The notes under the pieces are model-generated. The model ran no database searches. It was not told where the DNA came from and saw only the letters and a program-made list of their open reading frames with translations. A stretch of 64,000 nucleotides of DNA from Gemmatimonadota bacterium (GTDB lineage: Bacteria > JAAXHH01): contig JAPPBT010000018.1 in assembly GCA_026702745.1 (NCBI GenBank), positions 32,259 through 96,258 on the forward strand, read 5' to 3'. The number at the start of each line of letters is the position of its first letter. Positions within the stretch are counted from its first letter, which is position 1. Of the stretch, positions 1-64,000 are shown one piece after another. The translations under genes and the position numbers were made by a program.

Positions 1-921
1 GATCGAGCCGCTCCATACCGGCGTGACCAACCGAACCTCCCTCATAAAACTCCGGGACGACACACGCTACATCCTCCGCGAATACGAATGGCCGTACGAT
101 ACTGATGACGACCTTCAAAGGGTCGAAAAAGAACTGTATTTACACGACCTGTTGCTTAATCACGACGTACCCGTGCCGGCCATTGTCGCGCATCACGATG
201 ATGAAAGTGGACGTGCCGTGCTGATGGAGTTCAAGTCGGGCAGTTACTGGGTGATGTTGTCGATAGCCTGACCGACGGTCAGCGCGCTCAGGCCTGGCGG
301 GATGTCGGCGCCGCGTTTCGAAAAGTGCATTCCATCCAGCTTCCCGATCACAGCGCGGGACTGATCGTCGGACAACACGTTCAGCCCTTCGAAGAAGAAT
401 CCTGGGGCGAATTTCACTACCACCAGGCCGTTCGGCATGCGGAGAACCTGCTGAAGCGGGGACTGGAAACTTGTTTCGACCTGGCGTCGATGAAGCGGGT
501 ACTGAAGCAAGCGGTACCCCTGCTGAACGAAAGACCCCTGGTCCTACTGCACAACGATCCCCATCCCTGGAACGTGCTGGTTCACGAGACAGACGACCAG
601 TGGAGGTGCTCCGCCTGGCTCGACTGGGAGTACGCCTGGTCCGGCGATCCGACCTGGGACCTGGTCAGGCTGGAAATCTTCCGGTTGAAGCCGATCGGCC
701 CCACACCCGTCGCATTCTATGAAGGATATGGCAACACCCCGAAAGATCCTGAATGGACGATCTACGAAATCTCCATCTACCTGTGGATGGCCGACCAGTA
801 CCTGGATGGCGAGGTGGATGAGCAGCGGGTACTCATGCCCACCTACAAGACGGCCATGCGGTACCTGGAAAGGATCGACGAGAAGGTGGAAAGAATCGGT
901 CGGGCGCTTGGGATGCCCTGA
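1..921 (+). CDS. Phosphotransferase (APH/choline-kinase-like) family protein, N-terminus off-window, apparent frameshift near 238-245
   Basis: Open from base 1 in frame 2 (PLHTGVTNRTSLIKL...EFKSG); homology continues in frame 1 (QLLGDVVDSLTDGQRAQAWRDVGAAFRKVHSIQ...). Brenner-like LLHNDPHPWNVLV and DWEYAWSGDPTWDL motifs are typical of aminoglycoside/antibiotic phosphotransferases. A single-base shift joins ORFs 23..271 and 325..921. Confidence 0.55.
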
Positions 922-955
922 TCATCCTGATCCAGGTAAACCTGAAGGGGGACGA

Positions 956-1375
956 ATGCAGATCAAACACCTTTCCATTACGGCATCGAACCCGGAAAGA
1001 GCGGCGGGAATTCTGGCGGAATTGACGGATGGCTCTGTATATCCATTCACATCGAGGACCATGGAAGGCGCCTGGGTATGTGCATGGGACCGTCAGTCCG
1101 GAGAGATGATTGAGTTCATTCCGAACAACTACCTGCTCTACCCCGGAAAACACGCCGCGGAATTCAGGCCGAGTGAAGAAGTACAGAATTTCAATTCGAC
1201 CCATTTACTGCTGGAGACAAAGCAAAGCCTCGACCACTTGAAAGCGGTGGCGGAATCGCATGGACTTCACCACCGCTTTCGGCCGAGGCTAGGCGGACCG
1301 CTCTACGAAGTCTGGCTGGAATCCCAGATCCTGGTCGAATTCGTGTCCGACGAGATCAGGAACCTGACGTCCTGA
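956..1375 (+). CDS. VOC/glyoxalase-like small protein (hypothetical)
   Basis: ATG at 956 preceded by GAAGGGGGACGA (SD). 139 aa. Fold assignment is by size and pattern only and is weak. Confidence 0.45.
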   Translation: MQIKHLSITASNPERAAGILAELTDGSVYPFTSRTMEGAWVCAWDRQSGEMIEFIPNNYLLYPGKHAAEFRPSEEVQNFNSTHLLLETKQSLDHLKAVAESHGLHHRFRPRLGGPLYEVWLESQILVEFVSDEIRNLTS

Positions 1376-1414
1376 CCTTAGGCTTCGCGTCGTGACTTCT
1401 ACGTCAATACCGGC

Positions 1415-1993
1415 TTACTGCCCTTCGATCATACCCAGGATCTCCACCAGGCTGTCGGTCGAAGGCCGGTCGAAGGGGTCCGATCCCACGTACTTGAACC
1501 GAAGGACGCCTTCCTTGTCGATGATGAAGGCCGTGGGAGCTACCTCCGTCCCCTTGTCGGTGTCTATCTCGATCTTGAACTTGGTGGGTATGGCCCGGTC
1601 CGGATCGGCGACAACGCGAAAGGAGAGTTCCTCCCGCGTGACTTTCGACTTGGCGACGAAATCCCTGGTTTGTTCGAGATCTTCGGGATTGATGAAGAGT
1701 AGTTCGGTGTCGAGTGCCGCTATACGTTCGTAATCGGATTGCAACTGCCCCAGTTGCCGTAAGCAAAGGGGTCACCAGTAGCCTATCCAACCGCGGTCGA
1801 CGACCACGAGCAGGTTCTTGCTGCCCTTGTAATCGGCGAAGTTGACGGTCTCGCCGTTGACGTCCTGCAGGCTGAACTCCGGTGCGGCCTCATTCAGCCT
1901 CGGCGCCAGGTTCCGCGGTTGCGCGTCGGCGAACTCCGTCACCAGGCCGACCAGGGCCAGGGCGAAACACCACCGCGCCAGTGTATGAATCAT
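1415..1993 (-). CDS. Thioredoxin-fold (AhpC/TSA/redoxin-like) selenoprotein with signal peptide; in-frame UGA (Sec) at 1772-1774 gives a UxxC motif
   Basis: ORFs 1772..2164 and 1415..1744 are in the same frame, separated only by TGA. Read-through gives ...LLVVVDRGWIGYW-U-PLCLRQLGQL..., with the TGA exactly where redoxins have the first Cys of WCxxC. Start ATG at 1993 follows AGGAGGAAG SD and a signal peptide MIHTLARWCFALALVGLVTEFADA. The C-terminal half has redoxin hallmarks (FIIDKEGVLRF). Confidence 0.6.
1741..1757 (-). promoter_or_regulatory. Candidate bacterial SECIS hairpin (GCAACUG-GGG-CAGUUGC) 16 nt downstream of the UGA
   Basis: Perfect 7-bp stem with G-rich apical loop on the mRNA strand immediately 3' of the in-frame UGA at 1772-1774. 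Confidence 0.35.
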
Positions 1994-2178
1994 GGTCTTC
2001 CTCCTCGTTTCAGATGCGGCGCAATTCGCTTGCCTTTTGTTCCCCTTAATATAACCTACCTCGACACGACTGTTAACTTCAAAATTACTGCCGTCCGCAA
2101 CGATTCCTGTTTCCCCATCGATTTCAATTTTCGCAACCATTTCGCGTCCCCGTAACGTTTCCAAGGAGCCGACTCCCC

Positions 2179-2970
2179 ATGAAGCCAGGCATCACGCAAC
2201 TCTGTCTCGCCCGCCAGGATCTCGAAGCGGATCTCTCGAAGGCCCGAAACTTGGGCTACGAGGCCATCGAACTGGTTTTCTCCGACCAGGGTTCACCGGA
2301 CATAGACGCCTCTACCTCGGAGATCGCCGCCGTGGGGAAGGCCTGCAGTAACCACGGACTCGAATTGTGTTCCATGATCGCTATCCGCGGCGATGCCGGG
2401 TCCCTGCTATCGCCGTCCGCGGACGAACGGGCAAAGCGGGTTGCCATCCTCAAGCGCGGCTTCGAAATCGCCGAGATCCTGGGTGTGGACGCTCTCCTTC
2501 TGCATCCCGGAGCGCTCGATCCCAAGAGTTCCTACGGGACGACCTGGGACAACTTCCGCGACGCCTTGCGCGAGCTCGCGCCCGATGCGGAGCGCCACGG
2601 CACCCGGATCGGCATCGAGAACGTGTGGAACCAGTTCATGCTGAGTCCCCGGGAAGCCCGACAGCTCGTCGACGAAGTGGGCTCGCCCGCTGTCGGTATC
2701 TACCTGGACACGGCCAACATGATCCTCTACGGCTACCCGGACATGTGGATCAAGGAACTGGGCCGGCGGATCTTCAAGGTGCACGTGAAAGACTTCCGGC
2801 GCGGGGAAGGCGCCTGGGTCCAGTTGATGGACGGCGACACGGACTGGCCGGCGGTCATGGCCGAACTGCGCGGCATCGGGTTCGACGGCGCCCTGGTGAG
2901 CGAGGTGGGCGGCGACGATGACACCATGAGACAGACCGCAGAGCGCATCCGGCAGATCATCGCCCTGTAG
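2179..2970 (+). CDS. Sugar phosphate isomerase/epimerase (xylose isomerase-like TIM barrel) family protein
   Basis: 263 aa; SD AAGGAG upstream; pattern GIENVWNQFM...YLDTANM...HVKD is typical of the AP endonuclease 2/xylose isomerase-like family. Confidence 0.75.
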   Translation: MKPGITQLCLARQDLEADLSKARNLGYEAIELVFSDQGSPDIDASTSEIAAVGKACSNHGLELCSMIAIRGDAGSLLSPSADERAKRVAILKRGFEIAEILGVDALLLHPGALDPKSSYGTTWDNFRDALRELAPDAERHGTRIGIENVWNQFMLSPREARQLVDEVGSPAVGIYLDTANMILYGYPDMWIKELGRRIFKVHVKDFRRGEGAWVQLMDGDTDWPAVMAELRGIGFDGALVSEVGGDDDTMRQTAERIRQIIAL

Positions 2971-2997
2971 ATACGGATAGCTGTCCTGGTGACTTCC

Positions 2998-3480
2998 TCA
3001 GCCAAGCTTCCGCGCGTGCTCGACGAGTTGATCGAGTGCAGTGCCCCAGCCCGTGAAAAACCCCAATTCCTCGTGCTTCTGACGGGCGGCTTCGTCGTGG
3101 TGCCGAACAAGCGCACGATAGCGCGTACCGTCGCATTCGGGCGCCATCGTGATGATGGCCGTCATGAACGGTGACGCGCCCGGCCGGTAACCTGGCGCCA
3201 ATGCATCAGTCCAGACAAGCCTCCGATCCTCGACGATCTCCAGATAGCATCCGGTGCCCGATACCTCTTCGCCTTCGGGAGAGCGCATCGTCGTGCCAAA
3301 CGCGCCGCCGGGCTGCAGATCGATTTCACAGGCAACCGTCTGCCACGGCTTCGGCGTGAACCATTGCTTTAATTCCTCGGGCTCTGTCCAGGCACGCCAC
3401 AACTGGGCGGGCGTGACGTCCGGGATGTGACGCTCGAGGACAAGATCCAGGGCTGGATCAATGTCGTCCTGCATGGTCAT
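2998..3480 (-). CDS. SRPBCC / Aha1-domain (activator of Hsp90 ATPase homolog-like) family protein
   Basis: 160-aa ORF of typical size and composition for the polyketide-cyclase/AHSA1 fold family. Confidence 0.6.
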   Translation of the reverse strand: MTMQDDIDPALDLVLERHIPDVTPAQLWRAWTEPEELKQWFTPKPWQTVACEIDLQPGGAFGTTMRSPEGEEVSGTGCYLEIVEDRRLVWTDALAPGYRPGASPFMTAIITMAPECDGTRYRALVRHHDEAARQKHEELGFFTGWGTALDQLVEHARKLG

Positions 3481-3577
3481 GTGCCGACCGCCTATTCGAC
3501 AACGCCACCCGGCGTTCGTGGATAACCGAAACGGGATCTTGCAGGTTGGTTTGGTAAATCGCAGGAAGGGGCTGTCT

Positions 3578-4573
3578 TCAGCGCGCCTTCGAGATGGCTT
3601 CGGCGTACTTGATCACACCGTTTACGTAAGAGTCGATGGGGTTGTAGCTGAAGATGGCCTTGCGTCGCGCGGCATCGGCGGTGTGGTACTTACCCCGTTC
3701 GTTGAGGTACTTTGCCACGCTCATGATGGCATCGGGCCACGAATGCAGGTTGATTTCGCCGTCCCCGTCTCCATCGGCGGCATGGGGCATGCTGGCCGGC
3801 ATGAACTGCGGGTACCCGATGGCGCCAGCCCAGGAACCGTGGAGCGAAAGCGGGTCCACCCCGGTGGCCTTGCTCTGGCGCAGGAGCGCTACCAGGTTGC
3901 CGACGCACCTGCGGCGGATTTTCGCGAATCGTTCCATCTGCCTTTCGGCTACCGCGGCCGTAGCGAGCGGATCGGCTTCACCCCCGGCCGTAATACGTCG
4001 CACGGCTTCTTGCTGGGCTTCCTCCAAGTAGAGAAGCTGGGCGACCAGGACATTGAACACGCGGTAGTTGCCCGTGAACTCGCCCAGTCCGGATTCCCAC
4101 ATCAAGATAGACACGATGTCCTTCGGCGCTACGCCGTAAGTCCGCTCCGCCCGGCCCAGCAGTTCTTTCTTCTCCTCGAGGAACGCAACACCCCGTTTCA
4201 CCCGCTTTTCCGTCAGAAAGACGCGCGAGAAATCCTCGTGGGCCTTGTTTTGAATCGCGACGCTCCGGGGCGTGGCCACCTTGATCAATTGGTTGTTGTA
4301 GACTTCTCGGCTTTCAGGCCGGTCGAACAGGGCCAGGAACTCCGCTTCTGACACGGGCGACCCTCCGCCCTGTCCGGACGCAAGACGCTTGATCAGGTCG
4401 GGCAGGTAAGACGCCGCGGGATGGGTCCGGGGCAGGTCGATAATCGTGGATTTGCGCAGTTCCCAGGATTGCGGGGCATCCAGCGCGGCGACCGGGTCCG
4501 GCCGGATCAACAACAGCGAGACCAGACCGGCAAGAAACACAGACCTTTTCCACGATCTGAACGGGGTATTCAT
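3578..4573 (-). CDS. mltB: Lytic murein transglycosylase (MltB family), secreted
   Basis: Start at M18 (MNTPFRSWKRSVFLAGLVSLLLI is a signal peptide). Family motifs ...MWESGLGEF...GSWAGAIGYPQFMPAS... are present. Confidence 0.7.
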   Translation of the reverse strand: MNTPFRSWKRSVFLAGLVSLLLIRPDPVAALDAPQSWELRKSTIIDLPRTHPAASYLPDLIKRLASGQGGGSPVSEAEFLALFDRPESREVYNNQLIKVATPRSVAIQNKAHEDFSRVFLTEKRVKRGVAFLEEKKELLGRAERTYGVAPKDIVSILMWESGLGEFTGNYRVFNVLVAQLLYLEEAQQEAVRRITAGGEADPLATAAVAERQMERFAKIRRRCVGNLVALLRQSKATGVDPLSLHGSWAGAIGYPQFMPASMPHAADGDGDGEINLHSWPDAIMSVAKYLNERGKYHTADAARRKAIFSYNPIDSYVNGVIKYAEAISKAR

Positions 4574-4683
4574 CAGACGGATCCTTAGTGATGGGTTGGC
4601 GATGCTCAATAAAAACCATTGCATATTTACGGCATGCGGCCGGGCCTGTCAAGGTCATGTAGGGCATTGCGATCATTCGTTTT

Positions 4684-6378
4684 TCAAAACACCAGCTTCT
4701 TCAGCTCGTGTTTCTTCGTGAAGTAGACGCCGTCCCCGTACATCGGACCGGGATTCTGGAAGGCGGACGGCGCTTCGTGAATGGTAGTCACGACGCCGGT
4801 GGCGGGATCGAAACGGTAGAAACAGTCGGTCGTGAATCCGTATATACCGCCATCCGGACCGGTCTGGAGGCCGCCTTCCAGCGACCGCCCGCCCGGCAGG
4901 GAAGCCAGGTGCACGATCCGCCGGTCACCGGCATCGAAAACGAAGAGATTGGACCCTGATCCTGTACGGGCCGTCCCGCATAGCAGGCCGCCGTCCATGA
5001 CGGCCAGCGCGTCGACGGCCGTAACCTCGACCGGGAGCTGGCCTTCCCACACCTTTTTCTCCTTCTCGTAATCCCAGAGGAACAGCGATGCCTGGTCTAC
5101 GCGCGGCTGCGTGCCGGTGCCGCCGTCTATCGTCGTCCCGACGGCCAGCAGGCCATGGGCCTCCAGCCAGGCCAGCGACCAGCAACTGGCCTCCCCGGCG
5201 ATATCGCGATAGGTACCGAAGGTGTCCGTGCCGGGATCGTACCAGGACAGTGGTCCGCCCCACATGCCGTAGTTCGGTACGGAGGCCGTCCACACGCGGC
5301 CCATGGGACCGGCGACCATGGAACGCGGCCGGTAGGAGATTTCGTCCATGCGGCCGAGATCCCGGGGGTTGCTGCCGGTTTCCTTCCCGAATTGATAGGG
5401 CCGGGCGGGATCGTAGACGGACAGCACGGCGCCCGGGTAGGAACAGATGAAGAGCTTGCCGTCCATGTTGGCCATGGAATAGGCTTCGCCGGTGGCGGTG
5501 GTGCATATGCCCAGGTCGTCCGTGGCGCCGGTGGACGGATCGTGGTGAAACAGGTGCAACGGCAGGATGCTCGAACCGTAGATGTTGTCGTCGGGCCCGC
5601 GATGCACCAGGAAGATCTCGCTGCCCGCGGATACGTAGGCCACGGGGATGGTGCGCGTCCTGCCGGACCCCGGTTGGGTAATAGCGATTTCCCGGAACAT
5701 CTGAATTTCCCGGTCCGCGAAATCCGCCGTGGAACCATCGGACATCGGCAGCGGCGGCGCCGGATCCGGAAGGCTATCTACGGGTTCGGCTTCGAAGCCC
5801 TTCAATCTAAAATCGCCCGCGGTCGACCGGATGTAGAGTTGACCGTCGACCGCCCGGTACAGGTTCAGCGATCCCCCGTCTTCCGTGACCACCACGGGCC
5901 CCACGGTCTCGCGCCGGTCCGTGGCCGGATCGTAGACGACCACGTGCGGACGGGTCATCTTGATGTTGCAGGCGATCGTTCCCCCGGCGCCGACGTAGGG
6001 ATAGCAATACATGTCGGTCTCGTCCATCCGCCCGTGGCGGGTGAACGCGCCGGCTGCCGGATCGTAGCTCGTCAAACCAGCCGAACCGTAGCATCCGATC
6101 CAGATCACGCCGTTGTCGTCCTCGTCCATGTTACAGGGAAAGGTATCGTCGGGCAGGTTGATGGCGCCGAGATCTTCCAGTCTTTCCGTCGCGGGATCGT
6201 AACGGTAGAGGTGCCCCGCGTAGGCCGCACCGATGTAGACCAGGCCGTCGCGGGTGCGCAAGGCGCCCGTGGGGAAATTGGCGGTGGGATCAGGCGCCGT
6301 CGCTTGGGACGTCGTGCCGGTGGCCGGGTCGATTTTCACGACGGTGAAGCCCGCCGCCTGCTGGCCCATCACGGCCAC
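4684..6378 (-). CDS. Beta-propeller repeat protein (YVTN/Vgb-like), function unknown
   Basis: 564 aa with a recurring (Y/F)DPxTG motif roughly every 45-55 aa (YDPATE, YDPAAG, YDPATD, YDPARP, YDPGTD, FDPATG), indicating a multi-bladed propeller. Confidence 0.55.
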   Translation of the reverse strand: MAVMGQQAAGFTVVKIDPATGTTSQATAPDPTANFPTGALRTRDGLVYIGAAYAGHLYRYDPATERLEDLGAINLPDDTFPCNMDEDDNGVIWIGCYGSAGLTSYDPAAGAFTRHGRMDETDMYCYPYVGAGGTIACNIKMTRPHVVVYDPATDRRETVGPVVVTEDGGSLNLYRAVDGQLYIRSTAGDFRLKGFEAEPVDSLPDPAPPLPMSDGSTADFADREIQMFREIAITQPGSGRTRTIPVAYVSAGSEIFLVHRGPDDNIYGSSILPLHLFHHDPSTGATDDLGICTTATGEAYSMANMDGKLFICSYPGAVLSVYDPARPYQFGKETGSNPRDLGRMDEISYRPRSMVAGPMGRVWTASVPNYGMWGGPLSWYDPGTDTFGTYRDIAGEASCWSLAWLEAHGLLAVGTTIDGGTGTQPRVDQASLFLWDYEKEKKVWEGQLPVEVTAVDALAVMDGGLLCGTARTGSGSNLFVFDAGDRRIVHLASLPGGRSLEGGLQTGPDGGIYGFTTDCFYRFDPATGVVTTIHEAPSAFQNPGPMYGDGVYFTKKHELKKLVF

Positions 6379-6476
6379 CAGGCAGTCCCGACCAGCCCCG
6401 TCCAGTGTGGGGAAGACCCGGACCCAGTTGACGCTGCGGACCGGTATGCCCAGAGTCTGGATCTTTGGGATGGTGT

Positions 6477-7397
6477 TTATCCTTTACCGGGTTCACGTGA
6501 CCGCCGACGCGCCTCGTCCGCGAAGATGGCCACCGTTTCCACAAGGGTGCGGCTGCGGTCCACGGTCTCAGGCCGTTCGTGGCCGATGGGACTTTCGGCG
6601 ATGAGGCGGAAGATGTGTTCGGCGCCTTCGTGAAAACCGGGCGATACCCCGGCACGTTCGTAGGTCGCCGCGATCTCCTGCATTTCACCGATCCAGCGGA
6701 AGGCTTTGGCCGACAGGCTGTTCACGCCGCCCATCGCCCTGAGCCGCTGGCCCTGGCTTTCGGCGAATTCCGCCAGCAGCTCCTCACTCAGACCCATGAC
6801 TTCGGCGGCGGTCAGTGCCGCGGCATGGAGGGCGGAGGTCCCCTTGGTAACCGAGGCATAGCACATCTTGATGCCCGACGCCCTGCCTACTTCGCCGCCC
6901 AGTGGCCGGACGAGGATTCCGTGGCCGTCGAGTTGCGTGAGTATGGCCTCGTAAGGACCGGAAGCATAGAAGCGGGTCTTCTCGACTGCGCCGGGAGGAC
7001 CGCCGATGATGCCTGCGTCAATGAAGCGCCCTCCGGCGCCGGAGATGACCCGGTCGATCTCTCTCGCCGTATCCGGGGAGACTGCGTTGCAGTCGGCGTA
7101 GGCCGGCGAGGACCCGGCCTGTCTCGAGGCCGCGGTCCGTTTCAACACCTCCGCTACCTTTCTGGCGAGCGCCAGGGCCTGATCGGGCACCAGGATGGAC
7201 AGGATCAGGTCGGTGTCCCGCACCAGAACGTCCAGGTCCGGTTCATCCCGGATGCCCGCGGCCGTCGTCAAAGTACGGGTCCGTTCGCTTCGGCCGGTCA
7301 GGCAGGTGGCAACATCGAAGCCACCCGCCAGGAGGCATCTCCCTACGGAATGTCCCATCTCTCCCGGGCTCAATATGGCGATTCGTCGTACTTCCAT
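6477..7397 (-). CDS. NAD(P)-binding dehydrogenase (6-phosphogluconate/3-hydroxyisobutyrate dehydrogenase-like, DUF1932 C-term)
   Basis: N-terminal Rossmann IAILSPGEMGHSVG; SD GGGGAGGAGAAC before ATG at 7397. Confidence 0.65.
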   Translation of the reverse strand: MEVRRIAILSPGEMGHSVGRCLLAGGFDVATCLTGRSERTRTLTTAAGIRDEPDLDVLVRDTDLILSILVPDQALALARKVAEVLKRTAASRQAGSSPAYADCNAVSPDTAREIDRVISGAGGRFIDAGIIGGPPGAVEKTRFYASGPYEAILTQLDGHGILVRPLGGEVGRASGIKMCYASVTKGTSALHAAALTAAEVMGLSEELLAEFAESQGQRLRAMGGVNSLSAKAFRWIGEMQEIAATYERAGVSPGFHEGAEHIFRLIAESPIGHERPETVDRSRTLVETVAIFADEARRRSREPGKG

Positions 7398-7428
7398 GTT
7401 CTCCTCCCCGTTCCCCTCCCCGCCGGGG

Positions 7429-8070
7429 TCAACTTCGGATCCTCCTGGCCACCATGCGACGGATCACACGGTGGCCTTCATCCACGTCCTCTTCGTGCAA
7501 CACGGTAAACTCGCCGGCGGGAAGCCGGTTCGCGGGTTCGTCTTCTTTGAAGCACCAGTCCGGGTTCTGTGCGGGCCGGTACCGCAGGTGGTCCAGGTTA
7601 AAGCCCTGCCAGGCGATGAGCCCTCCGTCGGCGACCACGGGCCAGGCATAGTCGAAGACCGCCGCCTCCCAGTACATTACGCAGATCACAAGGGCGAATT
7701 TACTATCGGTTGGCGGACGCCAGGATGCCAGGTCCGCTTCCACGCAGGTCAGACGGGGCTCGAGCCCCTTTTCCGCCGCCTCCGTACGCAAATGGTCAAG
7801 CGCTACGTTCGATATGTCGACAGCAAGCACCTCGCGACCGTCGCCGGCCAGGGTGAGAGCCTGGTCCGACTGGCCGCAGGCGAGTTCCAGCACGGGACCT
7901 TCTGGATATCCCAGGGCACCGGCCCGGTCGTACAGCGGGCAAAAACCCTTGGGCGCCAGGCGCTTCGGCGACAGGTACCTTGCGTTCCACTTCAGCCGGT
8001 CGGGATGGTCTTCAAGTGGTTCCGTGCGGGGATTCGTGTTCTTCAATGTGTATCCGCTTCCAATGGCCAA
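7429..8070 (-). CDS. Class I SAM-dependent methyltransferase (TehB-like)
   Basis: 213 aa; LELACGQSDQALTLAGDGREVLAVDIS is a SAM-binding motif I region. The start lies inside a microsatellite (see repeat), so the true start is uncertain. Confidence 0.7.
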   Translation of the reverse strand: MAIGSGYTLKNTNPRTEPLEDHPDRLKWNARYLSPKRLAPKGFCPLYDRAGALGYPEGPVLELACGQSDQALTLAGDGREVLAVDISNVALDHLRTEAAEKGLEPRLTCVEADLASWRPPTDSKFALVICVMYWEAAVFDYAWPVVADGGLIAWQGFNLDHLRYRPAQNPDWCFKEDEPANRLPAGEFTVLHEEDVDEGHRVIRRMVARRIRS

Positions 8071-8142
8071 TGGCCGATGGCCGATGGCCGATGGCCGGTT
8101 GACGGCTGGCCGGCTGATGGCTGGCCGCCTGACGATTGGCCG
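8060..8142. repeat. Microsatellite: CCAATGG/GGCCGAT heptamer x~5 followed by three 15-mers (CTGACGGCTGGCCGG-like)
   Basis: Tandem short repeats at the 5' end/upstream of the methyltransferase gene and 3' of the AstE/AspA-family gene. Confidence 0.8.
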
Positions 8143-8156
8143 TCTAGCCGGATCGA

Positions 8157-9203
8157 TTACGCGGGAATCGACCGCAACGGGTATTCCTGGGCCACGACCA
8201 GGATGTGGCTACCCTGCCTGACCGGCTGGCGGAACGCCTGCGAAAGCACGTAGCCGTCCACGCCCGCGCGTACAGGCCAGGGCGGATCGTCCACGCGGTA
8301 GAAATCGTGCAGGTTTCCCACGGTCTGCCCCGCCGCAACGCGTGCGCCGCAGGCCATGAGCGGTTCGTAGTGACCCGGGAAAGGCGCCGGTACGTAACAG
8401 GCCCGGTCGATTATGGCCGTCAGTTTCTGGGTGCCGTCGGCGTGATGGGCGATGGGCTGGATGTCACCGGCAAGCTGGCCGTGGTGGATGGCCGCGGCCC
8501 GTATGCCGTGCCGCGCATACCGGACGCCGTCGGGATTGACCGATTCTCCCCAGCCCAGTTCGGTGCCGATGGTGATCTTACCCAACCGCTCGGCTTCGCT
8601 GACCATCAGCCCGGGCGTCTCGTTCTGGTAGGCCATCAAGAAGGGCGTGCCGAACCACCGTGCCGTATTTTCGATGACGACCGCCTGTTCCGGATCATCC
8701 ACCTCGTGGAAACTCGAACACAGGGCGAAGTCGAGCTCGGCCCCGCCGGAATGGATGTCCGTCACGACGTGCACACGGGGCCAGAGATATTCCCGCACAA
8801 ACCCGGCGATCCGGTGGGTGATGCCCGCGAGGGCCGGCGAGGTGCCGGCGCCGTCCACGAACGCCCGGTTCAGGTTGACCCCGTCGTCGGCGTCGCTGGC
8901 CCGGCGGCCCGCGTGAAAGGCAGCGGGGTTGAGCACGGGAATGAAGATCAGACGCCCCTTGACGGCTACCAGCTCGATCTCCTGAAGCAGTACCTTGACC
9001 GCCACCGGTCCTTCGTATTCGTTGCCGTGGTTGGAACCTGTGGCGAGAAGGCCTTCGCCTTCGCGCGCGTCAGGTCCGACCATGACCGTCAGGGGGATGA
9101 GATGGTCCGCCCAGAGTGAATCGTGTTCGAGGGCGACCCAGTAGTCCCGGCGCCCGGGCGAATCGAGATCGAGTTTATCGGGCCGGACGACTTCACGAGG
9201 CAT
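8157..9203 (-). CDS. Succinylglutamate desuccinylase/aspartoacylase (AstE/AspA) family zinc hydrolase
   Basis: Family signature GSNHGNEYEG (HGNE zinc site) and DIHSGG. Confidence 0.75.
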   Translation of the reverse strand: MPREVVRPDKLDLDSPGRRDYWVALEHDSLWADHLIPLTVMVGPDAREGEGLLATGSNHGNEYEGPVAVKVLLQEIELVAVKGRLIFIPVLNPAAFHAGRRASDADDGVNLNRAFVDGAGTSPALAGITHRIAGFVREYLWPRVHVVTDIHSGGAELDFALCSSFHEVDDPEQAVVIENTARWFGTPFLMAYQNETPGLMVSEAERLGKITIGTELGWGESVNPDGVRYARHGIRAAAIHHGQLAGDIQPIAHHADGTQKLTAIIDRACYVPAPFPGHYEPLMACGARVAAGQTVGNLHDFYRVDDPPWPVRAGVDGYVLSQAFRQPVRQGSHILVVAQEYPLRSIPA

Positions 9204-9215
9204 GGGGGATTCCTT

Positions 9216-12026
9216 TCACACCGAGACGCCGAGGAGGCCGCGCGTTATCTGGAAATCCGTGTTGCCGACGACCGCGGCCCGAGGTGCATACCTCCCGGCG
9301 GCCGTATTCCGGATCAGGGCCAGCACGCCCTGGCGCCATTCCGCCGGTCCCCCGGTCAGGATGAGATCCACGTCTTCGCGGAAGGAACCGGGCAGTTCGT
9401 CCGCTCCGACCTGCAGCACCGGGATCATGGGATGGCCGGGCAGGGGGTGGCCGCCGACGCCGGCGACGACCAACTCCACGCCGGCCGCGCCTAGCCCGGT
9501 CAGGGTTTCCACCCAGTGGGCCGTCTGGGTCTCCATCACGTGCAATCCGGGTACCGAAGCGGGCTCTCCGTAAGTCAATGTCGGGGACGCGGTTCCATCT
9601 TTCAGACACCGCAGGAAAGCCGGGTGGCCGAGCAGCGCGGCGTTGTCCGGCACCACGACCGTACCGCCCCCATTTACGACATCGAGGATCAATTGCGACA
9701 GTGCTTCGGATACATCATTGGAAACCGGATCGGCCGTGGCAGCCGGGCATAAGGTCGTATCCGGACTGGCCGCGGTAGTCGGGCCAGCCGTCGTAGCCGG
9801 ACCAGCCGTGGCAAACAGATCCGAGGCCGGCGGACCGGCCGTCGCCACACCCAGCCTGAGCGTAGACAGGCCGGCTTCGACCGCGACCGGCCCCTCGCAG
9901 CCGTCCAGGGTCCCAGTGAACCAATCCTCGATACGGTCGATGACCTTCTCGATACCGCCGTCGAGCTGCACGCTGGCCCAGCCGAAGCTCGCAGGATCCA
10001 GACCGCGGTCGACCAGTTGCTGGCGGTAGAAATCGTTGTGCGTGCGTTCACAACCATGTTCCAGGAGCAGGGCGGCCGCCGTCATGGGGTGGGTGAGGTA
10101 GCCGGTCATGGTGCGGATGTACATCTCCTCGGATACGCCGCCCGAGACGCCGCACCCCTCGGTGTGCACCAGGGCGACGAAACGGGACAGGCCGGCGTCG
10201 CGCCCCACGCCTTTTTCGGTCAACCGTTCCGCGGCCATGCGGGCGATCTGGCCGGAGCACAGACTGGTGGGAAGTATGAGGCCGATCCGGTCGGTGGCGC
10301 GCGACCCTTTCGATTCGAACACGGGCAGCCTGAACGCCGGCGGGGGCGCCTGTTCCCCGTTCGACCGGACCGCCAGCGGCCTGCCCTCCGGTGCGGGACG
10401 ATCGCGCAGGTCCTGCAGCCGGCTCCCGTCGGTCTGCCGCCAGTCCCGCCAGATCTGGGTCTGGCTGTGGCCCGCCCGCTCGCCGCGGGTCAACTCGCCC
10501 GACGCCGCGCGCAGCGTCAGATCGAGGGTCTGCCGGCCCAGTTCTTCCATGGACACGCCATCCAGGTAAGCCCCGGCGTTCACGTCCATTTCCCCCGAGA
10601 GCATCTCGTACCGCTTCGTGGTCGTCACGAACTTGATCGTCGGCACGAAGGGGAAGTTGGTGATGGAACCGTTCCCGGTGATGAAGAAGATGAGATTGCC
10701 GCCGGACGCCACCTGGCCCGCGATGGCTTCCAGGTCATTGCCCGGACTGTCCATGAAGTAGTACCCCGGTTCCTTCATCGGGACCGCGTAGTCGATGGCG
10801 TAGTCGAGACGTACGTCCGGGTGTCGCTTACGGGCCGCGCCGATGGACTTGAGCACGATGTTGTAGATCCCCCGGAGCTTATTGCCGCCGGACGGATTGG
10901 CGTCGACCGACTGGCCGTGCCACGCCGTGCGCTCCTGGAACCGCTCGATCATATGGAGGAAGGTGCGGGCCGTCTCGATGTCCCGTACGTTGTCCAGCAC
11001 GTAGGGTTCGCCGCCGATGAGCTCGTCTGTCTCCGCGAGATTGGCCTTCCCGCCGAAGCGGATGATCTCACGGGCCACGAGCGCGGCCAGGGGATTGCCC
11101 GATATCCCGGAAAAGGAATCGGAACCGCCGCATTGAAGCACGATGTTGAGATGAGAAGCGGATACCGGTTTCCGCGAAACTCGGTTGACTGTCTCGAACC
11201 ATCCGGTGACGATCCCCGCGCAGCGCTCCAGGTCCTCTTCGAACCCGCCCTTGAGCGTCTCGAACCGGTGGGGAACATCGCTTAACGGATAGCGGTTGAG
11301 CCGCATGTAGTTTTCCAGCATCCGGTCCGAGACGAACTCGGTGCCGCGGTCCACCGCAAGCACCGCCCCGACGTTGGCATGGACCATGAAACCGGCCAGC
11401 GTCCGCAGCACCAGTTCCCGGTTGTTGGGATCCATGCCCGAGCCGCCCTCGGTATGGGCCACCGCCACCACGCCGTCGATGTTCGGGTACCGGTCCGCCT
11501 GGTCTTTCAGCAGCGATTCCAGGCGCCGCACGAAACCCGTCGTCTGCGACGTAATGCCCAGCAGAATGATATAGTTTCGGGTCCCGACACCTCGCGCCGG
11601 ACCGCGGTCGAAACCGTCGAACGCCGGCGGACGGTCACTGAGTGGAACCTGCTCGCCTGGTTTGAAGGTGGACTCATCCAGTTCGTAGGGCACAACGCGG
11701 TCTTCGAAATTGGGCTGGTCCGGGAGGGCGAAATCGACCTGGCGGACACGGAGCGCGTCGAGGATGTCCGCGTTGCACAGGTAGTCGCCGGGCGCGATGT
11801 CCCGGGTCGCCCGGCCGAAGGGCAGGCCCCAGGACAGGACGAACTCCCCGGCGGGTATGGGTTGAACGGCGAACCGGTGCCCTTCCAGCAAGGTATGGGC
11901 GAGGGAAAAGGACGCGCCGGCGTCGTCTCTCACTTCCGTTCCCGCTTCCTGCCGCCGGGAGACGATGGCCACGTTGTCGCCGGGTTCGGCCAGGCGCGCG
12001 ATGTCTTTCAACCGGCAGGCGGGCAC
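9216..12026 (-). CDS. UxaA/GarD-family (altronate/galactarate dehydratase-like) protein with duplicated core, 936 aa
   Basis: N-terminal SAF domain (DNVAIVSRRQEAGTEV...), then dehydratase N- and C-domains (~aa 150-560). A second copy of the core follows (ILPTSLCSGQIARMAAERL...VALVHTEGCGV... and GHPLPGHPMIPVLQVG...), joined by a low-complexity TAGPATTAGPTTAASPDTT linker. Confidence 0.7.
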   Translation of the reverse strand: MPACRLKDIARLAEPGDNVAIVSRRQEAGTEVRDDAGASFSLAHTLLEGHRFAVQPIPAGEFVLSWGLPFGRATRDIAPGDYLCNADILDALRVRQVDFALPDQPNFEDRVVPYELDESTFKPGEQVPLSDRPPAFDGFDRGPARGVGTRNYIILLGITSQTTGFVRRLESLLKDQADRYPNIDGVVAVAHTEGGSGMDPNNRELVLRTLAGFMVHANVGAVLAVDRGTEFVSDRMLENYMRLNRYPLSDVPHRFETLKGGFEEDLERCAGIVTGWFETVNRVSRKPVSASHLNIVLQCGGSDSFSGISGNPLAALVAREIIRFGGKANLAETDELIGGEPYVLDNVRDIETARTFLHMIERFQERTAWHGQSVDANPSGGNKLRGIYNIVLKSIGAARKRHPDVRLDYAIDYAVPMKEPGYYFMDSPGNDLEAIAGQVASGGNLIFFITGNGSITNFPFVPTIKFVTTTKRYEMLSGEMDVNAGAYLDGVSMEELGRQTLDLTLRAASGELTRGERAGHSQTQIWRDWRQTDGSRLQDLRDRPAPEGRPLAVRSNGEQAPPPAFRLPVFESKGSRATDRIGLILPTSLCSGQIARMAAERLTEKGVGRDAGLSRFVALVHTEGCGVSGGVSEEMYIRTMTGYLTHPMTAAALLLEHGCERTHNDFYRQQLVDRGLDPASFGWASVQLDGGIEKVIDRIEDWFTGTLDGCEGPVAVEAGLSTLRLGVATAGPPASDLFATAGPATTAGPTTAASPDTTLCPAATADPVSNDVSEALSQLILDVVNGGGTVVVPDNAALLGHPAFLRCLKDGTASPTLTYGEPASVPGLHVMETQTAHWVETLTGLGAAGVELVVAGVGGHPLPGHPMIPVLQVGADELPGSFREDVDLILTGGPAEWRQGVLALIRNTAAGRYAPRAAVVGNTDFQITRGLLGVSV

Positions 12027-12288
12027 GATGCCAGGGTCCTTGTCGAATAGAAAACGTACGAGGGATTCGGATCACTACACGGACAGGCAAGGTAACATCC
12101 GTCCCGATTCCGTGTCAAAGGTAATTCGGCGGCCGCGGTGTGACTCGCCGGTACGGTTGACGGCGATGAAGTTCGGTGTACATTGTCTTCCGGGTCAGGT
12201 CCTCAGCACAGCCAGACACCATGCAAGCCCGCAATGCTCACAACGGCCGGAGACCGTACCGTAACGTCCGCCAACCGGAGGTTCAAGA

Positions 12289-13881
12289 ATGCTTGTTGGA
12301 TATGTCAGTGACGAACGCTACGTCGCTATTCCCGAAGTGCTGCTGGAGTTCGAAGCCGATGGAGCATCCATCGAGGCGCGCTCCCGGGCCACGGGAGCGG
12401 TCTACGCGGACGTGACGCCCGGCCGGGAGTACAAGGTCACGCTTGCCGGCCGGGATTTCGGTTACAAAAGCGTGTACATGATCCCGCGCGAGGACGAGCC
12501 TTACCATTTCCGGCTGCTGCGGGACAGCCTGCTGGGGTACATGTGGCCCAAGTGGGTCCGGTCCGGGGAGAAATCGGAGTTCCGCGTGCACGCGGTGGAG
12601 GCTTACCAGCTTGAACTGTACCGCTACGGTTGGAAGAAGGAGTTTGTCCGGAATATCGGCTGGTACGACGAACACGGCCCCCGCGCCACCATGCAGATCA
12701 CGCCCGACGGCGACTATACCCGGTCCGGCGTGAAGTGGAATACCCAGGGCTATACGAATCCCGCCCACAAACAGTACATCGAGGCGCCGGAACGGTCCGG
12801 CCTGTACTACCTCCACGCGTCCACGGAGACGGGCGGGTTCTTCTCCTTCCCCTGGATCGTCGCGCCCGCGGCGCCGACGACCGACGTCGCCATACTGGCC
12901 GCCAACATCAACTGGAACGCCTACAACAACTTCGGAGGGCGCAGCAACTACATCCACACCGATGCCTTTCCCCCGACCCCCACGGTCAACGCCCGTTACG
13001 ACCTGAGTCGGTACACCGATTCCGAGCACCGGATGTACAGTGCGGACGACTACGCGCCGCTCTCCTTCGACCGGCCCGAGCCCATCAACCACGTTCCCGA
13101 AGACGTCGAAGCCACCGACATGATCCGGGGCAGGGCGGCCTGTCACGTGGCACCCGCCGAGTGGCGGTTCCTGGCCTGGATGGAGCGGGAGGACTTCGGC
13201 TACGACCTCTACGCCGAGACGCAGTTCCACGACGGCACGCTGCCCCTGGACCGGTACAAGGTGCTCATCACCACCACCCATCCGGAATACTGGTCGCGGG
13301 ACATGTACTACCGGCTCAAGGACTGGGTGTTCGAATCCGGCGGACGGCTCATGTACCTGGGCGGCAACGGCCTGAACTGCGAGGTCGAGTTCGTCGACGA
13401 ATACACGATGAAGGTGAAGAACGGCAACATCGATTCGCTCGACCGGCCCGGGGAGGGCATCGAAAGCCGCTTCAACATCTACAACGAATCCGAGGCGAAC
13501 CTCCTCGGCGTGGCCTTCACCCGCACGGGGATCATGACCAGCGCGCCGTACCGCGTGATCGACGCGGGCCACTGGGTCTTCGAGGGCACCGGCGTCGCGG
13601 AAGGTGAAATCTTCGGCGAAGCAAGCCTGCACGAACGGGTGCCCGGCGGGGCATCGGGACACGAAACCGACAAGATCACGCCCAATTCACCGGCAAACAC
13701 CCAACTGATCGCCAAGGGAACCAACGTGGACGACGGTGGGGCCGAAATGGTCGTACATGAGACGGAAAGCGGCGGGATGGTATTCTCGGCGGGGTCGATC
13801 ACCTACCCGTCATCGGTCCTCGTGGACGACGTGGTTTCCAGGGTCACGTCCAACGTGCTGAAGCGGTTTCTGCGGGATTGA
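12289..13881 (+). CDS. Hypothetical protein, possibly N,N-dimethylformamidase beta-subunit-like family
   Basis: 530-aa ORF with SD GGAGG upstream. Family assignment is from recollection of similar ~500-aa proteins and is weak. Confidence 0.5.
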   Translation: MLVGYVSDERYVAIPEVLLEFEADGASIEARSRATGAVYADVTPGREYKVTLAGRDFGYKSVYMIPREDEPYHFRLLRDSLLGYMWPKWVRSGEKSEFRVHAVEAYQLELYRYGWKKEFVRNIGWYDEHGPRATMQITPDGDYTRSGVKWNTQGYTNPAHKQYIEAPERSGLYYLHASTETGGFFSFPWIVAPAAPTTDVAILAANINWNAYNNFGGRSNYIHTDAFPPTPTVNARYDLSRYTDSEHRMYSADDYAPLSFDRPEPINHVPEDVEATDMIRGRAACHVAPAEWRFLAWMEREDFGYDLYAETQFHDGTLPLDRYKVLITTTHPEYWSRDMYYRLKDWVFESGGRLMYLGGNGLNCEVEFVDEYTMKVKNGNIDSLDRPGEGIESRFNIYNESEANLLGVAFTRTGIMTSAPYRVIDAGHWVFEGTGVAEGEIFGEASLHERVPGGASGHETDKITPNSPANTQLIAKGTNVDDGGAEMVVHETESGGMVFSAGSITYPSSVLVDDVVSRVTSNVLKRFLRD

Positions 13882-14832
13882 TCACAACTTCCGCTGGTAC
13901 ACCCCCGTCACGCGGTGGTTCGTGCCCTTCTCGAGGATCAGGTCCGCCCGTTCGCGCGTCGGAATGATGTTCTCGCGCAGGTTCACGAGGTTGATGTCCC
14001 GCCAGATCCCCCGGGCCGTTTCCACGGCCTCTTCCGTGCTCAATCCCGCGTAGTGGTGGAAGTAGGATTCCGGGTTCTGGAACGCGGTGTCCCGCAGCCT
14101 CAGGAAACGATCGACGTACCACTGCTCCAGGTCGTGTTCTTCCGCCTCCACGTAGATCGAGAAATCGATGAAATCGGAGACAAAGACGCGAGGCGATGCG
14201 TCGCCCGTCAGGTGATGGCCGGTCTGCAGGATGTTCAGTCCCTCGAGGATGATGATGTCCGGCTGCGTGATCGTCTTTTCCACGCCCGGAACGATATCGT
14301 AGATCAGGTGCCGGTACACCGGAACAGTGACCGATTCGCGGCCCGACTTCACGTCCGCCATCGTCCGCACCAGGCGCCGGAGATCGTAGCTTTCCGGAAA
14401 TCCCTTCCGCTGCATGAGCCCCCTTTCCTCCAGGACCCGGTTGGGAAACAGGAATCCGTCCGTCGTGACCAGGTCCACCCGGGGATGGTTCGGCCAGCGG
14501 CTCAGCAGGGCCTGCAGGATACGGGCCGTCGTGCTCTTGCCCACCGCCACGCTTCCGCCGATGCCGATGACGTAGGGCACCTTGGCGGCCGGCTTCCCGA
14601 GGAATGTGTCCATCACCCGGTAAAGGTGCTGGGCCGCGCCCACATGCAGGTTGAGGAACCGGGACATGGGCAGGTAAACCTCGGCGACCTCGTCGAGGGA
14701 GACCATCTCGTTGATGCCGTGCAGTTCCTGCAGGTCTTCTTCGGACAGCGTCAGCGGCGTCGCGGCGCGCAGCTGCGACCACTCCTCGCGAGACATGTGG
14801 TTGAAGGGGGAAAGGGATGATGATGGGGACAT
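13882..14832 (-). CDS. coaA: Type I pantothenate kinase
   Basis: P-loop [24 protein letters not shown] and ILEGLNILQ align closely with E. coli CoaA. Start placed at M17 (MSPSSS...) by alignment to the E. coli N-terminus. Confidence 0.85.
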
Positions 14833-14890
14833 GGGTCTGGTTCCGTCGTGTTCTTCGGTTCCGTCGAGACCGGCGCGCAAGGGACGCCTT

Positions 14891-16006
14891 TCAGGATCCG
14901 TCTATCACGGCCCGGTCGATCGTTTGCTGTTCGAGCAGTTCGGGCACGGGTTCCGCGCCGGCGCCGGGCTTATCGCTTAAGACCATCTGCGACGGGCCCG
15001 AGAGTTCCAGCGTCGGCGCGCTCAGGTCCCGTTCGTAGAACCGCGTGCTCGGGAAGACGTCCGACGGATACTTCATATTGGGCAGCGTCGCCAGCGCCAT
15101 GCAGAACGACGCGCCGAGGGCCGATTCCAGCATGCCGCCCGTCCAGCAGGGGATGCCTTCGTCCTCGCAGATCCGGTTCGTCTCCAGCGCCTGGGTCAAC
15201 CCGCCGACCCTTGCCGGTTTGATGTTGATCCAGCGGGCCGCGCCGATCCGAATCGCCTTGCGGGCCTTCGCGGGGGACGTGATGCTCTCGTCCAGGCAGA
15301 CCGGCGTCTCGATCTGACGCTGCAGTTCGGCGTGGTCGACCAGGTCGTCGCGCATCAGGGGCTGCTCGATCATGGCCAGATTGTACCGGTCCAGTTTCCG
15401 GAACATGGGCAGATCGTCCAGCGTGTATCCGCTGTTGCAGTCGATATGAAAGACCGGGTCTGGAAAGGCCGAACGGACCGCGGCGATCATGTCGAGGTCC
15501 CACCCCCGGCTGTACTTCAGCTTGATCCGCTTGAACCCCGCCTCCACGGCCTGCTCGATGTTGCGCAGCAGCATGTCGATGCTGTCCTGCACCCCGAAGT
15601 CGGCACCGACGTCGATGACCGGCCCCTTGCCGCCGATCAGTTGCCAGAGCGGTTTGCCCTCCAACCGGGCGTGCAGGTCCCACCAGGCCGCGTCCAGTCC
15701 GCCCTTGGCGAAGAAGTTGCCGGCGACCCAGTTGCACGCCTCGTGCAGATCCTGGCCGCTGTCGATCCGCTTGCCGACCAGCAGCGGCGCGAGGACGTCC
15801 CGGGTCACCGCGAACACGCCGGCCGTGTATTCCGGGCTGTAGGTCGGCTTCGCGAGCGGGGTCGTCTCCCCCCAGCCCACGGCATCACCGGCGTGCATCT
15901 TCACGATGACGCTCTCGATGACGTCGTCGCTGCCGTAGGCCGTGCGCCACGGGTAGATCAGGGGCATGGCGACGTGATAGAGCTCCACCGCGTCGATGAC
16001 GGGCAT
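14891..16006 (-). CDS. Enolase-superfamily enzyme (mandelate racemase/muconate lactonizing / o-succinylbenzoate synthase-like)
   Basis: KLKYSRG (catalytic KxK), HIDCNSGY and CLDES metal-ligand motifs. Confidence 0.8.
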
Positions 16007-16013
16007 GGCGGCC

Positions 16014-17225
16014 TTATCCCTTCAGATCGGACAGCAGCCGGCCGGTGACCGCTTCCGCGAAGGCCGGATCGTTGATGTTGCAGTCCATCTCCGATACCGA
16101 CACGTCGGCGGAGACGTTCGATTTGATGGCGTCGTAAAGCGCCTGGTCGGCCTCGGGCCACCAGAACTCGTTCCCCGGGCTGTCGAGGATGGACACGCCC
16201 TTCAGGGGCAGAAAGATGGATACCGGCCCGCTCGAAGCGTTGGCCTTCTCCGCGATGATCTGACCGAGGCGTGCGTTCTCCTCCACGTTGGTCCGCATCA
16301 GCGTGATGTTCGGATTCCACTTGTGCAGCCTGCGGTCGCGGTACTTCTCCGGCACCGTGTCCGGCGCCCAGAAGTTCACCATGTCCAGGCAGCCCGGTAC
16401 GATTACCTGGGGAATGCCCGCCCTGCCGGCCGCGTCCATGCGTTCGGGGCCTGCGGTCAGCACGCCTCCGGCCAGTTCGTCGGCCCATTCCGTGGTCGTT
16501 ATGTCGAGCACGCCCTCGATCAGGCCCTCGTCGATCAGGCCCTCCATGGTCCGCCCGCCCGCGCCGGTGCAGTGGAAGACCAGCACCTCGTAGCCGGCTT
16601 TCTCCATGATCGCCCGGGCCTGGTCCACGGCGTCGGTGGTATTGCCGAACATGCTGGCGGTAACGAGCGGCTTGTCTTCCGCCGCTTCCTGCACCTCGGT
16701 TTCCACCATGCCCGAAATCGCGCCCGCGGCATTGGCGAAGATCCTGCGGCTGATGCGGTTGATGCCGGCCACGTCCACGACTGAAGGGATCATCGACACG
16801 TCCTTGATCCCCACGTAGTTGGTCGTGTCCCCCGCGGCCACGGTGGACACCATCACCTTGGGCACGCCCACGGGCAACGCCCGCATGGCGCTCGTCCCCA
16901 CCGCGGTGCCGGCCGATCCACCCATGCTGATGATCCCGTCGAACACGCCGGCTTCATACAGTCCCTGCACGATTTCCGCGACACCGGCCGCCATGGCGTC
17001 GATGGCCTCGCCGCGGTCGCCGCGCTTCTTCAATGCGTCGATCGTCGTGCCGGCGGCTTCGGCGACCTGTTCATTCGATACGTCTGCTTCGAAGGCGGCA
17101 TCGCCGATGACGCCTGTATCGATAACCAGCGTCCCGTGTCCACGCCGCTCGATCTCGTTTTTGACGAAGGCGAACTCATCGCCCTTGGTATCCAGTGCGC
17201 CTACGATGGCTATGGTTTTTGGCAT
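16014..17225 (-). CDS. UPF0261 / Tm-1-like family protein
   Basis: Start at M14 after AGAGGTGA SD. 403 aa with a glycine-rich N-terminus (IAIVGALDTKG); likely co-transcribed with the enolase-superfamily gene (7-nt gap). Confidence 0.65.
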   Translation of the reverse strand: MPKTIAIVGALDTKGDEFAFVKNEIERRGHGTLVIDTGVIGDAAFEADVSNEQVAEAAGTTIDALKKRGDRGEAIDAMAAGVAEIVQGLYEAGVFDGIISMGGSAGTAVGTSAMRALPVGVPKVMVSTVAAGDTTNYVGIKDVSMIPSVVDVAGINRISRRIFANAAGAISGMVETEVQEAAEDKPLVTASMFGNTTDAVDQARAIMEKAGYEVLVFHCTGAGGRTMEGLIDEGLIEGVLDITTTEWADELAGGVLTAGPERMDAAGRAGIPQVIVPGCLDMVNFWAPDTVPEKYRDRRLHKWNPNITLMRTNVEENARLGQIIAEKANASSGPVSIFLPLKGVSILDSPGNEFWWPEADQALYDAIKSNVSADVSVSEMDCNINDPAFAEAVTGRLLSDLKG

Positions 17226-17339
17226 GGAGTCACCTCTAAAATCTGTTCTCGAGTGCCGATACAATCCAACTTTTTCCGACTAATCAAGTTACAAGTGTAC
17301 GAATCTATTGTACATACCTTTATGTCAAAGGAGGGAGAG

Positions 17340-17597
17340 ATGTCGGTGGGTAAAAACCAGTACCAACCGGACTATGTAGTGTCACCTGGAATGGTCCTGG
17401 AAGAGAGATTGGCCGCGCAAGGACTCACACACGCTGAATTTGCTCGAAGATGCGACTGTTCACCGCAGCTCATTGAGGATATCATCGCGGGGAAGGCTCC
17501 GATTACACAGGAGACCGCTTTACAATTCGAATTGGTGTTAGGCGTAGATGCCAGTCTCTGGTTGGGAATTGAGGCTGATTACCGTTCTCGAACCTGA
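17340..17597 (+). CDS. XRE-family HTH protein (HigA-like antitoxin-type)
   Basis: ATG at 17340 after AAGGAGGGAGAG; 85 aa; HTH segment GLTHAEFARRCDCSPQLIEDIIAGK. No toxin partner gene is adjacent. Confidence 0.55.
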   Translation: MSVGKNQYQPDYVVSPGMVLEERLAAQGLTHAEFARRCDCSPQLIEDIIAGKAPITQETALQFELVLGVDASLWLGIEADYRSRT

Positions 17598-17771
17598 TAC
17601 CTTGACGCCGGTCACCTGATCTCCTATACTCCACCGGATGCTTCGACGAGTCCCTCCCTGCCCATCCTGCGGAGGACAACTGCGCCACGTCCGGGGCGCC
17701 CGGTATAGCTGCACGTCCTGCCGGGAAGATTACGGCCTGTTCCGAAAACGCGCTCCGTACACGGGTTTGCA

Positions 17772-18848
17772 TTGCGTCCGGCTTCAGTCGCTGGCCCAGG
17801 TCAGACAGGCCGAGGAGGAAGGGAACTGAACCTGCTCAAGAAGGCCTGGGGATGGCTCCGGTGGCTGATCGCACTGGGCATCCTCGCCTACCTTATCTAT
17901 CTCTACCGCGAACAATACGTCGACTTCATCCGCCGGGAAATCGATTTCACCTTCCTGGGCATCGGCGTCGTACTGGCCACGATAGCGACCGTGCTGGCCT
18001 TCTTCCGCTGGTACCTTCTCGCCCGGGGCCAGAAGCTGGTGCTGGGATTCCGCGAGGCCGTCCGTCTGGGTTTCGTCAGCAACCTGTTCAACTACCTGGC
18101 GCCCGGTACCGCGGGCGGCGACATCGTCCGCGCCGTGGGCATCGCGCGCCGCCAGAAATCAAGACGGACCGTAGCCGCGGCCACGGTGCTGCTCGACCGG
18201 CTGATCGGCATGCTGGCGCTGTTGATCGTCGGATCGGCGGCCGCGCTGCTGAACCAGGACCTCTGGCATCACCGGGAGATCATGATCGCCGTCCTCGTCT
18301 TCTGGGGCGGTGCCTTGACCGGGCTGATCTGCGTGGCGGTTTCCCTTCGTTTCCGGCTACTGGACTGGACCTTCTTCCAGCGGCTTACCCGGCTACGATT
18401 CGTCGGGCCTTTCTTCGCCGAACTGGCGGGCAGCCTGGCGCTCTACCAGACGCGACGCAGCGCGCTCACCGAGGCCCTGCTCATCGGCCTGGCCGGCCAG
18501 TTCTTCATGCTATCGGCCTTCTATTGCTGCGCGATGGCGCTCCTGCCCGGTGCGGCCGCGCCGGACTATTGGGCGCACCTCATGCTGATCCCCGCGGCCG
18601 AGATCATCGGCACCTTCGCGCCGGTGCCGGGGGGCGTCGGCGCGCTGGAAGGTGCGGTCATCTACATCTACCACCTCGTCAGCACGACCGCCGACGGATC
18701 GGTCCCGGGTACGGTCGCCCAGGCCACGGGACTGGCCGCCGCCCTGACGTACCGGATCGTTCGGGTCACCGTTGCCGCCGTGGGCGCCCTGTACTACATG
18801 GTTACGGATAGAAACTGGAAGGAAAGGCTGGGGCTGGAGGAGGCCTGA
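17772..18848 (+). CDS. Integral membrane protein, lysylphosphatidylglycerol synthase TM-region-like (UPF0104/flippase-like)
   Basis: Multiple hydrophobic helices and Gly-rich segments. The start codon is uncertain: the track start is TTG and the first in-frame ATG is far downstream. Confidence 0.55.
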   Translation: MRPASVAGPGQTGRGGRELNLLKKAWGWLRWLIALGILAYLIYLYREQYVDFIRREIDFTFLGIGVVLATIATVLAFFRWYLLARGQKLVLGFREAVRLGFVSNLFNYLAPGTAGGDIVRAVGIARRQKSRRTVAAATVLLDRLIGMLALLIVGSAAALLNQDLWHHREIMIAVLVFWGGALTGLICVAVSLRFRLLDWTFFQRLTRLRFVGPFFAELAGSLALYQTRRSALTEALLIGLAGQFFMLSAFYCCAMALLPGAAAPDYWAHLMLIPAAEIIGTFAPVPGGVGALEGAVIYIYHLVSTTADGSVPGTVAQATGLAAALTYRIVRVTVAAVGALYYMVTDRNWKERLGLEEA

Positions 18849-19076
18849 ACGCTGGAGTCCCGGCTGGAAGGAGGCCCGGCTGGCCAGACCTGACCGTACG
18901 GGCACGGAGAAGGTGCCGGGTCTCCCCGGCGTATCCCCGCACCCGGTCAGGGCCGAACCCCGGGTACTCGATTCCCCGGTGTCCGGCGGTATAAAAGGCT
19001 AGATCACTATATCGAGCGTCCCGGCTACCCGATTCCGCTACGCCCCGGGAGAGGAGTAGCGGACGTTTACACAACC

Positions 19077-21899
19077 TCAAGAACACCCGCTCGTCGTTCC
19101 ACACTCACGGCACACGTAGCAGGTACCGTTGCGGGTCATCAGGCTGCCGCAGTCCGAGCAGGAAGGCGCGTCGGCCTGGGCGGTATAGACTTCGTGTTCC
19201 TGGTTCTCCTGCGCGGTCATCGTCTGGTCCATGGCGTTCGAATGCATGGTGTTTTCCATGTCTTTGTCCGCCACGATCTCAGAATGGCTGTCCTCGGGCA
19301 GGAACTTAACCGCAAGCCACCGGAAGATGTAATCGGTGATGGACTTGGCGATGGGCACATCCTTGTTGCCTGTCATTCCGGCCGGTTCGAACCGCATGTG
19401 GCTGAACTTGCGGATCAGGCTTTCCAGGGGCACACCGTACTGCAGCGACACGGAAATGGCCGTGGCGAAAGCGTCCATCATGCCGGACACCGTGCTTCCT
19501 TCCTTGGACATCCGCAGGAATATCTCGCCGGGCTGGCGGTCTTCGAACAGCCCCACCGTCAGGTAGCCTTCGTGGCCGGCGATGCTGAACTTGTGCGTTA
19601 CTGCCTCGCGCTCGTCCGGCAACCGACGGCGCACGGGCTGAACCTCGGCGCCCTCTTCTTCATTCTCCGAAGCCTTGGTGCTGAGCGGCTGGGTGCGCTT
19701 CGACCCGTCGCGGTAGATGGCCAGGGCCTTCAGACCCAATTCCCCGCCCTTTATGTACACGTTCATGACGTCTTCGACCGTCGCCTCGTTGGGGAGATTG
19801 ACCGTCTTGGATATGGCGCCCGAAATGAAGGGCTGCGCCGCGGCCATCATCTTCACGTGGCCCATGTGGTGGATGGAACGGCTTCCGTTCTCGGTCCGGA
19901 ACGCGCAGTCGAAGACCGGCAGGTGTTCCTGGAGCAAGTGCGGCGCGCCTTCAATGGTGCCGTGCTCGTCGATGTAATGGACGATCCGCTCGATCTGCGG
20001 CTTCGAGTAACCCAGCTTCTCCAGGGCGGAATACACGGTGCGGTTCACGATCTTCATGGTCCCGCCGCCCACCAGGCGCTTGTACTTGACCAGGGCGATG
20101 TCGGGCTCGATGCCCGTCGTGTCGCAGTCCATCATGAAGGCGATGGTCCCCGTGGGCGCGAGCACCGTGGCCTGGCTGTTCTTGTACCCGTGCGCCTTGC
20201 CGTGGGCAAGGGCGTTGTCCCACGCGGTGCGCGCGGCGTCCAGCAGGTTCTTGTCCACCATCTCCGCCTGGATGTCGTCCACGGCGTCCCGGTGCTTCTG
20301 CATCACCCTCAGCATGGGTTCGCTGTTGACGTCGTAGCCGTCGAAGGTGCCCAGGTGCTCGGCGAGCTCCGAGGACCGGTAGTATCCCTGGCCGGTCATC
20401 AGCGCCGTGATGGCGCCGGCAAAGGCGCGGCCCCCGTCGCTGTCGTAGGGCAGGCCCATGGCCATGAGCAGTGCGCCGAGATTGGCGTAGCCCAGTCCCA
20501 GCTGGCGGAAGGCGCGGGCGTTCTCGCCGATCTTCTCGGTGGGGTAGCTCGCGTTGTCGACGATGATGTCCTGCGCCATGATCATGATGTTGACCGTGTG
20601 GATGAATCCCACCACGTCGAAGGTGCCTTCGTCGGTCAGGTACTTGAGCAGGTTGATCGAGGCCAGGTTGCACGCGCTGTTGTCCAGGTGCATGTACTCG
20701 GAACAGGGGTTGCTCGCGTTGATGCGGTCCGTGTTGGCGCAGGTGTGCCAGTCATTGATGGTCGTGTCGTACTGCATGCCCGGGTCGCCGCACTGCCACG
20801 CGGCTTCCGCGATCCAGGACATGACTTCCTTCGCCTTCAGGCTTTCCACCGGCGTTTTCGTGGTGATCGACTGCAGCGTCCATTCCCCGTCCTTTTCCAC
20901 CGCGTCCAGGAAGTCGTCCGTCACCCGCACGGAGTTGTTGGCGTTCTGGAACTGGATGGAACTCCACGCGTCGCCGTTCAGGGTCATGTCCCAGCCGGCG
21001 TCGCCGAGGGCGTAGGCCTTGCGCTCCTCGTTCGCCTTGCACCAGATGAACTCCACCACGTCGGGATGGTCGATGTCCAGGACGACCATCTTGGCGGCCC
21101 TGCGGGTCTTGCCGCCCGACTTGATGGACCCGGCCACCGAATCGGCCGCCCGCATGAAAGAGACCGGCCCTGAAGCCTGGCCACCCGAGGAGAGGATTTC
21201 CCTGGACGAGCGGATCCGGGACAGGTTCACGCCGGCGCCCGAGCCACCCTTGAAGATCATGCCTTCGACCTTGCACCACTCGAGGATGGACTCCATGGAG
21301 TCGTCGACCGACAGGATGAAGCACGCCGAGCACTGGGGCGTTTCCTCGACGCCCGCGTTGAACCACACCGGGCTGTTGAACGTGGCCCGCTGATTGAGGA
21401 TGATCTGCTTCAGTTCGTTGTGGAAGGCGTCGGCGTCTTCCTCCGAGGCGAAGTAGCCCTGGGCGCGCCCCCAGCCCGCGATCGTGTCGGCCACGCGGTT
21501 GATCATGTGCTTGACGCTGTTCTCGCGCTTCGGGGTGCCGAGGGGCCCGCGGAAGTACTTGGACACGACGACGTTGGTGGCCAGCTGCGACCAGTCCGCC
21601 GGGATCTCCACGTCCTTCTGCTCGAAGACGACATCGCCCCCGTCGCCGGCGATCGTGGCCGTCCGCTTCTCCCATTCCACGCCGGCGTAGGGATCGTGGC
21701 CGGGATTGCTGTACAGCCGCTCGACGGTAAGGCCGCCGAATTCGGCCGGCACTTCGATGGGTGCGTCGACCGGCGCGTCGACCGAGGTCGTGTCATCGAC
21801 GGACACTTCGGCATCCCCTCCGGCAACGGATTCCTCCGTCTCTTCCATCAAGAGATCGTGGGTTTCTTCCAGATTCAATTCGAGTTTGTCTTCAGCCAT
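19077..21899 (-). CDS. nrdJ: Adenosylcobalamin-dependent ribonucleoside-diphosphate reductase (class II RNR)
   Basis: 940 aa with class II RNR active-site regions (NPCSEY...ACNLASINL, catalytic Cys/Asn/Glu context) and a C-terminal Zn-ribbon (CSDCGS...CYVCRECG). Confidence 0.9.
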   Translation of the reverse strand: MAEDKLELNLEETHDLLMEETEESVAGGDAEVSVDDTTSVDAPVDAPIEVPAEFGGLTVERLYSNPGHDPYAGVEWEKRTATIAGDGGDVVFEQKDVEIPADWSQLATNVVVSKYFRGPLGTPKRENSVKHMINRVADTIAGWGRAQGYFASEEDADAFHNELKQIILNQRATFNSPVWFNAGVEETPQCSACFILSVDDSMESILEWCKVEGMIFKGGSGAGVNLSRIRSSREILSSGGQASGPVSFMRAADSVAGSIKSGGKTRRAAKMVVLDIDHPDVVEFIWCKANEERKAYALGDAGWDMTLNGDAWSSIQFQNANNSVRVTDDFLDAVEKDGEWTLQSITTKTPVESLKAKEVMSWIAEAAWQCGDPGMQYDTTINDWHTCANTDRINASNPCSEYMHLDNSACNLASINLLKYLTDEGTFDVVGFIHTVNIMIMAQDIIVDNASYPTEKIGENARAFRQLGLGYANLGALLMAMGLPYDSDGGRAFAGAITALMTGQGYYRSSELAEHLGTFDGYDVNSEPMLRVMQKHRDAVDDIQAEMVDKNLLDAARTAWDNALAHGKAHGYKNSQATVLAPTGTIAFMMDCDTTGIEPDIALVKYKRLVGGGTMKIVNRTVYSALEKLGYSKPQIERIVHYIDEHGTIEGAPHLLQEHLPVFDCAFRTENGSRSIHHMGHVKMMAAAQPFISGAISKTVNLPNEATVEDVMNVYIKGGELGLKALAIYRDGSKRTQPLSTKASENEEEGAEVQPVRRRLPDEREAVTHKFSIAGHEGYLTVGLFEDRQPGEIFLRMSKEGSTVSGMMDAFATAISVSLQYGVPLESLIRKFSHMRFEPAGMTGNKDVPIAKSITDYIFRWLAVKFLPEDSHSEIVADKDMENTMHSNAMDQTMTAQENQEHEVYTAQADAPSCSDCGSLMTRNGTCYVCRECGTTSGCS

Positions 21900-21943
21900 A
21901 CTAGCCCCCTAAATCACCTTCTTTAGAAATGTAACGTCGAAAC

Positions 21944-21961
21944 GATGTGTATATTGTGTCA
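21944..21961 (-). promoter_or_regulatory. Candidate NrdR box (ACACAATATACACA) and TTGACA -35 element between nrdR and nrdJ
   Basis: Ten consecutive positions match the NrdR-box consensus acaCwAtATaTwGtgt; the right half deviates. Confidence 0.25.
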
Positions 21962-22013
21962 ACAAAAAATACCTGATCCCGCAAAACGCAGACCAGGTAC
22001 CCAAATACCTGGA

Positions 22014-22505
22014 TCAGCCCTGGTCGGGCTGGTCCTTGACGACCGCAGCCAACTCCTGCTTCTCCAGTTGTTCGAGCTCTTCCGCGAACTCGCTCCTGTC
22101 CTTGAAATCCCGGTAGACCGAGGCGAAACGCACGTAGGCCACTTCATCGATCTTGCGCAGTTCCCGGATGATAAATTCGCCGATCTTGTCGGAGGAGACC
22201 TCGCGTTCGCTCAGGTTGCTTACGTGGTACACGACACGGTCCACGAGCTCGTGGAGTTGATCGGCGGAAACCATGCGCTTCGTGCACGCCAGCTTCAGCC
22301 CGTGCATGATCTTACCGCGGTCGAAGACTTCCCTCCGGCCATCGGATTTCACCACCATCAGTTCCTCTTCCTCGATCGCCTCGTAAGTAGTGAATCGCTT
22401 GGTGCAGGAAAGGCACTCGCGGCGGCGGCGGATCGTTCTACCGCTCTGGATGGTTCGGGAGTCTACAACGTGGCTGTTGAGCGTGCCACACGCAGGACAT
22501 CGCAT
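22014..22505 (-). CDS. nrdR: Transcriptional repressor NrdR
   Basis: MRCPACGTLNSHVVDSR...CLSC zinc ribbon plus ATP-cone (VVKSDGRREVFDRGKI). Confidence 0.9.
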   Translation of the reverse strand: MRCPACGTLNSHVVDSRTIQSGRTIRRRRECLSCTKRFTTYEAIEEEELMVVKSDGRREVFDRGKIMHGLKLACTKRMVSADQLHELVDRVVYHVSNLSEREVSSDKIGEFIIRELRKIDEVAYVRFASVYRDFKDRSEFAEELEQLEKQELAAVVKDQPDQG

Positions 22506-22553
22506 CTGCGGCGGATCTCCGATTGTAATTGATTGATAATTTAAGAATTAAGA

Positions 22554-22602
22554 ATCACTAGGTATAGTGGTGTTCAGACACGTAGCAAACAAGATATTGT
22601 AT
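22554..22602 (-). promoter_or_regulatory. Two candidate NrdR-box-like AT-rich imperfect palindromes (cactaggtatagtg and acaagatattgt), ~33 bp apart, upstream of nrdR
   Basis: Spacing of about three helical turns is typical of tandem NrdR boxes; sequence match to consensus is partial. Confidence 0.25.
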
Positions 22603-22679
22603 TATTTGCGAACAGGCAAGAGTCTTTTGAAACTTTTTTTGATTTGTCTAACAGAAGAATCTCATGACCCATTGCAATA

Positions 22680-22720
22680 AAACACCCCGCAACGGATTAC
22701 GCCGCGGGGTGTTTTGATTA
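22680..22720 (-). terminator. Rho-independent terminator hairpin (ACACCCCGC...GCGGGGTGT) flanked by A/T runs on both sides (bidirectional)
   Basis: 9-bp GC-rich stem, followed by TTTTGATT on the plus strand and TTTTATTG on the minus strand; sits just 3' of the OMP gene. Confidence 0.55.
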
Positions 22721-22760
22721 ACCATTCTAATGTACAAAGCCGGAAATTCAATTTGTGACG

Positions 22761-23321
22761 CTATGGACTGAACACAATAGACAAGGTGATCGGCATCCAC
22801 TTGTGCTTCACGTCCGTCATTGCGTGATTGTATCGCGCATCGAGAGCCACGCCAATCGACGGATTTATGGGAATATGAACACCGCCACCTATCGTAAAAC
22901 TTAAAGCACTCTCGGAGTTACTGATAGATACGCCTCCTCTGGAAATTTCCGCTTTAGCACGTGTCAATCCTATTCCTCCATGCCCATATACACTTACGGT
23001 GGAAGAAGAGGAATGCAGCATAACTCCGAGGTTCGCTCCGGTAAGATTCGTTTTTCCACTCACCCCGGGGGCAAGCACGTCTTCTTCTGGCTTGTATTGG
23101 CTATAATGACCTTCCAATACCGCATGCAAGCGCTGATAAACCGGCAAGGATACTCCGCCGCGAATCGCCGGTCCATTCTTTGCTCCCTCGGCATCTATGG
23201 GAAGACTCAGTCCGCCTCCTACAATAAACGATGGCGTAGTCTCCTGGGCATGAACGGTTTTCTGAGCGGATATCGACACGAGCAAAAACGCAGCCAGCAG
23301 GTAAACTGCTACTTTTCGCAT
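22761..23321 (-). CDS. Outer-membrane beta-barrel protein (OmpA-like barrel / OmpW-like), low-GC gene
   Basis: Start at M38 after AAGGAG SD. Signal peptide MRKVAVYLLAAFLLVSISAQKTVHAQ; alternating hydrophobic beta-strand pattern; C-terminal aromatic end (...TLSIVFSP). Confidence 0.6.
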   Translation of the reverse strand: MRKVAVYLLAAFLLVSISAQKTVHAQETTPSFIVGGGLSLPIDAEGAKNGPAIRGGVSLPVYQRLHAVLEGHYSQYKPEEDVLAPGVSGKTNLTGANLGVMLHSSSSTVSVYGHGGIGLTRAKAEISRGGVSISNSESALSFTIGGGVHIPINPSIGVALDARYNHAMTDVKHKWMPITLSIVFSP

Positions 23322-23442
23322 GATACTGCTCCTTATAGGAAAAGGATACAGAAAGTACCGTTGTAACAAGGATATTTCATTAAATGATAATACACTTCGA
23401 CGTGTCAATGTTTTTCTATGGGAATATTCCATTAATTAGCAC

Positions 23443-25878
23443 CTACTCCATCCGCAACGACTCGACCGGGTTCGCGGCAGCGGCCCGCACGGCCTGGAAG
23501 CTGACGGTGAGCAGGGCGACCGCCATGGCGAGAGCGCCTGCGAGAACGAAGGTGGTCCAATCCAGGTCGACGCGGTAGGCGAAACCTTCCAGCCAGGCGT
23601 TCATCGCGAAATAGGCGACTGGCCAAGCCACCACGAGGGCCGCGATCACGAGCCGGAAGTACTCTCGAGACAACAGCGCGACGAGACCGGAGGTAGAAGC
23701 GCCGAGGACCTTGCGGACCCCGATCTCCTTCCTGCGCCTTTCCGCGGTGAAGGAGGACAGCCCGACGAGCCCGAGGCAGGCAATAATCACGGCCAGCACG
23801 GAAAAACTGATGAAGATCCTTCCGAACCGCTGTTCGGCATCATATAGGCGCGCGAAGGTGTCTTCTACGAAAAAGTACTCGAATGCCCAATCAGGATTTA
23901 CTTCATGCCATGCCTCTTCGATTGCCGATAGCCCTTCCGACATGCGACCTGCATCGATTTTGATCATGGCGTAACCGCCCGGATAGTTCGGAAACAGCAC
24001 CAGCGGTTCGATGGGTTCGCGTAAGGTGGCATAGTGGAAATCCCTGACCACGCCTACGATCGACGGCCGTAATTCACCTCGCTCATCGGAATCCGTAATC
24101 AGTTCCTGCAGCCCTTCGATCTCCTTACCCAACGCCTCGCCGGCGGATGCATAGCCAAGCCGGTCAACGGCCGCTTCGTTGACTACGACCGCTCCCGTCG
24201 CTGTCCAGTCGCCGGGGAACGCGGAATCGAAATTGCGGCCCGCCACCAGTTCGATGCCGAAAATCCCGATGAAATCATCGTCCACCCAGGCCTGGTTCAT
24301 ATCGATCATCGATGATTCGTCCTGGCCCCGTCCGCGCGCCTTGATCGGCGCCGCGGCGTTCTTGTGCCCTGGAAGCAGGAAATTCATCGAGACGTTCGTC
24401 ACCGCAGGTATCTCCTTCAGCCGTGCTTTGTAGACGCTGGATCTCACGACAACCGGCGCGAAGGTCTGAGGCACCGCGACGACCTGGTCGGAATTGAGCC
24501 CCATGTTTCGCGCGCGTATGAAATCGAGTTGGCTGTAGACCACGCCGGTGCAGATGATGAGGGCGATCGAAATCACAAACTGGCCCACGACCAGGACCCG
24601 GCGGATGGCCGCGTTTCCGGCACCTGTGGAGCGCAGGCCGCTCAGTGCCTGGACCGGTGCGAGCCCGGACAGGTAAAGGGCCGGATAGCTGCCCGAGACG
24701 AAACCCACGACGGCGCCGATCGCCACGACGGCGCCCAGGGCGAACCAGGCGGTTTCCGCATTCAGGGACAGGGATTTGCCCGTGAGCAGGTTGAACCACG
24801 GCAGACTCAACAGGGCAAGCAGGAGGGCGACGCTGACCGCCAGCCCGGTCATGAGCATGGACTCGCTGATGAACTGCCGGATCACCTGGCCCCTGGCCGC
24901 GCCGAAGGTCTTTCGCAGGCCGATCTCCCCGGCCCTTCCCGCGGAACGCGCGGTGGCCAGGTTCATGAAGTTGATGCACGCGATGAGGATGATGAACACG
25001 GCAATGCAGCCGAAAAGATAGACGTACCGGATATCGCTGTTCGGTGTCAGTTCCCGCTCGAGATGAGAGTGAAGATGGATATCCGTGACCGGCTGCAGCC
25101 TGAAGGCCAATGTCGACGATACACCATCATATTGGTCGCCGACGTACTTTTCCACGAAGGCGGGCAGCCTGGCTTCCAGTTCATCGGGATCGCTGCCCTC
25201 GCGGAGCAGGACATAGCCGTACGACTTTCGCCAGTCCCACACGTCGGCCGGTTTATCCGCGTAGTGCTCCTGGATCCGGAACGCCGCGAGGATGTCGAAT
25301 CCGAGGTGCGTGTTGGCGGGCAGGTCCCGCATGACGCCGGTCACCTCGAAATGGAAGGACCCCTCGGCATCCAGGATCTTGCCCATGGGATCTTCGTCGC
25401 CGAAGTATTTCCGGGCAATGGACTCCGACAGCACGACTTTGTCGATACCGGCCAGGGCCGTCCGCTGATCGCCGGCGATCAGCGGCACATCGAAGACTTT
25501 GAAGACCGACGAGTCGGCCAGGTAGAAGTTTCGTTCGTAGAATCCCCGGTCCCCGTACTTGATCATCCAGGCGTTTCCGGGCGGGACGAAGCGCACCATG
25601 TCTTCCACTTCGGGGAAGTCTTCGCGCATGAACTTGACCGTGGGCGTCATGACTTCGGCGGTTCGGATCACCTGGTCGCGGTCGCGCTCTTCCGAGATTA
25701 CCCGGTAGATACGGTCCGCCTTTTCATGGAACTGGTCATAGCTCAACTCGTCCCGGATATAGAGCAGGATGAGGAGGGCGCACGCGATCCCGAGCGCCAG
25801 GCTCATCACGTTGATGGCCGAGTAACCCTTCTCGCGGTTCAGATGGCGCACGGCCACCGTCAGGTAGTTGCGGAACAT
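23443..25878 (-). CDS. ADOP-family permease (MacB-like periplasmic domain + duplicated FtsX), paralog 1
   Basis: 811 aa; N-terminal TM after MFRNYLTVAVRHLNREKGYSAINV; two FtsX-type 4-TM modules; C-terminus ...NPVESLRME. Confidence 0.85.
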   Translation of the reverse strand: MFRNYLTVAVRHLNREKGYSAINVMSLALGIACALLILLYIRDELSYDQFHEKADRIYRVISEERDRDQVIRTAEVMTPTVKFMREDFPEVEDMVRFVPPGNAWMIKYGDRGFYERNFYLADSSVFKVFDVPLIAGDQRTALAGIDKVVLSESIARKYFGDEDPMGKILDAEGSFHFEVTGVMRDLPANTHLGFDILAAFRIQEHYADKPADVWDWRKSYGYVLLREGSDPDELEARLPAFVEKYVGDQYDGVSSTLAFRLQPVTDIHLHSHLERELTPNSDIRYVYLFGCIAVFIILIACINFMNLATARSAGRAGEIGLRKTFGAARGQVIRQFISESMLMTGLAVSVALLLALLSLPWFNLLTGKSLSLNAETAWFALGAVVAIGAVVGFVSGSYPALYLSGLAPVQALSGLRSTGAGNAAIRRVLVVGQFVISIALIICTGVVYSQLDFIRARNMGLNSDQVVAVPQTFAPVVVRSSVYKARLKEIPAVTNVSMNFLLPGHKNAAAPIKARGRGQDESSMIDMNQAWVDDDFIGIFGIELVAGRNFDSAFPGDWTATGAVVVNEAAVDRLGYASAGEALGKEIEGLQELITDSDERGELRPSIVGVVRDFHYATLREPIEPLVLFPNYPGGYAMIKIDAGRMSEGLSAIEEAWHEVNPDWAFEYFFVEDTFARLYDAEQRFGRIFISFSVLAVIIACLGLVGLSSFTAERRRKEIGVRKVLGASTSGLVALLSREYFRLVIAALVVAWPVAYFAMNAWLEGFAYRVDLDWTTFVLAGALAMAVALLTVSFQAVRAAAANPVESLRME

Positions 25879-25885
25879 GGCGCGT

Positions 25886-28342
25886 CTACTCGGTCCGAAG
25901 GGACTCGACGGGATTGGCGGTGGCCGCCCGCACGGCCTGGTAACTCACCGTCAGGAGGGCGAGGGCGATGGCAAGCGCGCCGGCCAGGACAAAAGTCATC
26001 CCGTCCAGGGCGACACGGTACGCGAAATCGTCGAGCCAACGATTCATCGCGAAATAGGCGGCCGGCCAGGCGATTACGTTGGCCACGATCACGAGCCGGA
26101 CGAATTCCCCCGATATCAACCCGATCACGTTCGGCGTGGACGCGCCGAGGACCTTGCGCACTCCGATTTCCTTCGTGCGCCGTTCCGCGGTGTAGGAGGA
26201 GAGGCCCACGAGACCGAGGCAGGCGATAAACACGGCCAGTACGGCGAAACTGACGAATATCCGACCGAAGCGTTGCTCGGCTTCGTAGAGGCGCGCATAG
26301 GTATCTTCGACGAAAAAGTACTCGAAGGCGAAGTCGGGGTTTGTCTCGCGCCATGCTTCCTCGATCGCCGAAAGGCCTTCCGAAAGTTGGTTGTCGTTGA
26401 TCTTGACGACCACGTGGCTGCCGTCGGACTCGGGAAAGAGTACCAGAGGTTCGATGGGTTGATGCAGCGAAGCGTAGTGGAAGTCTTTCACGACGCCTAC
26501 GATACTGCGCGGTTCCGCGGTCTCCTCATCGAAACCCTGTCGCTCGTCGAAAACCCAGTCAAACCGACCATCCAGGGCTTCTTCGGCGGAACCGTAACCC
26601 AGCCGGGAAACTGCGGCTTCGTTCAAAACCGTCCCGCCGCCCGCTCCATACCAGTCGGCGACGAATGCGCGATCGAAGAACCTGCCGGCGGCCAGTTCCA
26701 TGCCGAACGTATCGAAAAACAGGTCGTCCGTCCAGGCCTGGTTCATTTCGATCTTGGCGTTATCACCTTCGCCCAACCTGCGCACAACGGCGGTGATCAC
26801 GGCGTTCTTGTGAAAAGGCAGGATAAAGGTAGCCGTGGCATCCTCCACGTATGGAATTTCCCGCACCCGCTGTCTATATTGTCGCGCCTTCTCAATGACC
26901 GGGGTAAACGTCAGCGGCACGGCGACGAGCCGTGCCGTGTCCATACCCAGGTTCCGGTTTCGGAGGTAGTCGAGCTGGTCGTACACGACGCCTGTGCAGA
27001 TGATCAGGGCGATCGAGATTACGAACTGGCCCGCGACCAGCGTTCTGCGCATGTCCACGTTGCCGGAGTCCCCGGACAACGCGCCCTTCAAGGTATCGAT
27101 CGGAGCGAGTCCGGACAGGTAAAGCGCGGGATAGCTTCCCGATACGAGGCCGACCACGATGCCGGTCACCGCCACGGCGCCCATGATGAACCATGCGGTA
27201 TCCGCGGTCATGGATATGGATTTTCCCGATACCAGATTGAACCAGGGCAAACCGAGCACAACCAGCAGCAGCGCGACGCATACCGCCATTCCGCTCATGA
27301 TCAGGGATTCGCACAGGAACTGACGCGTCACCTGGCCCCGGCCCGCGCCGAAGACCTTTCTCAGGCCGATTTCCCGGGCCCTTCCCGCGGACCGTGCGGT
27401 TGCCAGGTTCATGAAGTTGATGCAGGCGATGAGGATGATAAACACGGCGATCGCCGAAAAAAGATACACGTACCTGATGTCGCTGTTCGGCGTCAGTTCC
27501 CGCTCGAGCCGGGAATGAAGGTGGATGTCCGTCACGGGCTGCAGCCGGTAGGTCAGCGATGACGTTTCGCCGTCGTGGATATCGCCGACATACTTCTCCA
27601 CAAAAGCAGGCAACCTGGCTTCCAGTTCGGCTGGATCGCTTCCCTCCCGGAGCAGGACGTAACTGTAAGACTTGCGCCGGCCCCAGTCGTCGAGCGACTC
27701 GTCCGCGAACGCCTCCTGAATCCTGAATGACGCGAGTATGTCGAACCCGAGGTGCGTATTGGACGGCAGGTCCGCCATGACGCCGGTCACTTCCAGATGA
27801 AAGGTCCCTTCGGCGTCCAGGATCTTCCCTATGGGGTTCTCGTCGCCGAAGTACTTGCGGGCCACTGACTGGGATAGCACGACCCGGTCGTTTCCGCTCA
27901 GTGCGGTCCGGGGATTACCTGCCAGAAGCGGCACATCGAACACGTTGAAAACAGAACTGTCGGCCAGGTAGAAATCGCGTTCGTAGAATCCCCGGTCGCC
28001 GTACTTGACCATCCAGGCGTTCACGGGAGGGTTGAAGCGCACCATGTCTTCCACCTCGGGGAAGTCTTCGCGCATGAACCTGGCCGTGGGTGTCATGACT
28101 TCGGCAGACCGCACGGACCGGATGGACCGGTCGACCCCGCCGCCCTGCCATTCCTCGGAGATCACGCGGAAGATGCGGTCCGCCTTGCCGTGATAACGGT
28201 CATAGCTCGACTCGTCCCGGATATAGAGCATGATGAGGACGCAGCACGCGATCCCGAGCGCCAGGCTCATCACGTTGATGAACGAGTAACCCTTCCTTCG
28301 ACTCAGGTGCCGGAGGGCAACCGTGACGTAGTTTCTGAACAT
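25886..28342 (-). CDS. ADOP-family permease, paralog 2
   Basis: 818 aa, collinear with paralog 1 including near-identical nucleotide stretches; 7-nt gap to paralog 1. Confidence 0.85.
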   Translation of the reverse strand: MFRNYVTVALRHLSRRKGYSFINVMSLALGIACCVLIMLYIRDESSYDRYHGKADRIFRVISEEWQGGGVDRSIRSVRSAEVMTPTARFMREDFPEVEDMVRFNPPVNAWMVKYGDRGFYERDFYLADSSVFNVFDVPLLAGNPRTALSGNDRVVLSQSVARKYFGDENPIGKILDAEGTFHLEVTGVMADLPSNTHLGFDILASFRIQEAFADESLDDWGRRKSYSYVLLREGSDPAELEARLPAFVEKYVGDIHDGETSSLTYRLQPVTDIHLHSRLERELTPNSDIRYVYLFSAIAVFIILIACINFMNLATARSAGRAREIGLRKVFGAGRGQVTRQFLCESLIMSGMAVCVALLLVVLGLPWFNLVSGKSISMTADTAWFIMGAVAVTGIVVGLVSGSYPALYLSGLAPIDTLKGALSGDSGNVDMRRTLVAGQFVISIALIICTGVVYDQLDYLRNRNLGMDTARLVAVPLTFTPVIEKARQYRQRVREIPYVEDATATFILPFHKNAVITAVVRRLGEGDNAKIEMNQAWTDDLFFDTFGMELAAGRFFDRAFVADWYGAGGGTVLNEAAVSRLGYGSAEEALDGRFDWVFDERQGFDEETAEPRSIVGVVKDFHYASLHQPIEPLVLFPESDGSHVVVKINDNQLSEGLSAIEEAWRETNPDFAFEYFFVEDTYARLYEAEQRFGRIFVSFAVLAVFIACLGLVGLSSYTAERRTKEIGVRKVLGASTPNVIGLISGEFVRLVIVANVIAWPAAYFAMNRWLDDFAYRVALDGMTFVLAGALAIALALLTVSYQAVRAATANPVESLRTE

Positions 28343-28383
28343 GGTGAAACTTTACCGCTATTAAAAGGAACGAGAGAGGCGGT

Positions 28384-30828
28384 CTACTCAGTCCGCAGGG
28401 ACTCGATCGGGTTGGCGGTGGCCGCCCGGACGGCCTGGTAACTCACCGTCAGCAGGGCGATCGCCATGGCGAGGACGCCGGCGAGGACGAAGGTCGTCCA
28501 GCCCAGGTCGACGCGGTAGGCGAAGTTTTCGAGCCAGTTGTTCATCACGAGGAAGGCGGCCGGCCAGGCGAAGACGTTGGCCACGATTACGAGCCGGACG
28601 AATTCGTTGGACAGGAGCCGGAACAGTTTCGGCGTGGAAGCGCCCAGGACCTTGCGCACACCGATTTCCTTCGTGCGCCGTTCGGCCGTAAAAGACGCGA
28701 GTCCGAAGAGACCCAGGCACGCGATGAGGACGGCGAGCACGGCAAAACTGACGAATACCTGGCCGAATCGCTGCTCGGCGTCGTAAAGGCGCGCGAAGTT
28801 GTCTTCCACGAAGAAGTACTCGAAGGCGAACTCCGGGTTGACCTCATGCCAGGTTTCCTCGATTGCGGCGAGCCCTTCAGCCATGAATTCCGGCTTGATC
28901 TTGACGACGACGTGACCGCCCTGAAAGTCGGCGAACAGGACCAGGGGGGCTATGGGCTGGTGCAAGGACGCGAAATGGAAATCCTTTACGACCCCGACGA
29001 TCCGGCGCAGTTGAACGCCTTCCTCGTTCCATCCCTGCCGCAGCTCTCTCATCCAGTTCACTTCCTTGCCCACGGCATCTTCCGGTGATTCGAATCCGAG
29101 CCTCGTTACGGCGGCCTCGTTCAGCACAGCCCCGCCGCCCGCGGTCTCCCAGCCCCAGTCGCTGACGAAGGAGGGATCGAAGTAACGGCCCGTGACCACT
29201 TCGATGCCCAGCGTCTCCAGAAAATCCTCATCCGTCCAGGCCTGGTTCATGTCGATCTTCGCAAAGTCACCGTCGCCCGGCCGCTGTAACGTAATCGGTA
29301 TCACGGCGTTCCTGTGGCCGGGAAGTATATAGGTGGAGGTCGCGTTGGTTACATAGGGACTATCCTTCACGCGCTGTTTGTAGATCCTGGCCGTCTCCTG
29401 GACCGGATCGAAAGTCAGCGGTACGGCGACGACCTGGTCCGTGTTCAGTCCCATGTTTCTCTGCTGGATGAATTCAAGCTGGTTGTACACGACCCCGGTG
29501 CATATGATCAGGGCGATCGAAATGACGAATTGGCTGACGACCAGGATCCTGCGCATTCCCGCGGTACCGGAACCCGACGCAAGCGTCCCCTTCAGGGTCT
29601 CGATGGGCGCCAGGCCGGACAGGTAGAACGCGGGATAGCTCCCCGAAACGCACCCTACCACGACACCGATGACCACCACCGCGCCAAGGGCGAACAACGT
29701 GGTGCCCGGATCCACGGCCAGCGACTTGCCGGTGAGCAGGTTGAACCAGGGCAGACTGACCACCGCCAGAAGCAGGGCGAGGCATACGGCCATTCCGCTC
29801 ATGAGCAGCGATTCGATCAGAAACTGCCGGGCCATCTGGGCGCGGACCGCGCCGAAGACCTTTCGAAGGCCGATTTCCCTGGCCCGGCCCGCGGACCGGG
29901 CGGTCGCCAGGTTCATGAAGTTGATGCAGGCGATGACGATGATGAAAACCGCGATGGCGGCAAAGAGATAGACGTATCTGACGTCGCTGTTGGGCGTCAG
30001 TTCCCGTTCCAGGCGGGAGTGCAGGTGGATATCCGTCACCGGCTGCAACCTGTACGTCAGGGATGCATCGCCGCCTTCGTAGCGATTCCCGAGGTGCTTC
30101 TCCACGAAAGCGGGCAGCTTGGCTTCCAGTTCGGCCGGGTCGCTGCCGTCCCGAAGCACGATATAGCTATGGGCCGTGCGCCAGCCCCACTCGTCGACTT
30201 TGGTGTTGGAGTAGGCTTCCTGGATCTTGAAGGACGCGAGTATATCGAATCCGAGGTGCGTGTTGGAAGGCATGTCGGGCATGATGCCCGTCACCTCGAG
30301 GTGAAAAGTGCCCTCGGCGTCCAGGATCCTGCCCATGGGGTCCTCGTCGCCGAAGTACTTTCGGGCCATGGATTCGGACAGCACGATCTTGTCGTTTCCG
30401 GTGAGCGCCGTCTTCGGATTGCCGGTCAGCAGGGGGACGTCGAACACGTTAAAAACGGTCGTATCGGCCAGATAGAAATTCCGTTCGTAGAACCCCTTGT
30501 CCCCGTACTTGACCATCCAGGCATTCCCGGGCGGGACGAGGCGGACCATGTCCTCTATTTCCGGGAAGTCTTCCCTCATGTACCAGACTGTAGGGATCAG
30601 AACGTCCGCATTTCGAACGACCTCGCCTCCCTGCCGGTATTCGGCGGTTACGCGGAATGTTCGGTCCGCGCGATCGTAGAACCGGTCATAGCTCAATTCA
30701 TCGCGGATGTAGAGCAGGATGAGCAGGCAGCAGGCGATTCCGAGCGCCAGGCTCATGACGTTGATGAATGAATAACCCTTGTGCCGGTTAAAGTGACGGA
30801 TCGCTACCGTGAAGTAGTTGCTGAACAT
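28384..30828 (-). CDS. ADOP-family permease, paralog 3
   Basis: 814 aa, same architecture; C-terminus ...NPIESLRTE. Confidence 0.85.
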   Translation of the reverse strand: MFSNYFTVAIRHFNRHKGYSFINVMSLALGIACCLLILLYIRDELSYDRFYDRADRTFRVTAEYRQGGEVVRNADVLIPTVWYMREDFPEIEDMVRLVPPGNAWMVKYGDKGFYERNFYLADTTVFNVFDVPLLTGNPKTALTGNDKIVLSESMARKYFGDEDPMGRILDAEGTFHLEVTGIMPDMPSNTHLGFDILASFKIQEAYSNTKVDEWGWRTAHSYIVLRDGSDPAELEAKLPAFVEKHLGNRYEGGDASLTYRLQPVTDIHLHSRLERELTPNSDVRYVYLFAAIAVFIIVIACINFMNLATARSAGRAREIGLRKVFGAVRAQMARQFLIESLLMSGMAVCLALLLAVVSLPWFNLLTGKSLAVDPGTTLFALGAVVVIGVVVGCVSGSYPAFYLSGLAPIETLKGTLASGSGTAGMRRILVVSQFVISIALIICTGVVYNQLEFIQQRNMGLNTDQVVAVPLTFDPVQETARIYKQRVKDSPYVTNATSTYILPGHRNAVIPITLQRPGDGDFAKIDMNQAWTDEDFLETLGIEVVTGRYFDPSFVSDWGWETAGGGAVLNEAAVTRLGFESPEDAVGKEVNWMRELRQGWNEEGVQLRRIVGVVKDFHFASLHQPIAPLVLFADFQGGHVVVKIKPEFMAEGLAAIEETWHEVNPEFAFEYFFVEDNFARLYDAEQRFGQVFVSFAVLAVLIACLGLFGLASFTAERRTKEIGVRKVLGASTPKLFRLLSNEFVRLVIVANVFAWPAAFLVMNNWLENFAYRVDLGWTTFVLAGVLAMAIALLTVSYQAVRAATANPIESLRTE

Positions 30829-31004
30829 GGGATGCCTTCAGTCAGTCTATCGGCCAGTCGTCGGGACAATCGACAGGTTACCGTTTTCTCACAATTCGGG
30901 ATGCATCAGCGCCTTATTCCCTTAACCCTGGCAGAAGTACTACTGTATAATAACACTGTGGCGCACGATCTACACCCATGTTTCCACCCTTGTGTAAGTT
31001 TACC

Positions 31005-32339
31005 ATGACCGATCTCTTCTCCGACCAGGCCGAAAAGCAACTCCAGCGGGAAGCGCCGCTGGCCTCCCGCATGCGGCCGGATTCGCTGGAGGGTTTCCTG
31101 GGCCAGCAGGGGCTGGTCGGCCGGGGACGCCTCCTGAACGAGTCCATCGAGCGGGACACGCCCTTCTCGATGATCCTGTGGGGTCCGCCGGGATCGGGCA
31201 AGACCACCCTCGCCTTCATCATCGCCCGCTCCACGGATTCGCATTTCGTCGCGTTGAGCGCCGTGAGCGCCGGCGTGAAGGACCTTCACAAGGCAACCGC
31301 CGAGGCCCGCGACCGGCTGGGCATGCACGGCAAGCGGACCATCCTGTTCATCGACGAGATCCATCGCTTCAACAAGCTGCAGCAGGACGCCGTGCTGCCG
31401 ACCGTGGAGAACGGCACGCTGACCCTCATCGGCGCGACCACGGAGAACCCGTCTTTCGAGGTCAACAACGCCCTGCTGTCCCGCTGCCGGGTACTCCGCC
31501 TGGAGCCGCTTTCGGAGGAGGACCTGCAACGGATCGTCCGCAACGCGCTGGAGGACGAAGAACGCGGTCTGGGCGGGAGGAACATCGAGTTGGACGACGA
31601 GGCGGCCGCGCACCTGGCTGCCGTGGCCGGCGGCGACGCCAGGATCGCCCTGAATACCCTCGAAGTGGCGGCCATGACCACGCCGCGCGGCGACGGGAAC
31701 CGGATCCGGCTTACCGTGAAGGAGATCGACGAAGCGCTGCAGCACCGGTCACCGCAGTACGACAAGGGCGGGGACTGGCACTTCGACGCCATTTCGGCCC
31801 TGCACAAGAGCGTGCGGGACTCCGATCCGGACGGCGCCCTCTACTGGCTCGCCCGGATGCTCATCGCCGGCGACGATCCGCTCTACATCGCGCGCCGGAT
31901 CATCCGCATGTCCGTGGAGGACATCGGACTGGCCGACCCCTTCGCCCTGACCCTGTCCACCTCGGCCCAGCAGGCCGTCCATTTCGTGGGCCAGCCCGAA
32001 GGCGACCTGATGCTCGCCCACGCGGTGGTGTACCTGGCTACCGCGCCGAAGAGCAACGCGGTCTACGCGGCCTTTTCGAAGGCGCGGCAGGACGCGGAAC
32101 AGACGAGCGACGAGCCCGTGCCCATGCACCTGCGCAACGCGCCGACCCGCCTGATGAAGGAAATGGGCCACGGCAAGGGATACAAGTACGCCCACGATTA
32201 CGACGGGGCGTCCGTGGACCAGGAGCATCTGCCCGAGTCCATCAGGGGGCACCGCTACTACGAACCCACCGACCGGGGCCGCGAAGAGAAGATCCGCGCG
32301 TGGATGGAGAAGATGCGGAAGGTCAGGGACGGAGGATGA
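31005..32339 (+). CDS. rarA: Replication-associated recombination protein A (AAA+ ATPase)
   Basis: Walker A GPPGSGKTTLA, Walker B ILFIDEIHRFNK, sensor/arginine finger region and MgsA C-terminal helical domain; start at M10 (MTDLFS...). Confidence 0.85.
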   Translation: MTDLFSDQAEKQLQREAPLASRMRPDSLEGFLGQQGLVGRGRLLNESIERDTPFSMILWGPPGSGKTTLAFIIARSTDSHFVALSAVSAGVKDLHKATAEARDRLGMHGKRTILFIDEIHRFNKLQQDAVLPTVENGTLTLIGATTENPSFEVNNALLSRCRVLRLEPLSEEDLQRIVRNALEDEERGLGGRNIELDDEAAAHLAAVAGGDARIALNTLEVAAMTTPRGDGNRIRLTVKEIDEALQHRSPQYDKGGDWHFDAISALHKSVRDSDPDGALYWLARMLIAGDDPLYIARRIIRMSVEDIGLADPFALTLSTSAQQAVHFVGQPEGDLMLAHAVVYLATAPKSNAVYAAFSKARQDAEQTSDEPVPMHLRNAPTRLMKEMGHGKGYKYAHDYDGASVDQEHLPESIRGHRYYEPTDRGREEKIRAWMEKMRKVRDGG

Positions 32340-32348
32340 CTTGCCGTT

Positions 32349-32924
32349 TTACGCAGTCGCCTTGCGGTAGCAGTAGTCGAAGAGCAGTTCCCACTCGCGC
32401 TGCTGGATGCCGCGGCAGAGATCGCCGGCCGGGACGTCGCCCACGTTGGCGCCTTCACACAGATCGATGAAAGCGTAAGGATCCCAGGATGACTGGGACA
32501 TGAGGTACGCCGCCTCGCCGGGCAGGTTGTCCGTACCGGAGGCGATGGTCGCCGCCTCGTCTCTCAACTCTGGATATACGTCGTGGTCGCCGACGCGGCC
32601 GAACCAGTACTTCCCGTTGGGATAATCCGGTTCGCGGCGGTGCATGATCCCGTGCCAGTAGCTGCCCGTGGGCGTGGTGATTTGCTGGCTGATGGTATGC
32701 GAGGTGACCAGGAAGTCGTGGTAAAGCCAAAGAGCGGACCGGCATCCCTCGGCCATCGACCGGTCATTGATGCGGTCCGGCGCGAAGGCCTCGTCCAGGT
32801 CCAGGGCTTCCAGGTCCGCTTTCACCGAACTGTTTTCCTCGCCCGGATCCAGCGCCATGATGCGGGGTGTCTTGAGCAGTGCCGCGAAAACGGGTCCGTA
32901 GGCTGCGGGGTCGAAGGCAGACAT
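32349..32924 (-). CDS. Hypothetical protein
   Basis: 191-aa ORF with coding-like composition, convergent with rarA (9-nt gap); no recognisable family. Confidence 0.45.
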   Translation of the reverse strand: MSAFDPAAYGPVFAALLKTPRIMALDPGEENSSVKADLEALDLDEAFAPDRINDRSMAEGCRSALWLYHDFLVTSHTISQQITTPTGSYWHGIMHRREPDYPNGKYWFGRVGDHDVYPELRDEAATIASGTDNLPGEAAYLMSQSSWDPYAFIDLCEGANVGDVPAGDLCRGIQQREWELLFDYCYRKATA

Positions 32925-32954
32925 GATCGGTCCTTTCGTGATGCAGGTGCTTTT

Positions 32955-33121
32955 CAGGTCACGGGGTCGCGGGCTTTGGCGGGCGCAGGCCCGGTATCAC
33001 GGGGTCACGAGGCCTGGGAGGCGTCGGCCCCGGAGTCACGGAGTCCCGGCGGGCGCCGATCCCAAAGTCACGGGGTCCCGGCGGGCGCCGATCCCAAAGT
33101 CACGGAGTCCCGGCGGGCGCC
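32955..33121. repeat. Tandem ~32-nt minisatellite (gtcacggRgtcccggcgggcgccgatcccaaa), 2.7 clean copies plus degenerate upstream copies
   Basis: Clean copies at 33035-33066, 33067-33098 and 33099-33121 overlap the last codons of the PP-loop ATPase gene. Confidence 0.8.
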
Positions 33122-33948
33122 GCCTTCCGTTTCTTCAGCACCTCGTTCATACTCCCGGTGCGGTATCCTTCCAGGTCCAGCGTGACGTAGTCGTAGCCGA
33201 TTTCCTTCAAGTACGCCGAGATCTCGTCGTGGTGTTCGACGACCTTCGGGAGGTCGGCGGGCTCCGTCTCGATGCGGGCCATGTTCCGGTGGTGCCGCAC
33301 CCGGAACTGCCTCAATCCCAAGCCGCGGATGAAGGCTTCGGCCCGGCCGACCTGTTCGAGCGCTTCGATCGTGATGGGGTCGCCGTAAGGAAAGCGGGAC
33401 GACAGGCAGGCCAGGGACGGCTTGTCCGCCGTGGGCAGGCCGAGTTTCTCCGACAGCGCGCGGACGTCGGCCTTGGTGAACCCGGCGTCCTTCAACGGGC
33501 TGCGCACGCCGTGTTCCCGGATGGCCAGCATGCCTGGGCGGAAGTCGCTTATGTCGTCCAGGATGCTGCCTTCGCAGATGAAAGCGGCGCCTTCTTCCCG
33601 GGCGATCACCTCGAGGCGCGAATACAATTCATCCCGGCAGAAATAACACCTTCGCGGGTTGTTCTGCATGTACTCCGCGTTGTGGATTTCCTCCGTGTCC
33701 ACGTAGCGGTGGCGGGCGCCCATCCATTCGGCCAGTTCGGCGGCCTCGTTCTTCTCCTCCTCGGGCAGCGATTCGGACACGCCGGTTACGCCCAGGGCGC
33801 GGTCCTCCAGCACGTCGGAGGCCACCTTCAGCAGCAGCGTACTGTCCACGCCGGCGGAGAAAGCCACCAGGACGCTGCCCATGGCGCGCAGATCATCCTG
33901 GAGCGATTGGTACTTTTCGTCCAGCGTGGAGGCCTTGTTCCTGGTCAC
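33100..33948 (-). CDS. PP-loop ATP pyrophosphatase family protein (LarE-like sacrificial sulfur transferase / TIGR00268 type)
   Basis: SAGVDST PP-loop (SGGxDS variant) and conserved C-terminal Cys region (LACLSSRF). Confidence 0.65.
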   Translation of the reverse strand: MTRNKASTLDEKYQSLQDDLRAMGSVLVAFSAGVDSTLLLKVASDVLEDRALGVTGVSESLPEEEKNEAAELAEWMGARHRYVDTEEIHNAEYMQNNPRRCYFCRDELYSRLEVIAREEGAAFICEGSILDDISDFRPGMLAIREHGVRSPLKDAGFTKADVRALSEKLGLPTADKPSLACLSSRFPYGDPITIEALEQVGRAEAFIRGLGLRQFRVRHHRNMARIETEPADLPKVVEHHDEISAYLKEIGYDYVTLDLEGYRTGSMNEVLKKRKAAPAGTP

Positions 33949-34227
33949 GACATGTTCCCCGATAGAACCCGAACTTACCGAAGGCGAGCACCGGTATCGA
34001 TCTCGTTTAAAACGCCTTTCCGGCCCTCGCCCGCAAGGGAACGCCCACCATGTTTTCGCTTGACAGAATGGGGGTTCCGCCGCAATTTAACACGTCTGTT
34101 TCTGGTAGGTTAAAGATACGGCGGACACAGATTCGGGACAACGGTTTTTTGCGGTAAATCGCCGTGAACGAAGGGGCCGGGAGGTCCTTGCAGTCACGCG
34201 ACCGCGCGCGAAGGAGCACGATCAGGT

Positions 34228-35283
<1,056 letters not shown>

Positions 35284-35429
35284 GCCGAAGGCATATACCG
35301 ACGGCGTAGGCCGACGGCGACCGGTAGGTACCAGATGATACAATGTATCTACACCGAATGGAACCCCTTGCCCTTCAACGCGTTCATTACAACGTGATTG
35401 AATCCCCTCCCCGCCCATAAGAATCATGC

Positions 35430-36569
35430 ATGGATATTCACTCGAAAGAATACGCCCACCATTCCCGGCTCCTGGGACGGACCGTAACCTTTCGCCGCAG
35501 TACGGCCAAGTACCTGCTGATCGCCTTCGTAGCCGCGGGACTGCTCCATAGCCTATCCCTGATGTTTCTGTTGGCCACCGGCCTGCTCGAAGACCGGAAC
35601 ATGATCGAACTCACGCTCGCGCCCTACGAGCGCCTGGAGCAGCTCGAACAGGCCTACATGGAAATGCAGAATCCGCCGACCCTGGTCGACGTGCCGGAAG
35701 AAGCCCGCGTGGAGGAACCACCGGACGATCCCGACGCCGACGTGGCGGACAAGAACGCCGTCGCGAGCGACCTGATGGAGGATACGGAGCTGCCCGAGGG
35801 GCTGGCTTATTCCGAGGGCGACCTGGAGATCAGGACGATGGAGGATTCCGAGGAAGAGGAAGATCAACAGCACGACCCCTTCGCCGGCGGCGTCCCGCTC
35901 ACCCCACGGGAGGGCGGCATCGAGGATTTCAATGAGCTGGTAGACCCGCCGATGTGGACCTCGGACATGATTATCCGGCCCGAATTCCGGGGCAGCGGCG
36001 GACGCACGGGCCGCGGCGAAGGCGGGATGGAAGGCGAAATCATCGCTTCGGCGCCCCGGCCTACCGGACCGGAAGCCCCGGTCTTCATCCCCCAGGACGA
36101 CCTGAACGAACTGGCCCAGGAATCCCGCCAACCCACGTATGAGCGGCACCGGCGTTTCGGATTTGGCTTCGGGAGTACCGGGCCGCGGGTGCCCAGAACG
36201 GACAACCGACACACCTCGGTCAGGGACTACGGCGATTTCTCGCTCAGCACCTACGCCTGGGACTACGCGCCTTACCTGTACATCCTCCGCGAAAGGGTGA
36301 GACGGCGCTGGTTCGCCCCCGAGGCCTTCAACCTCGGCCTGGTGAGCGGGCGGGTCATCATACGGTTCAAGATCATGCCCGACGGCGCGCTGCGCGACCT
36401 CGAAGTCCTGTCCTACCGCGACAACGACATCCCCTACCAGTCCCTCGTGGCCTCGAGCCGCAACGCCATCGAGTCGGCCAGCCCCTTCCCGCCCCTTCCC
36501 GCCGATTTCCTCCATCCATTCCTGGAGATCACCGGCACCTTCTACTACCAGATCCTGCGTGCGAGGTAA
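35430..36569 (+). CDS. TonB-family C-terminal-domain protein (energy transducer-like), membrane-anchored with acidic/Pro-rich linker
   Basis: N-terminal TM (YLLIAFVAAGLLHSLSLMFLLATGLL), long acidic low-complexity region, and a TonB_C-like terminal domain (VIIRFKIMPDGALRDLEVLSYRDN...SPFPPLP). Confidence 0.55.
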   Translation: MDIHSKEYAHHSRLLGRTVTFRRSTAKYLLIAFVAAGLLHSLSLMFLLATGLLEDRNMIELTLAPYERLEQLEQAYMEMQNPPTLVDVPEEARVEEPPDDPDADVADKNAVASDLMEDTELPEGLAYSEGDLEIRTMEDSEEEEDQQHDPFAGGVPLTPREGGIEDFNELVDPPMWTSDMIIRPEFRGSGGRTGRGEGGMEGEIIASAPRPTGPEAPVFIPQDDLNELAQESRQPTYERHRRFGFGFGSTGPRVPRTDNRHTSVRDYGDFSLSTYAWDYAPYLYILRERVRRRWFAPEAFNLGLVSGRVIIRFKIMPDGALRDLEVLSYRDNDIPYQSLVASSRNAIESASPFPPLPADFLHPFLEITGTFYYQILRAR

Positions 36570-37490
36570 ATGAGGTCAACGTTGCAAGCGCAAATCGGTA
36601 GACTGGTCGATTCGAAGGCGTTTCAGCACACCGTACTCGGGGTGATCACGGCGGCCGCCATCCTGGTGGGGCTGGAAACCTCGCGGGAAATGGTAGCCCG
36701 GTACGGCGACTGGCTGCACCGGCTCGACCAGTTGGTCCTGCTGTTCTTCATCGTGGAAGCCCTGCTGAAGATGGCGCGCCACGGCCGTCACTGGTACCGG
36801 TATTTCGGCGACCGCTGGAACGTGTTCGATTTCCTCATCGTGGTGGCCTGCCTGATGCCCGCGGGCGGACAGTACGCGGCGGTGCTGCGCCTGGCCCGGG
36901 TGCTGCGGGCGCTGCGGCTGGTGACCGCGGTGCCGAAACTGCAGCTCCTGGTCAACTCGCTGCTCAAGTCGGTCACGTCGCTGGGATACGTCGGCCTGCT
37001 GCTGGCCGTGCTGTTCTACGTCTACGCGGTGCTGGGCGTCTACCTCTTCCGCGGCAACGACCCCGTGCACTTCCAGGACCTGGCGACGGCGCTGCTGACC
37101 CTCTTCCGGGTCGTGACCCTGGAGGACTGGACCGATGTGATGTATATCCAGATGTACGGCAGCGACGCCTATCCGAATTACGCCGATTTCGCCCAGGCCC
37201 ACCTCCGCGAAGCCTCCCGGGCCATGCCCCTCCTCGGCGCCGCATTCTTCGTTTCCTTCGTGATGCTCGGCACCATGATCATGCTGAACCTCTTCATCGG
37301 GGTCATCATCAACTCCATGTCCGAAGCCCAGGCCGACCGGGAGTCGGAGGAAAGGCGCAGGCACCTGGAGCGGGACGGCCGGATCAGTGTGGGGGATGAA
37401 ATCGGGTTGATCGAGGAAGAGATCCAGAAACTGTCGAGACGGCTCAAGTCTCTGCGCGGGTGGGCGGATGCGGACAGCGGGGATGGGTGA
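36570..37490 (+). CDS. Bacterial voltage-gated cation channel (NaChBac/BacNaV family, single 6-TM domain) with TLEDWTD selectivity filter
   Basis: S4 voltage sensor RLARVLRALRLVTAVPKL; pore helix and filter FRVVTLEDWTDVMY; C-terminal coiled coil; ATG follows the upstream gene's stop directly. Confidence 0.75.
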   Translation: MRSTLQAQIGRLVDSKAFQHTVLGVITAAAILVGLETSREMVARYGDWLHRLDQLVLLFFIVEALLKMARHGRHWYRYFGDRWNVFDFLIVVACLMPAGGQYAAVLRLARVLRALRLVTAVPKLQLLVNSLLKSVTSLGYVGLLLAVLFYVYAVLGVYLFRGNDPVHFQDLATALLTLFRVVTLEDWTDVMYIQMYGSDAYPNYADFAQAHLREASRAMPLLGAAFFVSFVMLGTMIMLNLFIGVIINSMSEAQADRESEERRRHLERDGRISVGDEIGLIEEEIQKLSRRLKSLRGWADADSGDG

Positions 37491-37493
37491 CTT

Positions 37494-37844
37494 TCAGATC
37501 TGCTCGCCGCCTTCCGGTCCGTAGAAGATGACCCAGGTGGTCATCGACTCGCCGAAATCAAGGAACCGGTGCTCGACGCCCGCGGGCACAAAGAAGAAAT
37601 CCCCGGCCTCGAATGGCACGACCTCTCCCCCCATTGCGAATTTCCCCTTCCCTTCGACGATCACGTAGCACTCGTCTCGGCTGTGGGGCTTCTGATCGTC
37701 CACATCACGGGGGATGTACAGCTCGATCTGCAGTTCGCCGCGCTCAAGGGCGACGTGGAACCGATCCCCGTTCGGAGCAGGAATCTTCGCGGCGACTTCC
37801 GCGGGGGTGATGCGCTTGCAGGTGTGTCTTTGCATGTTTCCCAT
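37494..37844 (-). CDS. Cupin-domain protein
   Basis: 116 aa with a beta-rich cupin-like sequence (GDFFFVPAGVEHRF). Confidence 0.6.
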   Translation of the reverse strand: MGNMQRHTCKRITPAEVAAKIPAPNGDRFHVALERGELQIELYIPRDVDDQKPHSRDECYVIVEGKGKFAMGGEVVPFEAGDFFFVPAGVEHRFLDFGESMTTWVIFYGPEGGEQI

Positions 37845-37869
37845 CCACGTGGATCAGATCGACTTAAGC

Positions 37870-39036
37870 TCAGGTCAAGAAGGCTTGCATAATCTGTTTC
37901 TTCGCACTGTAACCTCGTCTGGTTCGTTCGACAAGATCCATTTTCCTCAGATAATTCAAGTCTCGACTGATCATTTTCTGTGAAGCATTCGCGTATTCCC
38001 TGGCGACCCTGGGGCTGACTTCACCGATCTGCGACCTGGGAACGGGTTGATCCTGTTCCGAGAGAGCCAGGACCAGATTCCTACGACGTTTCGCAGCTGC
38101 ACCGGTCATACCCTGGAATTGCTCATGCACGAAATTGATCCAGGATATTTGAAGATGTTGACTTCTGATCGATGCAAGCTGTTCTGTTAGGCCTTCAGAG
38201 AAACCTCGAATCGCATATTCCATGAATTGGTCCATTTTCCCTCCAGACTGTGATGCCCTGTCAAGTTGTCTGGCATATTCCGTTCTGGTCTGGTTATAGA
38301 AATTGCTGGGAAGCAATGTCGCAGGGATTGGAATATCCGCTTCAATGAGTATTCTGAACTCGATCAGCCTGGCTGTTCTTCCGTTCCCGTCTCCAAAAGG
38401 ATGAATCCAAGCAAAGTAAAGGTGGGCGGCGATCGCTTTGACTAAGCCAATCGCGACTCTACTGTCTTCGTTTGTGTCGTTGTTAGACGAATTCAACCAT
38501 TTGCATAGTTGTTCAAGCAAGTAATTGCAATCTTCCGCCTGAACCGCGCGATACCTGCCCACACCAACGGAGTGCTTACGTATCTCGCCTGGTACCGTTT
38601 CCTCGTCCGGCAACTCGAGACCTTTTAACACCACCTTGTTATGCCGGCATATTTCCTTTGTTGACCACGGTGGAAGTTTACTTCGACTACGACGTGACAA
38701 CATTCTTCTTATTTCCGCCAGGATATTGTCGATCTCCTGTTTCAAGTACTCCTTTGACTCCGGAAGTCTCAGTTTTCCTTCCATATGCGCACGTACATCT
38801 TCTTCCGAAAGGGTGTTGCCTTCGATCGCGGTTGTACCAAGTACGCCCCTGGCCAGGTACACCTGGTACAGTTCATGCGCCGTCTGTCTCATCAACGGAA
38901 TTCCTGTCAGTTGCTCGCATTTAGCCTTGATCTCACCAAGTAACATCCAGATCCTTGGTGGGGCGTGAACCAAATAGTCCGTGTCGAAGCTTCGCAGCCA
39001 CGGATGGGTAGTTTCAAATCGTCTCATTGTTGACAC
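37870..39036 (-). CDS. Fic-family protein (AMPylase-type, class II with N-terminal inhibitory motif) plus C-terminal winged-helix, low-GC
   Basis: Canonical Fic motif HPFGDGNGRTARL; inhibitory (S/T)xxxE(G/N) motif TTAIEGN near the N-terminus; gene is markedly AT-richer than its flanks. Confidence 0.85.
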   Translation of the reverse strand: MSTMRRFETTHPWLRSFDTDYLVHAPPRIWMLLGEIKAKCEQLTGIPLMRQTAHELYQVYLARGVLGTTAIEGNTLSEEDVRAHMEGKLRLPESKEYLKQEIDNILAEIRRMLSRRSRSKLPPWSTKEICRHNKVVLKGLELPDEETVPGEIRKHSVGVGRYRAVQAEDCNYLLEQLCKWLNSSNNDTNEDSRVAIGLVKAIAAHLYFAWIHPFGDGNGRTARLIEFRILIEADIPIPATLLPSNFYNQTRTEYARQLDRASQSGGKMDQFMEYAIRGFSEGLTEQLASIRSQHLQISWINFVHEQFQGMTGAAAKRRRNLVLALSEQDQPVPRSQIGEVSPRVAREYANASQKMISRDLNYLRKMDLVERTRRGYSAKKQIMQAFLT

Positions 39037-39199
39037 CTTTTTTGTCCATCAAGTTGTCCTATATAAAATATTGAAGTTGTTATATATAGGTTATTTTAGA
39101 TATACATATTGTCCCTTGGTTCAGTCTATAGTAAGAGCACATTGGTATAACTGTCAACTCCTTTGTATCTTGACATACTGCTTCTTTAGGGCAGAATAA

Positions 39200-39217
39200 G
39201 CAGATTGCAGAATCTGC
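39200..39217. promoter_or_regulatory. Hairpin/inverted repeat GCAGATT-gcag-AATCTGC in the AT-rich divergent region between the Fic and threonine dehydratase genes
   Basis: Perfect 7-bp inverted repeat with 4-nt spacer, 70 bp upstream of the dehydratase start. Confidence 0.3.
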
Positions 39218-39288
39218 CAAGTTCACCTAGCGTTCTCTAACTTCAGGGACGTGAGTACACGACCTGTATTCATCAACTACCGCACCCC

Positions 39289-40272
39289 ATGCCCACCCAC
39301 CCCACGCTGGCCGATATCCAAAAGGCACACCGTTTCCTCAACCAACACCTGTCTCCGACGCCCATGTACCGGTCCGCCGCGTTCAGCGAGGCCCTGGGGC
39401 TGGAACTCCACATAAAGTACGAGAATTTCCAGCCGATCCGCTCCTTCAAGGTGAGGGGCGGGTTGTACACCATGTCCCTGCTCGACGATGCGCAGCGCGC
39501 CAGGGGCGTCACCACGGCGTCCACCGGCAACCATGGCCAGGGCATTGCCTACGGCGGAGGCGTGATGGGCGTTCCCGTCACGGTGGTCGTGCCCCACGGA
39601 ACACCCGAGGTGAAGAGCGACGCCATCCGCCGCCTCGGCGCCGAGCTGGTCGTCCACGGGGAAACGATTGCCGACGGATTCGCGCGGTCCCGGGAGATCG
39701 CGGAAGAGACCGGCATGGTGTACATCGAAGACGGTGAGGACTTCGGCCTCATGGCGGGCGCGGGCACCATCGGCCTGGAGATCGTGGAGGATCTGCCGGA
39801 CGTGGACGCGGTGGTGCTGCCCGTGGGCGGCGGCAACCTGATCGCGGGTGTGGGCGCGGCCATCAAGGCCACCCAACCGGACGTTCGTCTCATCGGCGTC
39901 CAGGCGCACAACGCGCCGTCGGTTTACCGGTCCTGGCAGGAAGGCCGGACCGTGACCACGGCGACCTGCGACACCTTCGCCGGGGGACTGGCGACGACCT
40001 ATCCAGGCGGCCTGGCCTTCGACGTCCTGAAAGACCGGGTCGACGAAATGCATCTCGTCACCGAGGAAGAGATGAAGCAGGCGATCCCCGTCGTCCTGGA
40101 ACACACCGGGTTCATCGCGGAAGGTGCGGCCGCGGCGGTGTTCGCCCTGTGCATGCGCGAGGCGTCGTCGTGGCGGGGCCAGCGCGTCGCCGCGCTGTTC
40201 AGCGGCGGCAATCTCGGGATGGACGGCGTGCGCGATATGATCCGGAGCTTGAACGAACAGCGGCCTGCTTAG
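39289..40272 (+). CDS. Threonine/serine dehydratase (PLP-dependent, fold type II)
   Basis: PLP-lysine motif SFKVRG and glycine-rich loop VLPVGGGNLIAG. Confidence 0.8.
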   Translation: MPTHPTLADIQKAHRFLNQHLSPTPMYRSAAFSEALGLELHIKYENFQPIRSFKVRGGLYTMSLLDDAQRARGVTTASTGNHGQGIAYGGGVMGVPVTVVVPHGTPEVKSDAIRRLGAELVVHGETIADGFARSREIAEETGMVYIEDGEDFGLMAGAGTIGLEIVEDLPDVDAVVLPVGGGNLIAGVGAAIKATQPDVRLIGVQAHNAPSVYRSWQEGRTVTTATCDTFAGGLATTYPGGLAFDVLKDRVDEMHLVTEEEMKQAIPVVLEHTGFIAEGAAAAVFALCMREASSWRGQRVAALFSGGNLGMDGVRDMIRSLNEQRPA

Positions 40273-40341
40273 GTCCCCTATCCGAACGCAAAGCATCCAG
40301 CATGGCATCCAACTACCCGAATGAAGAGGAGTAAGAACGAT

Positions 40342-41976
40342 ATGAACGTTGCGCAGGCGGTTGCCCACGTATTGAAGCAGGAAGGCGTCGAGTACCTGTT
40401 CGCGTACCCGGTCAATCCACTGATCGAGACGGCGGCCGAGTTGGACATCCGCACGGTGATCGTCCGGCAGGAACGGATCGGTCTCCACATGGCCGATGCC
40501 ATGAGCCGGCTGACTTCCGGCCGCAAAATCGGGGTGTTCTGCATGCAGAGCGGGCCGGGGACGGAGAACGCCTACGGCGGCGTGGCACAGGCCTTCGGGG
40601 AATCGGTGCCCATCGTGGTGCTCCCCATGGGGTACCGGAGGACGGTCGCCCAGTTGTCGCCGAATTTCCACGCCTATCTCAACTTCCAGCACATCACCAA
40701 GTCCTGCGAGTACCTGGTGCTCCCCGAGACCGTATCGGAGGTCATGAGGCGGGCCTTCACGCAGGTGAGGAACGGGCGGCCCGGCCCGGCGCTGGTGGAG
40801 TTCCCGACTGACATTCTGGGCGAAGAGGTTCCCGGTCCCTTTGAATACCGGCCGACGCCGTCCGTGCGCGTCGGACCCGATCCGGACGCGGTGCGCGACG
40901 CCGCCGAGGCCCTGGTCGCGGCGGAAAGGCCGGTCATCTACGCTGGACAGGGGGTGCACTACGCGGAGGCCTGGTCCGAGCTGCAACAGTTGGCCGAACT
41001 GCTCGAGGCGCCGGTTACCACCAGCCTGGACGGCAAGAGCGCTTTCCCGGAGAACCACCCGCTCTCCCTGGGAAACGGGGGCCGGTCGATGCCGGAACCT
41101 GTGCACGTCTTCGTGCAGAACGCCGACGTGATCTTCGGCATCGGGTGCAGCTTCACCCGGACGAACTTCGGCCTGACCATGCCCGAGGGAAAGACCTACA
41201 TCCACGCCACACTGGATCCCGGCGACATCAACAAGGACGTTGCGTGCCACTATCCGATCGTGGGCGATGCCGCGCTCACCCTCCGGGCCCTCATCGACGA
41301 GGTTGCGGACCGGTTGAAGAACAAGCCGCGCGGCCGGTACGAAGGGATCGTGACCGAAATCCAGGCGATCAGGCAGCGCTGGATGAACGCCTGGACGCCG
41401 AAACTCAAAGATGCCTCCACGCCCTTCTCCCCCTACCGGGTCATCAGCGACATGATCGACACGGTCGACATCGACAGGACGATCATCACCCACGACGCGG
41501 GCAGTCCCCGGGACCAGTTGACCCCCTTCTGGCCCTCGACCACGCCCCTGAGCTACATCGGCTGGGGCAAGACCACCCAGCTCGGCTACGGGCTCGGGCT
41601 GGCCATGGGCGCGAAGCTGGTCCACCCGGACCGGCTCTGCATCAACGTGTGGGGCGACGCGGCCATCGGGTTCACGGGCATGGACTTCGAGACGGCCGTG
41701 CGTGAGCGCATCCCCATCCTCTCCGTGCTGTTCAACAACCACTCCATGGCCATCGAGATCCCCGTCATGCCCACGTCGCAGGCGAAGTACGGGGCGACCG
41801 ATATTTCGGGGAACTATGCCCTGATGGCGGAGGCCTTCGGCGGCTACGGCGAGCGGGTCGAGTCTCCCGACGAGATCATCCCGGCGCTGAAGCGGGGGAT
41901 CAGGAAAACGGAGGAAGGGGTGCCGGCCCTGCTGGAGTTCATGACCAGCAAGGAAATCGACTTCTCGTTCTTCTAA
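40342..41976 (+). CDS. Thiamine pyrophosphate-dependent enzyme (acetolactate synthase large-subunit-like)
   Basis: Start at second ATG after AGGAG SD. TPP-binding region GDAAIGFTGMDFETAVRERIPILSVLFNN (GDG-x24-NN-like) and N-terminal pyrimidine-binding domain. Confidence 0.8.
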   Translation: MNVAQAVAHVLKQEGVEYLFAYPVNPLIETAAELDIRTVIVRQERIGLHMADAMSRLTSGRKIGVFCMQSGPGTENAYGGVAQAFGESVPIVVLPMGYRRTVAQLSPNFHAYLNFQHITKSCEYLVLPETVSEVMRRAFTQVRNGRPGPALVEFPTDILGEEVPGPFEYRPTPSVRVGPDPDAVRDAAEALVAAERPVIYAGQGVHYAEAWSELQQLAELLEAPVTTSLDGKSAFPENHPLSLGNGGRSMPEPVHVFVQNADVIFGIGCSFTRTNFGLTMPEGKTYIHATLDPGDINKDVACHYPIVGDAALTLRALIDEVADRLKNKPRGRYEGIVTEIQAIRQRWMNAWTPKLKDASTPFSPYRVISDMIDTVDIDRTIITHDAGSPRDQLTPFWPSTTPLSYIGWGKTTQLGYGLGLAMGAKLVHPDRLCINVWGDAAIGFTGMDFETAVRERIPILSVLFNNHSMAIEIPVMPTSQAKYGATDISGNYALMAEAFGGYGERVESPDEIIPALKRGIRKTEEGVPALLEFMTSKEIDFSFF

Positions 41977-42028
41977 TTGCTGGGGGCACCGTGTACGGGA
42001 GCGCGCCGACGTGGCTGCCAGCGCCGTG

Positions 42029-43099
42029 TCAAGGCGCGCCGCGCACCGTGCGCCACGCACCGCGCGCCGCACACCGCGCGCCGCGCTTTCTACCGGTCGA
42101 AACGATCCGCCAGGAACGGAGCCATGGAAGCGGGCACCGCGCCGGGCCGAGAATGGGTTTACCGTCCTTTGCCATGGGACGCAGTCCCGCCCAGGTTTCC
42201 ACGACCGGTGCTTCCGCCAGTACGGGCGCCATGCGCAGCCCCTCCTTGATCACATCGGACACACCACCCGCGGTCACGCTGGCGTCGAACCCGGTCTTCT
42301 CCACCGTGGCGCCTATTAACACGCGGCCGTCCCTGCGGGGAACAAGGTACTGTTCCATGCCGTAGACGACGCGGCCCAGGGGTGGGATGGCACTTCCGTC
42401 GACGCAGACCATCTGGCCCCGCACGGGCTGGACCGGCGGCGGTGAGTCCTGGATCCACTTCAGCAGGCCGGACCAGGCGCCGGCCGCGACCACCACGCGT
42501 TTGGCTCCGATGCGTTCGCCGGGGACGACGACGCCGGCCGCCCGGTTCCTCCGTACGATCAGGTCGACGACCGGGTTCCCGATTCGGAATACCCCTCCAC
42601 GGGCCCTGACGGCGGCGACCAGGGCCTGGACCAGCCGCCGGTTCTCCACCTGGTGCATCCTTTCGAAGCGCAGGCCGCACCGTGTATCGGGCGACAGCAT
42701 GGGCTCGAGCGCGCGTACCTCTTCGCCGGTGAGTTGCTCGACCGGAAGACCCAGATCCTGCTGATGACGGTATCTCCGGTCCAGCTCTTCAGATTCCTCG
42801 TCGTCGAAGGCGACCTGCAGCCCTGCTTCGGTCCGGTACTCGACGTTTATGCCGGTTTCCTCGAGCAGTACGGCGGACCAGTCGGCGTACATATCCAGGC
42901 CCGCCAGGCACAGGTCGAGATAGGCCCGGTTAACCGGACGGGCGCCCTGCGGCGCAAGTACACCGGCGGCGGCCCAGGAAGCTTCCTTGCCCGGATCGCC
43001 CGGATCTACGAGAGTTACGCTCGTCCCGCGGCACAGCAGTTCGTAGGCGATGGATAGTCCGATCACGCCTGCGCCTACGATGACAACGTCCGTTTTCAT
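42029..43099 (-). CDS. FAD-dependent oxidoreductase (glycine oxidase ThiO / D-amino-acid oxidase family)
   Basis: N-terminal dinucleotide fold VVIVGAGVIGLSIAYEL; GLRPMAKDGKPILG near the C-terminus resembles ThiO; last ~30 aa are an Arg/Ala-rich tail encoded by a GC-rich repetitive stretch. Confidence 0.7.
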   Translation of the reverse strand: MKTDVVIVGAGVIGLSIAYELLCRGTSVTLVDPGDPGKEASWAAAGVLAPQGARPVNRAYLDLCLAGLDMYADWSAVLLEETGINVEYRTEAGLQVAFDDEESEELDRRYRHQQDLGLPVEQLTGEEVRALEPMLSPDTRCGLRFERMHQVENRRLVQALVAAVRARGGVFRIGNPVVDLIVRRNRAAGVVVPGERIGAKRVVVAAGAWSGLLKWIQDSPPPVQPVRGQMVCVDGSAIPPLGRVVYGMEQYLVPRRDGRVLIGATVEKTGFDASVTAGGVSDVIKEGLRMAPVLAEAPVVETWAGLRPMAKDGKPILGPARCPLPWLRSWRIVSTGRKRGARCAARGAWRTVRGAP

Positions 43100-43136
43100 G
43101 TTACAGGGCCCGGCAGGTATCCCAAATCAAAACCAT

Positions 43137-43162
43137 ATGTTGATTTTTGTTTCGATCAACAT
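43137..43162. promoter_or_regulatory. Perfect 8-bp inverted repeat ATGTTGAT-N10-ATCAACAT in an AT-rich block upstream of the ThiO-like gene (putative operator)
   Basis: Seen directly in sequence; the adjacent TTGACA hexamer suggests promoter overlap. Confidence 0.35.
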
Positions 43163-43195
43163 TGACAATATATTAAAACTGCTTACAAACAATAT

Positions 43196-43229
43196 AGCCC
43201 GGCTAGCCCGGCTAGCCCGGCTAGCCCGG
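43196..43229. repeat. Microsatellite (GCCCGGCTA)x3.8
   Basis: Perfect 9-mer tandem copies in the intergenic region. Confidence 0.85.
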
Positions 43230-43279
43230 CAAGGTTGTGCATCGCGCAGTCAGAAGGACCGGCCGGACACCCTGCGCCG

Positions 43280-44353
43280 CTATCCAATTTCGCTCGGATC
43301 CACAGCCCGGTGTTCCGCCATGGACCGGTAGCCGGCATTGACCAGCTGAAGCGTCTTGAGGTTGTCCCGCCCGTTAGTCTCGGGAAGCCGGTCCTGTTCG
43401 ATGGAGGACATCAGTTCGCCCATGGGACCGATGAAGGAGTCGGGTATCCACCGCTCTTCGAACCGGTTATTGATGGTCCTGCCGGCATCGAGCTTCCGGC
43501 TGCACCATGCTATTGTGTCCGGCCGGCCGTGTGGATAGTCGTACAGCAGGCCGAAAGTCCCCGCGGCGTATCCTTCCGTCCCGTCAATGCGCAGCGTCGC
43601 AAAGCACTCCTCCGTCCAGTTGTTGTGGTTGACGGACACCAGGGCCTGGAAGGTGTCCGAGTACTCAAACACCGTGATGGTCCGTGTTTCGCCGGTCGCC
43701 ACATGCCCGGGATAGGAGGCGCCGGACGACCAGACGCGCACGGGGTCTCCGAAAAGGGAACGCATGCTGTCGAAGTAATGAATACTGTGGAACATCAGGT
43801 CGAGTCCCTCGGCCTCGAGGACCCAGGGCCAGGCCCGCCATTCGGTCAGGATGCTCACGTCGATCACGGCCGAAGCGGGTTCACCCAGCAACCCGCGGTT
43901 CAGCAGCGTACGGGACGCCCTCACCGCCTGGTCCCACCGCATCTGCTGGTTCACGGCCAGCTTTACGCCGCGTTCCTCCGCCATCTCCACGATCTCAACG
44001 GCTTCGGTGTATACGTTTGAAAGTGGTTTCTGGCAGAGCAGGTGCTTGCCGGCCGCCGTCGCCTTCCGGACGAGTTCCTTCTGGTGCCAGGGCGGAACGG
44101 CGATGTCCACGATCTCGACAGCGGGGTCGTCGAGCAGCGAATCCACGGTAGGAAATACCTTAGGCACCTCGAAAACCCGGGCAGTCTGGTTGGCCTTGTC
44201 GACATCCTTGTCCGTCAACCCGATCACGTTGAAACCCGCCTTCCGGTAGGCGGGGAGGTGCGCGGCGTTTACGATCCCGCCCGCCCCGATGATGCCGATT
44301 CCATAGTCCAGTTTCGTGCCCAGTACGGGGCGGTATTCCAGATCCATGTTCAT
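43280..44353 (-). CDS. Gfo/Idh/MocA-family NAD(P)-dependent oxidoreductase
   Basis: N-terminal Rossmann GIGIIGAGGIVNAAHLPAY and EKP-like motif LLCQKP; SD AAGGAGGT before the start. Confidence 0.85.
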   Translation of the reverse strand: MNMDLEYRPVLGTKLDYGIGIIGAGGIVNAAHLPAYRKAGFNVIGLTDKDVDKANQTARVFEVPKVFPTVDSLLDDPAVEIVDIAVPPWHQKELVRKATAAGKHLLCQKPLSNVYTEAVEIVEMAEERGVKLAVNQQMRWDQAVRASRTLLNRGLLGEPASAVIDVSILTEWRAWPWVLEAEGLDLMFHSIHYFDSMRSLFGDPVRVWSSGASYPGHVATGETRTITVFEYSDTFQALVSVNHNNWTEECFATLRIDGTEGYAAGTFGLLYDYPHGRPDTIAWCSRKLDAGRTINNRFEERWIPDSFIGPMGELMSSIEQDRLPETNGRDNLKTLQLVNAGYRSMAEHRAVDPSEIG

Positions 44354-44471
44354 CTCACATACCTCCTTGCTTCGGGTTCATCGGAAACGCAGTCATTATA
44401 CCGCCGCGCGGGCGGGCCGGACAGGAAAAACGCTTCGAATCATCTGGCCCTGAAGCGCCGTCAGGTATATC

Positions 44472-47099
44472 ATGCTCAACCACGGATACCTGAAATATCA
44501 CGGATTCGAAACGCGACTTAATGCCTGTACGTCTCGACGTCTTTTCACGACTGCAGGTCTATTCACCACTGCGGGTCTTCTCATGAGCCCGGGCAACCAC
44601 TTCATAACAAGCGTACTGCGCCACAAGCCTTATCTGGCGGCGACCGCGGTTCTTACGGCAGCCGCGGCGGCGATGACGCAGATGCCCCTGGTGGATGACC
44701 TCGGTTTCGAGTTCGCCTTCTTCACCGCCGCCATCGCCACCTTCGCCACGGGCGTGATGACCGTTCATCTCGTGAGCGGCTGGCGAAGGGGCAGTTTGCG
44801 AGGGGACGGCCAGCGAGGGGATGATCGGCGAGGGGACAAACCGCGCAACACCCGCCATTCGGCGCTGCTCGCCCTGCTATTCGGGCTTTGCCTCTCGACA
44901 CTCCTGCTGCCGATGGCTGTGATGTTCGTCAAGAGTTGGATCAGCGGGTTCTGCAACGTACCCGAGGGTTTAGCGTTCTACTTGCTGCTTCCCGGCATCA
45001 GCGTCCTGTGGGCCACCGCCGTCGCGTTGATCTGCACGCTGGCCACGGAGCGAAGACGGCACGCCACGCTCCTTTTTCTCGGCGTCATGTTCGTTTCCCT
45101 CGGCATCAGCTTGTTTCGCCTGGCCACCGAGCCGCCTGTTTTCGCCTACAACCCGATCATCGGGTATTTCCCCGGACCGATTTACGATGAAGTGGTGGTC
45201 ATCACCTCGACGCTGCTTGCGGCGCGAGCGATCGTGCTCGTCAGCGTCCTTGCGATGGTCACCGGCCTGTGCGTCTGTTTCGATCCGTCGGCCCGTAAGA
45301 TCCAACTCTCGCTGCTATGGAAGATCCGAGGCGGAAGTCCGGACGGTGGTCTGGACGGCGTGAGCGCTGAGAGCGGCGGGAGCGCTGAGAGCGGCGGGAG
45401 CGCTGCGAACGGCGGGAGCGCTGCGAACGGCGGAAGCCCTGCGAACGCCGGGGGCGCCGTCAGTGCCGCGACCGGCATGACCATGCGGGTGCTGTTCCTG
45501 GTTTCGGTGGCTGTGCTGGCGGTGGCCTACGTCTACCGGGCGCCCCTGGGCATCGTGATCGATCGGGCGCATATCCAGCAGACCCTGGGGGGCCACCGGC
45601 AGACGACCCACTTCGACATCTACTACGATTCAAACACCATAACGGCCTGGAACATGGACCTGATTGCCCGGGAACACGAATACCAGCTCGACCGGGTCAT
45701 CACCTACCTGGATGTACCGGCCCCTCAGGCACGCATCGCTTCATACATCTACGGCAACGCGGACCAGAAGAAACGGCTCATGGGCGCCCGGTATACGTCC
45801 ATCGAACGCCCCGGGGCGGATGAGATGCACCTCAACAACGCGTCCTTTCCCCATCCCGTCCTGAAACATGAGCTGGTGCACGTCATGTCCGCCGCTTTCG
45901 GGAACGCGCTGTTCGGAGGCAGCTACTGGATCGGTTTCCACGAGGGTCTGGCCGAGGCGGTGGACTGGCAGGACGACCCCATGAATCCCCACGAGTGGAG
46001 CCGGGCCATGCGCGAACTCGGCCTTGCCCCTCCCGTGGAGAACCTGCTGAGCATGACGGGATTCTGGACGGCCGCATCGTCGCGCAGCTACACGTTGTGC
46101 GGATCTTTCGTCCGGTTCCTGATCGATCGCTATGGCTTGCCCGCGTTCAAGCAGGCCTTCCCCGACGGCGCGGTCGAGACGTCCTACGGCCGGACGACGG
46201 CGGAGCTCATCGCCGAGTGGGAGACCTTCGTGGACGGCATCACGCTTCGAGAGGACCAGCTCCGAATCGCCCGCCAGCGGTTCATTCGTCCCGCCATCTT
46301 CCGACGGCACTGTCCTCACGAAGTGGCCGCGCTGAACGACCGGGCATGGCAGGCCTACAATGCACAACGCTACTGGGACGCCGTACGTGATTTCGACCGC
46401 GCGCTCGAACTGGAACCCGAGAACCCATCGGCCCTTAGGGGTTTGCTGTACGGGATCTACCGGCAGGGGAACTACGAAAGGATCGAGACGGTCGCCCAGC
46501 GAATCGAACGACCGGACCAGACCGTCGGGTTGCTGGCGGACGCCCAACTGGTCCGTGGAGATACGGCGTGGAAGACCGGGAGGATCGACGATGCCAGGCG
46601 CAGTTACAAAGCAGTCGTGGACCTGCAGGCGTCGGAAGCCATGTCGCGCGCCGCGTCCATCCGGTTGGAGGTGCTCGACCGGGAGTCGATCCGGGATACG
46701 ATCATGACCTACCTGACCGCCGTGACCGGCCACTGGCGCCTGGTCCTGTCCGTCCGGGACTCGGGTGATCTCGCGCCTGATTACGGGACGGGCCACTACC
46801 TCCTGGGCCGCTGGCTGTTCCGCTCAGGTTCCTATGAACAGGCGCTCGAGTACCTGTCGAAAGCGGAGACGATCGGACTTCCGGACGAGGTCGTACGGCA
46901 GGAATGTCTGCGCCTGGAAGCCATGTCACAATTCTACCTGGAGCGCTACGATCAGTCGGCCGAAGCCTTTGGGCGCATGGCGGCGCTAGTGGGTTCGGGA
47001 AGTGTGGCCAGGACGGCGGAAGCCTGGATAGACCGCTGTCAGTGGTATCAGAATAACGGATCAGACGGGCCGGACCGCCAGGCACGTTGGGCGCGTTAG
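44472..47099 (+). CDS. Polytopic membrane protein with HExxH zinc-metallopeptidase-like motif and C-terminal TPR repeats
   Basis: ~330-aa multi-TM N-terminus; HELVHVMS (HExxH); TPR-like C-terminus. Internal in-frame coding repeat SAESGGSAESGGSAANGGSAANGGSPANAGG from 18-nt DNA repeats (~45355-45440). Start uncertain. Confidence 0.6.
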   Translation: MLNHGYLKYHGFETRLNACTSRRLFTTAGLFTTAGLLMSPGNHFITSVLRHKPYLAATAVLTAAAAAMTQMPLVDDLGFEFAFFTAAIATFATGVMTVHLVSGWRRGSLRGDGQRGDDRRGDKPRNTRHSALLALLFGLCLSTLLLPMAVMFVKSWISGFCNVPEGLAFYLLLPGISVLWATAVALICTLATERRRHATLLFLGVMFVSLGISLFRLATEPPVFAYNPIIGYFPGPIYDEVVVITSTLLAARAIVLVSVLAMVTGLCVCFDPSARKIQLSLLWKIRGGSPDGGLDGVSAESGGSAESGGSAANGGSAANGGSPANAGGAVSAATGMTMRVLFLVSVAVLAVAYVYRAPLGIVIDRAHIQQTLGGHRQTTHFDIYYDSNTITAWNMDLIAREHEYQLDRVITYLDVPAPQARIASYIYGNADQKKRLMGARYTSIERPGADEMHLNNASFPHPVLKHELVHVMSAAFGNALFGGSYWIGFHEGLAEAVDWQDDPMNPHEWSRAMRELGLAPPVENLLSMTGFWTAASSRSYTLCGSFVRFLIDRYGLPAFKQAFPDGAVETSYGRTTAELIAEWETFVDGITLREDQLRIARQRFIRPAIFRRHCPHEVAALNDRAWQAYNAQRYWDAVRDFDRALELEPENPSALRGLLYGIYRQGNYERIETVAQRIERPDQTVGLLADAQLVRGDTAWKTGRIDDARRSYKAVVDLQASEAMSRAASIRLEVLDRESIRDTIMTYLTAVTGHWRLVLSVRDSGDLAPDYGTGHYLLGRWLFRSGSYEQALEYLSKAETIGLPDEVVRQECLRLEAMSQFYLERYDQSAEAFGRMAALVGSGSVARTAEAWIDRCQWYQNNGSDGPDRQARWAR

Positions 47100-47184
47100 G
47101 TCCAAACCAACAGGTACGCTGGGCACGGCAGGTTTCGTGCTCACTGCCAGGCACGCAGGGCGCGTTAGGTCCCGGCGTCGACGA

Positions 47185-47721
47185 CTACCACCCCGATATG
47201 GACTGGTTCAGGATCTCGTCGGCCATTTTCTCGATGGCGGTCTCAAGGGCCGGCTCGCGGTCGGAGTCCGTACCGGTATCGATGGCGTAGTCGCCGAAGG
47301 TACGCAGCTGCCTTTCCTCCCAGATCACTTCCTTCTTGTCCACGGTTTCAAAACGGACGTCCACGACGATCCAGAGGCGGACTTCCCGGGCCAGCGTTCC
47401 CGCGGAGAACGCCACGGACTCCTCCTGCAAATCGGTGATTACGCCGATGATCGCCGCGTCCGCCTGCCGCAGATCCACGATCCTGAATTCGCCGTTGGTG
47501 AGAAACCGTTCGATCACGGTGTCCGTCAGCGATTCCTGAATGCCGGTCTCCACCGTGGTGTTGTCAAACAGCGGTATGACGATGTTGCGTATGTCTCCGG
47601 CGCGCGATCCCTGCGAAGTGGAGTAGTAGCACGCCATTACCACCATGCAGGCGGAAAACAACGGGATCAGGAAGACGGCGGGACTTCGGCGGGGTTTCGG
47701 ATTCATCATGTCCTTCTCCAC
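47185..47721 (-). CDS. Lipoprotein, LptE-like (LPS-assembly lipoprotein) candidate
   Basis: Lipobox LFSAC after a hydrophobic N-terminus; size and pattern fit LptE, but the assignment is tentative. Confidence 0.45.
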   Translation of the reverse strand: MEKDMMNPKPRRSPAVFLIPLFSACMVVMACYYSTSQGSRAGDIRNIVIPLFDNTTVETGIQESLTDTVIERFLTNGEFRIVDLRQADAAIIGVITDLQEESVAFSAGTLAREVRLWIVVDVRFETVDKKEVIWEERQLRTFGDYAIDTGTDSDREPALETAIEKMADEILNQSISGW

Positions 47722-47725
47722 TCAT

Positions 47726-49240
47726 TCAGTTGTACGCGCGGTCCAGGTCGATGCCGCGGTAGTAGTGTTTCAGGATCTGGTCGTACTTGTATCCCTGGCC
47801 GGCCATCCCAATGGCGCCCATCTGGCACATTCCGATACCGTGGCCATAGCCGCCTCCTTCCGCCACGACTGTGTTTTGCCTGAACTTCAAGTCGAACTTC
47901 GTGCTGCGTAGCATCGGCTGGCCCCGGACAGGCCGGCGCAATGCGGAACGTATCTGCCCGCTTCGCAACGTAGTCGTCCCGTGATTCGACTGTATCTCGA
48001 GCAGTTGAACGCGCCCGGTCGGCGATCGACTTTTTATGGATATATTGCGTAGAGAATACTCACCCCGCTTGCTTGGATCCAGGCCGGGAAGCCTCGTCGA
48101 CAGGATGTTCTCCAGCGTATTCTTGTTCCACTCCACACGCCATGTATAGACCGGCGAATGGTTGCAGAAGTCGTCGCTTCCGCGGTGCCGGTCCCGCACG
48201 GAGCGCAGGTACGGAATGGGATTGCCCCCCCAGGCGTCCTCGATGGATTCGGTTTCGCCCGCGCAGGTCGAGGAGTACTGGGCGGCGATCGGTTTGCCCT
48301 CGTAAGTAGCGATCATGCCGCGGGTTTCCGAAATCGCCCGGTCCGCGACGGACCATTCCGCGCTGTAGCCGCGGTATACCTGGTCGGCCACGGTCCCGTA
48401 CAGATCGAATCCCAGGGCCTTGCGCCTGCCCAGGTTCGACACCGTATACGTCCGGGCCGCTACAGCCTGGGCTTTCAGCGCCTCGATGCGGTCTTCATTG
48501 AGCTTGCCGATCTCAGGGGGAACGACTCCGCGCAGGTAGTTCTCCACGTCGAGGATGTTCACGACGGTCAACTTGCCGTTCTTGTTCGAAACCACCTCCA
48601 TCGATCCGCGATACTCCCGGTCCGCGGCTTTGATACGTCCTTCCCGCGCGAGCGGATTCACCTGGATCGGACCGGTATACAGTCCCTGGGCCGCTCCGCC
48701 CGGAGCGGACACGTCGATCCACGCGCCTTTCGCCTGCATTCGCCAGATCTGCCCGGATGACGATGTGCCGATCACTTCGCCGCTGGCCCGGTCCACGACG
48801 CGAAAGCGGCCTGTTCCGGTCAGGTTTGCCGAGTCCCGGTTCACCAGCAAGCCGATCCGGATCATCGGAAGCTGACCGGGCTTGAACGCCCCCGATGTCG
48901 GCGCGGTCTCGGAAGGAGCCGGCCGCGCGGTACGATCGGATGGAAGCGGCCGGCCGGCGCATCCCAGGATAAACAGGAGCAACAGAAGCACCGGCCAACA
49001 GGCGGCCCATCCGGGGATCGGCAATAGAGCCGGCCAACACGCGGTCCGTATGCCATCCGGCGTGTGAACTGGCCACCTGGAAGATTGTCCGGGGATCAGC
49101 GCGTGAGCTGGCCGCCACGTTCGGCGCGCGCACCGTACGCGGACCGTTGCGTGGTCAGGCTTGGTACCGGCGTGGTCTGGCACGATGCCGACCGGGATCC
49201 GGCTTTCGTTGTTCCGCATGATTGACGTATTGAAGCACAT
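47726..49240 (-). CDS. SpoIID/LytB-domain protein (amidase enhancer-like), lipoprotein
   Basis: SpoIID-family core (...VENYLRGVVPPEI...ALKAQAVAARTY...QVYRGYSAE...). Lipobox-like LLLFILGCAG is preceded by a TM segment. Start is uncertain: M85 of the ORF has a GAGGG SD, or an internal TTG at 49024. Confidence 0.6.
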   Translation of the reverse strand: MCFNTSIMRNNESRIPVGIVPDHAGTKPDHATVRVRCARRTWRPAHALIPGQSSRWPVHTPDGIRTACWPALLPIPGWAACWPVLLLLLFILGCAGRPLPSDRTARPAPSETAPTSGAFKPGQLPMIRIGLLVNRDSANLTGTGRFRVVDRASGEVIGTSSSGQIWRMQAKGAWIDVSAPGGAAQGLYTGPIQVNPLAREGRIKAADREYRGSMEVVSNKNGKLTVVNILDVENYLRGVVPPEIGKLNEDRIEALKAQAVAARTYTVSNLGRRKALGFDLYGTVADQVYRGYSAEWSVADRAISETRGMIATYEGKPIAAQYSSTCAGETESIEDAWGGNPIPYLRSVRDRHRGSDDFCNHSPVYTWRVEWNKNTLENILSTRLPGLDPSKRGEYSLRNISIKSRSPTGRVQLLEIQSNHGTTTLRSGQIRSALRRPVRGQPMLRSTKFDLKFRQNTVVAEGGGYGHGIGMCQMGAIGMAGQGYKYDQILKHYYRGIDLDRAYN

Positions 49241-49260
49241 CACGAACTTCCCTCTACGTG

Positions 49261-49338
49261 CTGCATCTGCGGGCTGCATCTGCGTGCTGCGTCTGCGTGC
49301 TGCGTCTGCGCGCTGCGTCAGCGTGCCGCATCCGCAAG
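49261..49338. repeat. Minisatellite, 13-nt unit (CTGCRTCTGCGTG) x6
   Basis: Six tandem 13-mers between the SpoIID-like and anmK genes; the unit length is not a multiple of three, so it is non-coding. Confidence 0.8.
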
Positions 49339-49343
49339 CTACA

Positions 49344-50570
49344 TCATCCGGGCAGGCAGATCTTGCCCAGTACCGCGGGCCGATCCGCGCCCGTCGCTCC
49401 CGGAAGGCTACCCTGCAGCCCTCGGACCGTCCGGTCGGCGAGTACCGCAAAGGCCACGGCTTCCTTGGCGTCCGAAGACAGGCCGTGATCATCCGATGTG
49501 GATACCTCGGCAGGCGCCAGCACCCGGGCGAGTCGCTCGAGCAGGAAACCGTTTCTGGCGCCGCCGCCGCTCACGATCAGTTCGTCCAGGCACGTGACGA
49601 CGGGAATGACGAACCGTCGACAGGCGCCCTCGATGGAACGAACGGTGATTTCCGTGGCGGTCGCAAGCAGATCCTCGCTGCTGAGCCCGGCCTCCCGTCC
49701 CGCGCGGACCAGGGCCGACGCACAACGGTCACCGAACAGTTCCCGGCCCGTGGACTTGGGTGGTGGCCGCTCGAAGTAGGGCATGGCCAGCACGTCCGCC
49801 ACCAGGTCTGATGAGGGCTTTCCGCGCCTTGCGACCTCGCCGTCCTCATCCATGTCGCGTCCCAGTTCCGCCCGGGCGACGGCATCGATCAGCATATTGG
49901 CCGGGCCCGTATCGAAAGCCAGCACGTCGCCGGGTTTCGGATCCGCGGGCAGCACGGTGAGATTCGCGATCCCCCCCAGGTTCAGGAGTCCCCGGGCCTT
50001 TTCGCGATGCCTGAAGAGCAGGTAGTCCACATAGGGCACAAGCGGAGCCCCCTGTCCGCCCCGGGCCACGTCCGCCGCCCGGAAGTCACCAACCGTCACC
50101 ACGCCGGTCCGCTGCGCGATCACCGATGGATCGCCGATCTGCAGCGTCGCCCCGGTTTCCACGCCGAATCTCTCTTCCCGTTCGGGCATATGCTGGACGG
50201 TCTGTCCGTGGGAACCGATCAGATCGATCTCCTCCATGGACAGCCCGGCGGAACCCGCTACGATGAATGCCGCCCCGGCAAAGAGTTCTCCCATCTCGAA
50301 ATGCAGCCGGCCGAGCTCGTCGATCCTGCCGGTCTTCGCATCGGAGACTTCCATCAGTCGATAGCGCAGGCCGGATGGGAAAGCCACCGTCTCGAAGCCC
50401 AGCACGTCCAGGGAAAGCCCGTCATCCTTTTCGCCCAGCCGTATCACGGCCGCGTCGATCCCATCGGCGGACGTGCCCGACATCAGCCCGATGATCCGGC
50501 GGTACTGTGTGGCCTGGAATCCCGATAACACGACAGTGCTGCCTCGCGCGGCTGGTTTGACACTTGCCAC
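49344..50570 (-). CDS. anmK: Anhydro-N-acetylmuramic acid kinase
   Basis: N-terminal RRIIGLMSGTSADGIDAAV matches AnmK (FIGVMSGTSLDGVD in E. coli). Start uncertain: GTG at 50570 or GTG near 50534. Confidence 0.8.
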   Translation of the reverse strand: MASVKPAARGSTVVLSGFQATQYRRIIGLMSGTSADGIDAAVIRLGEKDDGLSLDVLGFETVAFPSGLRYRLMEVSDAKTGRIDELGRLHFEMGELFAGAAFIVAGSAGLSMEEIDLIGSHGQTVQHMPEREERFGVETGATLQIGDPSVIAQRTGVVTVGDFRAADVARGGQGAPLVPYVDYLLFRHREKARGLLNLGGIANLTVLPADPKPGDVLAFDTGPANMLIDAVARAELGRDMDEDGEVARRGKPSSDLVADVLAMPYFERPPPKSTGRELFGDRCASALVRAGREAGLSSEDLLATATEITVRSIEGACRRFVIPVVTCLDELIVSGGGARNGFLLERLARVLAPAEVSTSDDHGLSSDAKEAVAFAVLADRTVRGLQGSLPGATGADRPAVLGKICLPG

Positions 50571-50753
50571 CGGGTCGTCTCGGTCGCCGAATTTGCTGCT
50601 GAAATATGTCCCGCCGTCCTTCGGTTGTCAAGACGGTTGGTGCGGCTTTCGTCGGTGGTTGGCGCAGCCCGCGGCGGCTGTTGGCCCGGCCCTCAACGCC
50701 CGTTGGCGTGGCCCGCGGCGCCCGTTGGACATGGGAAAGGCATTCGAAAATCG

Positions 50754-50781
50754 TTGCGTAAACGCGCCTGTTTTCTATAAT
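50754..50781 (+). promoter_or_regulatory. Sigma70-like promoter TTGCGT-N16-TATAAT upstream of the NHL-repeat gene
   Basis: Hexamers at 50754-50759 and 50776-50781; would give a ~200-nt leader. Confidence 0.35.
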
Positions 50782-50992
50782 ATCAATAAAGCGAAAATCC
50801 CGGTGATAAAGTGGTCCGGTTGGTTGTGCGTCCGACTGGTCAGGCTGGTTATGACCGGCGCGGTTGGTCCGTCTGACTGCGTGGCCGACCGGTCCACCTG
50901 GCCTTGACCGGCATGGTTGGTCACCATTGGAACTGGTTGTCCGACTGGTCCGGGACGGGACCATCCCTATTCACTAAGAAGCGAGGATACTC

Positions 50993-52033
50993 ATGAAAAA
51001 ATCGACCTGGATCCGGTGGGTCGCACTTTCGGCCGTTAGCATTTCGATTGCGCTGTTAAACAGCTTCGCCACGGCCCAGAACCACGCGCCGAATCCGTAC
51101 ACCACCGTAGAAGGCATATGGGGCAAGCTGGGAGGGGACAGGACCTGGGGCTCCACGAGCGCGGTCTTCCCGGCCCAGGACGGCAGCGGGAACATCTGGG
51201 TGGCGGAAAGATGCGGCCAGAACTCCTGCGTCGGCAAGGAGGACGTGCCGCCGATCCTGCTTTTCGACAGCGACGGAAACCTGCTGAAGAGCTTCGGCGC
51301 GGGGATGTTCGTCTGGCCCCACGGCATCTTCGTGGACACGGAGAACAACGTCTGGGTGACGGACGCCCGGGGCGGTGTGGGTATCGGCCACCAGATACAC
51401 AAGTTCAGCGAGGATGGGGAGTTGCTGATGAGCCTGGGCATCGCTGGAGTGGCGGGCGAAGGGGACGGCATCTTCAACCAGCCTTCCGACGTCCTGGTGG
51501 CGCCTGACGGCAGCATTTTCGTGGCGGACGGTCACGGTTCCCGCGGCAACAACCGCATCGTCAAGCTGGCGCCGAACGGATCGTTCATCAAGGCCTGGGG
51601 TGAAACGGGACAGGCTGCCGGCCAGTTCCGGGATCCCCATGCGCTGGCCATGGACTCCCAGGGCCGGCTCTACGTCGGCGACCGGGGTAACGCCCGGCTC
51701 CAGATCTTCGACCAGGAAGGCGAGTATATCGCCACCTGGACCCAGTTCGGCCGACCGAGCGGCCTCTTCATTGATGCGAACGACGTGCTTTACAGCGCCG
51801 ATTCCGAGTCTAATGCGACCTGGGGGGCCAACCCCGGCTGGAAACGGGGCATCCGCATCGGCAGCATCCGGGACGGCGGCTTCATATCGGCCTTCATCCC
51901 CGATCCCGTGGTAGACGCCGATAACGCCGGAACGACCGGAGCGGAAGGCGTGGCTGTGGATGCCATGGGGAACGTATACGGCGCCGAGGTCGGACCCCGC
52001 ATGTTGCGGAAGTACGTCATCACCGGGGAATAG
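50993..52033 (+). CDS. NHL-repeat beta-propeller protein, secreted
   Basis: Signal peptide MKKSTWIRWVALSAVSISIALLNSFATAQ; repeated NHL-like blades (...NIWVAE..., ...NVWVTD..., ...SIFVADGHGSRGNNRIVK..., ...RLYVGDRGNARLQIFD...). Confidence 0.75.
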   Translation: MKKSTWIRWVALSAVSISIALLNSFATAQNHAPNPYTTVEGIWGKLGGDRTWGSTSAVFPAQDGSGNIWVAERCGQNSCVGKEDVPPILLFDSDGNLLKSFGAGMFVWPHGIFVDTENNVWVTDARGGVGIGHQIHKFSEDGELLMSLGIAGVAGEGDGIFNQPSDVLVAPDGSIFVADGHGSRGNNRIVKLAPNGSFIKAWGETGQAAGQFRDPHALAMDSQGRLYVGDRGNARLQIFDQEGEYIATWTQFGRPSGLFIDANDVLYSADSESNATWGANPGWKRGIRIGSIRDGGFISAFIPDPVVDADNAGTTGAEGVAVDAMGNVYGAEVGPRMLRKYVITGE

Positions 52034-52129
52034 GCGGCTGAGGAACGGCGATCGGCGTAGGCGACTGCCGATTGGGCGGCTGCCGATTGACGACCGGCGA
52101 AGATCTGTTCAAATCGACCGCATTAACCG

Positions 52130-52180
52130 AAAAGGCGCGGTAAGTGGAACGAAACGGATTCCACGGACCGCGCCTTTTGC
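52130..52180. terminator. Bidirectional rho-independent terminator (AAAAGGCGCGGT ... ACCGCGCCTTTT with inner GTGGAA/TTCCAC stem)
   Basis: Long GC stem flanked by A-run 5' and T-run 3', between convergent genes. Confidence 0.55.
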
Positions 52181-52191
52181 TATTCCGGTGA

Positions 52192-52476
52192 TCAGGAACC
52201 GGATGCCCCAGGTCCGCCCGGACCACACGCGCTGCCCGCACCACTCGCACCGCCCGCACCACTCGCACCGCCCGTACCACTCACTTCTGCGGGATTTTCG
52301 ACGCCAGCGATGGCCGCTTTGAAACGGTTGATGGCCCGTTCGAATTTCTCGAGGCATCCGGGATTGCAAAACCCCACAACGTGACCTCCAAATTCCGTCA
52401 GTGAATCGGCCTGTACCGGCTTGCCGGACCAGGGGCAGGTCTTATTGATGCAGTCGACGATTTTGAGATCGGGCAT
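52192..52476 (-). CDS. YHS/TRASH-domain metal-binding protein with Gly/Ala/Ser-rich tail
   Basis: DCINKTCPWSGKPV...GHVVGFCNPGCLEKFE matches the TRASH/YHS pattern (C-x4-C ... FC-x3-C-x3-F). Start taken at M3 (SD GAGGAGGA 7 nt upstream); ATGA overlap with the upstream gene's stop. Tail encoded by 18-nt DNA repeats. Confidence 0.55.
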   Translation of the reverse strand: MPDLKIVDCINKTCPWSGKPVQADSLTEFGGHVVGFCNPGCLEKFERAINRFKAAIAGVENPAEVSGTGGASGAGGASGAGSACGPGGPGASGS

Positions 52477-52478
52477 CG

Positions 52479-54248
52479 TCATTCCTCCTCGTAAATCGCC
52501 TCGCCGCGGCTCAGTCGCAGCGCGATATGAGCGGTCTGGTTGAGCGCCCGCTGAGTGGGGGCGTGGGCGGCGAGATACCGGGCCGTGGCGATCAGCACGT
52601 GGTCGGCCTCGGCGCGTCCTTTCAGTTCCTCGTACTGGCGAATGCCCGCCTCGAGCATCTGGAAGCTGTGGAACTCGGCATCCTCCCGAAGCAGCGAGAT
52701 CGCGAGCGTTCGGAACAGCCGGTCCACCGGGTGTCCGTCGGCCAGGTAACGGTAGACCAGCCTGGCGGCCGGCTCCACCCGCTGCTGCGTGTCCAGTTCG
52801 GTCAGAAACGTGTCGAGTATCTCGTCGGTCTCGCCGGCCAGTTCGGCCGTGGCCTTATCGCCCGGCAACCGCGCGGGCGGCACGTTGAGGAAACGGTCCA
52901 GGTACACGGCCATGGCACCGTGAAAGACGCCGCGGATCAGCTCCGGGGAACCCGTCCGCTTCAGGGCCTGGTGCAGGGCGTTCGCGTAGGTGAAGGTGTG
53001 CAGCACCGTGATCCAGTCGTTGAACTCGTTCTGCGTGTGGAACCGGGCGATGCGGAGCGCCGCGGCGTAGGTGACCGCCTGGCTGAGCTGCAGCGGCGTC
53101 ATGCCTTCGCGCAGGAGGGCCAGCATGGTGTCCACTGTGGCCTGGGGATCGTCCCCCAGGATCACTTCGGCCAGTTCGCCGGGGCCGTCCCACGCGTATC
53201 CATTGGATGTCGATGCCAGCGCACCGGGTAACTCGGCATTGGCCCCACGCAGGATGGCGGCCAGGTCGACGGGATGGCGCCAGGCGTTTCGTTCCTCGCT
53301 GCGCGCCGCGGCGCAAAGCTGACCGACCGTACTGGGCAGCACTTCATCGGCGTGCTCCCAGCCGATGTGGTCCAGCAGTTCCGTGGACTTGTTGATGAAA
53401 TCCGCGACGTGCCCGCCGTCCAGGAACACGCGATCCGTGGCGGCGCTCATCATCATGTCCACCAGCAGCGCAGGTTCACTGCCCATGGACACGGCCGTAA
53501 GCAGGCACCGCGTAGCGCCTTCGGTGTCGCGCACCTCGACGAAGCGGCGGAACCAGCGCTTCAACTGCTCGAACGAGAGGTTCTCCGTATCCAGGGGCTG
53601 CAGGTCGAACCTCGGCGGCTGTCCGTTGCTGTCCCGGGCGACATGCGTCAGTCCCTGGTATAGCGGCAGGATCTGCTCGTCCCGGGGCAGATAGCTGCAC
53701 AGGTTCGTCATCGCGGCGAGGATGGTCAGGCCGGGACCCCAACCGGACGATCGGTACCGCACGCCATAACGGCCGCCGGTCTCGGCGATATCCTTGTAGG
53801 ACACCCCCGATTTCAGCAGGGCGATCACGGCCTTGGCATTGACCAGCGAGATGTTCTGCTCCAGGCCTTCTCTCAGGCGGTTGCGCCAGTACTCCGCGTC
53901 GCCCGACTGGTCCCGCGAACCCGAAACCCAAACGTCCCCGTTCCGGGTCTCGACCGCGTACACCGGCACGTCGTCCGCGAAGAGATCGAAGGTGCAACCG
54001 CTCTCCAGGTCGAAATCCGCGTGGTGCCAGTGGCAGGTCAGAATGCCGTCCTTGATCGTGCCGCGGTGCAGTGGGAAGCCCATGTGGGGACAGCGGTTGT
54101 CCACGGCGTGCACCTGCCCGTCACCGTGGTGGAACACGGCGATCGGGCCGTCGTGGCCGTTGACGACGATGCTCCCCTTTTCCTTCAGTTCGTCCATCGA
54201 TGCGACCCGGATCGGATCGCGCAGGGCTGTTGTCGGGGTGCTGTTCAT
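52479..54248 (-). CDS. Rieske [2Fe-2S]-domain protein fused to a ~470-aa domain of unknown function
   Basis: Rieske motifs CPHMG...CHWHH (CxH-x17-CxxH); start at M6 after AGGAG SD; the C-terminal domain is unrecognised. Confidence 0.7.
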   Translation of the reverse strand: MNSTPTTALRDPIRVASMDELKEKGSIVVNGHDGPIAVFHHGDGQVHAVDNRCPHMGFPLHRGTIKDGILTCHWHHADFDLESGCTFDLFADDVPVYAVETRNGDVWVSGSRDQSGDAEYWRNRLREGLEQNISLVNAKAVIALLKSGVSYKDIAETGGRYGVRYRSSGWGPGLTILAAMTNLCSYLPRDEQILPLYQGLTHVARDSNGQPPRFDLQPLDTENLSFEQLKRWFRRFVEVRDTEGATRCLLTAVSMGSEPALLVDMMMSAATDRVFLDGGHVADFINKSTELLDHIGWEHADEVLPSTVGQLCAAARSEERNAWRHPVDLAAILRGANAELPGALASTSNGYAWDGPGELAEVILGDDPQATVDTMLALLREGMTPLQLSQAVTYAAALRIARFHTQNEFNDWITVLHTFTYANALHQALKRTGSPELIRGVFHGAMAVYLDRFLNVPPARLPGDKATAELAGETDEILDTFLTELDTQQRVEPAARLVYRYLADGHPVDRLFRTLAISLLREDAEFHSFQMLEAGIRQYEELKGRAEADHVLIATARYLAAHAPTQRALNQTAHIALRLSRGEAIYEEE

Positions 54249-54294
54249 GATGATACTCCTCATACTGCTTTATCGATGATCGTGCATTGTATCT

Positions 54295-54331
54295 GAATGG
54301 AATATACGTGTTACCATTCAATATATGTAAC
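54295..54331. promoter_or_regulatory. Overlapping inverted repeats GAATGG-N13-CCATTC and GTTAC-N12-GTAAC in a ~130-nt AT-rich divergent region (also 10-bp palindrome TGCACGTGCA at 54421-54430)
   Basis: Seen in sequence; positioned between the Rieske operon start and the divergent regulator start, so likely operators. Confidence 0.3.
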
Positions 54332-54495
54332 CCAATCCAATAAATCAATATTATTATTTATATTATATATTTAATTTTTATTGTTCCATATTTGGGATAG
54401 CATGTTACAATAGATAGAGATGCACGTGCAGTAGGCACCGGCACCGCATTGGTTCTGCATTGGATAATCAGCCGCTTCGTTCGCGGAGAAGGAAC

Positions 54496-55122
54496 ATGCC
54501 ACACACTGAAGGCACCACCCGCCGTCAGATCCTGGAATTGCTCAAACGCAAGGGCGAAATGACAGCCGGTCAACTCGCCAGGGAGATCGGGATCACTTCG
54601 ATGGGCGTTCGCCAGCACCTCAGCGGACTGGAGCGCGACGACCTGGTCGAGACGCGAGTCGTACGGCAGGACCGGGGCAGGCCCGCCCACTATTTCGTCC
54701 TGACGGATGCCGCTGAGCACCTGTTCCCGGTACGGTACGGCCAACTCGCGGTGGAACTGCTCGAACAGATCGCCGAAACCGACGGACCGGAGAAGGTCGA
54801 CAGCCTCTTCGCCTTGCGCACGGAACGGCTTGAAGCGGAATACAAACAACAGATGGCCGGGAAACCCGTCTCGGAACAGGTGCGCGTTCTCGCAGAAATC
54901 CGGGACCGGGAGGGATACATGGCCGAATCCCACGCGGACGACGATGAGTACATCCTGGTGGAGCATCACTGCCCGATCTACGAGATAGCGCGCCGTTTCC
55001 CGAAGGTCTGCCAGTTCGAACAGGAATTGTTCGAGCGTACGCTCGATGCCGGGGTGCGCAGGGACGAGCACAAGATAGCCGGAGACGACCACTGCCGGTA
55101 CCTGGTACGGAAACGAGACTGA
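54496..55122 (+). CDS. Winged-HTH (ArsR/SufR-like) transcriptional regulator with Cys/His-rich C-terminal sensing domain
   Basis: ArsR-type HTH (RRQILELLKRKGEMTAGQLAREIGITSMGVRQHLSGLERDDLV); C-terminal HHCP-x10-C...DHC cysteines; SD GGAGAAGGAA before ATG at 54496. Confidence 0.6.
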   Translation: MPHTEGTTRRQILELLKRKGEMTAGQLAREIGITSMGVRQHLSGLERDDLVETRVVRQDRGRPAHYFVLTDAAEHLFPVRYGQLAVELLEQIAETDGPEKVDSLFALRTERLEAEYKQQMAGKPVSEQVRVLAEIRDREGYMAESHADDDEYILVEHHCPIYEIARRFPKVCQFEQELFERTLDAGVRRDEHKIAGDDHCRYLVRKRD

Positions 55123-55161
55123 CGGCCGGCTTCGCGTCTTTCTGAGTGCAGGACAGTTCCC

Positions 55162-56187
55162 ATGAGCAAACCACGCATCTGGTACCTGCCAACGCCTTCC
55201 CACACCGCCGGGGTTTTCAAGGATGAGACCTACCGGCGGTTACTGGCCGGCTTCGACGTGGTGGAAAACAGGACGGACCGCGCGTTGACCGCTTCAGAGG
55301 TGGAGGAAGGGATCGCCGGCTTCGACGGGCTGGTCACCGGTTGGGGCGTCATGCCGATCAGCGCAGCCGCGCTGGAGCGGGCGGACCGGCTGAAGATCGT
55401 CGTCCACTCCGCTGGATCGGTCAAGTACCTGTTCACTTCGGAGATGGTAACCGGCCAACTGTTGCCCAGGGGGATCCGCGTCATCAGCGCGCGTGGCGCC
55501 ATCGCCCTCAACGTGGCGGAGCACGCGGTCGGTGCGCTGATCATGATGAGCCGCAGGTGGGTTCACGACGCCCTCAACATCCGGGAGCGGGGCATGTGGC
55601 GGGACCCGGACAAGAACTGGTCGAACCAGTTCCTGCGCGGCGCCACGGTGGGCATCGTCAGCGCCAGCATGGTGGGACGGGAGGTGATCCGGCTGCTCCG
55701 GTCCTTCAACGTCCGCATGCTCGTCTGCGATCCCTATCTGAGCGATTGGGACGCCGGCCGCATGAACGTGGAACGGGTAGACCTGAACACACTCTTCGAA
55801 TCGTCGGACATGGTGACTGTCCACGCGCCGTCCATTCCGGAGACGGACCGGATGATCGGCGCGGAGCAACTGCGGCTATTGCGAGACGACGGCGTGCTGG
55901 TCAACACCTCGCGGGGATCCGTCCTGGACCACGACGCGCTGTACGAAGAAGCGATGACCGGCAGAATCCAGGTCCAGCTGGACGTGACCACGCCCGAGCC
56001 CCTGCCGCCCGACCATCGGCTGCGCGCGCTCCCCAACGTGGTCATCACGCCCCACAGCTCTGGAACCGGCGCCTTTGGCCACCTCGAGATCGGCGAGATC
56101 ACGCTGGGTGCGCTGGAACACTTTTATTCGGGACGGGAACCTGTGCCTGGGGAGGTAGACCTGGGAAACTGGGCGCAGATCGCGTAG
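55162..56187 (+). CDS. D-isomer-specific 2-hydroxyacid dehydrogenase family protein
   Basis: NAD-binding GIVSASMVGREV and catalytic R/E/H arrangement (TSRG...TPHSSG). Confidence 0.85.
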   Translation: MSKPRIWYLPTPSHTAGVFKDETYRRLLAGFDVVENRTDRALTASEVEEGIAGFDGLVTGWGVMPISAAALERADRLKIVVHSAGSVKYLFTSEMVTGQLLPRGIRVISARGAIALNVAEHAVGALIMMSRRWVHDALNIRERGMWRDPDKNWSNQFLRGATVGIVSASMVGREVIRLLRSFNVRMLVCDPYLSDWDAGRMNVERVDLNTLFESSDMVTVHAPSIPETDRMIGAEQLRLLRDDGVLVNTSRGSVLDHDALYEEAMTGRIQVQLDVTTPEPLPPDHRLRALPNVVITPHSSGTGAFGHLEIGEITLGALEHFYSGREPVPGEVDLGNWAQIA

Positions 56188-56219
56188 AGGCCGGACTCAC
56201 ATCGGGAGATCGGGCAGCA

Positions 56220-57083
56220 CTAAACCCGCCGACGCGCCGCCATCACCGTATTCTCCATCAACATGGCCACGGTCATGGGACCGACGCCCCCGATGCGGGG
56301 CGTGATCCATCCGGCGACCTCGGCCACATCGTCGTCCACATCGCTGAGGAGCTTCTTGCCCTTGCGCGTGATCCCTGCGGCCACCACGGCCGCGCCGGGT
56401 TTCACCATGTCCTTGGTGATCAAACCGGGCGAACCCGCGGCGGCGATGATGATATCGGCTTCGCGCAGGTGGGCGGCCATGTCGGGCACGGCCGAATGCA
56501 GTACGGTGACCGCGGCGTTGCAGTGGGGTCGTTTCAAGGACAGCAGAAGAGCCAGCGGCCGGCCGATGGTCAGTCCGCGGCCCACGATCGTCACGTTCTT
56601 GCCTTCGATGGGCACGCCGTAATGGACCAGCAGGGCGAGGATGCCGTTAGGCGTGCAGGGCAGGGGCCCCGACCTGCCGATCACCAGCCGGCCCAGGTTG
56701 ATGGGATTGAGCCCGTCCGCGTCCTTGTCCGGCGCTACGGAGAGCAGCGCTTCGTCCTCGTCGAGTCCATCCGGCAGCGGGATCTGAACCAGGATCGCGT
56801 CGACCTCCGGATCTTCGTTCATGCGGCCGATGGTCTGCAGCAGCTCTTCCTGTGAAGTGGATGCGGGCAGGTGGGTATGGATGGACCGGATGCCGATCTC
56901 CTCGCACGCCCGGTGCTTCATGGAGATATAGGTCGCGCTGGGCCCGTCGTCGCCGGCCAGAATCGTCGCCAGCCCAGGCGTCACGCCCCGCTCCCGCATT
57001 TCGGCCGTCTCTTTCACGAGCCTGCCCTGCATCTCGTCGGCCAGCTTGCGGCCGCTCATGATGACCGGGCCATTGCAGGTCAT
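56220..57083 (-). CDS. folD: Bifunctional methylenetetrahydrofolate dehydrogenase/methenyltetrahydrofolate cyclohydrolase
   Basis: Aligns along its length with E. coli FolD (YISMKHRACEEIG, ILVQIPLP, PCTPNGI, GVGPMTVAML). Confidence 0.9.
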   Translation of the reverse strand: MTCNGPVIMSGRKLADEMQGRLVKETAEMRERGVTPGLATILAGDDGPSATYISMKHRACEEIGIRSIHTHLPASTSQEELLQTIGRMNEDPEVDAILVQIPLPDGLDEDEALLSVAPDKDADGLNPINLGRLVIGRSGPLPCTPNGILALLVHYGVPIEGKNVTIVGRGLTIGRPLALLLSLKRPHCNAAVTVLHSAVPDMAAHLREADIIIAAAGSPGLITKDMVKPGAAVVAAGITRKGKKLLSDVDDDVAEVAGWITPRIGGVGPMTVAMLMENTVMAARRRV

Positions 57084-57087
57084 TCCG

Positions 57088-57219
57088 TCACCTCATCCAC
57101 CTGGCGAGAGTCTTGTGGGCCTGGCGTCGGGCCAGGTGCTTTCCGGCCCGTGTCGGCCCACCCTTGAACAGGGCGCTAAACAGGGTAAACAGGGACAACA
57201 GGCGGTACAACGTGCGCAT
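57088..57219 (-). CDS. Small ORF (43 aa, hydrophobic N-terminus) immediately upstream of folD
   Basis: ATG at 57219 with SD GGAGGAGA; the stop lies 4 nt before the folD ATG. Not in the ORF track (<60 aa); speculative. Confidence 0.25.
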   Translation of the reverse strand: MRTLYRLLSLFTLFSALFKGGPTRAGKHLARRQAHKTLARWMR

Positions 57220-57339
57220 GGGATCTCCTCCGGTGAATCACGCGGACGGCCTTTGCGTTAAGTTTGGAGCACTGTTTTATCCTGCTTAAGCTATGTAGAT
57301 ATCAATCGCTTTACTATCGAAATCAGTACTTTCATGGCC

Positions 57340-58779
57340 CTACTCGATCCCAGCCGCCTTCTTCGCCACATCCATGCACCGTAGCAGGTCGTATCCACGG
57401 AATATGGTGATCTTCTGCGCCTCGAGCGAACCCTCGGCATGGATGGCCAGCAGCTCGTGGTACCCGCCGAAATCCGAAGCCGTGAGGTCGCGGATGAGAT
57501 TGATGGCCTTCATCCGGTCCATGGTCGGCACGCCCTTGCGGCCGCCCAGGTAGCGGTCCAGGTCGCCCCGTGTTTCCTCGTTGTGCCAGTCTGCTTCCGA
57601 CGGGCCCGTGACCAGCAGGGCGCCGGCGATGTCCTGCACATCCCGCACGGCCTCGTGGTAGTTGTTGGCGAAATGGTACTTGGCGATGTTGGTCGTGAGC
57701 GTGTCCGGCACCGCGATGCCGTCCACCACCTTGCAGTCCATGGCGGCCGCGCGGGTCAACGCGCGGACCGTCTCCGTGTAGGTGATGAGCCGCGTGGCCT
57801 TGTCGCGGATGTGGCTGGCCTTCTCCACCCCGTTGTACACGGCGATCAGCGAGGCCGCGCCGATGAAGAGGTCGAGGAGCGGCGGCTTGTAGGACACGGC
57901 CGTGTACCGGTGGAACTCCACGAAGGCGTTCGCCAGCACCCCGGCGAAATCCCACTCGCCCGCCAGGAAGACGCGCTCGTTCGGCACGAACACGTCGTCG
58001 AACACGGTCAGGGTCTCCACCAGGTGGTGTTTCGAGCTGACCGGATGGTGATAGGTGCTCTCGCCCGAGAACCCGAAGGGACTGGCGATGAGCCGGACCC
58101 CCGGCGTGTTGACGGGCACGGCGAAGGCCACGGCATAGTCCTGGTCCTCCTCCGAGATCGCCCGGGTGGGCAGCACGACCACTTCGTCCACGAAGGCGGT
58201 CCCCGTGGTATGGGCCTTGGCGCCGCGGACCACGATGCCGTCGGGCCGGCGCTCCACGATGCGCACATAGTAGTCTGGATGGGTCTGCTGGGACGGCAGG
58301 CGGCTGCGGTCCCCCTTGGCGTCGGTCTGGGCCACGGCCATGCTCAGGTCGCGGTCGCGGCATTCGGCGTGGTAGTTCTTCACGCGGTCCAGGTATCCGG
58401 TGCCATGCTTCTCGTCGATCTGCCGCGCGACGAGCCGGAGCGAGAACAGGGCGTCCGTGCCGATCTCCTTGATGAGCAGGACCACCCCGCTGCCCTCGCG
58501 GGTGCTCGTCTCGATCATCTCCCTGCGCTTCAGCAGGTCCTCCGTGTTGGCCGGCGGGATGAAGTAGCGGCTGACGCGCTCACCCGTCTCGGGACATATC
58601 GCCGTGAACAGGTCCCGGTGCGCTTCGTCCTCCGCGAGGTGATAGTCCAGGGCCGTGTGCTCGGCGCCTACGCGCAGTTCCGGATGTTCCATGAGGTCCG
58701 GCACCCGCTCCCCGCGAAAGTAGATCGTCCTTCCGTCCCGCAATCCTTCCAGGTATTGTTCGGCCGTTCTCAAACCCAT
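57340..58779 (-). CDS. 4-hydroxyphenylacetate 3-hydroxylase (HpaB) / 4-hydroxybutyryl-CoA dehydratase family protein
   Basis: 479 aa; family size and conserved blocks (GLRTAEQYLEGLRD..., ...KAHTTGTAF...). Confidence 0.75.
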   Translation of the reverse strand: MGLRTAEQYLEGLRDGRTIYFRGERVPDLMEHPELRVGAEHTALDYHLAEDEAHRDLFTAICPETGERVSRYFIPPANTEDLLKRREMIETSTREGSGVVLLIKEIGTDALFSLRLVARQIDEKHGTGYLDRVKNYHAECRDRDLSMAVAQTDAKGDRSRLPSQQTHPDYYVRIVERRPDGIVVRGAKAHTTGTAFVDEVVVLPTRAISEEDQDYAVAFAVPVNTPGVRLIASPFGFSGESTYHHPVSSKHHLVETLTVFDDVFVPNERVFLAGEWDFAGVLANAFVEFHRYTAVSYKPPLLDLFIGAASLIAVYNGVEKASHIRDKATRLITYTETVRALTRAAAMDCKVVDGIAVPDTLTTNIAKYHFANNYHEAVRDVQDIAGALLVTGPSEADWHNEETRGDLDRYLGGRKGVPTMDRMKAINLIRDLTASDFGGYHELLAIHAEGSLEAQKITIFRGYDLLRCMDVAKKAAGIE

Positions 58780-58883
58780 TTTCGGTCTCCGGTCAGTTTC
58801 ATGATTTCAGTAATTTCGCCCATTTTTCCGCGGCCGACCTCGCTGCGCTCCGTCCGCCGTCGACTTTGCGCAACCTCATTCCG

Positions 58884-59672
58884 TCAGGCCGCGCTCCATC
58901 CTCCGTCGACCATCAACACCGATCCGGTCGTAAAAGAAGACTGGTCTGAAGCCAGGAACAGCACGGCTTGCGCCACCTCTTCCGGCGCTCCGAAGCGGTC
59001 CATGGGGTGCTTTTTCTTCAGCCGTTCGTACATGGCGGCATGGGCCTGCACGGACTCGGTCATGGGGGTATCCACCCAGGCCGGCGCCACGGCGTTGACG
59101 CGAATACCCCGGTCCGCGTATTCCACGGCGAGGATGCGCGTGAGCTGATCGAGCCCGGCCTTCGACGTGCCGTACGCCGCCGACCGCTTCATGCCCGACT
59201 GTCCGAGGACCGAGCTGACATTGACGATACTTCCGGCCTCCCGGGAAATCATGCCGGGCAGGACGGTCCGGATCATGCGGAACGCGCCGGAGAGGTTGGT
59301 GGCTATGGTCTGGTCCCAGAGCTCGTCCGTGGTCTCGTCGGCGTCCATCAACGTCGCCGTCCCGGCGTTATTCACCAGGACGTCGATCCGGCCGAAGGCG
59401 GCAATCGTCTCGTCGGCCACACGCTGGCAATCCGCGGTAACGGATACGTCACCGGAAACCTGGATCGCCCGGCCGCCCATTTCCGTGATTTTCGCGACCA
59501 CCTCTTCGAGCGGTGCCTCGCGCCGGCCCGTGACGCAGACGGCCGCGCCTTCCTGGGCAAAAAGCCTCGCCGTAGCGGCCCCGATCCCCGTTCCGCCGCC
59601 CGTGATGAGCGCGACACGCTCTTCCAGTTTCAATGCCGGTTCTCCCAAAGTGCGTTCTCGGTCAGCGGCCAT
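58884..59672 (-). CDS. SDR-family short-chain dehydrogenase/reductase
   Basis: TGGGTGIG cofactor motif, NNAG, and catalytic S...YGTSK. Confidence 0.85.
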   Translation of the reverse strand: MAADRERTLGEPALKLEERVALITGGGTGIGAATARLFAQEGAAVCVTGRREAPLEEVVAKITEMGGRAIQVSGDVSVTADCQRVADETIAAFGRIDVLVNNAGTATLMDADETTDELWDQTIATNLSGAFRMIRTVLPGMISREAGSIVNVSSVLGQSGMKRSAAYGTSKAGLDQLTRILAVEYADRGIRVNAVAPAWVDTPMTESVQAHAAMYERLKKKHPMDRFGAPEEVAQAVLFLASDQSSFTTGSVLMVDGGWSAA

Positions 59673-59755
59673 CGGTCAGCGGCCATCGGTCAGCGGCCAT
59701 CAGTCAGCGGCCATCGGTCAGCGGCCATTGATCAGCGGCCATCGGTCAGCGGGCT
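59658..59755. repeat. Minisatellite, 14-nt unit (minus-strand ATGGCCGCTGACCG) x7, spanning the stop of the PhyH gene and the start codon of the SDR gene
   Basis: Seven tandem copies (two slightly degenerate); each unit contains both ATG and TGA. Confidence 0.85.
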
Positions 59756-60559
59756 CTCGGCCAGTGCGCCATTAATCAACTCGCCGCCGGTCAGCGCGCC
59801 TTCACCGAAGATGACGGGGAAGGTTTCGCCGGTTTTGACCGCCCGCGTGGACGCATCCATGTAGGCGATGCTGATGGCACGCCTGGGGTTGCCGGTGGGA
59901 TTACGGGCCGACCGGTGCAGGAGCAGGTTGTTCAAGAGAATCGCCTCGCCCGCCTCCGCCTCGAGGTAGATACAATCTTCCTCCCGCGCGTACCGGGCCT
60001 GGTCGGACTCCGACGGGAAATGCATCTCGTTGATCACACCGTGCTTGTGGCTGCCCACCACCACCTCCATGCAGCCGTTCTCGACCGTCGCCGCATCGAG
60101 GGCGGTCCAGACGGTCGTCTCCGGATTTGCATCCAGCCCCCACCCGATGCCGACGTCCTGGTGCCAGGGGAGATGGGTACCGTGCTCGGCCGGTTTGTTC
60201 ATGAACATGGCCCGGAAGATGGAGACGTTCGGGCCGACGAGGGCCTCCGTGACCTCCCGGAAAAACGGGTGCTGCATGTATCCCAGGTACAGCGGATCCA
60301 GCTGCAGGTCGTCGATGCGCCGGTAAGCGAGCGTATCCTCGCTTTCCTCGAACGTCCTGGTCGGCAGTTCGCCGTACTCGCCTGTATCCGTGTCGCGCTG
60401 CATAGGCATGCCCTCGTAGCGGACGTTGCCCAGCATGATGTCGTCGATGCGGTCGCGCATGGCCTGCAGGTGTTCCTCGGAAGCCACCCGGCCCAGGCGC
60501 AGATAGCCTTCCTCGGCAAACCGGGCCAGTTCGCCCATGCCGAATTGCTGTTTGGACAT
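59732..60559 (-). CDS. Phytanoyl-CoA dioxygenase (PhyH) family Fe(II)/2-oxoglutarate oxygenase
   Basis: HxD...H facial triad context (LPWHQD, VVGSHKHG); SD GAGGAGGAGG before ATG at 60559. Confidence 0.8.
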   Translation of the reverse strand: MSKQQFGMGELARFAEEGYLRLGRVASEEHLQAMRDRIDDIMLGNVRYEGMPMQRDTDTGEYGELPTRTFEESEDTLAYRRIDDLQLDPLYLGYMQHPFFREVTEALVGPNVSIFRAMFMNKPAEHGTHLPWHQDVGIGWGLDANPETTVWTALDAATVENGCMEVVVGSHKHGVINEMHFPSESDQARYAREEDCIYLEAEAGEAILLNNLLLHRSARNPTGNPRRAISIAYMDASTRAVKTGETFPVIFGEGALTGGELINGALAESPLTDGR

Positions 60560-60687
60560 TGCCTCCTCCTCTGCGTCGTATCGACGGGTGAAGTGTGCGA
60601 GCCAGGCGGACCGCTGCTACAGTCGGCAAGGACGCACCACTAATGAACCTGGCGTGGCGCGACAGGCGGCAAGTGCCATGCGTTCTA

Positions 60688-61380
60688 TTACAACACCCCG
60701 GCCACACGGAAGAAGTTTTCCAGGATCTTCCGGCCGTGGGGATAGACGTCGACGTAGTATTCCGGGTGGAACTGCGTGCCGTACAGGGGCCGCTCCCGGT
60801 GCCTGATCGCCTGGATCCGGCAATTCTCGTTCGAGGCGATGAGATCGAAATCCGGCGGCACGGTCTTCATCTCCGCGTAGTGCGACTGCCGGACGACCAC
60901 CGGATCCGGCAGCTCGTCGAACAGCGGATCGGCCTTCACCGGACGCACCGGGTAGAAGCCTTCTTCGCAGAAGTAGCCGAGCGCATCAGGATTGGGATCG
61001 AGCACGTCGGGTTCGCCGGGCCGCAGCGGCCGCATCATCTCGTCTTCGAGTTTCGTCAGGTTGCGAAAGCCGTCATTGAACATGAACCCCATGAGTTGGT
61101 GGCTGGCGCACAGTCCCAGGGTGGGCACGTCCGCCATGGCGTTCAGCGTATCTTCGAAGCCGTAGAACGTCTCCGGTTTGAAATGCTGGAAGAAGGTCCC
61201 GCAACCGCTGAGCAGCATGGCCCGGGGCTTCAGTGGCTCGACGATCTCCGGCGTCATCTGCTCCTGGTGCAGTATCAGGCACGGTTGCCCGGAGATCTCT
61301 TCCAGCCGCCGCTTCAGCCGGAAATCCCGGCCGTCTTTATTGTAGGATTCCAGCGTCCCGATGCGAATCCAGATGATCAA
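60688..61380 (-). CDS. Class I glutamine amidotransferase-like protein (GATase1 / gamma-glutamyl hydrolase-like)
   Basis: Nucleophile elbow GLCASHQ and downstream FHPE (His/Glu of the triad). Confidence 0.65.
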   Translation of the reverse strand: MIIWIRIGTLESYNKDGRDFRLKRRLEEISGQPCLILHQEQMTPEIVEPLKPRAMLLSGCGTFFQHFKPETFYGFEDTLNAMADVPTLGLCASHQLMGFMFNDGFRNLTKLEDEMMRPLRPGEPDVLDPNPDALGYFCEEGFYPVRPVKADPLFDELPDPVVVRQSHYAEMKTVPPDFDLIASNENCRIQAIRHRERPLYGTQFHPEYYVDVYPHGRKILENFFRVAGVL

Positions 61381-61508
61381 TTAGTCATCCGTCCTGTTTG
61401 GAAACCACACACGCACATTTCAAAGAGAGTCAACCTTCTATTCCTAGACATCTTCCTCTTTTCTTGACTCGAGATACCCGATCAGCCCTTCAAAGATTTT
61501 GCGTAGGG

Positions 61509-61919
61509 TTATTTCTTGAGAATCTTCAAAATCCTATCCAGTGTATCCCCTGTATGGACTAACGATTCTTTGTTAGCGGATGCAATTTCACTAACAAGAT
61601 CAAGTTTCTCTTTGATCCCTTCCGAGTTGGTTTTCAGGTCCGCCACGTTGGTTTTCAGGTCCGCCACGTTGGTTTTCAGGTCCGCCACGTTGGTTTTCAG
61701 GTCCGCCACGTTGGTTTTCAGGTCCGCCACGTTGGTTTTCAGGTCCGCCACGTTGGTTTTCAGGTCCGCCACGTTGGTTTCGATTCCAACCAATCGGTTG
61801 TCGATTTTGAGGATGTGATTCAATATCGAACTCGAAGTATCTTCAAGACTGGATACCCTGCGTTCCAACCTGCTCATTCGACGTTTCATATCGGGAGTAT
61901 CATCTATTACAGTCATCAT
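61509..61919 (-). CDS. Coiled-coil repeat protein with 7-8 perfect TNVADLK heptads (XhlA-like, phage-associated?), low-GC
   Basis: 136-aa ORF; N-terminal coiled coil (MSRLERRVSSLEDT...), then identical heptads encoded by a perfect 21-bp tandem array. Confidence 0.5.
   Translation of the reverse strand: MMTVIDDTPDMKRRMSRLERRVSSLEDTSSSILNHILKIDNRLVGIETNVADLKTNVADLKTNVADLKTNVADLKTNVADLKTNVADLKTNVADLKTNSEGIKEKLDLVSEIASANKESLVHTGDTLDRILKILKK
61626..61793. repeat. Perfect 21-bp tandem repeat x8 (gttggttttcaggtccgccac), coding (in-frame heptad TNVADLK)
   Basis: Eight identical units plus a partial ninth. Confidence 0.9.
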
Positions 61920-62249
61920 CTGGTTCCTAACCTATCCGGGGTGGTTGTTTCGAGGGATTCGTCACAGAACGAGAGCGACCCGTAAGTCGTCGTTTCAACT
62001 GTTGTATCCATCAAGCCACCTGGTATGGGTGACTACATGAATCAAGTCACATCGTTGGCAAATTGTCAACGCCGATTTTGTTGGCATCTCGTCAACACTC
62101 GTGTATCCATGCCTTATCACCTCCTATGCCATCAGATCGAAGTTTCCAGGCCGTTTTTTATCCCAATGTTCACCGTTCGATATTTCCCCCTTTCTTTTCA
62201 TAACCGGACTCGCAGGTCCATGTTACTGATCCTGGGATATCCGCAATTT

Positions 62250-62510
62250 TCACTCTACCCGTCCCAGGTGCGTATTCATGTCGTGTTTCTCTTCCCGCAT
62301 CGAGGATAACTCGGTACGTATAGCAGCCATCCCGGTACGCATTTCCGAGAAGCCTGAACGGACTTCATCCCTGAATTCCTGGTTCAGCTGATTGACAAAC
62401 GCAAAAACGGTAATGACCAGGACCCCTGCGGCGGTTATGATCTGGGCGCCGAAGGCCCAATGATCACGGGATATCATGGTCATGTCTGACTCCTTCCAAA
62501 GTTCATCCAA
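62250..62510 (-). CDS. Small membrane protein with TM helix followed by coiled coil (hypothetical)
   Basis: 86-aa ORF; TM segment AFGAQIITAAGVLVITVFAFV; lies in the low-GC islet. Confidence 0.35.
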   Translation of the reverse strand: MDELWKESDMTMISRDHWAFGAQIITAAGVLVITVFAFVNQLNQEFRDEVRSGFSEMRTGMAAIRTELSSMREEKHDMNTHLGRVE

Positions 62511-62620
62511 ATAAGCCTACCGCCGCTGATCTCACGCTGATATCTTAAGAGTCGCAAATCGAGTTTCCAATCTCGTAGATAAAACACAGATCAGAACCAT
62601 CATGTGAAAAGGACTACGAA

Positions 62621-63559
62621 ATGATCGTCATGGCTACGAACAACGGCGACGTGGGCATCCGGCAGGCGGTGGCCGCGCTCAGGGAAGGCAAGACCGCGGT
62701 GGACGCCATCGAGATCGGCATCCGGGAGGTGGAGGTGCACCGTCCCGACCGCAGCGTCGGCCTGCACGGCTATCCGAATATCCTCGGCTATCCCCAGCTG
62801 GACGCCCTCATCATGGACGGCCGCACGCGCGACGTGGGGGCCGTGGGCGCGGTGACGGGCTACGATCATCCGATCTCCATCGCACGCTGCGTCATGGAGA
62901 AGCTGATCCACGTCTTTCTCGTCGCCGACGGCGCGGAGCGGTTCGCCAGCGAAATGGGTTTCGAGAAGAGCTCCTTCGTGGACCCCGAGATGCCCGAGAT
63001 CTACGCGAAGCACGTGGTCGAACAACTCGGCATCGACGACCCCGAGGAACTCCAGCACACCAAAGAACTGTGGAAGCTGAGCCACCTGGCCGTCGATCCG
63101 CAGAAGGCCGGGGGCACGACCAACTTCATCGCGCAGGACGGCAACGGCGACATCTGCGTGGGCGTGAGCACGAGCGGCTGGGGATGGAAGTACCCGGGCC
63201 GCCTGGGTGATTCGCCGGTCATCAGCGCGGGCGGATTCGCGGACAACCGCTACGGCGCCGCGGCCTGCACGGGCACGGGAGAGCTGGCCATCCGGACCGG
63301 CGCGGCCCGGAACGTGGTGACCTACATGAAGATGGGCATGTCGCTGGAAGAGGCGACGGCCGAGGGGCTTCGGGACATGAACGAACTGGACTCCCAGCGC
63401 GTGGGCGGCGTGCAGATCATCTCTCTGGACTCCAGCGGCGCCCACATGGCGGGGACCACGAGCGACCGGAAGGGCAGCCACGTCTACATGACGGCCGACA
63501 TGGACGAGCCCGAGTTCGTCGAAGGCATTTCCGTGCCGTACGAAGGCGCGAGCCAGTAG
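62621..63559 (+). CDS. Isoaspartyl peptidase/L-asparaginase (Ntn-hydrolase, glycosylasparaginase family)
   Basis: Family blocks GAVGAVTGYDHP..., autoproteolysis-site-like GGTTNF, and TGTGE. Confidence 0.8.
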   Translation: MIVMATNNGDVGIRQAVAALREGKTAVDAIEIGIREVEVHRPDRSVGLHGYPNILGYPQLDALIMDGRTRDVGAVGAVTGYDHPISIARCVMEKLIHVFLVADGAERFASEMGFEKSSFVDPEMPEIYAKHVVEQLGIDDPEELQHTKELWKLSHLAVDPQKAGGTTNFIAQDGNGDICVGVSTSGWGWKYPGRLGDSPVISAGGFADNRYGAAACTGTGELAIRTGAARNVVTYMKMGMSLEEATAEGLRDMNELDSQRVGGVQIISLDSSGAHMAGTTSDRKGSHVYMTADMDEPEFVEGISVPYEGASQ

Positions 63560-63631
63560 AACTCAAGCCAACAAAAGGAGTCGGGCGCGGCCGTTCGGAG
63601 CATCGTAGATGAACCCGGAGGAGCATCCCGG

Positions 63632-64000
63632 ATGAAGCTGGAGGACGCCAAGGCCCATCTCGACGAACACGGTTATGTCGTGCTCAGAGAGGCGTTGACC
63701 CCGGATCAGGCCAATGCCCTGCGCGATCGCTCGGCCGAGTTGGCCGCAGCGGAAAGGGACGATGGCGAGCACGTCTACTTCGACGGGCAGGCGCAGCGGG
63801 TGTGGAACCTGGTCAACAAGGGCCGCATCTACGAGGAGATGATCCAGCTGCCCCAGGTACTTGCGCTCCACGAACACCTGCTCGGCGACGATTGTATCTT
63901 AAGCAGTTTTACCGTCAATCTCATCGGCCCCGGCGCACCGGCCGGCGGTCTGCACGTCGACTTCCCGCTTGGCCGATTCCCGCAGCCCGCGCCTCCGTTC
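63632..64000 (+). CDS. Phytanoyl-CoA dioxygenase family protein, 5' partial (runs off window end)
   Basis: ATG at 63632 after GGAGGAG SD; 123 codons open to base 64000 (absent from the ORF track because it has no stop); ...NLIGPGAPAGGLHVD is PhyH-like. Confidence 0.65.
   Translation, partial: MKLEDAKAHLDEHGYVVLREALTPDQANALRDRSAELAAAERDDGEHVYFDGQAQRVWNLVNKGRIYEEMIQLPQVLALHEHLLGDDCILSSFTVNLIGPGAPAGGLHVDFPLGRFPQPAPPF

Follow-up and report, generated by a model that had tools for sequence, protein, structure and literature searches.

A low-GC Fic gene with a winged helix and a predicted self-inhibitory motif, kept at one locus in ten Gemmatimonadota genomes

This study places a compositionally atypical Fic gene of a Gemmatimonadota bacterium within a known enzyme family and follows its locus through related genomes. 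Sequence motifs and a structural model indicate that the gene product combines a Fic AMP-transferase of class II (cis-inhibited) with a DNA-binding winged helix at its C terminus. For the locus as a whole, the explanation that we consider likely is that of a self-inhibited winged-helix Fic, gained long ago and inherited since, which possibly acts as an effector of phage defence. There are thousands of class II Fic enzymes that carry a winged helix. The protein belongs to this well-studied group, which includes SoFic, CccR and CbFic2, as an ordinary member that adds a new lineage rather than a new mechanism.

Within the window (the whole 64-kb stretch of DNA that was analysed), the Fic coding sequence occupies positions 37870..39027 of the minus strand and specifies 385 amino acids followed by a stop codon. 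The open reading frame itself extends over 37870..39036 (minus strand), with an alternative in-frame GTG start at 39036, but the ATG at 39027 is the preferred and likely start, since homologues begin MR(R/T)(F/Y)E.THPW and an AGGTG lies 8 nt upstream. The product matches the Pfam Fic model PF02661 (E=5e-15; 56.4 bits against a gathering cut-off of 24) as well as the PADLOC SoFic model PDLC03963 (E=2e-55; residues 25-378 aligned with positions 24-353 of a 361-position profile), for which the PADLOC table holds no curated threshold. The NCBIfam SoFic equivalog NF046030 was not reached, and a score so far under the cut-off (42.4 bits versus 550) means that the protein is not an orthologue of Shewanella oneidensis SoFic.

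The active-site loop, HPFGDGNGRTARL, is encoded at 38365..38403 (minus strand; residues 209-221), contains the predicted catalytic His209 and fits HxFx(D/E)GNGRxxR, the signature of AMPylation-competent Fic proteins (PMC3667792). Read from the sequence, the signature is H209-P-F-G-D-G-N-G-R-T-A-R220, and it is invariant in 63 homologues, where the unvarying loop residues are H209, P210, F211, D213, G214, N215, G216, R217, A219 and R220; among the ten orthologues described below, residues 201-225 display no amino-acid variation whatsoever. By this measure the protein carries a signature compatible with AMPylation, as the original prediction had held. The same prediction recognized a class II self-inhibition motif, and this too is found in the same chain, N-terminal to the Fic core: the inhibitory-helix motif TTAIEGN (38815..38835, minus strand; residues 65-71) fits (S/T)xxxE(G/N) as T65-TAI-E69-G70, lies 140 residues upstream of His209 and falls in a helix of the structural model (H47-69). 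Six of its positions (T65, A67, I68, E69, G70 and N71) are invariant among the 63 homologues. TTAIEGN aligns with TVAIEGN of C. elegans FIC-1, in which the inhibitory Glu274 shares a column with E69, the predicted inhibitory glutamate, and the entry for the E274G mutant (5jj7) has a glycine at exactly this column; the inhibitory Glu of FICD is matched to E69 as well. A class I FicTA module was considered and set aside, as the inhibitory motif is in cis and a separate small antitoxin gene is absent. The 25-bp downstream gap leaves no room for a class I antitoxin or an AS1-like partner, and the 260-bp upstream spacer contains no ORF conserved across orthologues.

The AlphaFold2 (AF2) model of the protein (pLDDT 87.7, pTM 0.83) ends in a predicted winged helix encoded at 37873..38115 (minus strand), a region modelled at pLDDT 88-95. 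The secondary structure here (H310-323, H331-344, H350-362, E366-368, E373-375) lies within residues 310-381, and Foldseek aligns the full-length model to the winged-helix-bearing Fic structures 8cil, 7xux, 4rgl, 7cb8 and 3eqx. A profile of the ArsR/SmtB helix-turn-helix gave a weak match at residues 345-373. Model and alignment together lend support to the C-terminal winged helix that had been proposed from the sequence. A predicted beta-hairpin (38548..38565, minus strand; residues 155-160; EE--EE in DSSP of the AF2 model) occupies the place of the Fic target-docking flap, whose role is described in PMC3667792, and is assigned by position only. The model also has an N-terminal helix at 24-41, which, with the invariant palindrome in the promoter region, is suggestive of dimerisation and own-promoter binding.

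In composition the gene stands apart from its surroundings, with a GC content of 0.489 and a GC3 of 0.523 versus 0.61-0.67 and 0.78-0.89 in neighbouring genes; across the window, GC in 300-bp steps has a mean of 0.621 and a standard deviation of 0.054. The strongest tetranucleotide outlier in the 64 kb is a 1.5-kb stretch starting at 37751 (z=5.6). Five further low-GC patches occur in the window, such that the Fic patch is the most extreme and not the sole one. The spacer upstream of the gene (39028-39288) is likewise AT-rich, at 0.335-0.44 GC in 200-bp windows. These measurements confirm both the low-GC, tetranucleotide-deviant gene and the AT-rich promoter region of the original prediction.

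What that composition says about time is a different matter. The prediction had been of a recent horizontal acquisition into this genome, the low GC being a remnant of the donor that has not yet ameliorated, and the strong compositional deviation speaks for it, as does the mobility of the family elsewhere, which includes temperate phages. Against it, the gene is found at the same junction, between the cupin gene and the PALP (threonine-dehydratase) gene, in nine other species-level Gemmatimonadota genomes (L001-L009), most of the compared genomes being metagenome-assembled and four deposited as single chromosomes. All ten orthologues are equally low (GC 0.49-0.52, GC3 0.52-0.59), with GC at four-fold sites of 0.50-0.57 versus 0.92 in the flanks. 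Synonymous divergence between orthologues ranges from 0.34 to about 2.9, near or past saturation, values above 1 being poorly estimated by the Nei-Gojobori method. Nor are AT->GC changes in excess: 73 polarised synonymous changes run GC->AT versus 42 AT->GC, which gives no drift toward host GC, the parsimony polarisation being itself biased to GC->AT on tip branches, with the same bias in the flanks. Protein identity among the nine syntenic loci (78-95%) argues against independent insertions of near-identical elements. Recency is therefore very improbable; the comparison of orthologue GC and of the Fic and host phylogenies, proposed at the outset as the means of refuting it, came out largely against it. 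The low GC of the gene is a stable inherited trait that gives no acquisition date, and is a property of the gene family rather than a sign of recency.

The boundaries of the locus were consistent with the original description, which noted neither integrase nor tRNA. No tRNA was found in the 64-kb window, no integrase among genes called between 25.9 and 50.6 kb (within about 12 kb of Fic), and no direct repeats bracketing the gene; all three absences weigh against recent acquisition. A recently integrated genomic island was rejected on these grounds and because the same site is filled in nine relatives. Plasmid searches returned only distant matches (<=28% identity). Downstream by 25 bp lies a 116-aa cupin gene (37494..37844, minus strand; Pfam Cupin_2) with a host-like GC3 of 0.78, which also occurs in a genome devoid of Fic (L050) and is outside the acquired unit. 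Divergent from Fic is a PLP-dependent threonine/serine dehydratase-like gene (39289..40272, plus strand; Pfam PALP, E=2e-78; GC3 0.87), which NCBIfam threonine ammonia-lyase models match with scores under their cut-offs. The neighbours of Fic in the window are housekeeping genes and do not form a defence island.

The Fic gene has been kept at this one locus in 10 of the 11 genomes that share the synteny. The exception, L050, clusters in each of the two flank trees with L004 and L006, both carriers, at 100% bootstrap. This nesting rules it out as the pre-insertion state, adds to the case against recency and indicates that Fic was lost there. By tblastn, the 456-bp gap of L050 holds no Fic remnant; part of it is homologous to the spacer between Fic and cupin in L009, and it includes a 17-bp tandem repeat in five copies, which points to remodelling of the site and not to a clean excision. 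Between the Fic tree and the host tree, both built by neighbour-joining on few genes, there is no strong conflict; such a conflict is not established, the deep Fic nodes having 33-58% support. In every one of the ten carriers the 385-codon frame is intact, and dN/dS among the orthologues is 0.05-0.07, indicating strong purifying selection. A decaying or silenced remnant devoid of current function, which the AT-rich composition and the missing partner gene might have suggested, can hardly be entertained in the face of these intact frames, this dN/dS and the invariance of the catalytic and inhibitory motifs.

A further alternative is that the gene is ancestral and vertical, never transferred, lost in other relatives and low in GC through functional constraint alone. 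The lack of strong tree conflict and the stability of the composition agree with such a history, which we nevertheless regard as improbable. More distant relatives possess a TrpS-TonB-like-(EamA-AsnC)-PALP backbone free of Fic, and all four distant loci with the TrpS-TonB-like...PALP arrangement are also free of the adjacent IonTrans and cupin genes; the closest homologues outside the clade, about 50% identical, belong to unrelated phyla and form no graded Gemmatimonadota series; and the GC3 gap is far beyond what protein constraint would produce. The sister lineages L050, L051/L040 and L044 do not have Fic, and L044 has an integrase-AbiU2 islet at the PALP-upstream junction. Outside the clade, the nearest homologues (39-55% identical) are spread over many phyla and temperate phages, including full-length, 39%-identical proteins encoded next to the integrases of temperate Gordonia phages. 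GC of Fic is below that of the flanks in 25 of 27 distant loci. Defence-type neighbours occur at two of three sampled distant loci (AIPR with CHAT; an Eco57I/MmeI-type methylase), and the Methylomirabilis homologue lies mostly among housekeeping genes, with a Trypco1-domain gene nearby. From these sequence comparisons a foreign origin through an old horizontal gain is plausible. In this old-gain explanation, Fic entered the cupin|PALP junction in an ancestor that at least ten species-level lineages of Gemmatimonadota have in common, and has since been inherited there under strong purifying selection with one loss (L050) and at least one intragenic allele replacement, retaining its low GC throughout and not ameliorating.

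The allele replacement is suggested by a divergent segment spanning codons 96-385 (37870..38742, minus strand), delimited by sliding identity and segment matrices. Over these codons, type A alleles (the window genome, L001 and L002) and type B alleles (L003, L005 and L008) are 77-82% identical in nucleotide sequence, while over codons 1-95 the identity between the two types rises to 88-95%; 19 of the 22 fixed amino-acid differences between them fall in residues 96-188. By its pattern of identity, the allele of the window genome reads as a mosaic whose two parts meet at a breakpoint close to codon 95. Positive selection was rejected as the cause of the split, for dN/dS is unchanged (0.06-0.07) and dS is raised as well, a combination that points to recombination.

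It is conceivable, if somewhat doubtful in our estimation, that the low GC reflects active maintenance and is no remnant of a donor, the gene having an equilibrium of its own with an implied GC3 of about 0.44-0.55. More than one synonymous substitution per site has passed in a genome in which 92% of four-fold sites are GC. Two routes to such maintenance might be envisaged. In one, selection would keep the gene for a toxic enzyme AT-rich and either silenced or poorly translated, coupled to autorepression by the winged helix at the conserved TGTCAA/TTGACA sites. In the other, alleles would be imported repeatedly from an unsampled low-GC pool, as the codon-95 breakpoint hints. If this is true and general, an odd composition would, in Fic-type defence genes, be a trait with a function and would say little about when they were transferred.

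The sites in question lie in the promoter region and the roughly 90-nt AT-rich leader (39028..39175, minus strand), defined by an alignment of 10 orthologous spacers. The leader travels with Fic, being kept in L007 despite a different upstream neighbour. A palindrome, TGTCAA-N12-TTGACA (39152..39175), is invariant in 10 of 10 loci, unique in the window and matched in none of 100 shuffles. Promoter-like matches coincide with it on both strands (TTGACA-18-TACTAT on the minus, TTGACA-16-CAGAAT on the plus), and the palindrome can be read as two back-to-back -35-like hexamers serving Fic and the divergent PALP gene; the parallel with CccR and SoFic also makes it a candidate operator. A third copy, TGTCAA(C), adjoins the ribosome-binding site (39029..39035, minus strand), is kept in 9 of 10 loci and is complementary to GTTGACA at 39152-39158. 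Conserved structure in the leader RNA was unsupported: RNAalifold gave only this long-range GTTGACA/TGTCAAC pairing, whose bases are invariant across the 10 loci, so that covariation cannot be scored. Somewhat further upstream, the GCAGATT-CTGC-AATCTGC hairpin singled out in the original prediction (39200..39217, minus strand; 7-bp stem) is present in the window as described; it is not a conserved element, being perfect in the window genome only. In the other nine loci the left arm differs with no compensating changes, and the right arm is part of the conserved CAATCTGCTTATTCTGC, a sequence that overlaps the plus-strand promoter match at its -10-like CAGAAT. A regulatory role for the hairpin was rejected given the unconserved left arm and a whole spacer that folds like its shuffles (z=0.26). 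No terminator-like site was found, and Rfam returned zero matches at E<=1 over 37400-39500.

In a simplified view drawn from characterized relatives, Glu69 of the N-terminal inhibitory helix would at rest hold ATP in a non-productive pose in the HPFGDGNGRTAR active site, such that AMP transfer is repressed and de-AMPylation may prevail. Inhibition by a glutamate has a precedent in SoFic, a class II enzyme (PMC3667792), which acts constitutively as a de-AMPylase (bioRxiv 10.64898/2026.07.09.737422). A change of state, which in relatives is dimerisation or DNA binding, would free His209 to transfer AMP to a cellular target, at a Ser, Thr or Tyr residue. The winged helix probably attaches to the AT-rich promoter and leader of the Fic gene itself, holding expression of a potentially toxic enzyme low: SoFic occupies the 100 bp of AT-rich DNA upstream of the start codon of its gene (bioRxiv 10.64898/2026.07.09.737422), CccR acts through palindromes as a repressor of the promoter that drives it (PMC9755527), and CbFic2 is regulated by DNA binding (PMC10628234). 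Target, trigger and DNA site are all taken from relatives only 15-25% identical. The targets of these relatives include EF-Tu, which SoFic AMPylates in switch I (bioRxiv 10.64898/2026.07.09.737422), FtsZ and histone H3, and AMPylation of the bacterial ones stops translation or cell division.

The role that we regard as likeliest, while stopping short of calling it probable, would be by analogy that of a growth-arresting effector in phage defence, acting through abortive infection of the SoFic type; EcSofic is toxic and protects against phage (PMC12249575; Millman et al. preprint). Retention in 10 of 11 syntenic genomes is steadier than is usual for defence genes, and this counts against a defence role. 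The housekeeping setting in the window, with no defence island, is a further observation on that side. The main alternative, somewhat less probable, is a domesticated housekeeping regulator, a bifunctional AMPylase/de-AMPylase that would tune a core process, such as translation via EF-Tu, would repress its own transcription and would be kept for its benefit to normal physiology. Its stable position among housekeeping genes in 10 genomes, the strong purifying selection, the constitutive de-AMPylation and own-promoter binding of SoFic, the palindrome and repeated motifs conserved upstream, and the surroundings of the Methylomirabilis homologue all speak for such a regulator. Yet the gene is missing from L050, L051/L040, L044 and the sampled distant relatives, and is in this sense dispensable; the family resides on temperate phages and beside AIPR, CHAT and RM genes; PADLOC assigns SoFic; and the allelic mosaic, with its differences clustered at 96-188, resembles those of variable conflict genes.

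Whatever the role, the locus offers a small natural series on how genomes keep a potentially toxic AMPylase. The series consists of ten orthologues and a single loss, together with two types of allele, their breakpoint lying near codon 95, and an invariant promoter palindrome. It also holds a lesson in method, in that low GC read as recent transfer would mis-date this gene (GC3 0.52 versus about 0.85).

Among known systems, the class I FicTA pairs (VbhT/VbhA, EcFicT/A) share with this protein the catalytic fold and glutamate-based inhibition and are toxic when de-repressed, but their inhibitory helix comes from a separate small antitoxin, whereas here it is in cis with no adjacent small ORF. 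Of the solved structures, FICD/HYPE and C. elegans FIC-1 (PDB 4U04, 5JJ6) match best by sequence (E=3e-14). They carry an almost identical inhibitory helix, T(V/T)AIEGNTLS, their core can be superposed with an rmsd of 2.8-4 A, and the Glu-dependent switch between AMPylation and de-AMPylation is predicted here as well; however, as ER enzymes of eukaryotes they possess TPR domains and lack a winged helix, and the match is confined to the core (residues 34-277).

Closer in architecture is Coxiella burnetii CbFic2 (PDB 8CIL), at the head of the Foldseek matches (E=2e-9; 366-384 columns aligned), which also joins Fic to a helix-turn-helix at the C terminus. It catalyses de-AMPylation as well as AMPylation, is controlled through DNA binding and dimerisation (PMC10628234), and differs in being 19% identical and in targeting host histone H3 as the enzyme of an intracellular pathogen. 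CccR of Yersinia pseudotuberculosis (PDB 7XUX) is likewise a class II Fic with a winged helix and a full-length fold match, and ranks third among solved structures by sequence (E=1e-12, residues 56-305); its palindromic autorepression sites find a parallel in the invariant promoter palindrome. Unlike the present protein, at whose locus no secretion-system context was seen, CccR is a T6SS-secreted effector that AMPylates Thr8 of FtsZ of Enterobacteriaceae (PMC9755527), and identity is about 18-20%.

The comparison with SoFic (Shewanella oneidensis SO_4266; PDB 3EQX, 3ZCN), whose E. coli counterpart EcSofic is a single-gene anti-phage system, is marked by differences as well as likenesses. Identity in structural alignments is 15-18%, the sequence match is limited to residues 194-256, the NCBIfam equivalog cut-off is far from reached, and the gene lies outside a defence island with no downstream 47-aa AS1-like gene. 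Shared with SoFic, by contrast, are the class II motif, the HxFx(D/E)GNGRxxR loop, the C-terminal winged helix, a length of ~370-390 aa and the standalone gene; the PADLOC model matches end to end, the fold aligns over its full length, and the AT-rich 100 bp bound by SoFic upstream of its gene has its likeness here in a conserved AT-rich leader.

The low-GC interval 37845-39290 holds a single gene (Fic; 37870..39036, minus strand), lying between a cupin gene (37494..37844, minus strand) and a divergent PALP gene (39289..40272, plus strand). Translation most probably begins with the ATG at 39027 and yields a protein of 385 amino acids; this codon is preferred because homologues start at an equivalent MR..E.THPW and AGGTG lies 8 nt upstream. 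The protein matches the Pfam Fic family at 56 bits (cut-off 24). Residues 209-221, HPFGDGNGRTARL, match the AMPylation signature HxFx(D/E)GNGRxxR and residues 65-71, TTAIEGN, match the inhibitory motif (S/T)xxxE(G/N); both, as quoted in the original prediction, were located in the gene and show no variation among 63 aligned homologues. In a HMMER alignment against Caenorhabditis elegans FIC-1, Glu69 shares a column with the residue mutated in the E274G entry 5jj7. Class II Fic proteins are defined by an N-terminal inhibitory helix in the same polypeptide (PMC3667792) and, because the helix is here N-terminal and in cis, the proposed class II assignment holds in that sense. From the alignment, AlphaFold2 gives a confident model (pLDDT 87.7, pTM 0.83) in which residues 310-375 at the C-terminus form a helix, helix, helix, strand, strand arrangement, that is, a winged helix.

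The gene has a GC content of 0.489 and a GC3 of 0.523, compared with 0.61-0.67 and 0.78-0.89 in the adjoining genes, while GC in its upstream spacer descends to 0.335-0.44. The claim that gene and promoter lie far below the genome in GC agrees with this GC3 value and with the tetranucleotide profile, the 1.5-kb segment from 37751 being the top outlier of the 64 kb (z=5.6). No tRNA was found within the 64-kb window and no integrase among the genes of 25.9-50.6 kb, which are of housekeeping type (MacB-type permeases, MgsA, TrpS, ion channel, ThDP enzyme, LptE, SpoIID, AnmK); a search for bracketing repeats around Fic found none. The descriptive part of the original prediction, including the want of an integrase or tRNA at the boundary, is thereby confirmed. 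Isolated low-GC genes recur in this genome: five further patches fall below 0.52 (17101-17600, 21801-23600, 30701-31000, 54101-54600 and 61301-62600), and low-GC patch content includes an HTH_3 (XRE-type) ORF (17136-17597, plus strand), an outer-membrane beta-barrel ORF with GC3 0.45 (22761-23432, minus strand) and a coiled-coil ORF (61509-61919, minus strand).

The inference of recent acquisition drawn from this composition is wrong. A scan taking one genome per species recovered nine further genomes, three titled Gemmatimonadetes MAGs and four deposited as single chromosomes, whose Fic proteins are 78-95% identical. As far as the available sequence reaches, eight of the nine keep the window's gene order: TrpS, TonB-like, ion channel, cupin (minus), Fic (minus), PALP (plus), ThDP enzyme and FAD oxidase. 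The TonB-C-like protein (35430-36569), which has a long, strongly acidic linker with runs of E and D, served as lineage marker and synteny anchor, being detectable to 40% identity in distant relatives. The exception in gene order, L007, has a DUF4143/AAA_14 ATPase and an ImuB-DnaE2 mutagenesis cassette in place of the PALP side, and an IS200-type transposase adjoins its cupin gene, between the cupin and ion-channel genes (altered regions 5659-9822 and 11685-12134). In all nine orthologues Fic is similarly low in GC (0.49-0.52; GC3 0.52-0.59; flanks about 0.62-0.63), and four-fold-site GC is 0.50-0.57 versus 0.92 in flanking genes. Pairwise dN/dS of 0.05-0.07 indicates strong purifying selection on the protein, and dS relative to the window lies between 0.34 and about 2.9 (values above 1 being unreliable), against 0.13-0.6 in the flanks.

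Nor is the gene converging on host composition. When synonymous third-position changes were polarised by three sister-pair-plus-outgroup trios, Fic showed 73 GC-to-AT and 42 AT-to-GC changes, implying a per-site equilibrium GC3 near 0.44, compared with about 0.7-0.8 for flanking genes in the same calculation; parsimony inflates GC-to-AT counts on tip branches, but the flanks carry the same bias and the qualitative result stands. A rough two-state estimate compares the window with L004, each lineage having undergone about 0.5 synonymous substitutions per site: under the flank regime these would close about 60% of the GC3 gap, yet the gap between Fic and flanks is equal in every lineage. The family as a whole tends the same way, Fic being poorer in GC than its flanks at 25 of 27 distant loci (mean difference 0.06). 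The marked low GC is a stable inherited property of Fic and no guide to when the gene arrived.

Contexts lacking Fic were recovered through the neighbouring genes. On a 2.25-Mb contig of one such genome, L050, TrpS, TonB-like, ion channel and cupin genes are followed by a 456-bp gap, PALP and the ThDP enzyme, with no Fic and no Fic remnant in the gap. In neighbour-joining host trees of both flanks (left, 1036 aa; right, 878 aa), every one of the 300 bootstraps places this genome with L004 and L006, both of which carry Fic, so that Fic has been lost from it. Part of this Fic-less junction (11716-12171) shares homology with the long spacer, 530 bp, that separates Fic from cupin in L009, another carrier, and none of it resembles the Fic promoter region as found in other genomes; it also bears a 17-bp unit, catgcaaacggcaaagt, repeated five times in tandem. 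The junction upstream of PALP is evidently variable. In L051, branching just outside the carriers, acyltransferases follow the ion channel; in L040, from the same sample, PALP directly follows SelB and tRNA-SeC; and in L044 (2199-7418) tRNA-SeC by selB precedes an integrase fragment, a HEPN AbiU2 gene, several small ORFs and then PALP, this tRNA-linked islet occupying the PALP side where the window has Fic. More distant relatives, with TonB-like proteins 40-61% identical to the window's, have TrpS, TonB-like and then PALP, sometimes with an EamA-AsnC or glycosyltransferase block between; ion channel, cupin and Fic are all absent from this region. Beyond the clade there is an abrupt fall in Fic identity, to at most 55%, among homologues from Chloroflexota, Methylomirabilota, Acidobacteriota, Verrucomicrobiota, Deltaproteobacteria and other groups. 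The most economical history has Fic gained once horizontally at the base of the clade, passed on by vertical descent and lost a single time. A full-length homologue (39% identity) adjoins tyrosine integrases in ten records of temperate Gordonia phages: in phage Mcklovin (MN428055.1, 31096-32358) the Fic-winged helix gene lies beside two of them, and nine further records have the same gene.

Four groups stand out in the Fic tree, all with full (100%) bootstrap support: A (window, L001, L002), B (L003, L005, L008), L004 with L006, and L007 with L009. Deeper nodes are weak (33-58%), so there is no strongly supported conflict between Fic and host trees. Between A and B, however, flank proteins differ by 2-5% and Fic proteins by 13%, with a Fic dS of 1.05-1.3. 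In sliding windows, codons 1-95 keep 88-95% nucleotide identity across both groups, whereas over codons 96-385 A and B share 77-82%, and B shares 84-86% with L004/L006. Of the 22 fixed amino-acid differences, 19 fall within residues 96-188, which separate the inhibitory helix from the catalytic loop and contain the predicted flap hairpin. Positive selection as the cause of this excess was rejected since dN/dS does not change; judging from the alignments, the A lineage, the window included, looks to have taken in a diverged allele through homologous recombination. The cupin gene at 37494-37844 has a dS of 0.35-0.42 among close relatives, against 0.13-0.26 in other flanking genes, which suggests that the recombined tract may reach past the Fic 3' end.

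Upstream, the proposed GCAGATT/AATCTGC hairpin is present (GCAGATT-CTGC-AATCTGC, 39200-39217) but perfect only in the window among the ten loci; across the nine orthologues its left arm varies without compensation. The fixed right arm lies within CAATCTGCTTATTCTGC, overlapping the -10-like CAGAAT of PALP. The spacer folds no more stably than shuffled sequence (z=0.26) and has no Rfam match. Instead, all ten loci, even that of L007 where another gene lies upstream, conserve a TGTCAA-N12-TTGACA palindrome (39152-39175), a -10-like box and an AT-rich leader. The palindrome, two back-to-back -35-like hexamers, occurs once in the window and in none of 100 shuffles; the -10-like box is 18 nt downstream of TTGACA. 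The leader, of about 90 nt, contains GGACA-containing units of about 12 nt (39040-39075; two copies in most genomes, three in L006, four in L004), and a third TGTCAA hexamer (39029-39035) adjoins the ribosome-binding site. These hexamers and units may act as operators or in translational control. CccR uses palindromes to repress its own promoter (PMC9755527) and SoFic binds the AT-rich 100 bp ahead of its own start codon (bioRxiv 10.64898/2026.07.09.737422); by analogy, we infer that the sites conserved here are candidate operators at which the Fic protein's winged helix would bind.

Beyond the enzyme class, cis-inhibitory architecture, DNA-binding-type domain, purifying selection and evolutionary history shown here, relatives suggest how the protein would work. 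By comparison with E73 of SoFic (PMC3667792), Glu69 would block productive ATP binding; once inhibition is released, AMP would be transferred to a target whose modification stops growth, and the enzyme may also remove AMP. The target of SoFic is EF-Tu (bioRxiv 10.64898/2026.07.09.737422), that of CccR is FtsZ (PMC9755527), and EcSofic is toxic and works in abortive infection (PMC12249575). A role in defence is quite possible, if somewhat short of an even chance: it is favoured by the PADLOC assignment, phage carriage, dispensability, the allelic mosaic and the defence-type neighbours at two of three sampled distant loci (AIPR with CHAT; an Eco57I/MmeI-type methylase). Against defence stand the housekeeping genes around Fic and its retention at a single locus, which is unusually steady; a self-regulating housekeeping (de)AMPylase is possible but somewhat less likely.

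In Foldseek searches the whole chain (366-384 columns) aligns with several Fic-winged helix structures, namely Coxiella CbFic2 (8cil), Yersinia CccR (7xux), Dde_2494 (4rgl), Mycobacterium marinum Fic (7cb8) and Shewanella SoFic (3eqx, 3zcn), whereas matches to FICD and FIC-1 are restricted to the core. Together with the modelled C-terminus, these matches bear out the predicted winged helix, and the annotation as a class II Fic with winged helix is correct. The PADLOC model of SoFic, a single-gene defence system, gives an end-to-end match (E=2e-55), but the score against the NCBIfam equivalog for Shewanella oneidensis SoFic, 42 bits, is far below the threshold of 550. The protein thus shares the architecture and broad family of SoFic and, judged by these profile scores, is not its orthologue; it adds another member to an already known kind of protein.

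Follow-up and report, generated by a model that had tools for sequence, protein, structure and literature searches.

The locus described here carries a SufR-like iron-sulfur regulator gene divergent from a gene for a Rieske fusion protein, and we place at just under an even chance the reading in which this clade-specific regulator controls the divergent pair and the fusion protein is a putative redox enzyme of new architecture. The locus occupies positions 52192-55122 of the window, the whole 64,000-nt stretch of Gemmatimonadota DNA that was analyzed. The three open reading frames, the AT-rich divergent promoter region and the terminator hairpin that the initial annotation had described were all found at their places. 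The fusion ORF (52479..54263, minus strand) is listed at 594 aa, and its probable start is the ATG at 54248, giving 589 aa, because an AGGAG-N7-ATG follows the first ATG and there are homologues of 589 aa. Its N-terminal Rieske [2Fe-2S] domain (aa 17-115; 53919..54215, minus strand; ligands C58, H60, C77, and H80) matches Pfam PF00355 over aa 18-90 (3.7e-15) with intact CPHMG...CHWHH ligand motifs and is closest to oxygenase-system ferredoxins and NirD. Nothing matched beyond it, in keeping with the annotated fusion to a domain of about 470 aa. The AlphaFold2 model of the full protein reached a pLDDT of 89.3 and a pTM of 0.88. At least 8000 homologues, typically 577-600 aa long, were found; they form 1871 clusters at 50% identity and almost always carry the fused Rieske domain. 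At least 597 loci were confirmed in species-representative genomes of many phyla, the range extending across bacteria to at least one haloarchaeon, with several paralogues in some genomes and even in single loci. A literature search for fusions of Rieske and helical domains gave nothing useful, and no mention of DUF4243 together with a Rieske domain was found in the literature searched.

The C-terminal domain (aa 120-594; 52482..53906, minus strand) is confidently modeled as entirely helical beyond aa 120, with about 24 helices. By sequence it is as unassignable as the initial annotation had found it, with no match in Pfam, NCBIfam, or the PDB. Searching the C-terminal domains of 49 members against Pfam at E<=10, and their profile against all PDB sequences, returned only noise besides weak MgsA_C and CMD matches; none of the 49 members matched PF14027 (DUF4243), and the profile found no BTG13, PaD, or BruN chain. 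The structural comparison suggested a fold relationship. Because a Foldseek search with the full-length model was swamped by Rieske matches, it was repeated with the C-terminal model alone; BruN then ranked first, with TM values of only 0.41-0.43 at E 0.02, and two methods agreed that the best whole-domain matches are non-heme-iron dioxygenases of the DUF4243/BTG13 type. The domain may thus have an all-helical fold like that (TM about 0.4) of BTG13 (7Y3W), PaD (8Z4Q), BruN (8YXS), and GedK, although sequence similarity to this group is not detectable. An invariant polar core (H285, D288, N291, K292, E295, E324, N412, D416, W417, E527, H532, and Q535) is retained down to 32% identity, and at position 448 histidine is swapped with aspartate in 17 of the 49 members, a swap that we count toward a metal site because metal ligands often alternate in this way. 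The conserved histidines and the H-x2-(K/Q) motif are roughly collinear with those of BTG13-type enzymes. The family pattern H-163-H/D-84-H-x2-Q parallels H166-151-H317-77-H394-x2-K397 of PaD, as well as H166/H308/H386/K389 of BruN, so that H285, H/D448, and H532 could, in a mapping made by spacing alone, match three histidine ligands of the PaD-type iron site. That site consists of H63, H166, H317, and H394 with the carboxylated lysine K397; the window protein has no counterpart of the first histidine, and the invariant Q535 replaces the lysine. Whereas BTG13-type enzymes are stand-alone proteins, mostly of fungal or Streptomyces natural-product pathways, in which the hydroquinone substrate supplies the electrons, the Rieske-helical family is prokaryote-wide.

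A canonical Rieske oxygenase alpha subunit was considered and rejected, as there is no Pfam or NCBIfam match of the Ring_hydroxyl_A/VanA_C type past aa 115 and the protein is all-helical there. Like the alpha subunits of the naphthalene, carbazole, and dicamba systems, the window protein joins an N-terminal Rieske [2Fe-2S] domain to a larger domain with conserved histidines and carboxylates; unlike their beta-rich SRPBCC-type domain with its 2-His-1-carboxylate iron site, this larger domain is all-alpha. Genes of the window type also differ from those systems in having no conserved neighbor that encodes a beta subunit, ferredoxin, or reductase. Neighbors were sought by all-against-all clustering of flanking ORFs at 83 loci and by a Pfam census of 133 nearest neighbors. 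The Rieske gene had no conserved neighbor across the 75 more distant loci, and the census contained no conserved reductase or other partner gene, its commonest family being SDR (7 of 133).

This lack of a conserved metabolic partner or reductase is also what would be expected if the Rieske-helical protein were a redox or ligand sensor, not an enzyme. A shift in redox state at the Rieske cluster, or binding of a ligand or metal by the helical domain, would then alter the conformation of the protein and be relayed to partner proteins, or directly to a fused output in rare relatives, and the window would represent one tier of a redox cascade under the SufR-like factor. Single-ORF fusions of the module to an adenylate/guanylate cyclase (P0294, L093) and to an ECF sigma70 factor (P0288, L094) make this a live rival; the cyclase fusion retains the whole invariant core, and the sigma fusion P0288 has glutamate at H285, a point against the proposed metal site. 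Transcription factors of several types adjoin family members (SufR-like in the window and in the cyanobacterial locus L082, MerR, LuxR-type response regulators, and TetR), and part of the helical domain resembles the C-terminal oligomerization domain of MgsA. The fusions, however, amount to only 2 of 150 listed representatives, on one contig each, and may be artefacts of assembly or gene calling. Local regulators beside catabolic enzymes are commonplace, enzymes give the best structural matches to the whole domain, and the dense invariant polar core with its His/Asp swap looks catalytic or metal-binding. We regard a sensor as unlikely and the redox enzyme as the preferred reading.

The regulator (54496..55122, plus strand; 208 aa) has all the sequence hallmarks of the COG2345 SufR-like [4Fe-4S] family, a recently defined group whose ligand and DNA-binding motifs were derived from Mtb SufR as solved by cryo-EM (bioRxiv 10.64898/2025.12.26.696629). 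Its N-terminal ArsR-type winged helix (aa 8-54) matches Pfam HTH_20 (8.2e-11) and HTH_5 (6.1e-9), and its domain order is that of Mtb SufR (Rv1460), cyanobacterial SufR, and Corynebacterium ArnR. The R-x-H motif of the family's recognition helix appears as R39-Q40-H41, followed in the wing by the GRP AT-hook (G61-R62-P63). The putative cluster ligands C159, C172, E175, and C200 are spaced C159-x12-C172-x2-E175-x24-C200 (C-x12-C-x27-C), identical to the C-x12-C-x2-E-x24-C of the Mtb SufR ligands C179, C192, E195, and C220 (bioRxiv 10.64898/2025.12.26.696629). Across 25 homologues none of these residues varies apart from H41, which at least 90% of them share. Cyanobacterial-type members have an additional CPIC cysteine that the window regulator lacks. 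The annotation as a SufR/ArsR-like regulator of the Fe-S type was thus sound, as the winged helix, GRP motif, and ligand set show, but the cysteine spacing that it had read as x10 is x12. SufR proper was rejected as an identity: the full-length match to the TIGR02702 equivalog scores 142.8 bits, under the 178.8 cut-off, and the gene has no suf genes nearby, its neighbor being the Rieske fusion gene. A profile search of the regulator against PDB sequences, in a copy without the SufR structure, found only HTH domains.

Between the two genes lies an AT-rich divergent promoter/operator region (54264..54495) with a GC content of 36%, against 62% for the window. Its core (about 54286-54412) is kept in three orthologous loci (L003, L089, and L004), and the regulator-proximal, GC-rich part is variable. 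The best-kept part is the Rieske-proximal AT-rich core, including a promoter-like element, TTGATT-N17-TATATT (54320..54348, minus strand), which was returned by a promoter scan and would serve the Rieske-YHS transcript; in L089 a TATATT still stands at the 17-nt spacing despite a 14-nt insertion. The inverted repeat TATTGT-N22-ACAATA (54379..54412) is our candidate for the regulator's operator. Three of four orthologous regions keep it, L004 having one mismatch, a related motif (ACAATAAA/TTTATTG) recurs, and it overlaps a conserved TACAAT (54406-54411, plus strand), a possible -10 box for the regulator. The COG2345 AT-hook requires A/T-rich DNA (bioRxiv 10.64898/2025.12.26.696629), a requirement in line with a spacer that has 36% GC in a 62% GC genome and is conserved in four genomes, and the presumed target DNA of the window regulator would in this respect resemble that of its relatives. 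The initial annotation had described the spacer as dense with inverted repeats. It is AT-rich and the three named repeats are present (at 54295, 54310, and 54421), yet enrichment is weak: 13 repeats with arms of at least 5 nt were observed against 6.1 +/- 3.1 in shuffles, and 3 with arms of at least 6 nt against 1.6. Nor are the named palindromes conserved, since among the orthologous spacers only those of the window and L089 have GAATGG-N13-CCATTC intact and TGCACGTGCA sits in the variable part; no inverted repeat of at least 5 bp is conserved in all four spacers. The SufR boxes CAAC-N6-GTTG and ACACT-N5-TGTGA were not apparent when the spacer was read by eye, and an Rfam search of 52000-55300 gave only a sub-threshold chance match, with no Rfam family in the spacer.

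Downstream of the Rieske gene, a small divergent YHS-domain protein is encoded at 52192..52482 (minus strand, 96 aa as listed). The listed ORF overlaps the Rieske stop as ATGA, as had been noted; the likelier start, judged from the MPDL shared with homologues, is the ATG at 52476, 6 nt downstream (94 aa), and coupling stays tight with it, the YHS start overlapping the Rieske stop or lying no more than 2 nt from it in all three genomes that have the gene. Against YHS PF04945 the window protein reaches 20.6 bits where the cut-off is 30.3, but of 29 homologues 26 match that family (best 5.4e-9), which supports a YHS-like assignment. It shares the core motif ...Y.G..V.FC..GC...F and the small size of PF04945 proteins, differing from them in that C-P-W-S replaces the usual C-x-x-C, with loss of the second cysteine. 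C16, C39, C43, and the CPWSG motif are invariant, leaving three invariant cysteines, and C11 is not among them. A search with the YHS profile against the PDB gave no match. The window copy also adds a Gly/Ala/Ser tail encoded by 3.8 copies of an 18-nt tandem repeat (52214..52282, minus strand; TRF score 103); the tail differs in length in L003 and P0172/P0174, and most homologues do without it. In all, 558 homologues were found, mostly 60-70 aa long. Beyond this gene, a terminator-like hairpin (52130..52178) separates the convergent YHS and NHL-repeat genes. It folds at -34.8 kcal/mol on the plus strand and -33.2 on the minus strand (z -5.8 and -5.3), and none of 200 shuffles folded as stably. 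Its AAAAGGCGCGG... element also occurs in L003 and L004. The consensus scanner did not call it because stem and loop exceed the scanner's limits. A bidirectional terminator closing the unit is therefore credible, though the flanking AAAA and TTTT supply only four U's on each side.

On the other side, a D-2-hydroxyacid dehydrogenase family gene (55162..56187, plus strand; Pfam 2-Hacid_dh_C 6.7e-43) starts 40 nt past the regulator stop with no terminator between them in the terminator scan, and the two are probably co-transcribed; in L083 and L089 the dehydrogenase start overlaps the regulator stop. The surroundings in the window and the syntenic loci comprise genes for this dehydrogenase, FolD, HpaB, NHL, and AnmK. 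Conservation of the three-gene arrangement in other genomes, when checked, proved narrow: the window, L003, and L089, three close genomes, are the only places where regulator, Rieske, and YHS genes occur together, so that the set does not extend beyond a few related genomes. Some relatives with 89-93% identical Rieske proteins have neither the regulator nor the YHS gene, which shows that the Rieske protein does not depend on either for its work, and in relatives without the regulator the Rieske gene is still divergent from the dehydrogenase gene. The three genes might then form no functional module, with the Rieske protein standing alone, the regulator serving itself and the dehydrogenase, and the YHS gene a recent insertion coupled by chance. 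The regulator-dehydrogenase overlap in L083 and L089 speaks for this, as do the unrelated contexts of YHS homologues elsewhere (e.g., beside a giant PKS) and of distant regulator homologues, whose neighbors are PIG-L deacetylases or kinases in place of Rieske genes. Against it, the divergent pair survives where regulator identity has dropped to about 59% and Rieske identity to 67-70%, the best-conserved spacer part is the Rieske-proximal core with its promoter-like element, and a SufR-like gene independently adjoins a Rieske gene a second time, in a cyanobacterium (locus L082). We consider the absence of a module quite unlikely. Control of the Rieske gene by the regulator, as first proposed, is inferred from the divergence maintained to 59% regulator identity and from the conserved AT-rich spacer, and it stands on these two features, while the narrow three-gene layout and the unconserved palindromes do not support it. 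Finally, a role of the Rieske fusion in Fe-S cluster or iron homeostasis (repair, storage, or delivery) with the YHS protein as metal chaperone, paralleling SufR control of suf genes, appears very improbable: the best-known members of the regulator's family do control Fe-S biogenesis, regulator and target are both Fe-S proteins, and YHS is a presumed metal-binding domain, but suf, isc, and iron-uptake genes are lacking near the window locus and the syntenic loci, no Fe-S biogenesis family recurs beside Rieske-fusion members in 75 loci, and COG2345 members also control unrelated pathways, e.g., ArnR (bioRxiv 10.64898/2025.12.26.696629).

In our preferred model, set in one clade of Gemmatimonadota-like bacteria, the regulator would probably hold a [4Fe-4S] cluster on C159, C172, E175, and C200 and bind the AT-rich spacer through its winged helix and GRP AT-hook, repressing transcription of the Rieske and YHS genes in one direction and of its own gene with the 2-hydroxyacid dehydrogenase gene in the other. 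Loss of or damage to the cluster by oxidants, NO, or iron shortage would lead to derepression. The Rieske [2Fe-2S] cluster, of the low-potential type, would pass electrons to a helical domain on the BTG13/PaD/BruN non-heme-iron dioxygenase fold, where H285, H/D448, and H532 would form a mononuclear metal site with Q535 in place of the carboxylated lysine. The fusion would in this way be functionally analogous to the alpha subunit of a Rieske oxygenase, with a catalytic scaffold unrelated to it, and the YHS protein, which is translationally coupled, would be a lineage-specific accessory, possibly in metal handling. Direct results are how the genes are built, which family hallmarks the regulator carries, what fold the helical domain resembles, and how these features are conserved; cluster binding, repression, metal site, catalysis, and substrate are what this model would predict from them.

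In biodegradation and natural-product chemistry, Rieske oxygenases make up a major class of enzymes, and to our knowledge all known members share one catalytic fold. The large domain of the widespread Rieske-helical family has no Pfam or NCBIfam model. In a bolder form, which we hold to be possible but somewhat doubtful, this family of about 580 aa would be an unrecognized class of Rieske-dependent metalloenzymes, its catalytic domain a distant variant of the BTG13 fold with Gln for carboxy-Lys, so that the Rieske oxygenase would have been invented twice, independently; in the window clade it would be switched on by a suf-unlinked SufR-like Fe-S sensor. If so, the recently found 4-His/carboxy-Lys dioxygenase fold would extend from fungi into most prokaryotic phyla, and the combination of a Rieske cluster and a helical metal site of the BTG13 kind would give access to a new reaction space. 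The only targets of COG2345 Fe-S regulators that we know of are suf and, for ArnR, nitrate-respiration genes; the locus offers a clean, testable third target, and its conserved AT-rich operator region fits the newly proposed AT-hook mechanism.

Three open reading frames occupy the interval in the arrangement that the initial annotation had described. The Rieske-domain fusion (594-aa ORF, 52479-54263) and a small YHS-like protein (96-aa ORF, 52192-52482) are encoded on the reverse strand, and the divergent regulator (208-aa ORF, 54496-55122, forward strand) has a good Shine-Dalgarno sequence. The true start of the Rieske fusion is probably 54248, because an AGGAG-N7-ATG follows the first ATG and the homologues are 589 aa long. 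The first ATG of the small ORF overlaps the Rieske stop codon as ATGA; a second ATG 6 nt further on, which reads MPDL as the homologues do and has GGAGG 8 nt upstream, appears the likelier start, and the two genes are translationally coupled whichever holds. The same junction is TGATG at locus L003 (Gemmatimonadetes MAG SB0665_bin_8, Rieske protein 96% identical) and a 2-nt gap at L089, which, like the window, both carry all three genes. RNA folding predicted a 49-nt terminator-like hairpin on both strands at 52130-52178 (-34.8 and -33.2 kcal/mol; z -5.8 and -5.3), flanked by A4 and T4 and located between the small ORF and a convergent NHL-repeat gene. Two direct copies of (G/C)CTGCCGATTG(G/A)(G/C)(C/G) lie at 52060-52100, between the NHL-repeat stop and this hairpin.

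The regulator has an ArsR-type HTH according to Pfam and aligns end to end with the NCBIfam cyanobacterial SufR model at 142.8 bits, under the cut-off of 178.8. Across 25 aligned homologues, down to 31% identity, R39, Q40, G61-R62-P63, C159, C172, E175 and C200 are invariant, and H41 is kept in at least 90%. M. tuberculosis SufR was solved by cryo-EM in a 2025 preprint (bioRxiv 10.64898/2025.12.26.696629), according to which three features define the COG2345 SufR-like family: the recognition motif R-R-H, a GRP AT-hook reading A/T-rich DNA at the flanks, and a [4Fe-4S] cluster, whose ligands in that protein are C179, C192, E195 and C220. Since the C-x12-C-x2-E-x24-C spacing is identical and the GRP motif is present, assignment of the window regulator to the COG2345 SufR-like factors is strongly supported by sequence, rendering the SufR-like identity initially proposed more precise. 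SufR proper was rejected: besides scoring below the cut-off, the protein lacks the additional cysteine (CPIC) found in members of the cyanobacterial type, and no suf genes lie near the regulator in the window or the syntenic loci.

The spacer separating the divergent genes (54264-54495) has a GC content of 36%, compared with 62% for the window; the AT-hook of the regulator offers a simple reason for this AT-richness. Aligning the spacer with its orthologues at L003, L089 and L004 revealed a strongly conserved, AT-rich, Rieske-proximal core (about 54286-54412) and many indels in the GC-rich, regulator-proximal part. A scan identified a promoter-like TTGATT-N17-TATATT on the Rieske strand, whose 17-nt spacing is retained in L089 despite a 14-nt insertion. 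On the regulator strand, a TACAAT/TATAAT at 54406-54411 is conserved. The palindromes highlighted in the initial annotation are present in the sequence but poorly conserved across the orthologous spacers, GAATGG-N13-CCATTC being unbroken only in the window and L089 and TGCACGTGCA falling in the variable part; they are probably not operators. No inverted repeat of at least 5 bp is common to all four spacers, and within the window spacer such repeats are at most weakly enriched with 5-nt arms (13 observed versus 6.1 +/- 3.1 expected) and not significantly with 6-nt arms. The best operator candidates are TATTGT-N22-ACAATA and the recurring TTTATTG/ACAATAAA motif; no Rfam family matched the spacer. 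At L001, L005, L006 and L007, which have no regulator gene, a different, less AT-rich region precedes the Rieske gene (about 200 nt ahead of the match) and carries a conserved AATGACAA...GT(G/A)TACTCAT(A/G)T element; this difference argues that the promoter was replaced along with the loss of the regulator.

At least 8000 proteins match the Rieske fusion at E <= 0.001, the best 120 nearly over their full length, and confirmed loci in species-representative genomes number at least 597. The hosts include Gemmatimonadota, Acidobacteriota, Chloroflexota, Latescibacterota, Poribacteria, Armatimonadota and Cyanobacteria, along with Bacillaceae, Bradyrhizobium, Paraburkholderia and a haloarchaeon. 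As the sole query, the C-terminal domain retrieved 1871 clusters at 50% identity; in nearly all cases an N-terminal Rieske domain stands about 110 residues ahead of it. No Pfam or NCBIfam match lies beyond aa 115 of the fusion, and nothing was detected there when 49 members were compared with Pfam at E<=10 or when a profile was compared with the PDB. The residues H285, D288, N291, K292, E295, E324, N412, D416, W417, E527, H532 and Q535 are retained down to 32% identity, with sporadic departures in individual sequences; Asp stands in for H448 in 17 of the 49 members, and Asn for H422 in 11 of them. Two closely spaced paralogues with this Rieske-helical architecture (Rieske plus all-helical C-terminal domain) occur in Poribacteria (L028:6001-7755 and L028:8098-9942; likewise L029), their C-terminal domains sharing about 36-37% identity with that of the window protein, and the Dehalococcoidia contig CBDBDT010000002.1 carries two copies at separate loci (L049 and L058).

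AlphaFold modelled the fusion confidently (pLDDT 89.3 full-length, 89.2 for the C-terminal domain alone), with about 24 helices in the C-terminal domain. The top Foldseek match of this domain alone was BruN (8yxs), with probability 1.00 but an E-value of 0.02 and a TM-score of 0.41-0.43. BTG13-type enzymes are DUF4243 non-heme-iron dioxygenases with a site of four His and a carboxylated Lys, namely H63, H166, H317, H394 and K397 in PaD and H63, H166, H308, H386 and K389 in BruN (PMC12173810, PMC11371914, PMC11575538). The H166-151-H317-77-H394-x2-K397 spacing of PaD is paralleled by H285-163-H/D448-84-H532-x2-Q535, making H285, H/D448, H532 and Q535 a candidate metal site, although such spacing is suggestive only. 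No equivalent of the first His is present, and Gln, which cannot be carboxylated, takes the place of the Lys. The models thus point to a remote structural link with BTG13-type dioxygenases, the domain being no more than distantly related to DUF4243 and not a member of it.

The best explanation, held tentatively and a little short of an even chance, places a putative Rieske redox enzyme of new architecture under the control of a COG2345 Fe-S-sensing repressor. A role for the Rieske-helical protein as a sensor is a serious rival to catalysis, albeit an unlikely one, and two fusions speak for it, each known from a single contig; they were the only proteins with extra domains among the 150 best Rieske-helical representatives. 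P0294 (L093:789-2993, a single 734-aa ORF), with a MerR gene divergent upstream, joins the module to an adenylate/guanylate cyclase (PF00211, aa 576-722) and keeps the entire conserved core of the family, suggesting that the module could serve as sensor input. P0288 (L094:1519-4050, 843 aa) fuses ECF sigma70 regions 2 and 4 to the module and has Glu at the H285 position; a TetR gene lies upstream of it, and downstream come a SnoaL-like and an unknown gene and then a second, ordinary paralogue of 592 aa (L094:5107-6885).

The small protein has 558 homologues, mostly of 60-70 aa, and 26 of 29 sampled matched the YHS model. Their conserved core, C(x4)-CPWSG...GFCNPGC, contains three invariant Cys; relative to the usual YHS CxxC, the second Cys has been lost. 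The Gly/Ala/Ser tail is the product of an 18-nt tandem repeat. Elsewhere the gene has unrelated surroundings, such as a neighbouring giant PKS; in a Rhodothermaceae MAG it immediately precedes the gene of a polyketide synthase of >3400 aa. Here it is a lineage-specific add-on. NCBI records call homologues of 60-81 aa 'glutathione S-transferase' (L090-L092:4001-4183; P0181, P0203, P0205, P0222, P0267), an implausible name because they are so small.

Beyond the three complete loci, L004 has the regulator and lacks the YHS-like gene; L001/L002, L005, L006 and L007 (Rieske 89-93% identical) have neither, their Rieske gene still being flanked by 2-hydroxyacid dehydrogenase and NHL genes. At L083 and L085 (Rieske 67-70%, regulator 59% identical), the Rieske gene is divergent from the regulator and 2-hydroxyacid dehydrogenase genes. 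Gene content across these loci therefore indicates that the regulator-Rieske pairing is probably ancestral in the clade and was repeatedly lost. Around regulator homologues below 50% identity the neighbours differ (e.g., PIG-L deacetylases, a kinase). Over 83 Rieske loci, flanking ORF clusters are shared by close relatives alone, and SDR, the top Pfam family among the 133 nearest neighbours of Rieske genes, accounts for 7. Judged by the refuting condition that the initial annotation set, an absence of conserved synteny, the three-gene module holds up only in part; it is clade-specific. That the three genes form no functional module is rather improbable.

Several neighbourhoods are recorded alongside. 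Regulator homologues at 44-47% identity adjoin PIG-L family deacetylase genes on two unrelated metagenomic contigs (L086:2941-4624, L087:4001-5629), which may represent a different regulon of this SufR-like subfamily. In a cyanobacterial MAG (L082:5968-8383), a 217-aa SufR-like gene with a CPIC motif is convergent with a Rieske-fusion gene, their ends overlapping by 14 nt; the genes that come after it are RidA-like and GNAT-like rather than suf genes. Past the 2-hydroxyacid dehydrogenase gene, the reverse strand of the window carries FolD (56220-57083) and HpaB-family flavin monooxygenase (57340-58779) genes, after which SDR and PhyH genes come in syntenic loci; the proximity of a phenol-hydroxylating enzyme (HpaB family) to a protein whose fold is hydroquinone-dioxygenase-like could be meaningful or accidental. 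A role of the Rieske fusion in Fe-S or iron homeostasis is very unlikely. The Rieske partner itself belongs to a huge uncharacterised family.

Follow-up and report, generated by a model that had tools for sequence, protein, structure and literature searches.

A two-gene islet encoding predicted coiled-coil proteins, one with a perfect in-frame heptad repeat, in a sponge-associated Gemmatimonadota/Latescibacterota-type bacterium

The window analyzed here is a 64,000-nt stretch of DNA from a sponge-associated MAG of Gemmatimonadota/Latescibacterota type. It contains an islet with two small genes, p1 and p2 (Table 1), whose neighbors encode GATase, asparaginase, PhyH, and SDR proteins. Housekeeping genes border the islet on both sides, a divergent asparaginase gene on one and a GATase gene on the other. 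No exact-protein look-up record exists for p1, p2, or the asparaginase protein. The islet has a GC content of 0.473, compared with 0.624 in the rest of the window, and is among the three lowest-GC 1.2-kb stretches of the window, which bears out a preliminary description of these ~1.2 kb as AT-richer than the genome. The same bias is seen at third codon positions: GC3 is 0.44 in p1 without its repeat array and 0.63 in p2, against 0.80-0.90 in the neighboring genes.

Table 1. Features of the islet, with positions numbered along the window.
Feature	Position	Strand	Description
Islet	61381-62620		Between divergent asparaginase gene and GATase gene; two small orphan ORFs
p1 stop-GATase start segment	61381..61508	.	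Mosaic; carriers 62-85% identical, with indels
p1, 136-aa soluble coiled coil	61509..61919	-	No TM segment, no signal peptide
Perfect 21-nt x 7.4 tandem array	61626..61780	-	Sense unit ACCAACGTGGCGGACCTGAAA; encodes TNVADLK
Conserved non-coding spacer, 330 nt	61920..62249	-	Between p2 and p1
17-mer copy 2	62054..62070	-	Sense GTTGACA-ATT-TGCCAAC; imperfect 7-3-7 palindrome
17-mer copy 1	62080..62096	-	Sense GTTGACG-AGA-TGCCAAC
p2, 77-aa bitopic protein	62250..62483	-	N-terminal TM helix, then coiled coil
Divergent leader	62484..62620	.	p2-asparaginase gap; part of the replaced segment; alignable among islet carriers only

Three parts make up the p1 mosaic: 47 aa at the N-terminus, seven TNVADLK heptads with TN directly after them, and a 40-aa C-terminal module. 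The ORF and its in-frame heptads had been proposed in the preliminary description, and both were confirmed. The heptad register is unbroken throughout, with hydrophobic residues at 34 of 39 a/d positions, and the AF2 model is one helix spanning residues 8-135 (mean pLDDT 95.4). An AGGAA motif lies 4 nt ahead of the first ATG. Orthologues measure 129 aa in genome L004 and 94 aa in L011; few changes separate them, with dN/dS values of 0.13-1.0 estimated from just 6-20 substitutions. Otherwise, p1 is an orphan with almost no homologues. Its C-terminal module has 88% DNA identity to P0016 in L001, where it sits within a restriction-modification/transposase island, and the DNA of this module had zero matches in JGI metagenomes. 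The match of p1 to DUF2730 (PF10805) reaches 22.1 bits, below the gathering score of 24.9, and among 22 p2 members the best E value for this model is 0.093.

The array within p1 is detected by TRF with a period of 21, 7.4 copies, and 100% matches, and its score of 310 is the window maximum. The exact 21-mer is found at seven positions. Eight identical units had previously been counted; their perfect identity stands, while the count falls to 7.4 copies and seven encoded heptads. Copy number differs between genomes, with one unit in L011 and L068/P0080, 6.5 perfect units in L004, and 7.4 in the window. The array has these traits of an in-frame VNTR: identical units joined head to tail, each a multiple of three nucleotides long, and a copy number that differs among orthologous alleles. 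Protein length does vary without loss of frame, as had been suggested. The single-copy allele is flanked by microhomology, the near-repeat AC(T/C)AAC(G/T)TGG. Many short intergenic tandem arrays occur elsewhere in the genome.

The number of units in any one assembly needs to be read with care. A second assembly of this genome (L002) matches the window at 100% identity across 11 kb, but its array is 92 nt long (4.4 copies) instead of 155 nt, and a Logan contig (L003; k=31) stops exactly 30 nt into the array. Thus, counts from short reads are lower bounds, and the difference between 4.4 and 7.4 copies, in two assemblies of what appears to be a single genome, may stem from assembly and not from biology. 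A very recent expansion, as first proposed, is reasonable given the identity of the units, but the exact copy number in the window is unreliable. The broader alternative is that copy number in general, this difference included, is an assembly artefact, and that the true array in this population is as long as in the window or longer and unreadable from short-read assemblies. We regard the case for this alternative as evenly balanced. Both array lengths equal 8 modulo 21, and both would equal k + ((L-k) mod 21), the minimal de Bruijn traversal, at a commonly used k: k values of 135-155 (141 included) would yield 155 nt and values of 72-92 (77 and 79 included) would yield 92 nt. This match is our inference. 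The same behavior is seen at another 21-nt array in L062, L063, and L064. However, the array of L004 lies on a 3.84-Mb contig, so the array itself is no artefact, and two other genomes have single-copy alleles. Variation between genomes is therefore real. More generally, short-read metagenome assemblers break or mis-size perfect arrays that are about as long as a read, and repeat counts from MAGs should consequently not be taken as biology.

The second gene, p2, encodes the TM and coiled-coil protein that the preliminary description had recognized. Its 77 residues are counted from an ATG that has AAGGAG 6 nt 5' of it (62490-62495); the ORF list gives 86 aa from a TTG further upstream. The hydrophobic stretch AFGAQIITAAGVLVITVFAFV shows little or no variation across 22 sequences, and is helical in the AF2 model, which runs as one helix from residue 2 to 74 (pLDDT 77). 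Membrane topology is ambiguous by charge. A premature TGA shortens the protein relative to its 86-aa orthologues, such that the window copy ends in HDMNTHLGRVE, with R72 replaced by H (family motif hDMNxRLGRVEGxLR) and the conserved G-x-L-R tail lost. Other near-invariant sites are also substituted. From these sequence changes, the p1/p2 pair may be decaying in the window genome.

We find that p2 belongs to a family whose members combine a TM anchor with heptads in variable number and with the motif NxRLGRVEGxL at the C-terminus. A phmmer search with p2 returned 26 close members (E 1e-17 to 1e-37), all from Gemmatimonadota MAGs, and a p2 profile returned 281 proteins at E<=1e-3 that have the TM segment, repeats, and RLGRVEG in common. 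Members include P0083, P0087-P0090, P0095, P0100, P0117, P0120, P0123, P0148, and P0206-P0208. Window p2 resembles the family in its N-terminal TM helix, in a heptad region with whole-heptad indels, in the HDMNT(R/H)LGRVE motif, and in its place within low-GC3 clusters of small genes; it differs in ending right after RVE. Elsewhere, relatives form tandem paralogue arrays with heptad indels, and adjoin partner genes that have 21-nt arrays or length variation of their own. In JGI metagenomes, the profile found three loci, all again of the L062-type context. The family is a grouping, not an annotation, and has no Pfam or NCBIfam model.

Homology searches, as proposed in the preliminary description, revealed this family, but no specific known homologue of either protein. 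Pfam, PHROG, NCBIfam, and PADLOC, searched with p1, p2, and relatives of both, yielded nothing beyond generic coiled-coil matches below cutoff, those of p1 in PADLOC being weak matches to coiled-coil segments of LmuB, JetC, and DruC. PDB sequence searches with p1 and p2 found nothing specific, and with one lone helix in each AF2 model a fold search would be meaningless.

Across the window, L004, and L011, the spacer between the two genes is ~91% identical, a level much like that of the flanking genes. An Rfam search of the islet, spacer included, found nothing at E<=1, and RNAalifold, run on only three near-identical spacer sequences, gave no covariation support. The spacer contains two 17-mers, both imperfect palindromes, 26 nt apart start to start, which had been described as GTTGGCA-N4-GTCAAC direct repeats at 62044-62060 and 62070-62086; the repeats exist, but these positions are 10 nt off. 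A motif search of all 64 kb found only these two copies. Allowing two mismatches gave 3 strand-hits against 0.31 expected, a number that none of 100 shuffles reached. Both 17-mers are kept in all four genomes sharing the spacer (L002, L004, L011, and L012), and substitutions fall mostly in the central 3 nt of each copy. This pattern fits a protein-binding site, and the 17-mers look like operators, in keeping with the regulator site first suggested for them. Copy 2 includes a perfect TTGACA hexamer; a promoter scan called no sigma-70 promoter at the 17-mers. The islet contains no regulator gene. The only terminator-like hairpin is the antisense strand of copy 2, which we judged non-functional. 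An integron attC reading was rejected on inspection, as neither GTTGACA/GTTGGCA nor TGCCAAC fits the GTTRRRY/RYYYAAC cores of such sites, and no integrase or recombinase was found within 5 kb of the islet.

The islet is restricted to one subclade and is missing from ~20 relatives, complete chromosomes included, which have merely 233-490 nt of unrelated DNA at the same site. In carriers, the whole intergenic region is replaced, not interrupted; the leader bears no relation to the short intergenic DNA that non-carriers have there. One genome (L012) retains p2 and the spacer, the latter being shared up to ~61990 and followed by a different cargo. Absence from most close relatives, together with atypical GC3, supports the islet as an accessory segment. 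Divergence of the islet resembles that of its flanks, which indicates vertical descent within the subclade. The proposal of a mobile remnant was not supported, as neither terminal inverted repeats, target duplications, tRNA, nor integrase were found, and an IS or MITE was rejected for the same lack of terminal repeats and target duplications. The locus is a real and fairly ordinary kind of hypervariable accessory gene.

We favor, by a little over even confidence, a lineage-restricted accessory cassette that encodes two small alpha-helical rods, with the length of p1 tuned by slippage and with the 17-mers as operators. Such a cassette would have replaced the whole asparaginase-GATase intergenic region in one subclade of sponge-associated Gemmatimonadota-type bacteria. 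In it, p2 would be a membrane-anchored coiled coil, its TM helix running on into the heptad helix, and p1 a soluble coiled coil of ~18 heptads, with its seven identical 21-nt units exactly in heptad register. The array could have originated from one unit with the near-repeat on either side, and have grown and shrunk by slipped-strand mispairing, each unit adding one heptad, or ~1 nm, without disturbing the register. We propose that p1 oligomerizes, pairs with the p2 coiled coil at the membrane, or both; array length would thus set rod length. Transcription of p1 would start from a promoter of its own within the conserved spacer, and the two palindromic 17-mers would be operators for a dimeric regulator encoded elsewhere.

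There are parallels to this arrangement among known systems. In-frame VNTRs occur in bacterial fibrous proteins, such as the repeat blocks of streptococcal M proteins and BclA of Bacillus anthracis, where repeat number sets filament length. The p1 array is similar in that it has perfect in-frame units in a rod-forming protein, with copies that differ between strains, probably by slipped-strand mispairing, and with a change in length rather than an on/off switch as the effect. In contrast, p1 is very small, at 94-136 aa, lacks a signal peptide, an anchor, and a wall-sorting motif, has a unit of exactly one heptad, and comes from an uncultured sponge symbiont. In architecture only, with one TM helix at the N-terminus and a coiled coil after it, p2 is like FtsB/FtsL/DivIC or i-spanins, but it has no sequence relationship to them above threshold, no division or lysis context, and no lipoprotein partner.

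Alternatively, the pair could be a small membrane-acting toxin, abortive-infection, or exclusion module, in which p2-type TM peptides, modulated by the soluble coiled coil, disturb the membrane. An arms race would then explain the rapid turnover of repeats and paralogues. The module occurs in variable slots and as tandem paralogue arrays, and its GC3 is low in several host genomes that are not related. A Panacea (SocA) domain gene adjoins it in L065-L066, where neighboring sequence is HicB-like by eye only, and the island around the p1 C-terminal module in L001 points the same way. Yet p2 relatives match nothing in PADLOC, whose other matches are generic, no toxin or antitoxin family was matched, and contexts are heterogeneous, with mostly housekeeping genes as neighbors. 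We consider this function unlikely.

It is very improbable that both ORFs are spurious, being open only by chance within an AT-rich intergenic stretch that is prone to repeats. The short intergenic arrays of the genome, the near absence of p1 homologues, and the truncation of p2 would be expected in that case. However, heptad periodicity is unbroken across 128 residues, Shine-Dalgarno motifs precede both ORFs, frames are kept in 3-5 genomes, most pairs of which show dN<dS, and the p2 profile recovers the same architecture in 281 proteins.

Also very improbable is a phage lysis-cassette remnant with an XhlA-like p1 and a holin-like p2. In its favor, lysis cassettes typically hold small TM proteins and PHROG gave weak "hemolysin" matches (phrog_937, 1.5e-5; phrog_1193, 3.7e-4) among 150 coiled-coil matches, but this reading, parts of which go back to the preliminary description, is already largely refuted. 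XhlA (PF10779), from the PBSX-type prophage lysis cassette, is likewise short with a coiled-coil segment, but repeat-collapsed p1 scores 11.2 bits (E 0.43; cutoff 34.7), so the N-terminal likeness to XhlA is not supported, and PF10779 is outside the top 25 Pfam matches of the full-length protein. Unlike XhlA, p1 has no C-terminal TM segment, its single amphipathic helix being free of hydrophobic stretches, no holin or amidase neighbor, and no phage context. No endolysin, holin, or other lysis or phage gene lies near the islet, a tblastn search with p1 found none in 50,697 INPHARED records, a p2-profile scan of IMG/VR found no relative, and divergence of the islet has kept pace with that of the chromosome.

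The locus draws attention to an unannotated family of small proteins that have a TM anchor, heptads in variable number, and an RLGRVEG tail. In several sampled genomes, sponge-associated ones included, this family occurs repeatedly as tandem arrays whose codon usage is atypical. It is conceivable, though quite unlikely, that p2-type TM coiled coils and partner rods such as p1 constitute a hitherto undescribed modular system shared horizontally among phylogenetically different sponge symbionts, in which heptad slippage and paralogue turnover retune the length of membrane stalks. If so, such retuning might vary the surface or envelope structure that faces the host or phages. If p1 and p2 are expressed, they would represent a compact natural coiled-coil length ruler, tuned heptad by heptad, in an uncultured animal symbiont.

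We find that a low-GC islet (GC 0.473 vs. 0.624 in the remaining window) fills exactly the gap between the starts of a GATase-family gene and a divergent asparaginase_2 gene. It holds two conserved small ORFs, both of strong helical and heptad character: p1, a 136-aa coiled-coil protein with a 21-nt tandem array, and p2, a small protein with a transmembrane (TM) segment and a coiled coil. With the array excluded, p1 has a GC3 of 0.44; that of p2 is 0.63, against 0.80 to 0.90 in four neighboring genes. Both the AT-richness of the islet and the adjacent TM/coiled-coil gene, as proposed in the preliminary description, are thus borne out.

Features of the islet, its flanking genes, and two other low-GC ORFs (window coordinates)
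Feature	Position	Strand	Details
Low-GC ORF	22761-23432	-	223 aa; adjoins nrdR
Low-GC ORF	37870-39036	-	388 aa; GC3 0.52
GATase-family gene	60688-61380	-	PF00117, E 4.5e-18
Islet	61381-62620		
p1	61509-61919	-	136 aa
21-nt array	61626-61780		period 21, 7.4 copies, 100% identical
14-nt direct repeat	61998-62011 and 62097-62110		
17-mer, copy 2	62054-62070		
17-mer, copy 1	62080-62096		
p2	62250-62483	-	77 aa; ATG 6 nt past AAGGAG
asparaginase_2 gene	62621-63559	+	PF01112, E 4.6e-61

Comparably low GC (~0.47 to 0.49) is seen at 37.9 to 39.4 kb, where an ORF with a Fic-type motif, HPFGDGNGRTAR, recognized by reading the translation, lies between cupin-like and threonine dehydratase-like genes; it looks like another accessory insertion. 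In a further stretch at ~22.4 to 23.4 kb (GC 0.45 to 0.50), the ORF has a signal-peptide-like N-terminus and abundant beta-strand-type residues, and may encode a small outer-membrane beta-barrel.

Of the 24 arrays that TRF reports in the window, the 21-nt array scores highest (310). It lies inside p1 and encodes seven TNVADLK heptads. It had been described as a perfect, in-frame array of eight units; perfection and frame hold, although eight is one unit too many. AF2 predicts p1 as one unbroken helix (residues 8 to 135, mean pLDDT 95.4). The heptad register that places the V of TNVADLK at position a and the L at d continues through the N- and C-terminal parts, with hydrophobic residues at 34 of 39 a/d positions, and all other registers are far worse. 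Because one register spans the whole protein, the array adds whole heptads in phase. It would thereby set the length of the rod: by standard helix rise, each heptad is predicted to contribute ~1.04 nm to a total of ~19 nm. p1 has no TM segment or signal peptide; it may self-associate or associate with p2 at the membrane.

The heptad repeat is a VNTR that differs between genomes. Orthologous p1 genes carry one unit in the relative L011 (94 aa, TNVADQK) and in a partial NCBI protein (P0080, locus L068), 6.5 perfect units in the relative L004 (129 aa), and 7.4 in the window; the length variation between genomes is therefore real. L004 is a 3.84-Mb contig probably derived from long reads, so its unit count should be reliable. 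Protein length does vary through in-frame repeats, as had been predicted, and repeat number is not invariant. The identity of the units likewise argues for the recent expansion that had been suggested. In the single-copy allele, ACTAACGTGG...ACCAACTTGG, a near-repeat brackets exactly 21 nt; this microhomology could seed the first duplication, and slippage is the probable mechanism of array change.

Counts within the window's own genome need more care. An identical GATase protein is found in two other assemblies of this genome, an ENA scaffold (L002, ROBB21-1_SAMN13943211) and a Logan contig (L003, SRR10996929). Over 11,030 nt on one side of the array the scaffold matches the window at 100% identity, and over 2,312 nt on the far side at 99.87%, yet its own array is 92 nt long (4.4 copies; 115-aa product); the Logan contig (k = 31) ends 30 nt into the array. 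The two array lengths, 155 and 92 nt, both equal 8 mod 21. They fit k + ((L-k) mod 21), the minimal de Bruijn cycle walk, for k of 135 to 155 and 72 to 92, ranges that take in the common values 141 and 77 to 79, and they may represent such walks. The ROBB21 code may refer to a coral-reef demosponge MAG study (PMC8163846), whose own assemblies used metaSPAdes 3.9; the default k values predict neither length. The 7.4 copies are safely stated as a lower bound. This pattern recurs elsewhere: a different 21-nt array (heptad VETRIDR) beside a p2 relative has 3.6 copies in one assembly (L062, 4487-4561) and 2.6 in another assembly of the same genome (L063, 4487-4540), and one Logan contig ends inside that gene.

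The only three mismatches between window and scaffold L002 (8468-8478), at 62966, 62972, and 62976, are confined to an 11-nt stretch inside the asparaginase gene, which is called in L002 as two pieces (115 and 189 aa); this cluster may reflect strain variation or a fault in the local assembly. Short tandem arrays are numerous in this genome (in the window, 59658-59752, 49253-49332, 45355-45457, 33034-33122, and 43195-43230), with one of 14 nt x 6.8 between SDR and PhyH genes. Relatives have similar arrays in the asparaginase-GATase spacer, e.g., an 11-nt unit x3 in L010. Tandem duplication appears to be a general tendency of the lineage.

The islet is accessory and patchy in distribution, and its codon usage is atypical. 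The nearest GATase relatives among GTDB species genomes are MAGs labeled Gemmatimonadota/Gemmatimonadetes or “Candidatus Latescibacterota”, many of them complete chromosomes of 3.7 to 3.9 Mb; judged by isolate names (SB0665, IRC1, APA, and Plut), several appear to derive from sponge or coral metagenomes. We compared the asparaginase-GATase spacer among 24 related genomes. In ~19 of these it measures 233 to 490 nt and is unalignable to the islet even directly beside both start codons. The window, L004, and L011 hold p2, spacer, and p1; L012 holds p2, the spacer with both 17-mers, and then 76-aa TM/coiled-coil and 115-aa proteins in place of p1; L016 holds p2 only; and the distant L027 has unrelated genes. 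Since these states differ among genomes, the entire intergenic region behaves as a replaceable slot. In a neighbor-joining tree of the two flanking genes, the window, L004, L012, and L011 form one subclade beside the non-carriers L005 to L007, and L016 falls outside it. Identities within the subclade are 93 to 94% for p2, ~91% for the spacer, 96 to 98% for p1, and 91 to 96% for the flanking genes. The islet and its flanks have thus diverged to a similar extent, which favors descent from a shared ancestor, followed by loss or replacement, over repeated import in recent times.

The 330-nt spacer between p2 and p1 is ~91% conserved among carriers and contains a conserved pair of palindromic 17-mers. 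The two direct repeats GTTGGCA-N4-GTCAAC had been recognized previously, although 10 nt from their true positions. On the gene strand they read GTTGACG-AGA-TGCCAAC and GTTGACA-ATT-TGCCAAC, imperfect 7-3-7 palindromes whose starts are 26 nt apart. The window has no further copies; with two mismatches allowed, there are 3 strand-hits vs. 0.31 expected. Among 68 loci, the 17-mers occur in four, solely those with the p2-p1 spacer. Substitutions between genomes fall mostly in the central 3 nt (A/T in copy 1, T/C in copy 2), with a lone half-site change in L012, as would be predicted if a dimeric DNA-binding protein used the 17-mers as operators. The islet itself encodes no regulator, a consensus scan found no sigma-70 promoter at the 17-mers, Rfam gave no match on the islet, and RNAalifold gave no covariation support in the spacer. 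As copy 2 contains a perfect TTGACA, a -35 box overlapping the putative operator would be a reasonable arrangement.

The spacer of L012 matches until ~70 nt beyond the second 17-mer, where different cargo begins. This cargo fills the p1 slot (5384-5943) in the manner of a cassette-like exchange, and its 115-aa protein has no family match. A 14-nt direct repeat (sense ATGGATACA-NN-AGT) flanks the 17-mer pair, one copy abutting 17-mer copy 1 and the other just before the point of cargo divergence; it may belong to a larger repeated unit with a role in regulation or recombination.

p1 is almost without homologues. When its repeats were collapsed, a search of 5.8 billion proteins returned two matches, the single-copy orthologue P0080 and P0016; the full-length protein gave 53, alike solely in T(D/N)VA(D/G)LK-type heptads. 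P0016 (82 aa; L001, 9992-10249) matches only in the C-terminal 40 residues (DNA identity 88% over 127 nt), with a different N-terminus and no array. p1 is thus a mosaic. The low-GC island that holds P0016 also carries IS1595-type and Mutator-type transposases, an N6/N4 methyltransferase, an HNH gene, and a type I RM HsdM gene. A defense or toxin-like role is a less likely reading, hinted at solely by context in other genomes. A mobile remnant, as had been suggested, is not seen at the islet itself: its borders carry no terminal inverted repeats, target duplication, tRNA gene, or recombinase, and these unmarked borders, with sequence inspection, led us to reject an IS, MITE, or integron structure. 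The proposed XhlA likeness is rejected also: p1 scores 11.2 bits against a cutoff of 34.7 and has no TM segment, and no lysis genes lie nearby. A phage origin is rejected likewise, with no hit among 50,697 phage records and no p2 relative in IMG/VR.

p2 belongs to a wider uncharacterized family. It consists of a hydrophobic segment, AFGAQIITAAGVLVITVFAFV, and a charged helical region, predicted by AF2 as one helix (residues 2 to 74, pLDDT 77). Its 26 close relatives (58 to 92% identity; all named ones from Gemmatimonadota MAGs) are 79 to 90 aa long and end in ...NTRLGRVEGYLRIS.... The window copy has TGA (62250-62252) where relatives have GGA, stopping 9 codons before all 86-aa orthologues, and carries E51G, I66K, and R72H (a near-invariant Arg) at conserved positions. 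This truncated p2 may be a decaying copy, beside an expanded p1. A p2 profile matched 281 of 1.84 billion representatives at E <= 1e-3. The small matches share an N-terminal TM helix, 0 to ~10 7-residue repeats (e.g., LREDIGV x4 and SQVRGE(L/I) x3), and the tail hDMNxRLGRVEGxL, and family members differ from one another by whole-heptad indels.

In other genomes of the same metagenome kind, p2-family genes form tandem arrays of two to four paralogues (GC3 0.58 to 0.67 vs. 0.81 to 0.90 in neighbors), with gaps of ~30 to 90 nt and heptad-scale indels (L065 to L067, 3666-4823; L070/L071, 4285-5243). After them comes a SocA/Panacea-domain gene in L066, and in L065/L067 a coiled-coil protein that has a TM segment at its C-terminus. 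TM/coiled-coil genes beside p2 relatives also vary in length: in two related genomes, a partner protein with roughly 11-residue repeats has 97 aa (L072, 1718-2011) vs. 138 aa (L074, 2199-2615). None of these proteins reaches threshold for a Pfam, NCBIfam, PADLOC, or PDB entry.

Here, p1 is a hypervariable small coiled-coil gene of a well-known kind, an in-frame VNTR within a fibrous protein. Its neighbor p2 belongs to an unannotated family of small membrane proteins. The chief gains are a definition of this TM-heptad-RLGRVEG family and a caution on repeat counts in MAG assemblies.
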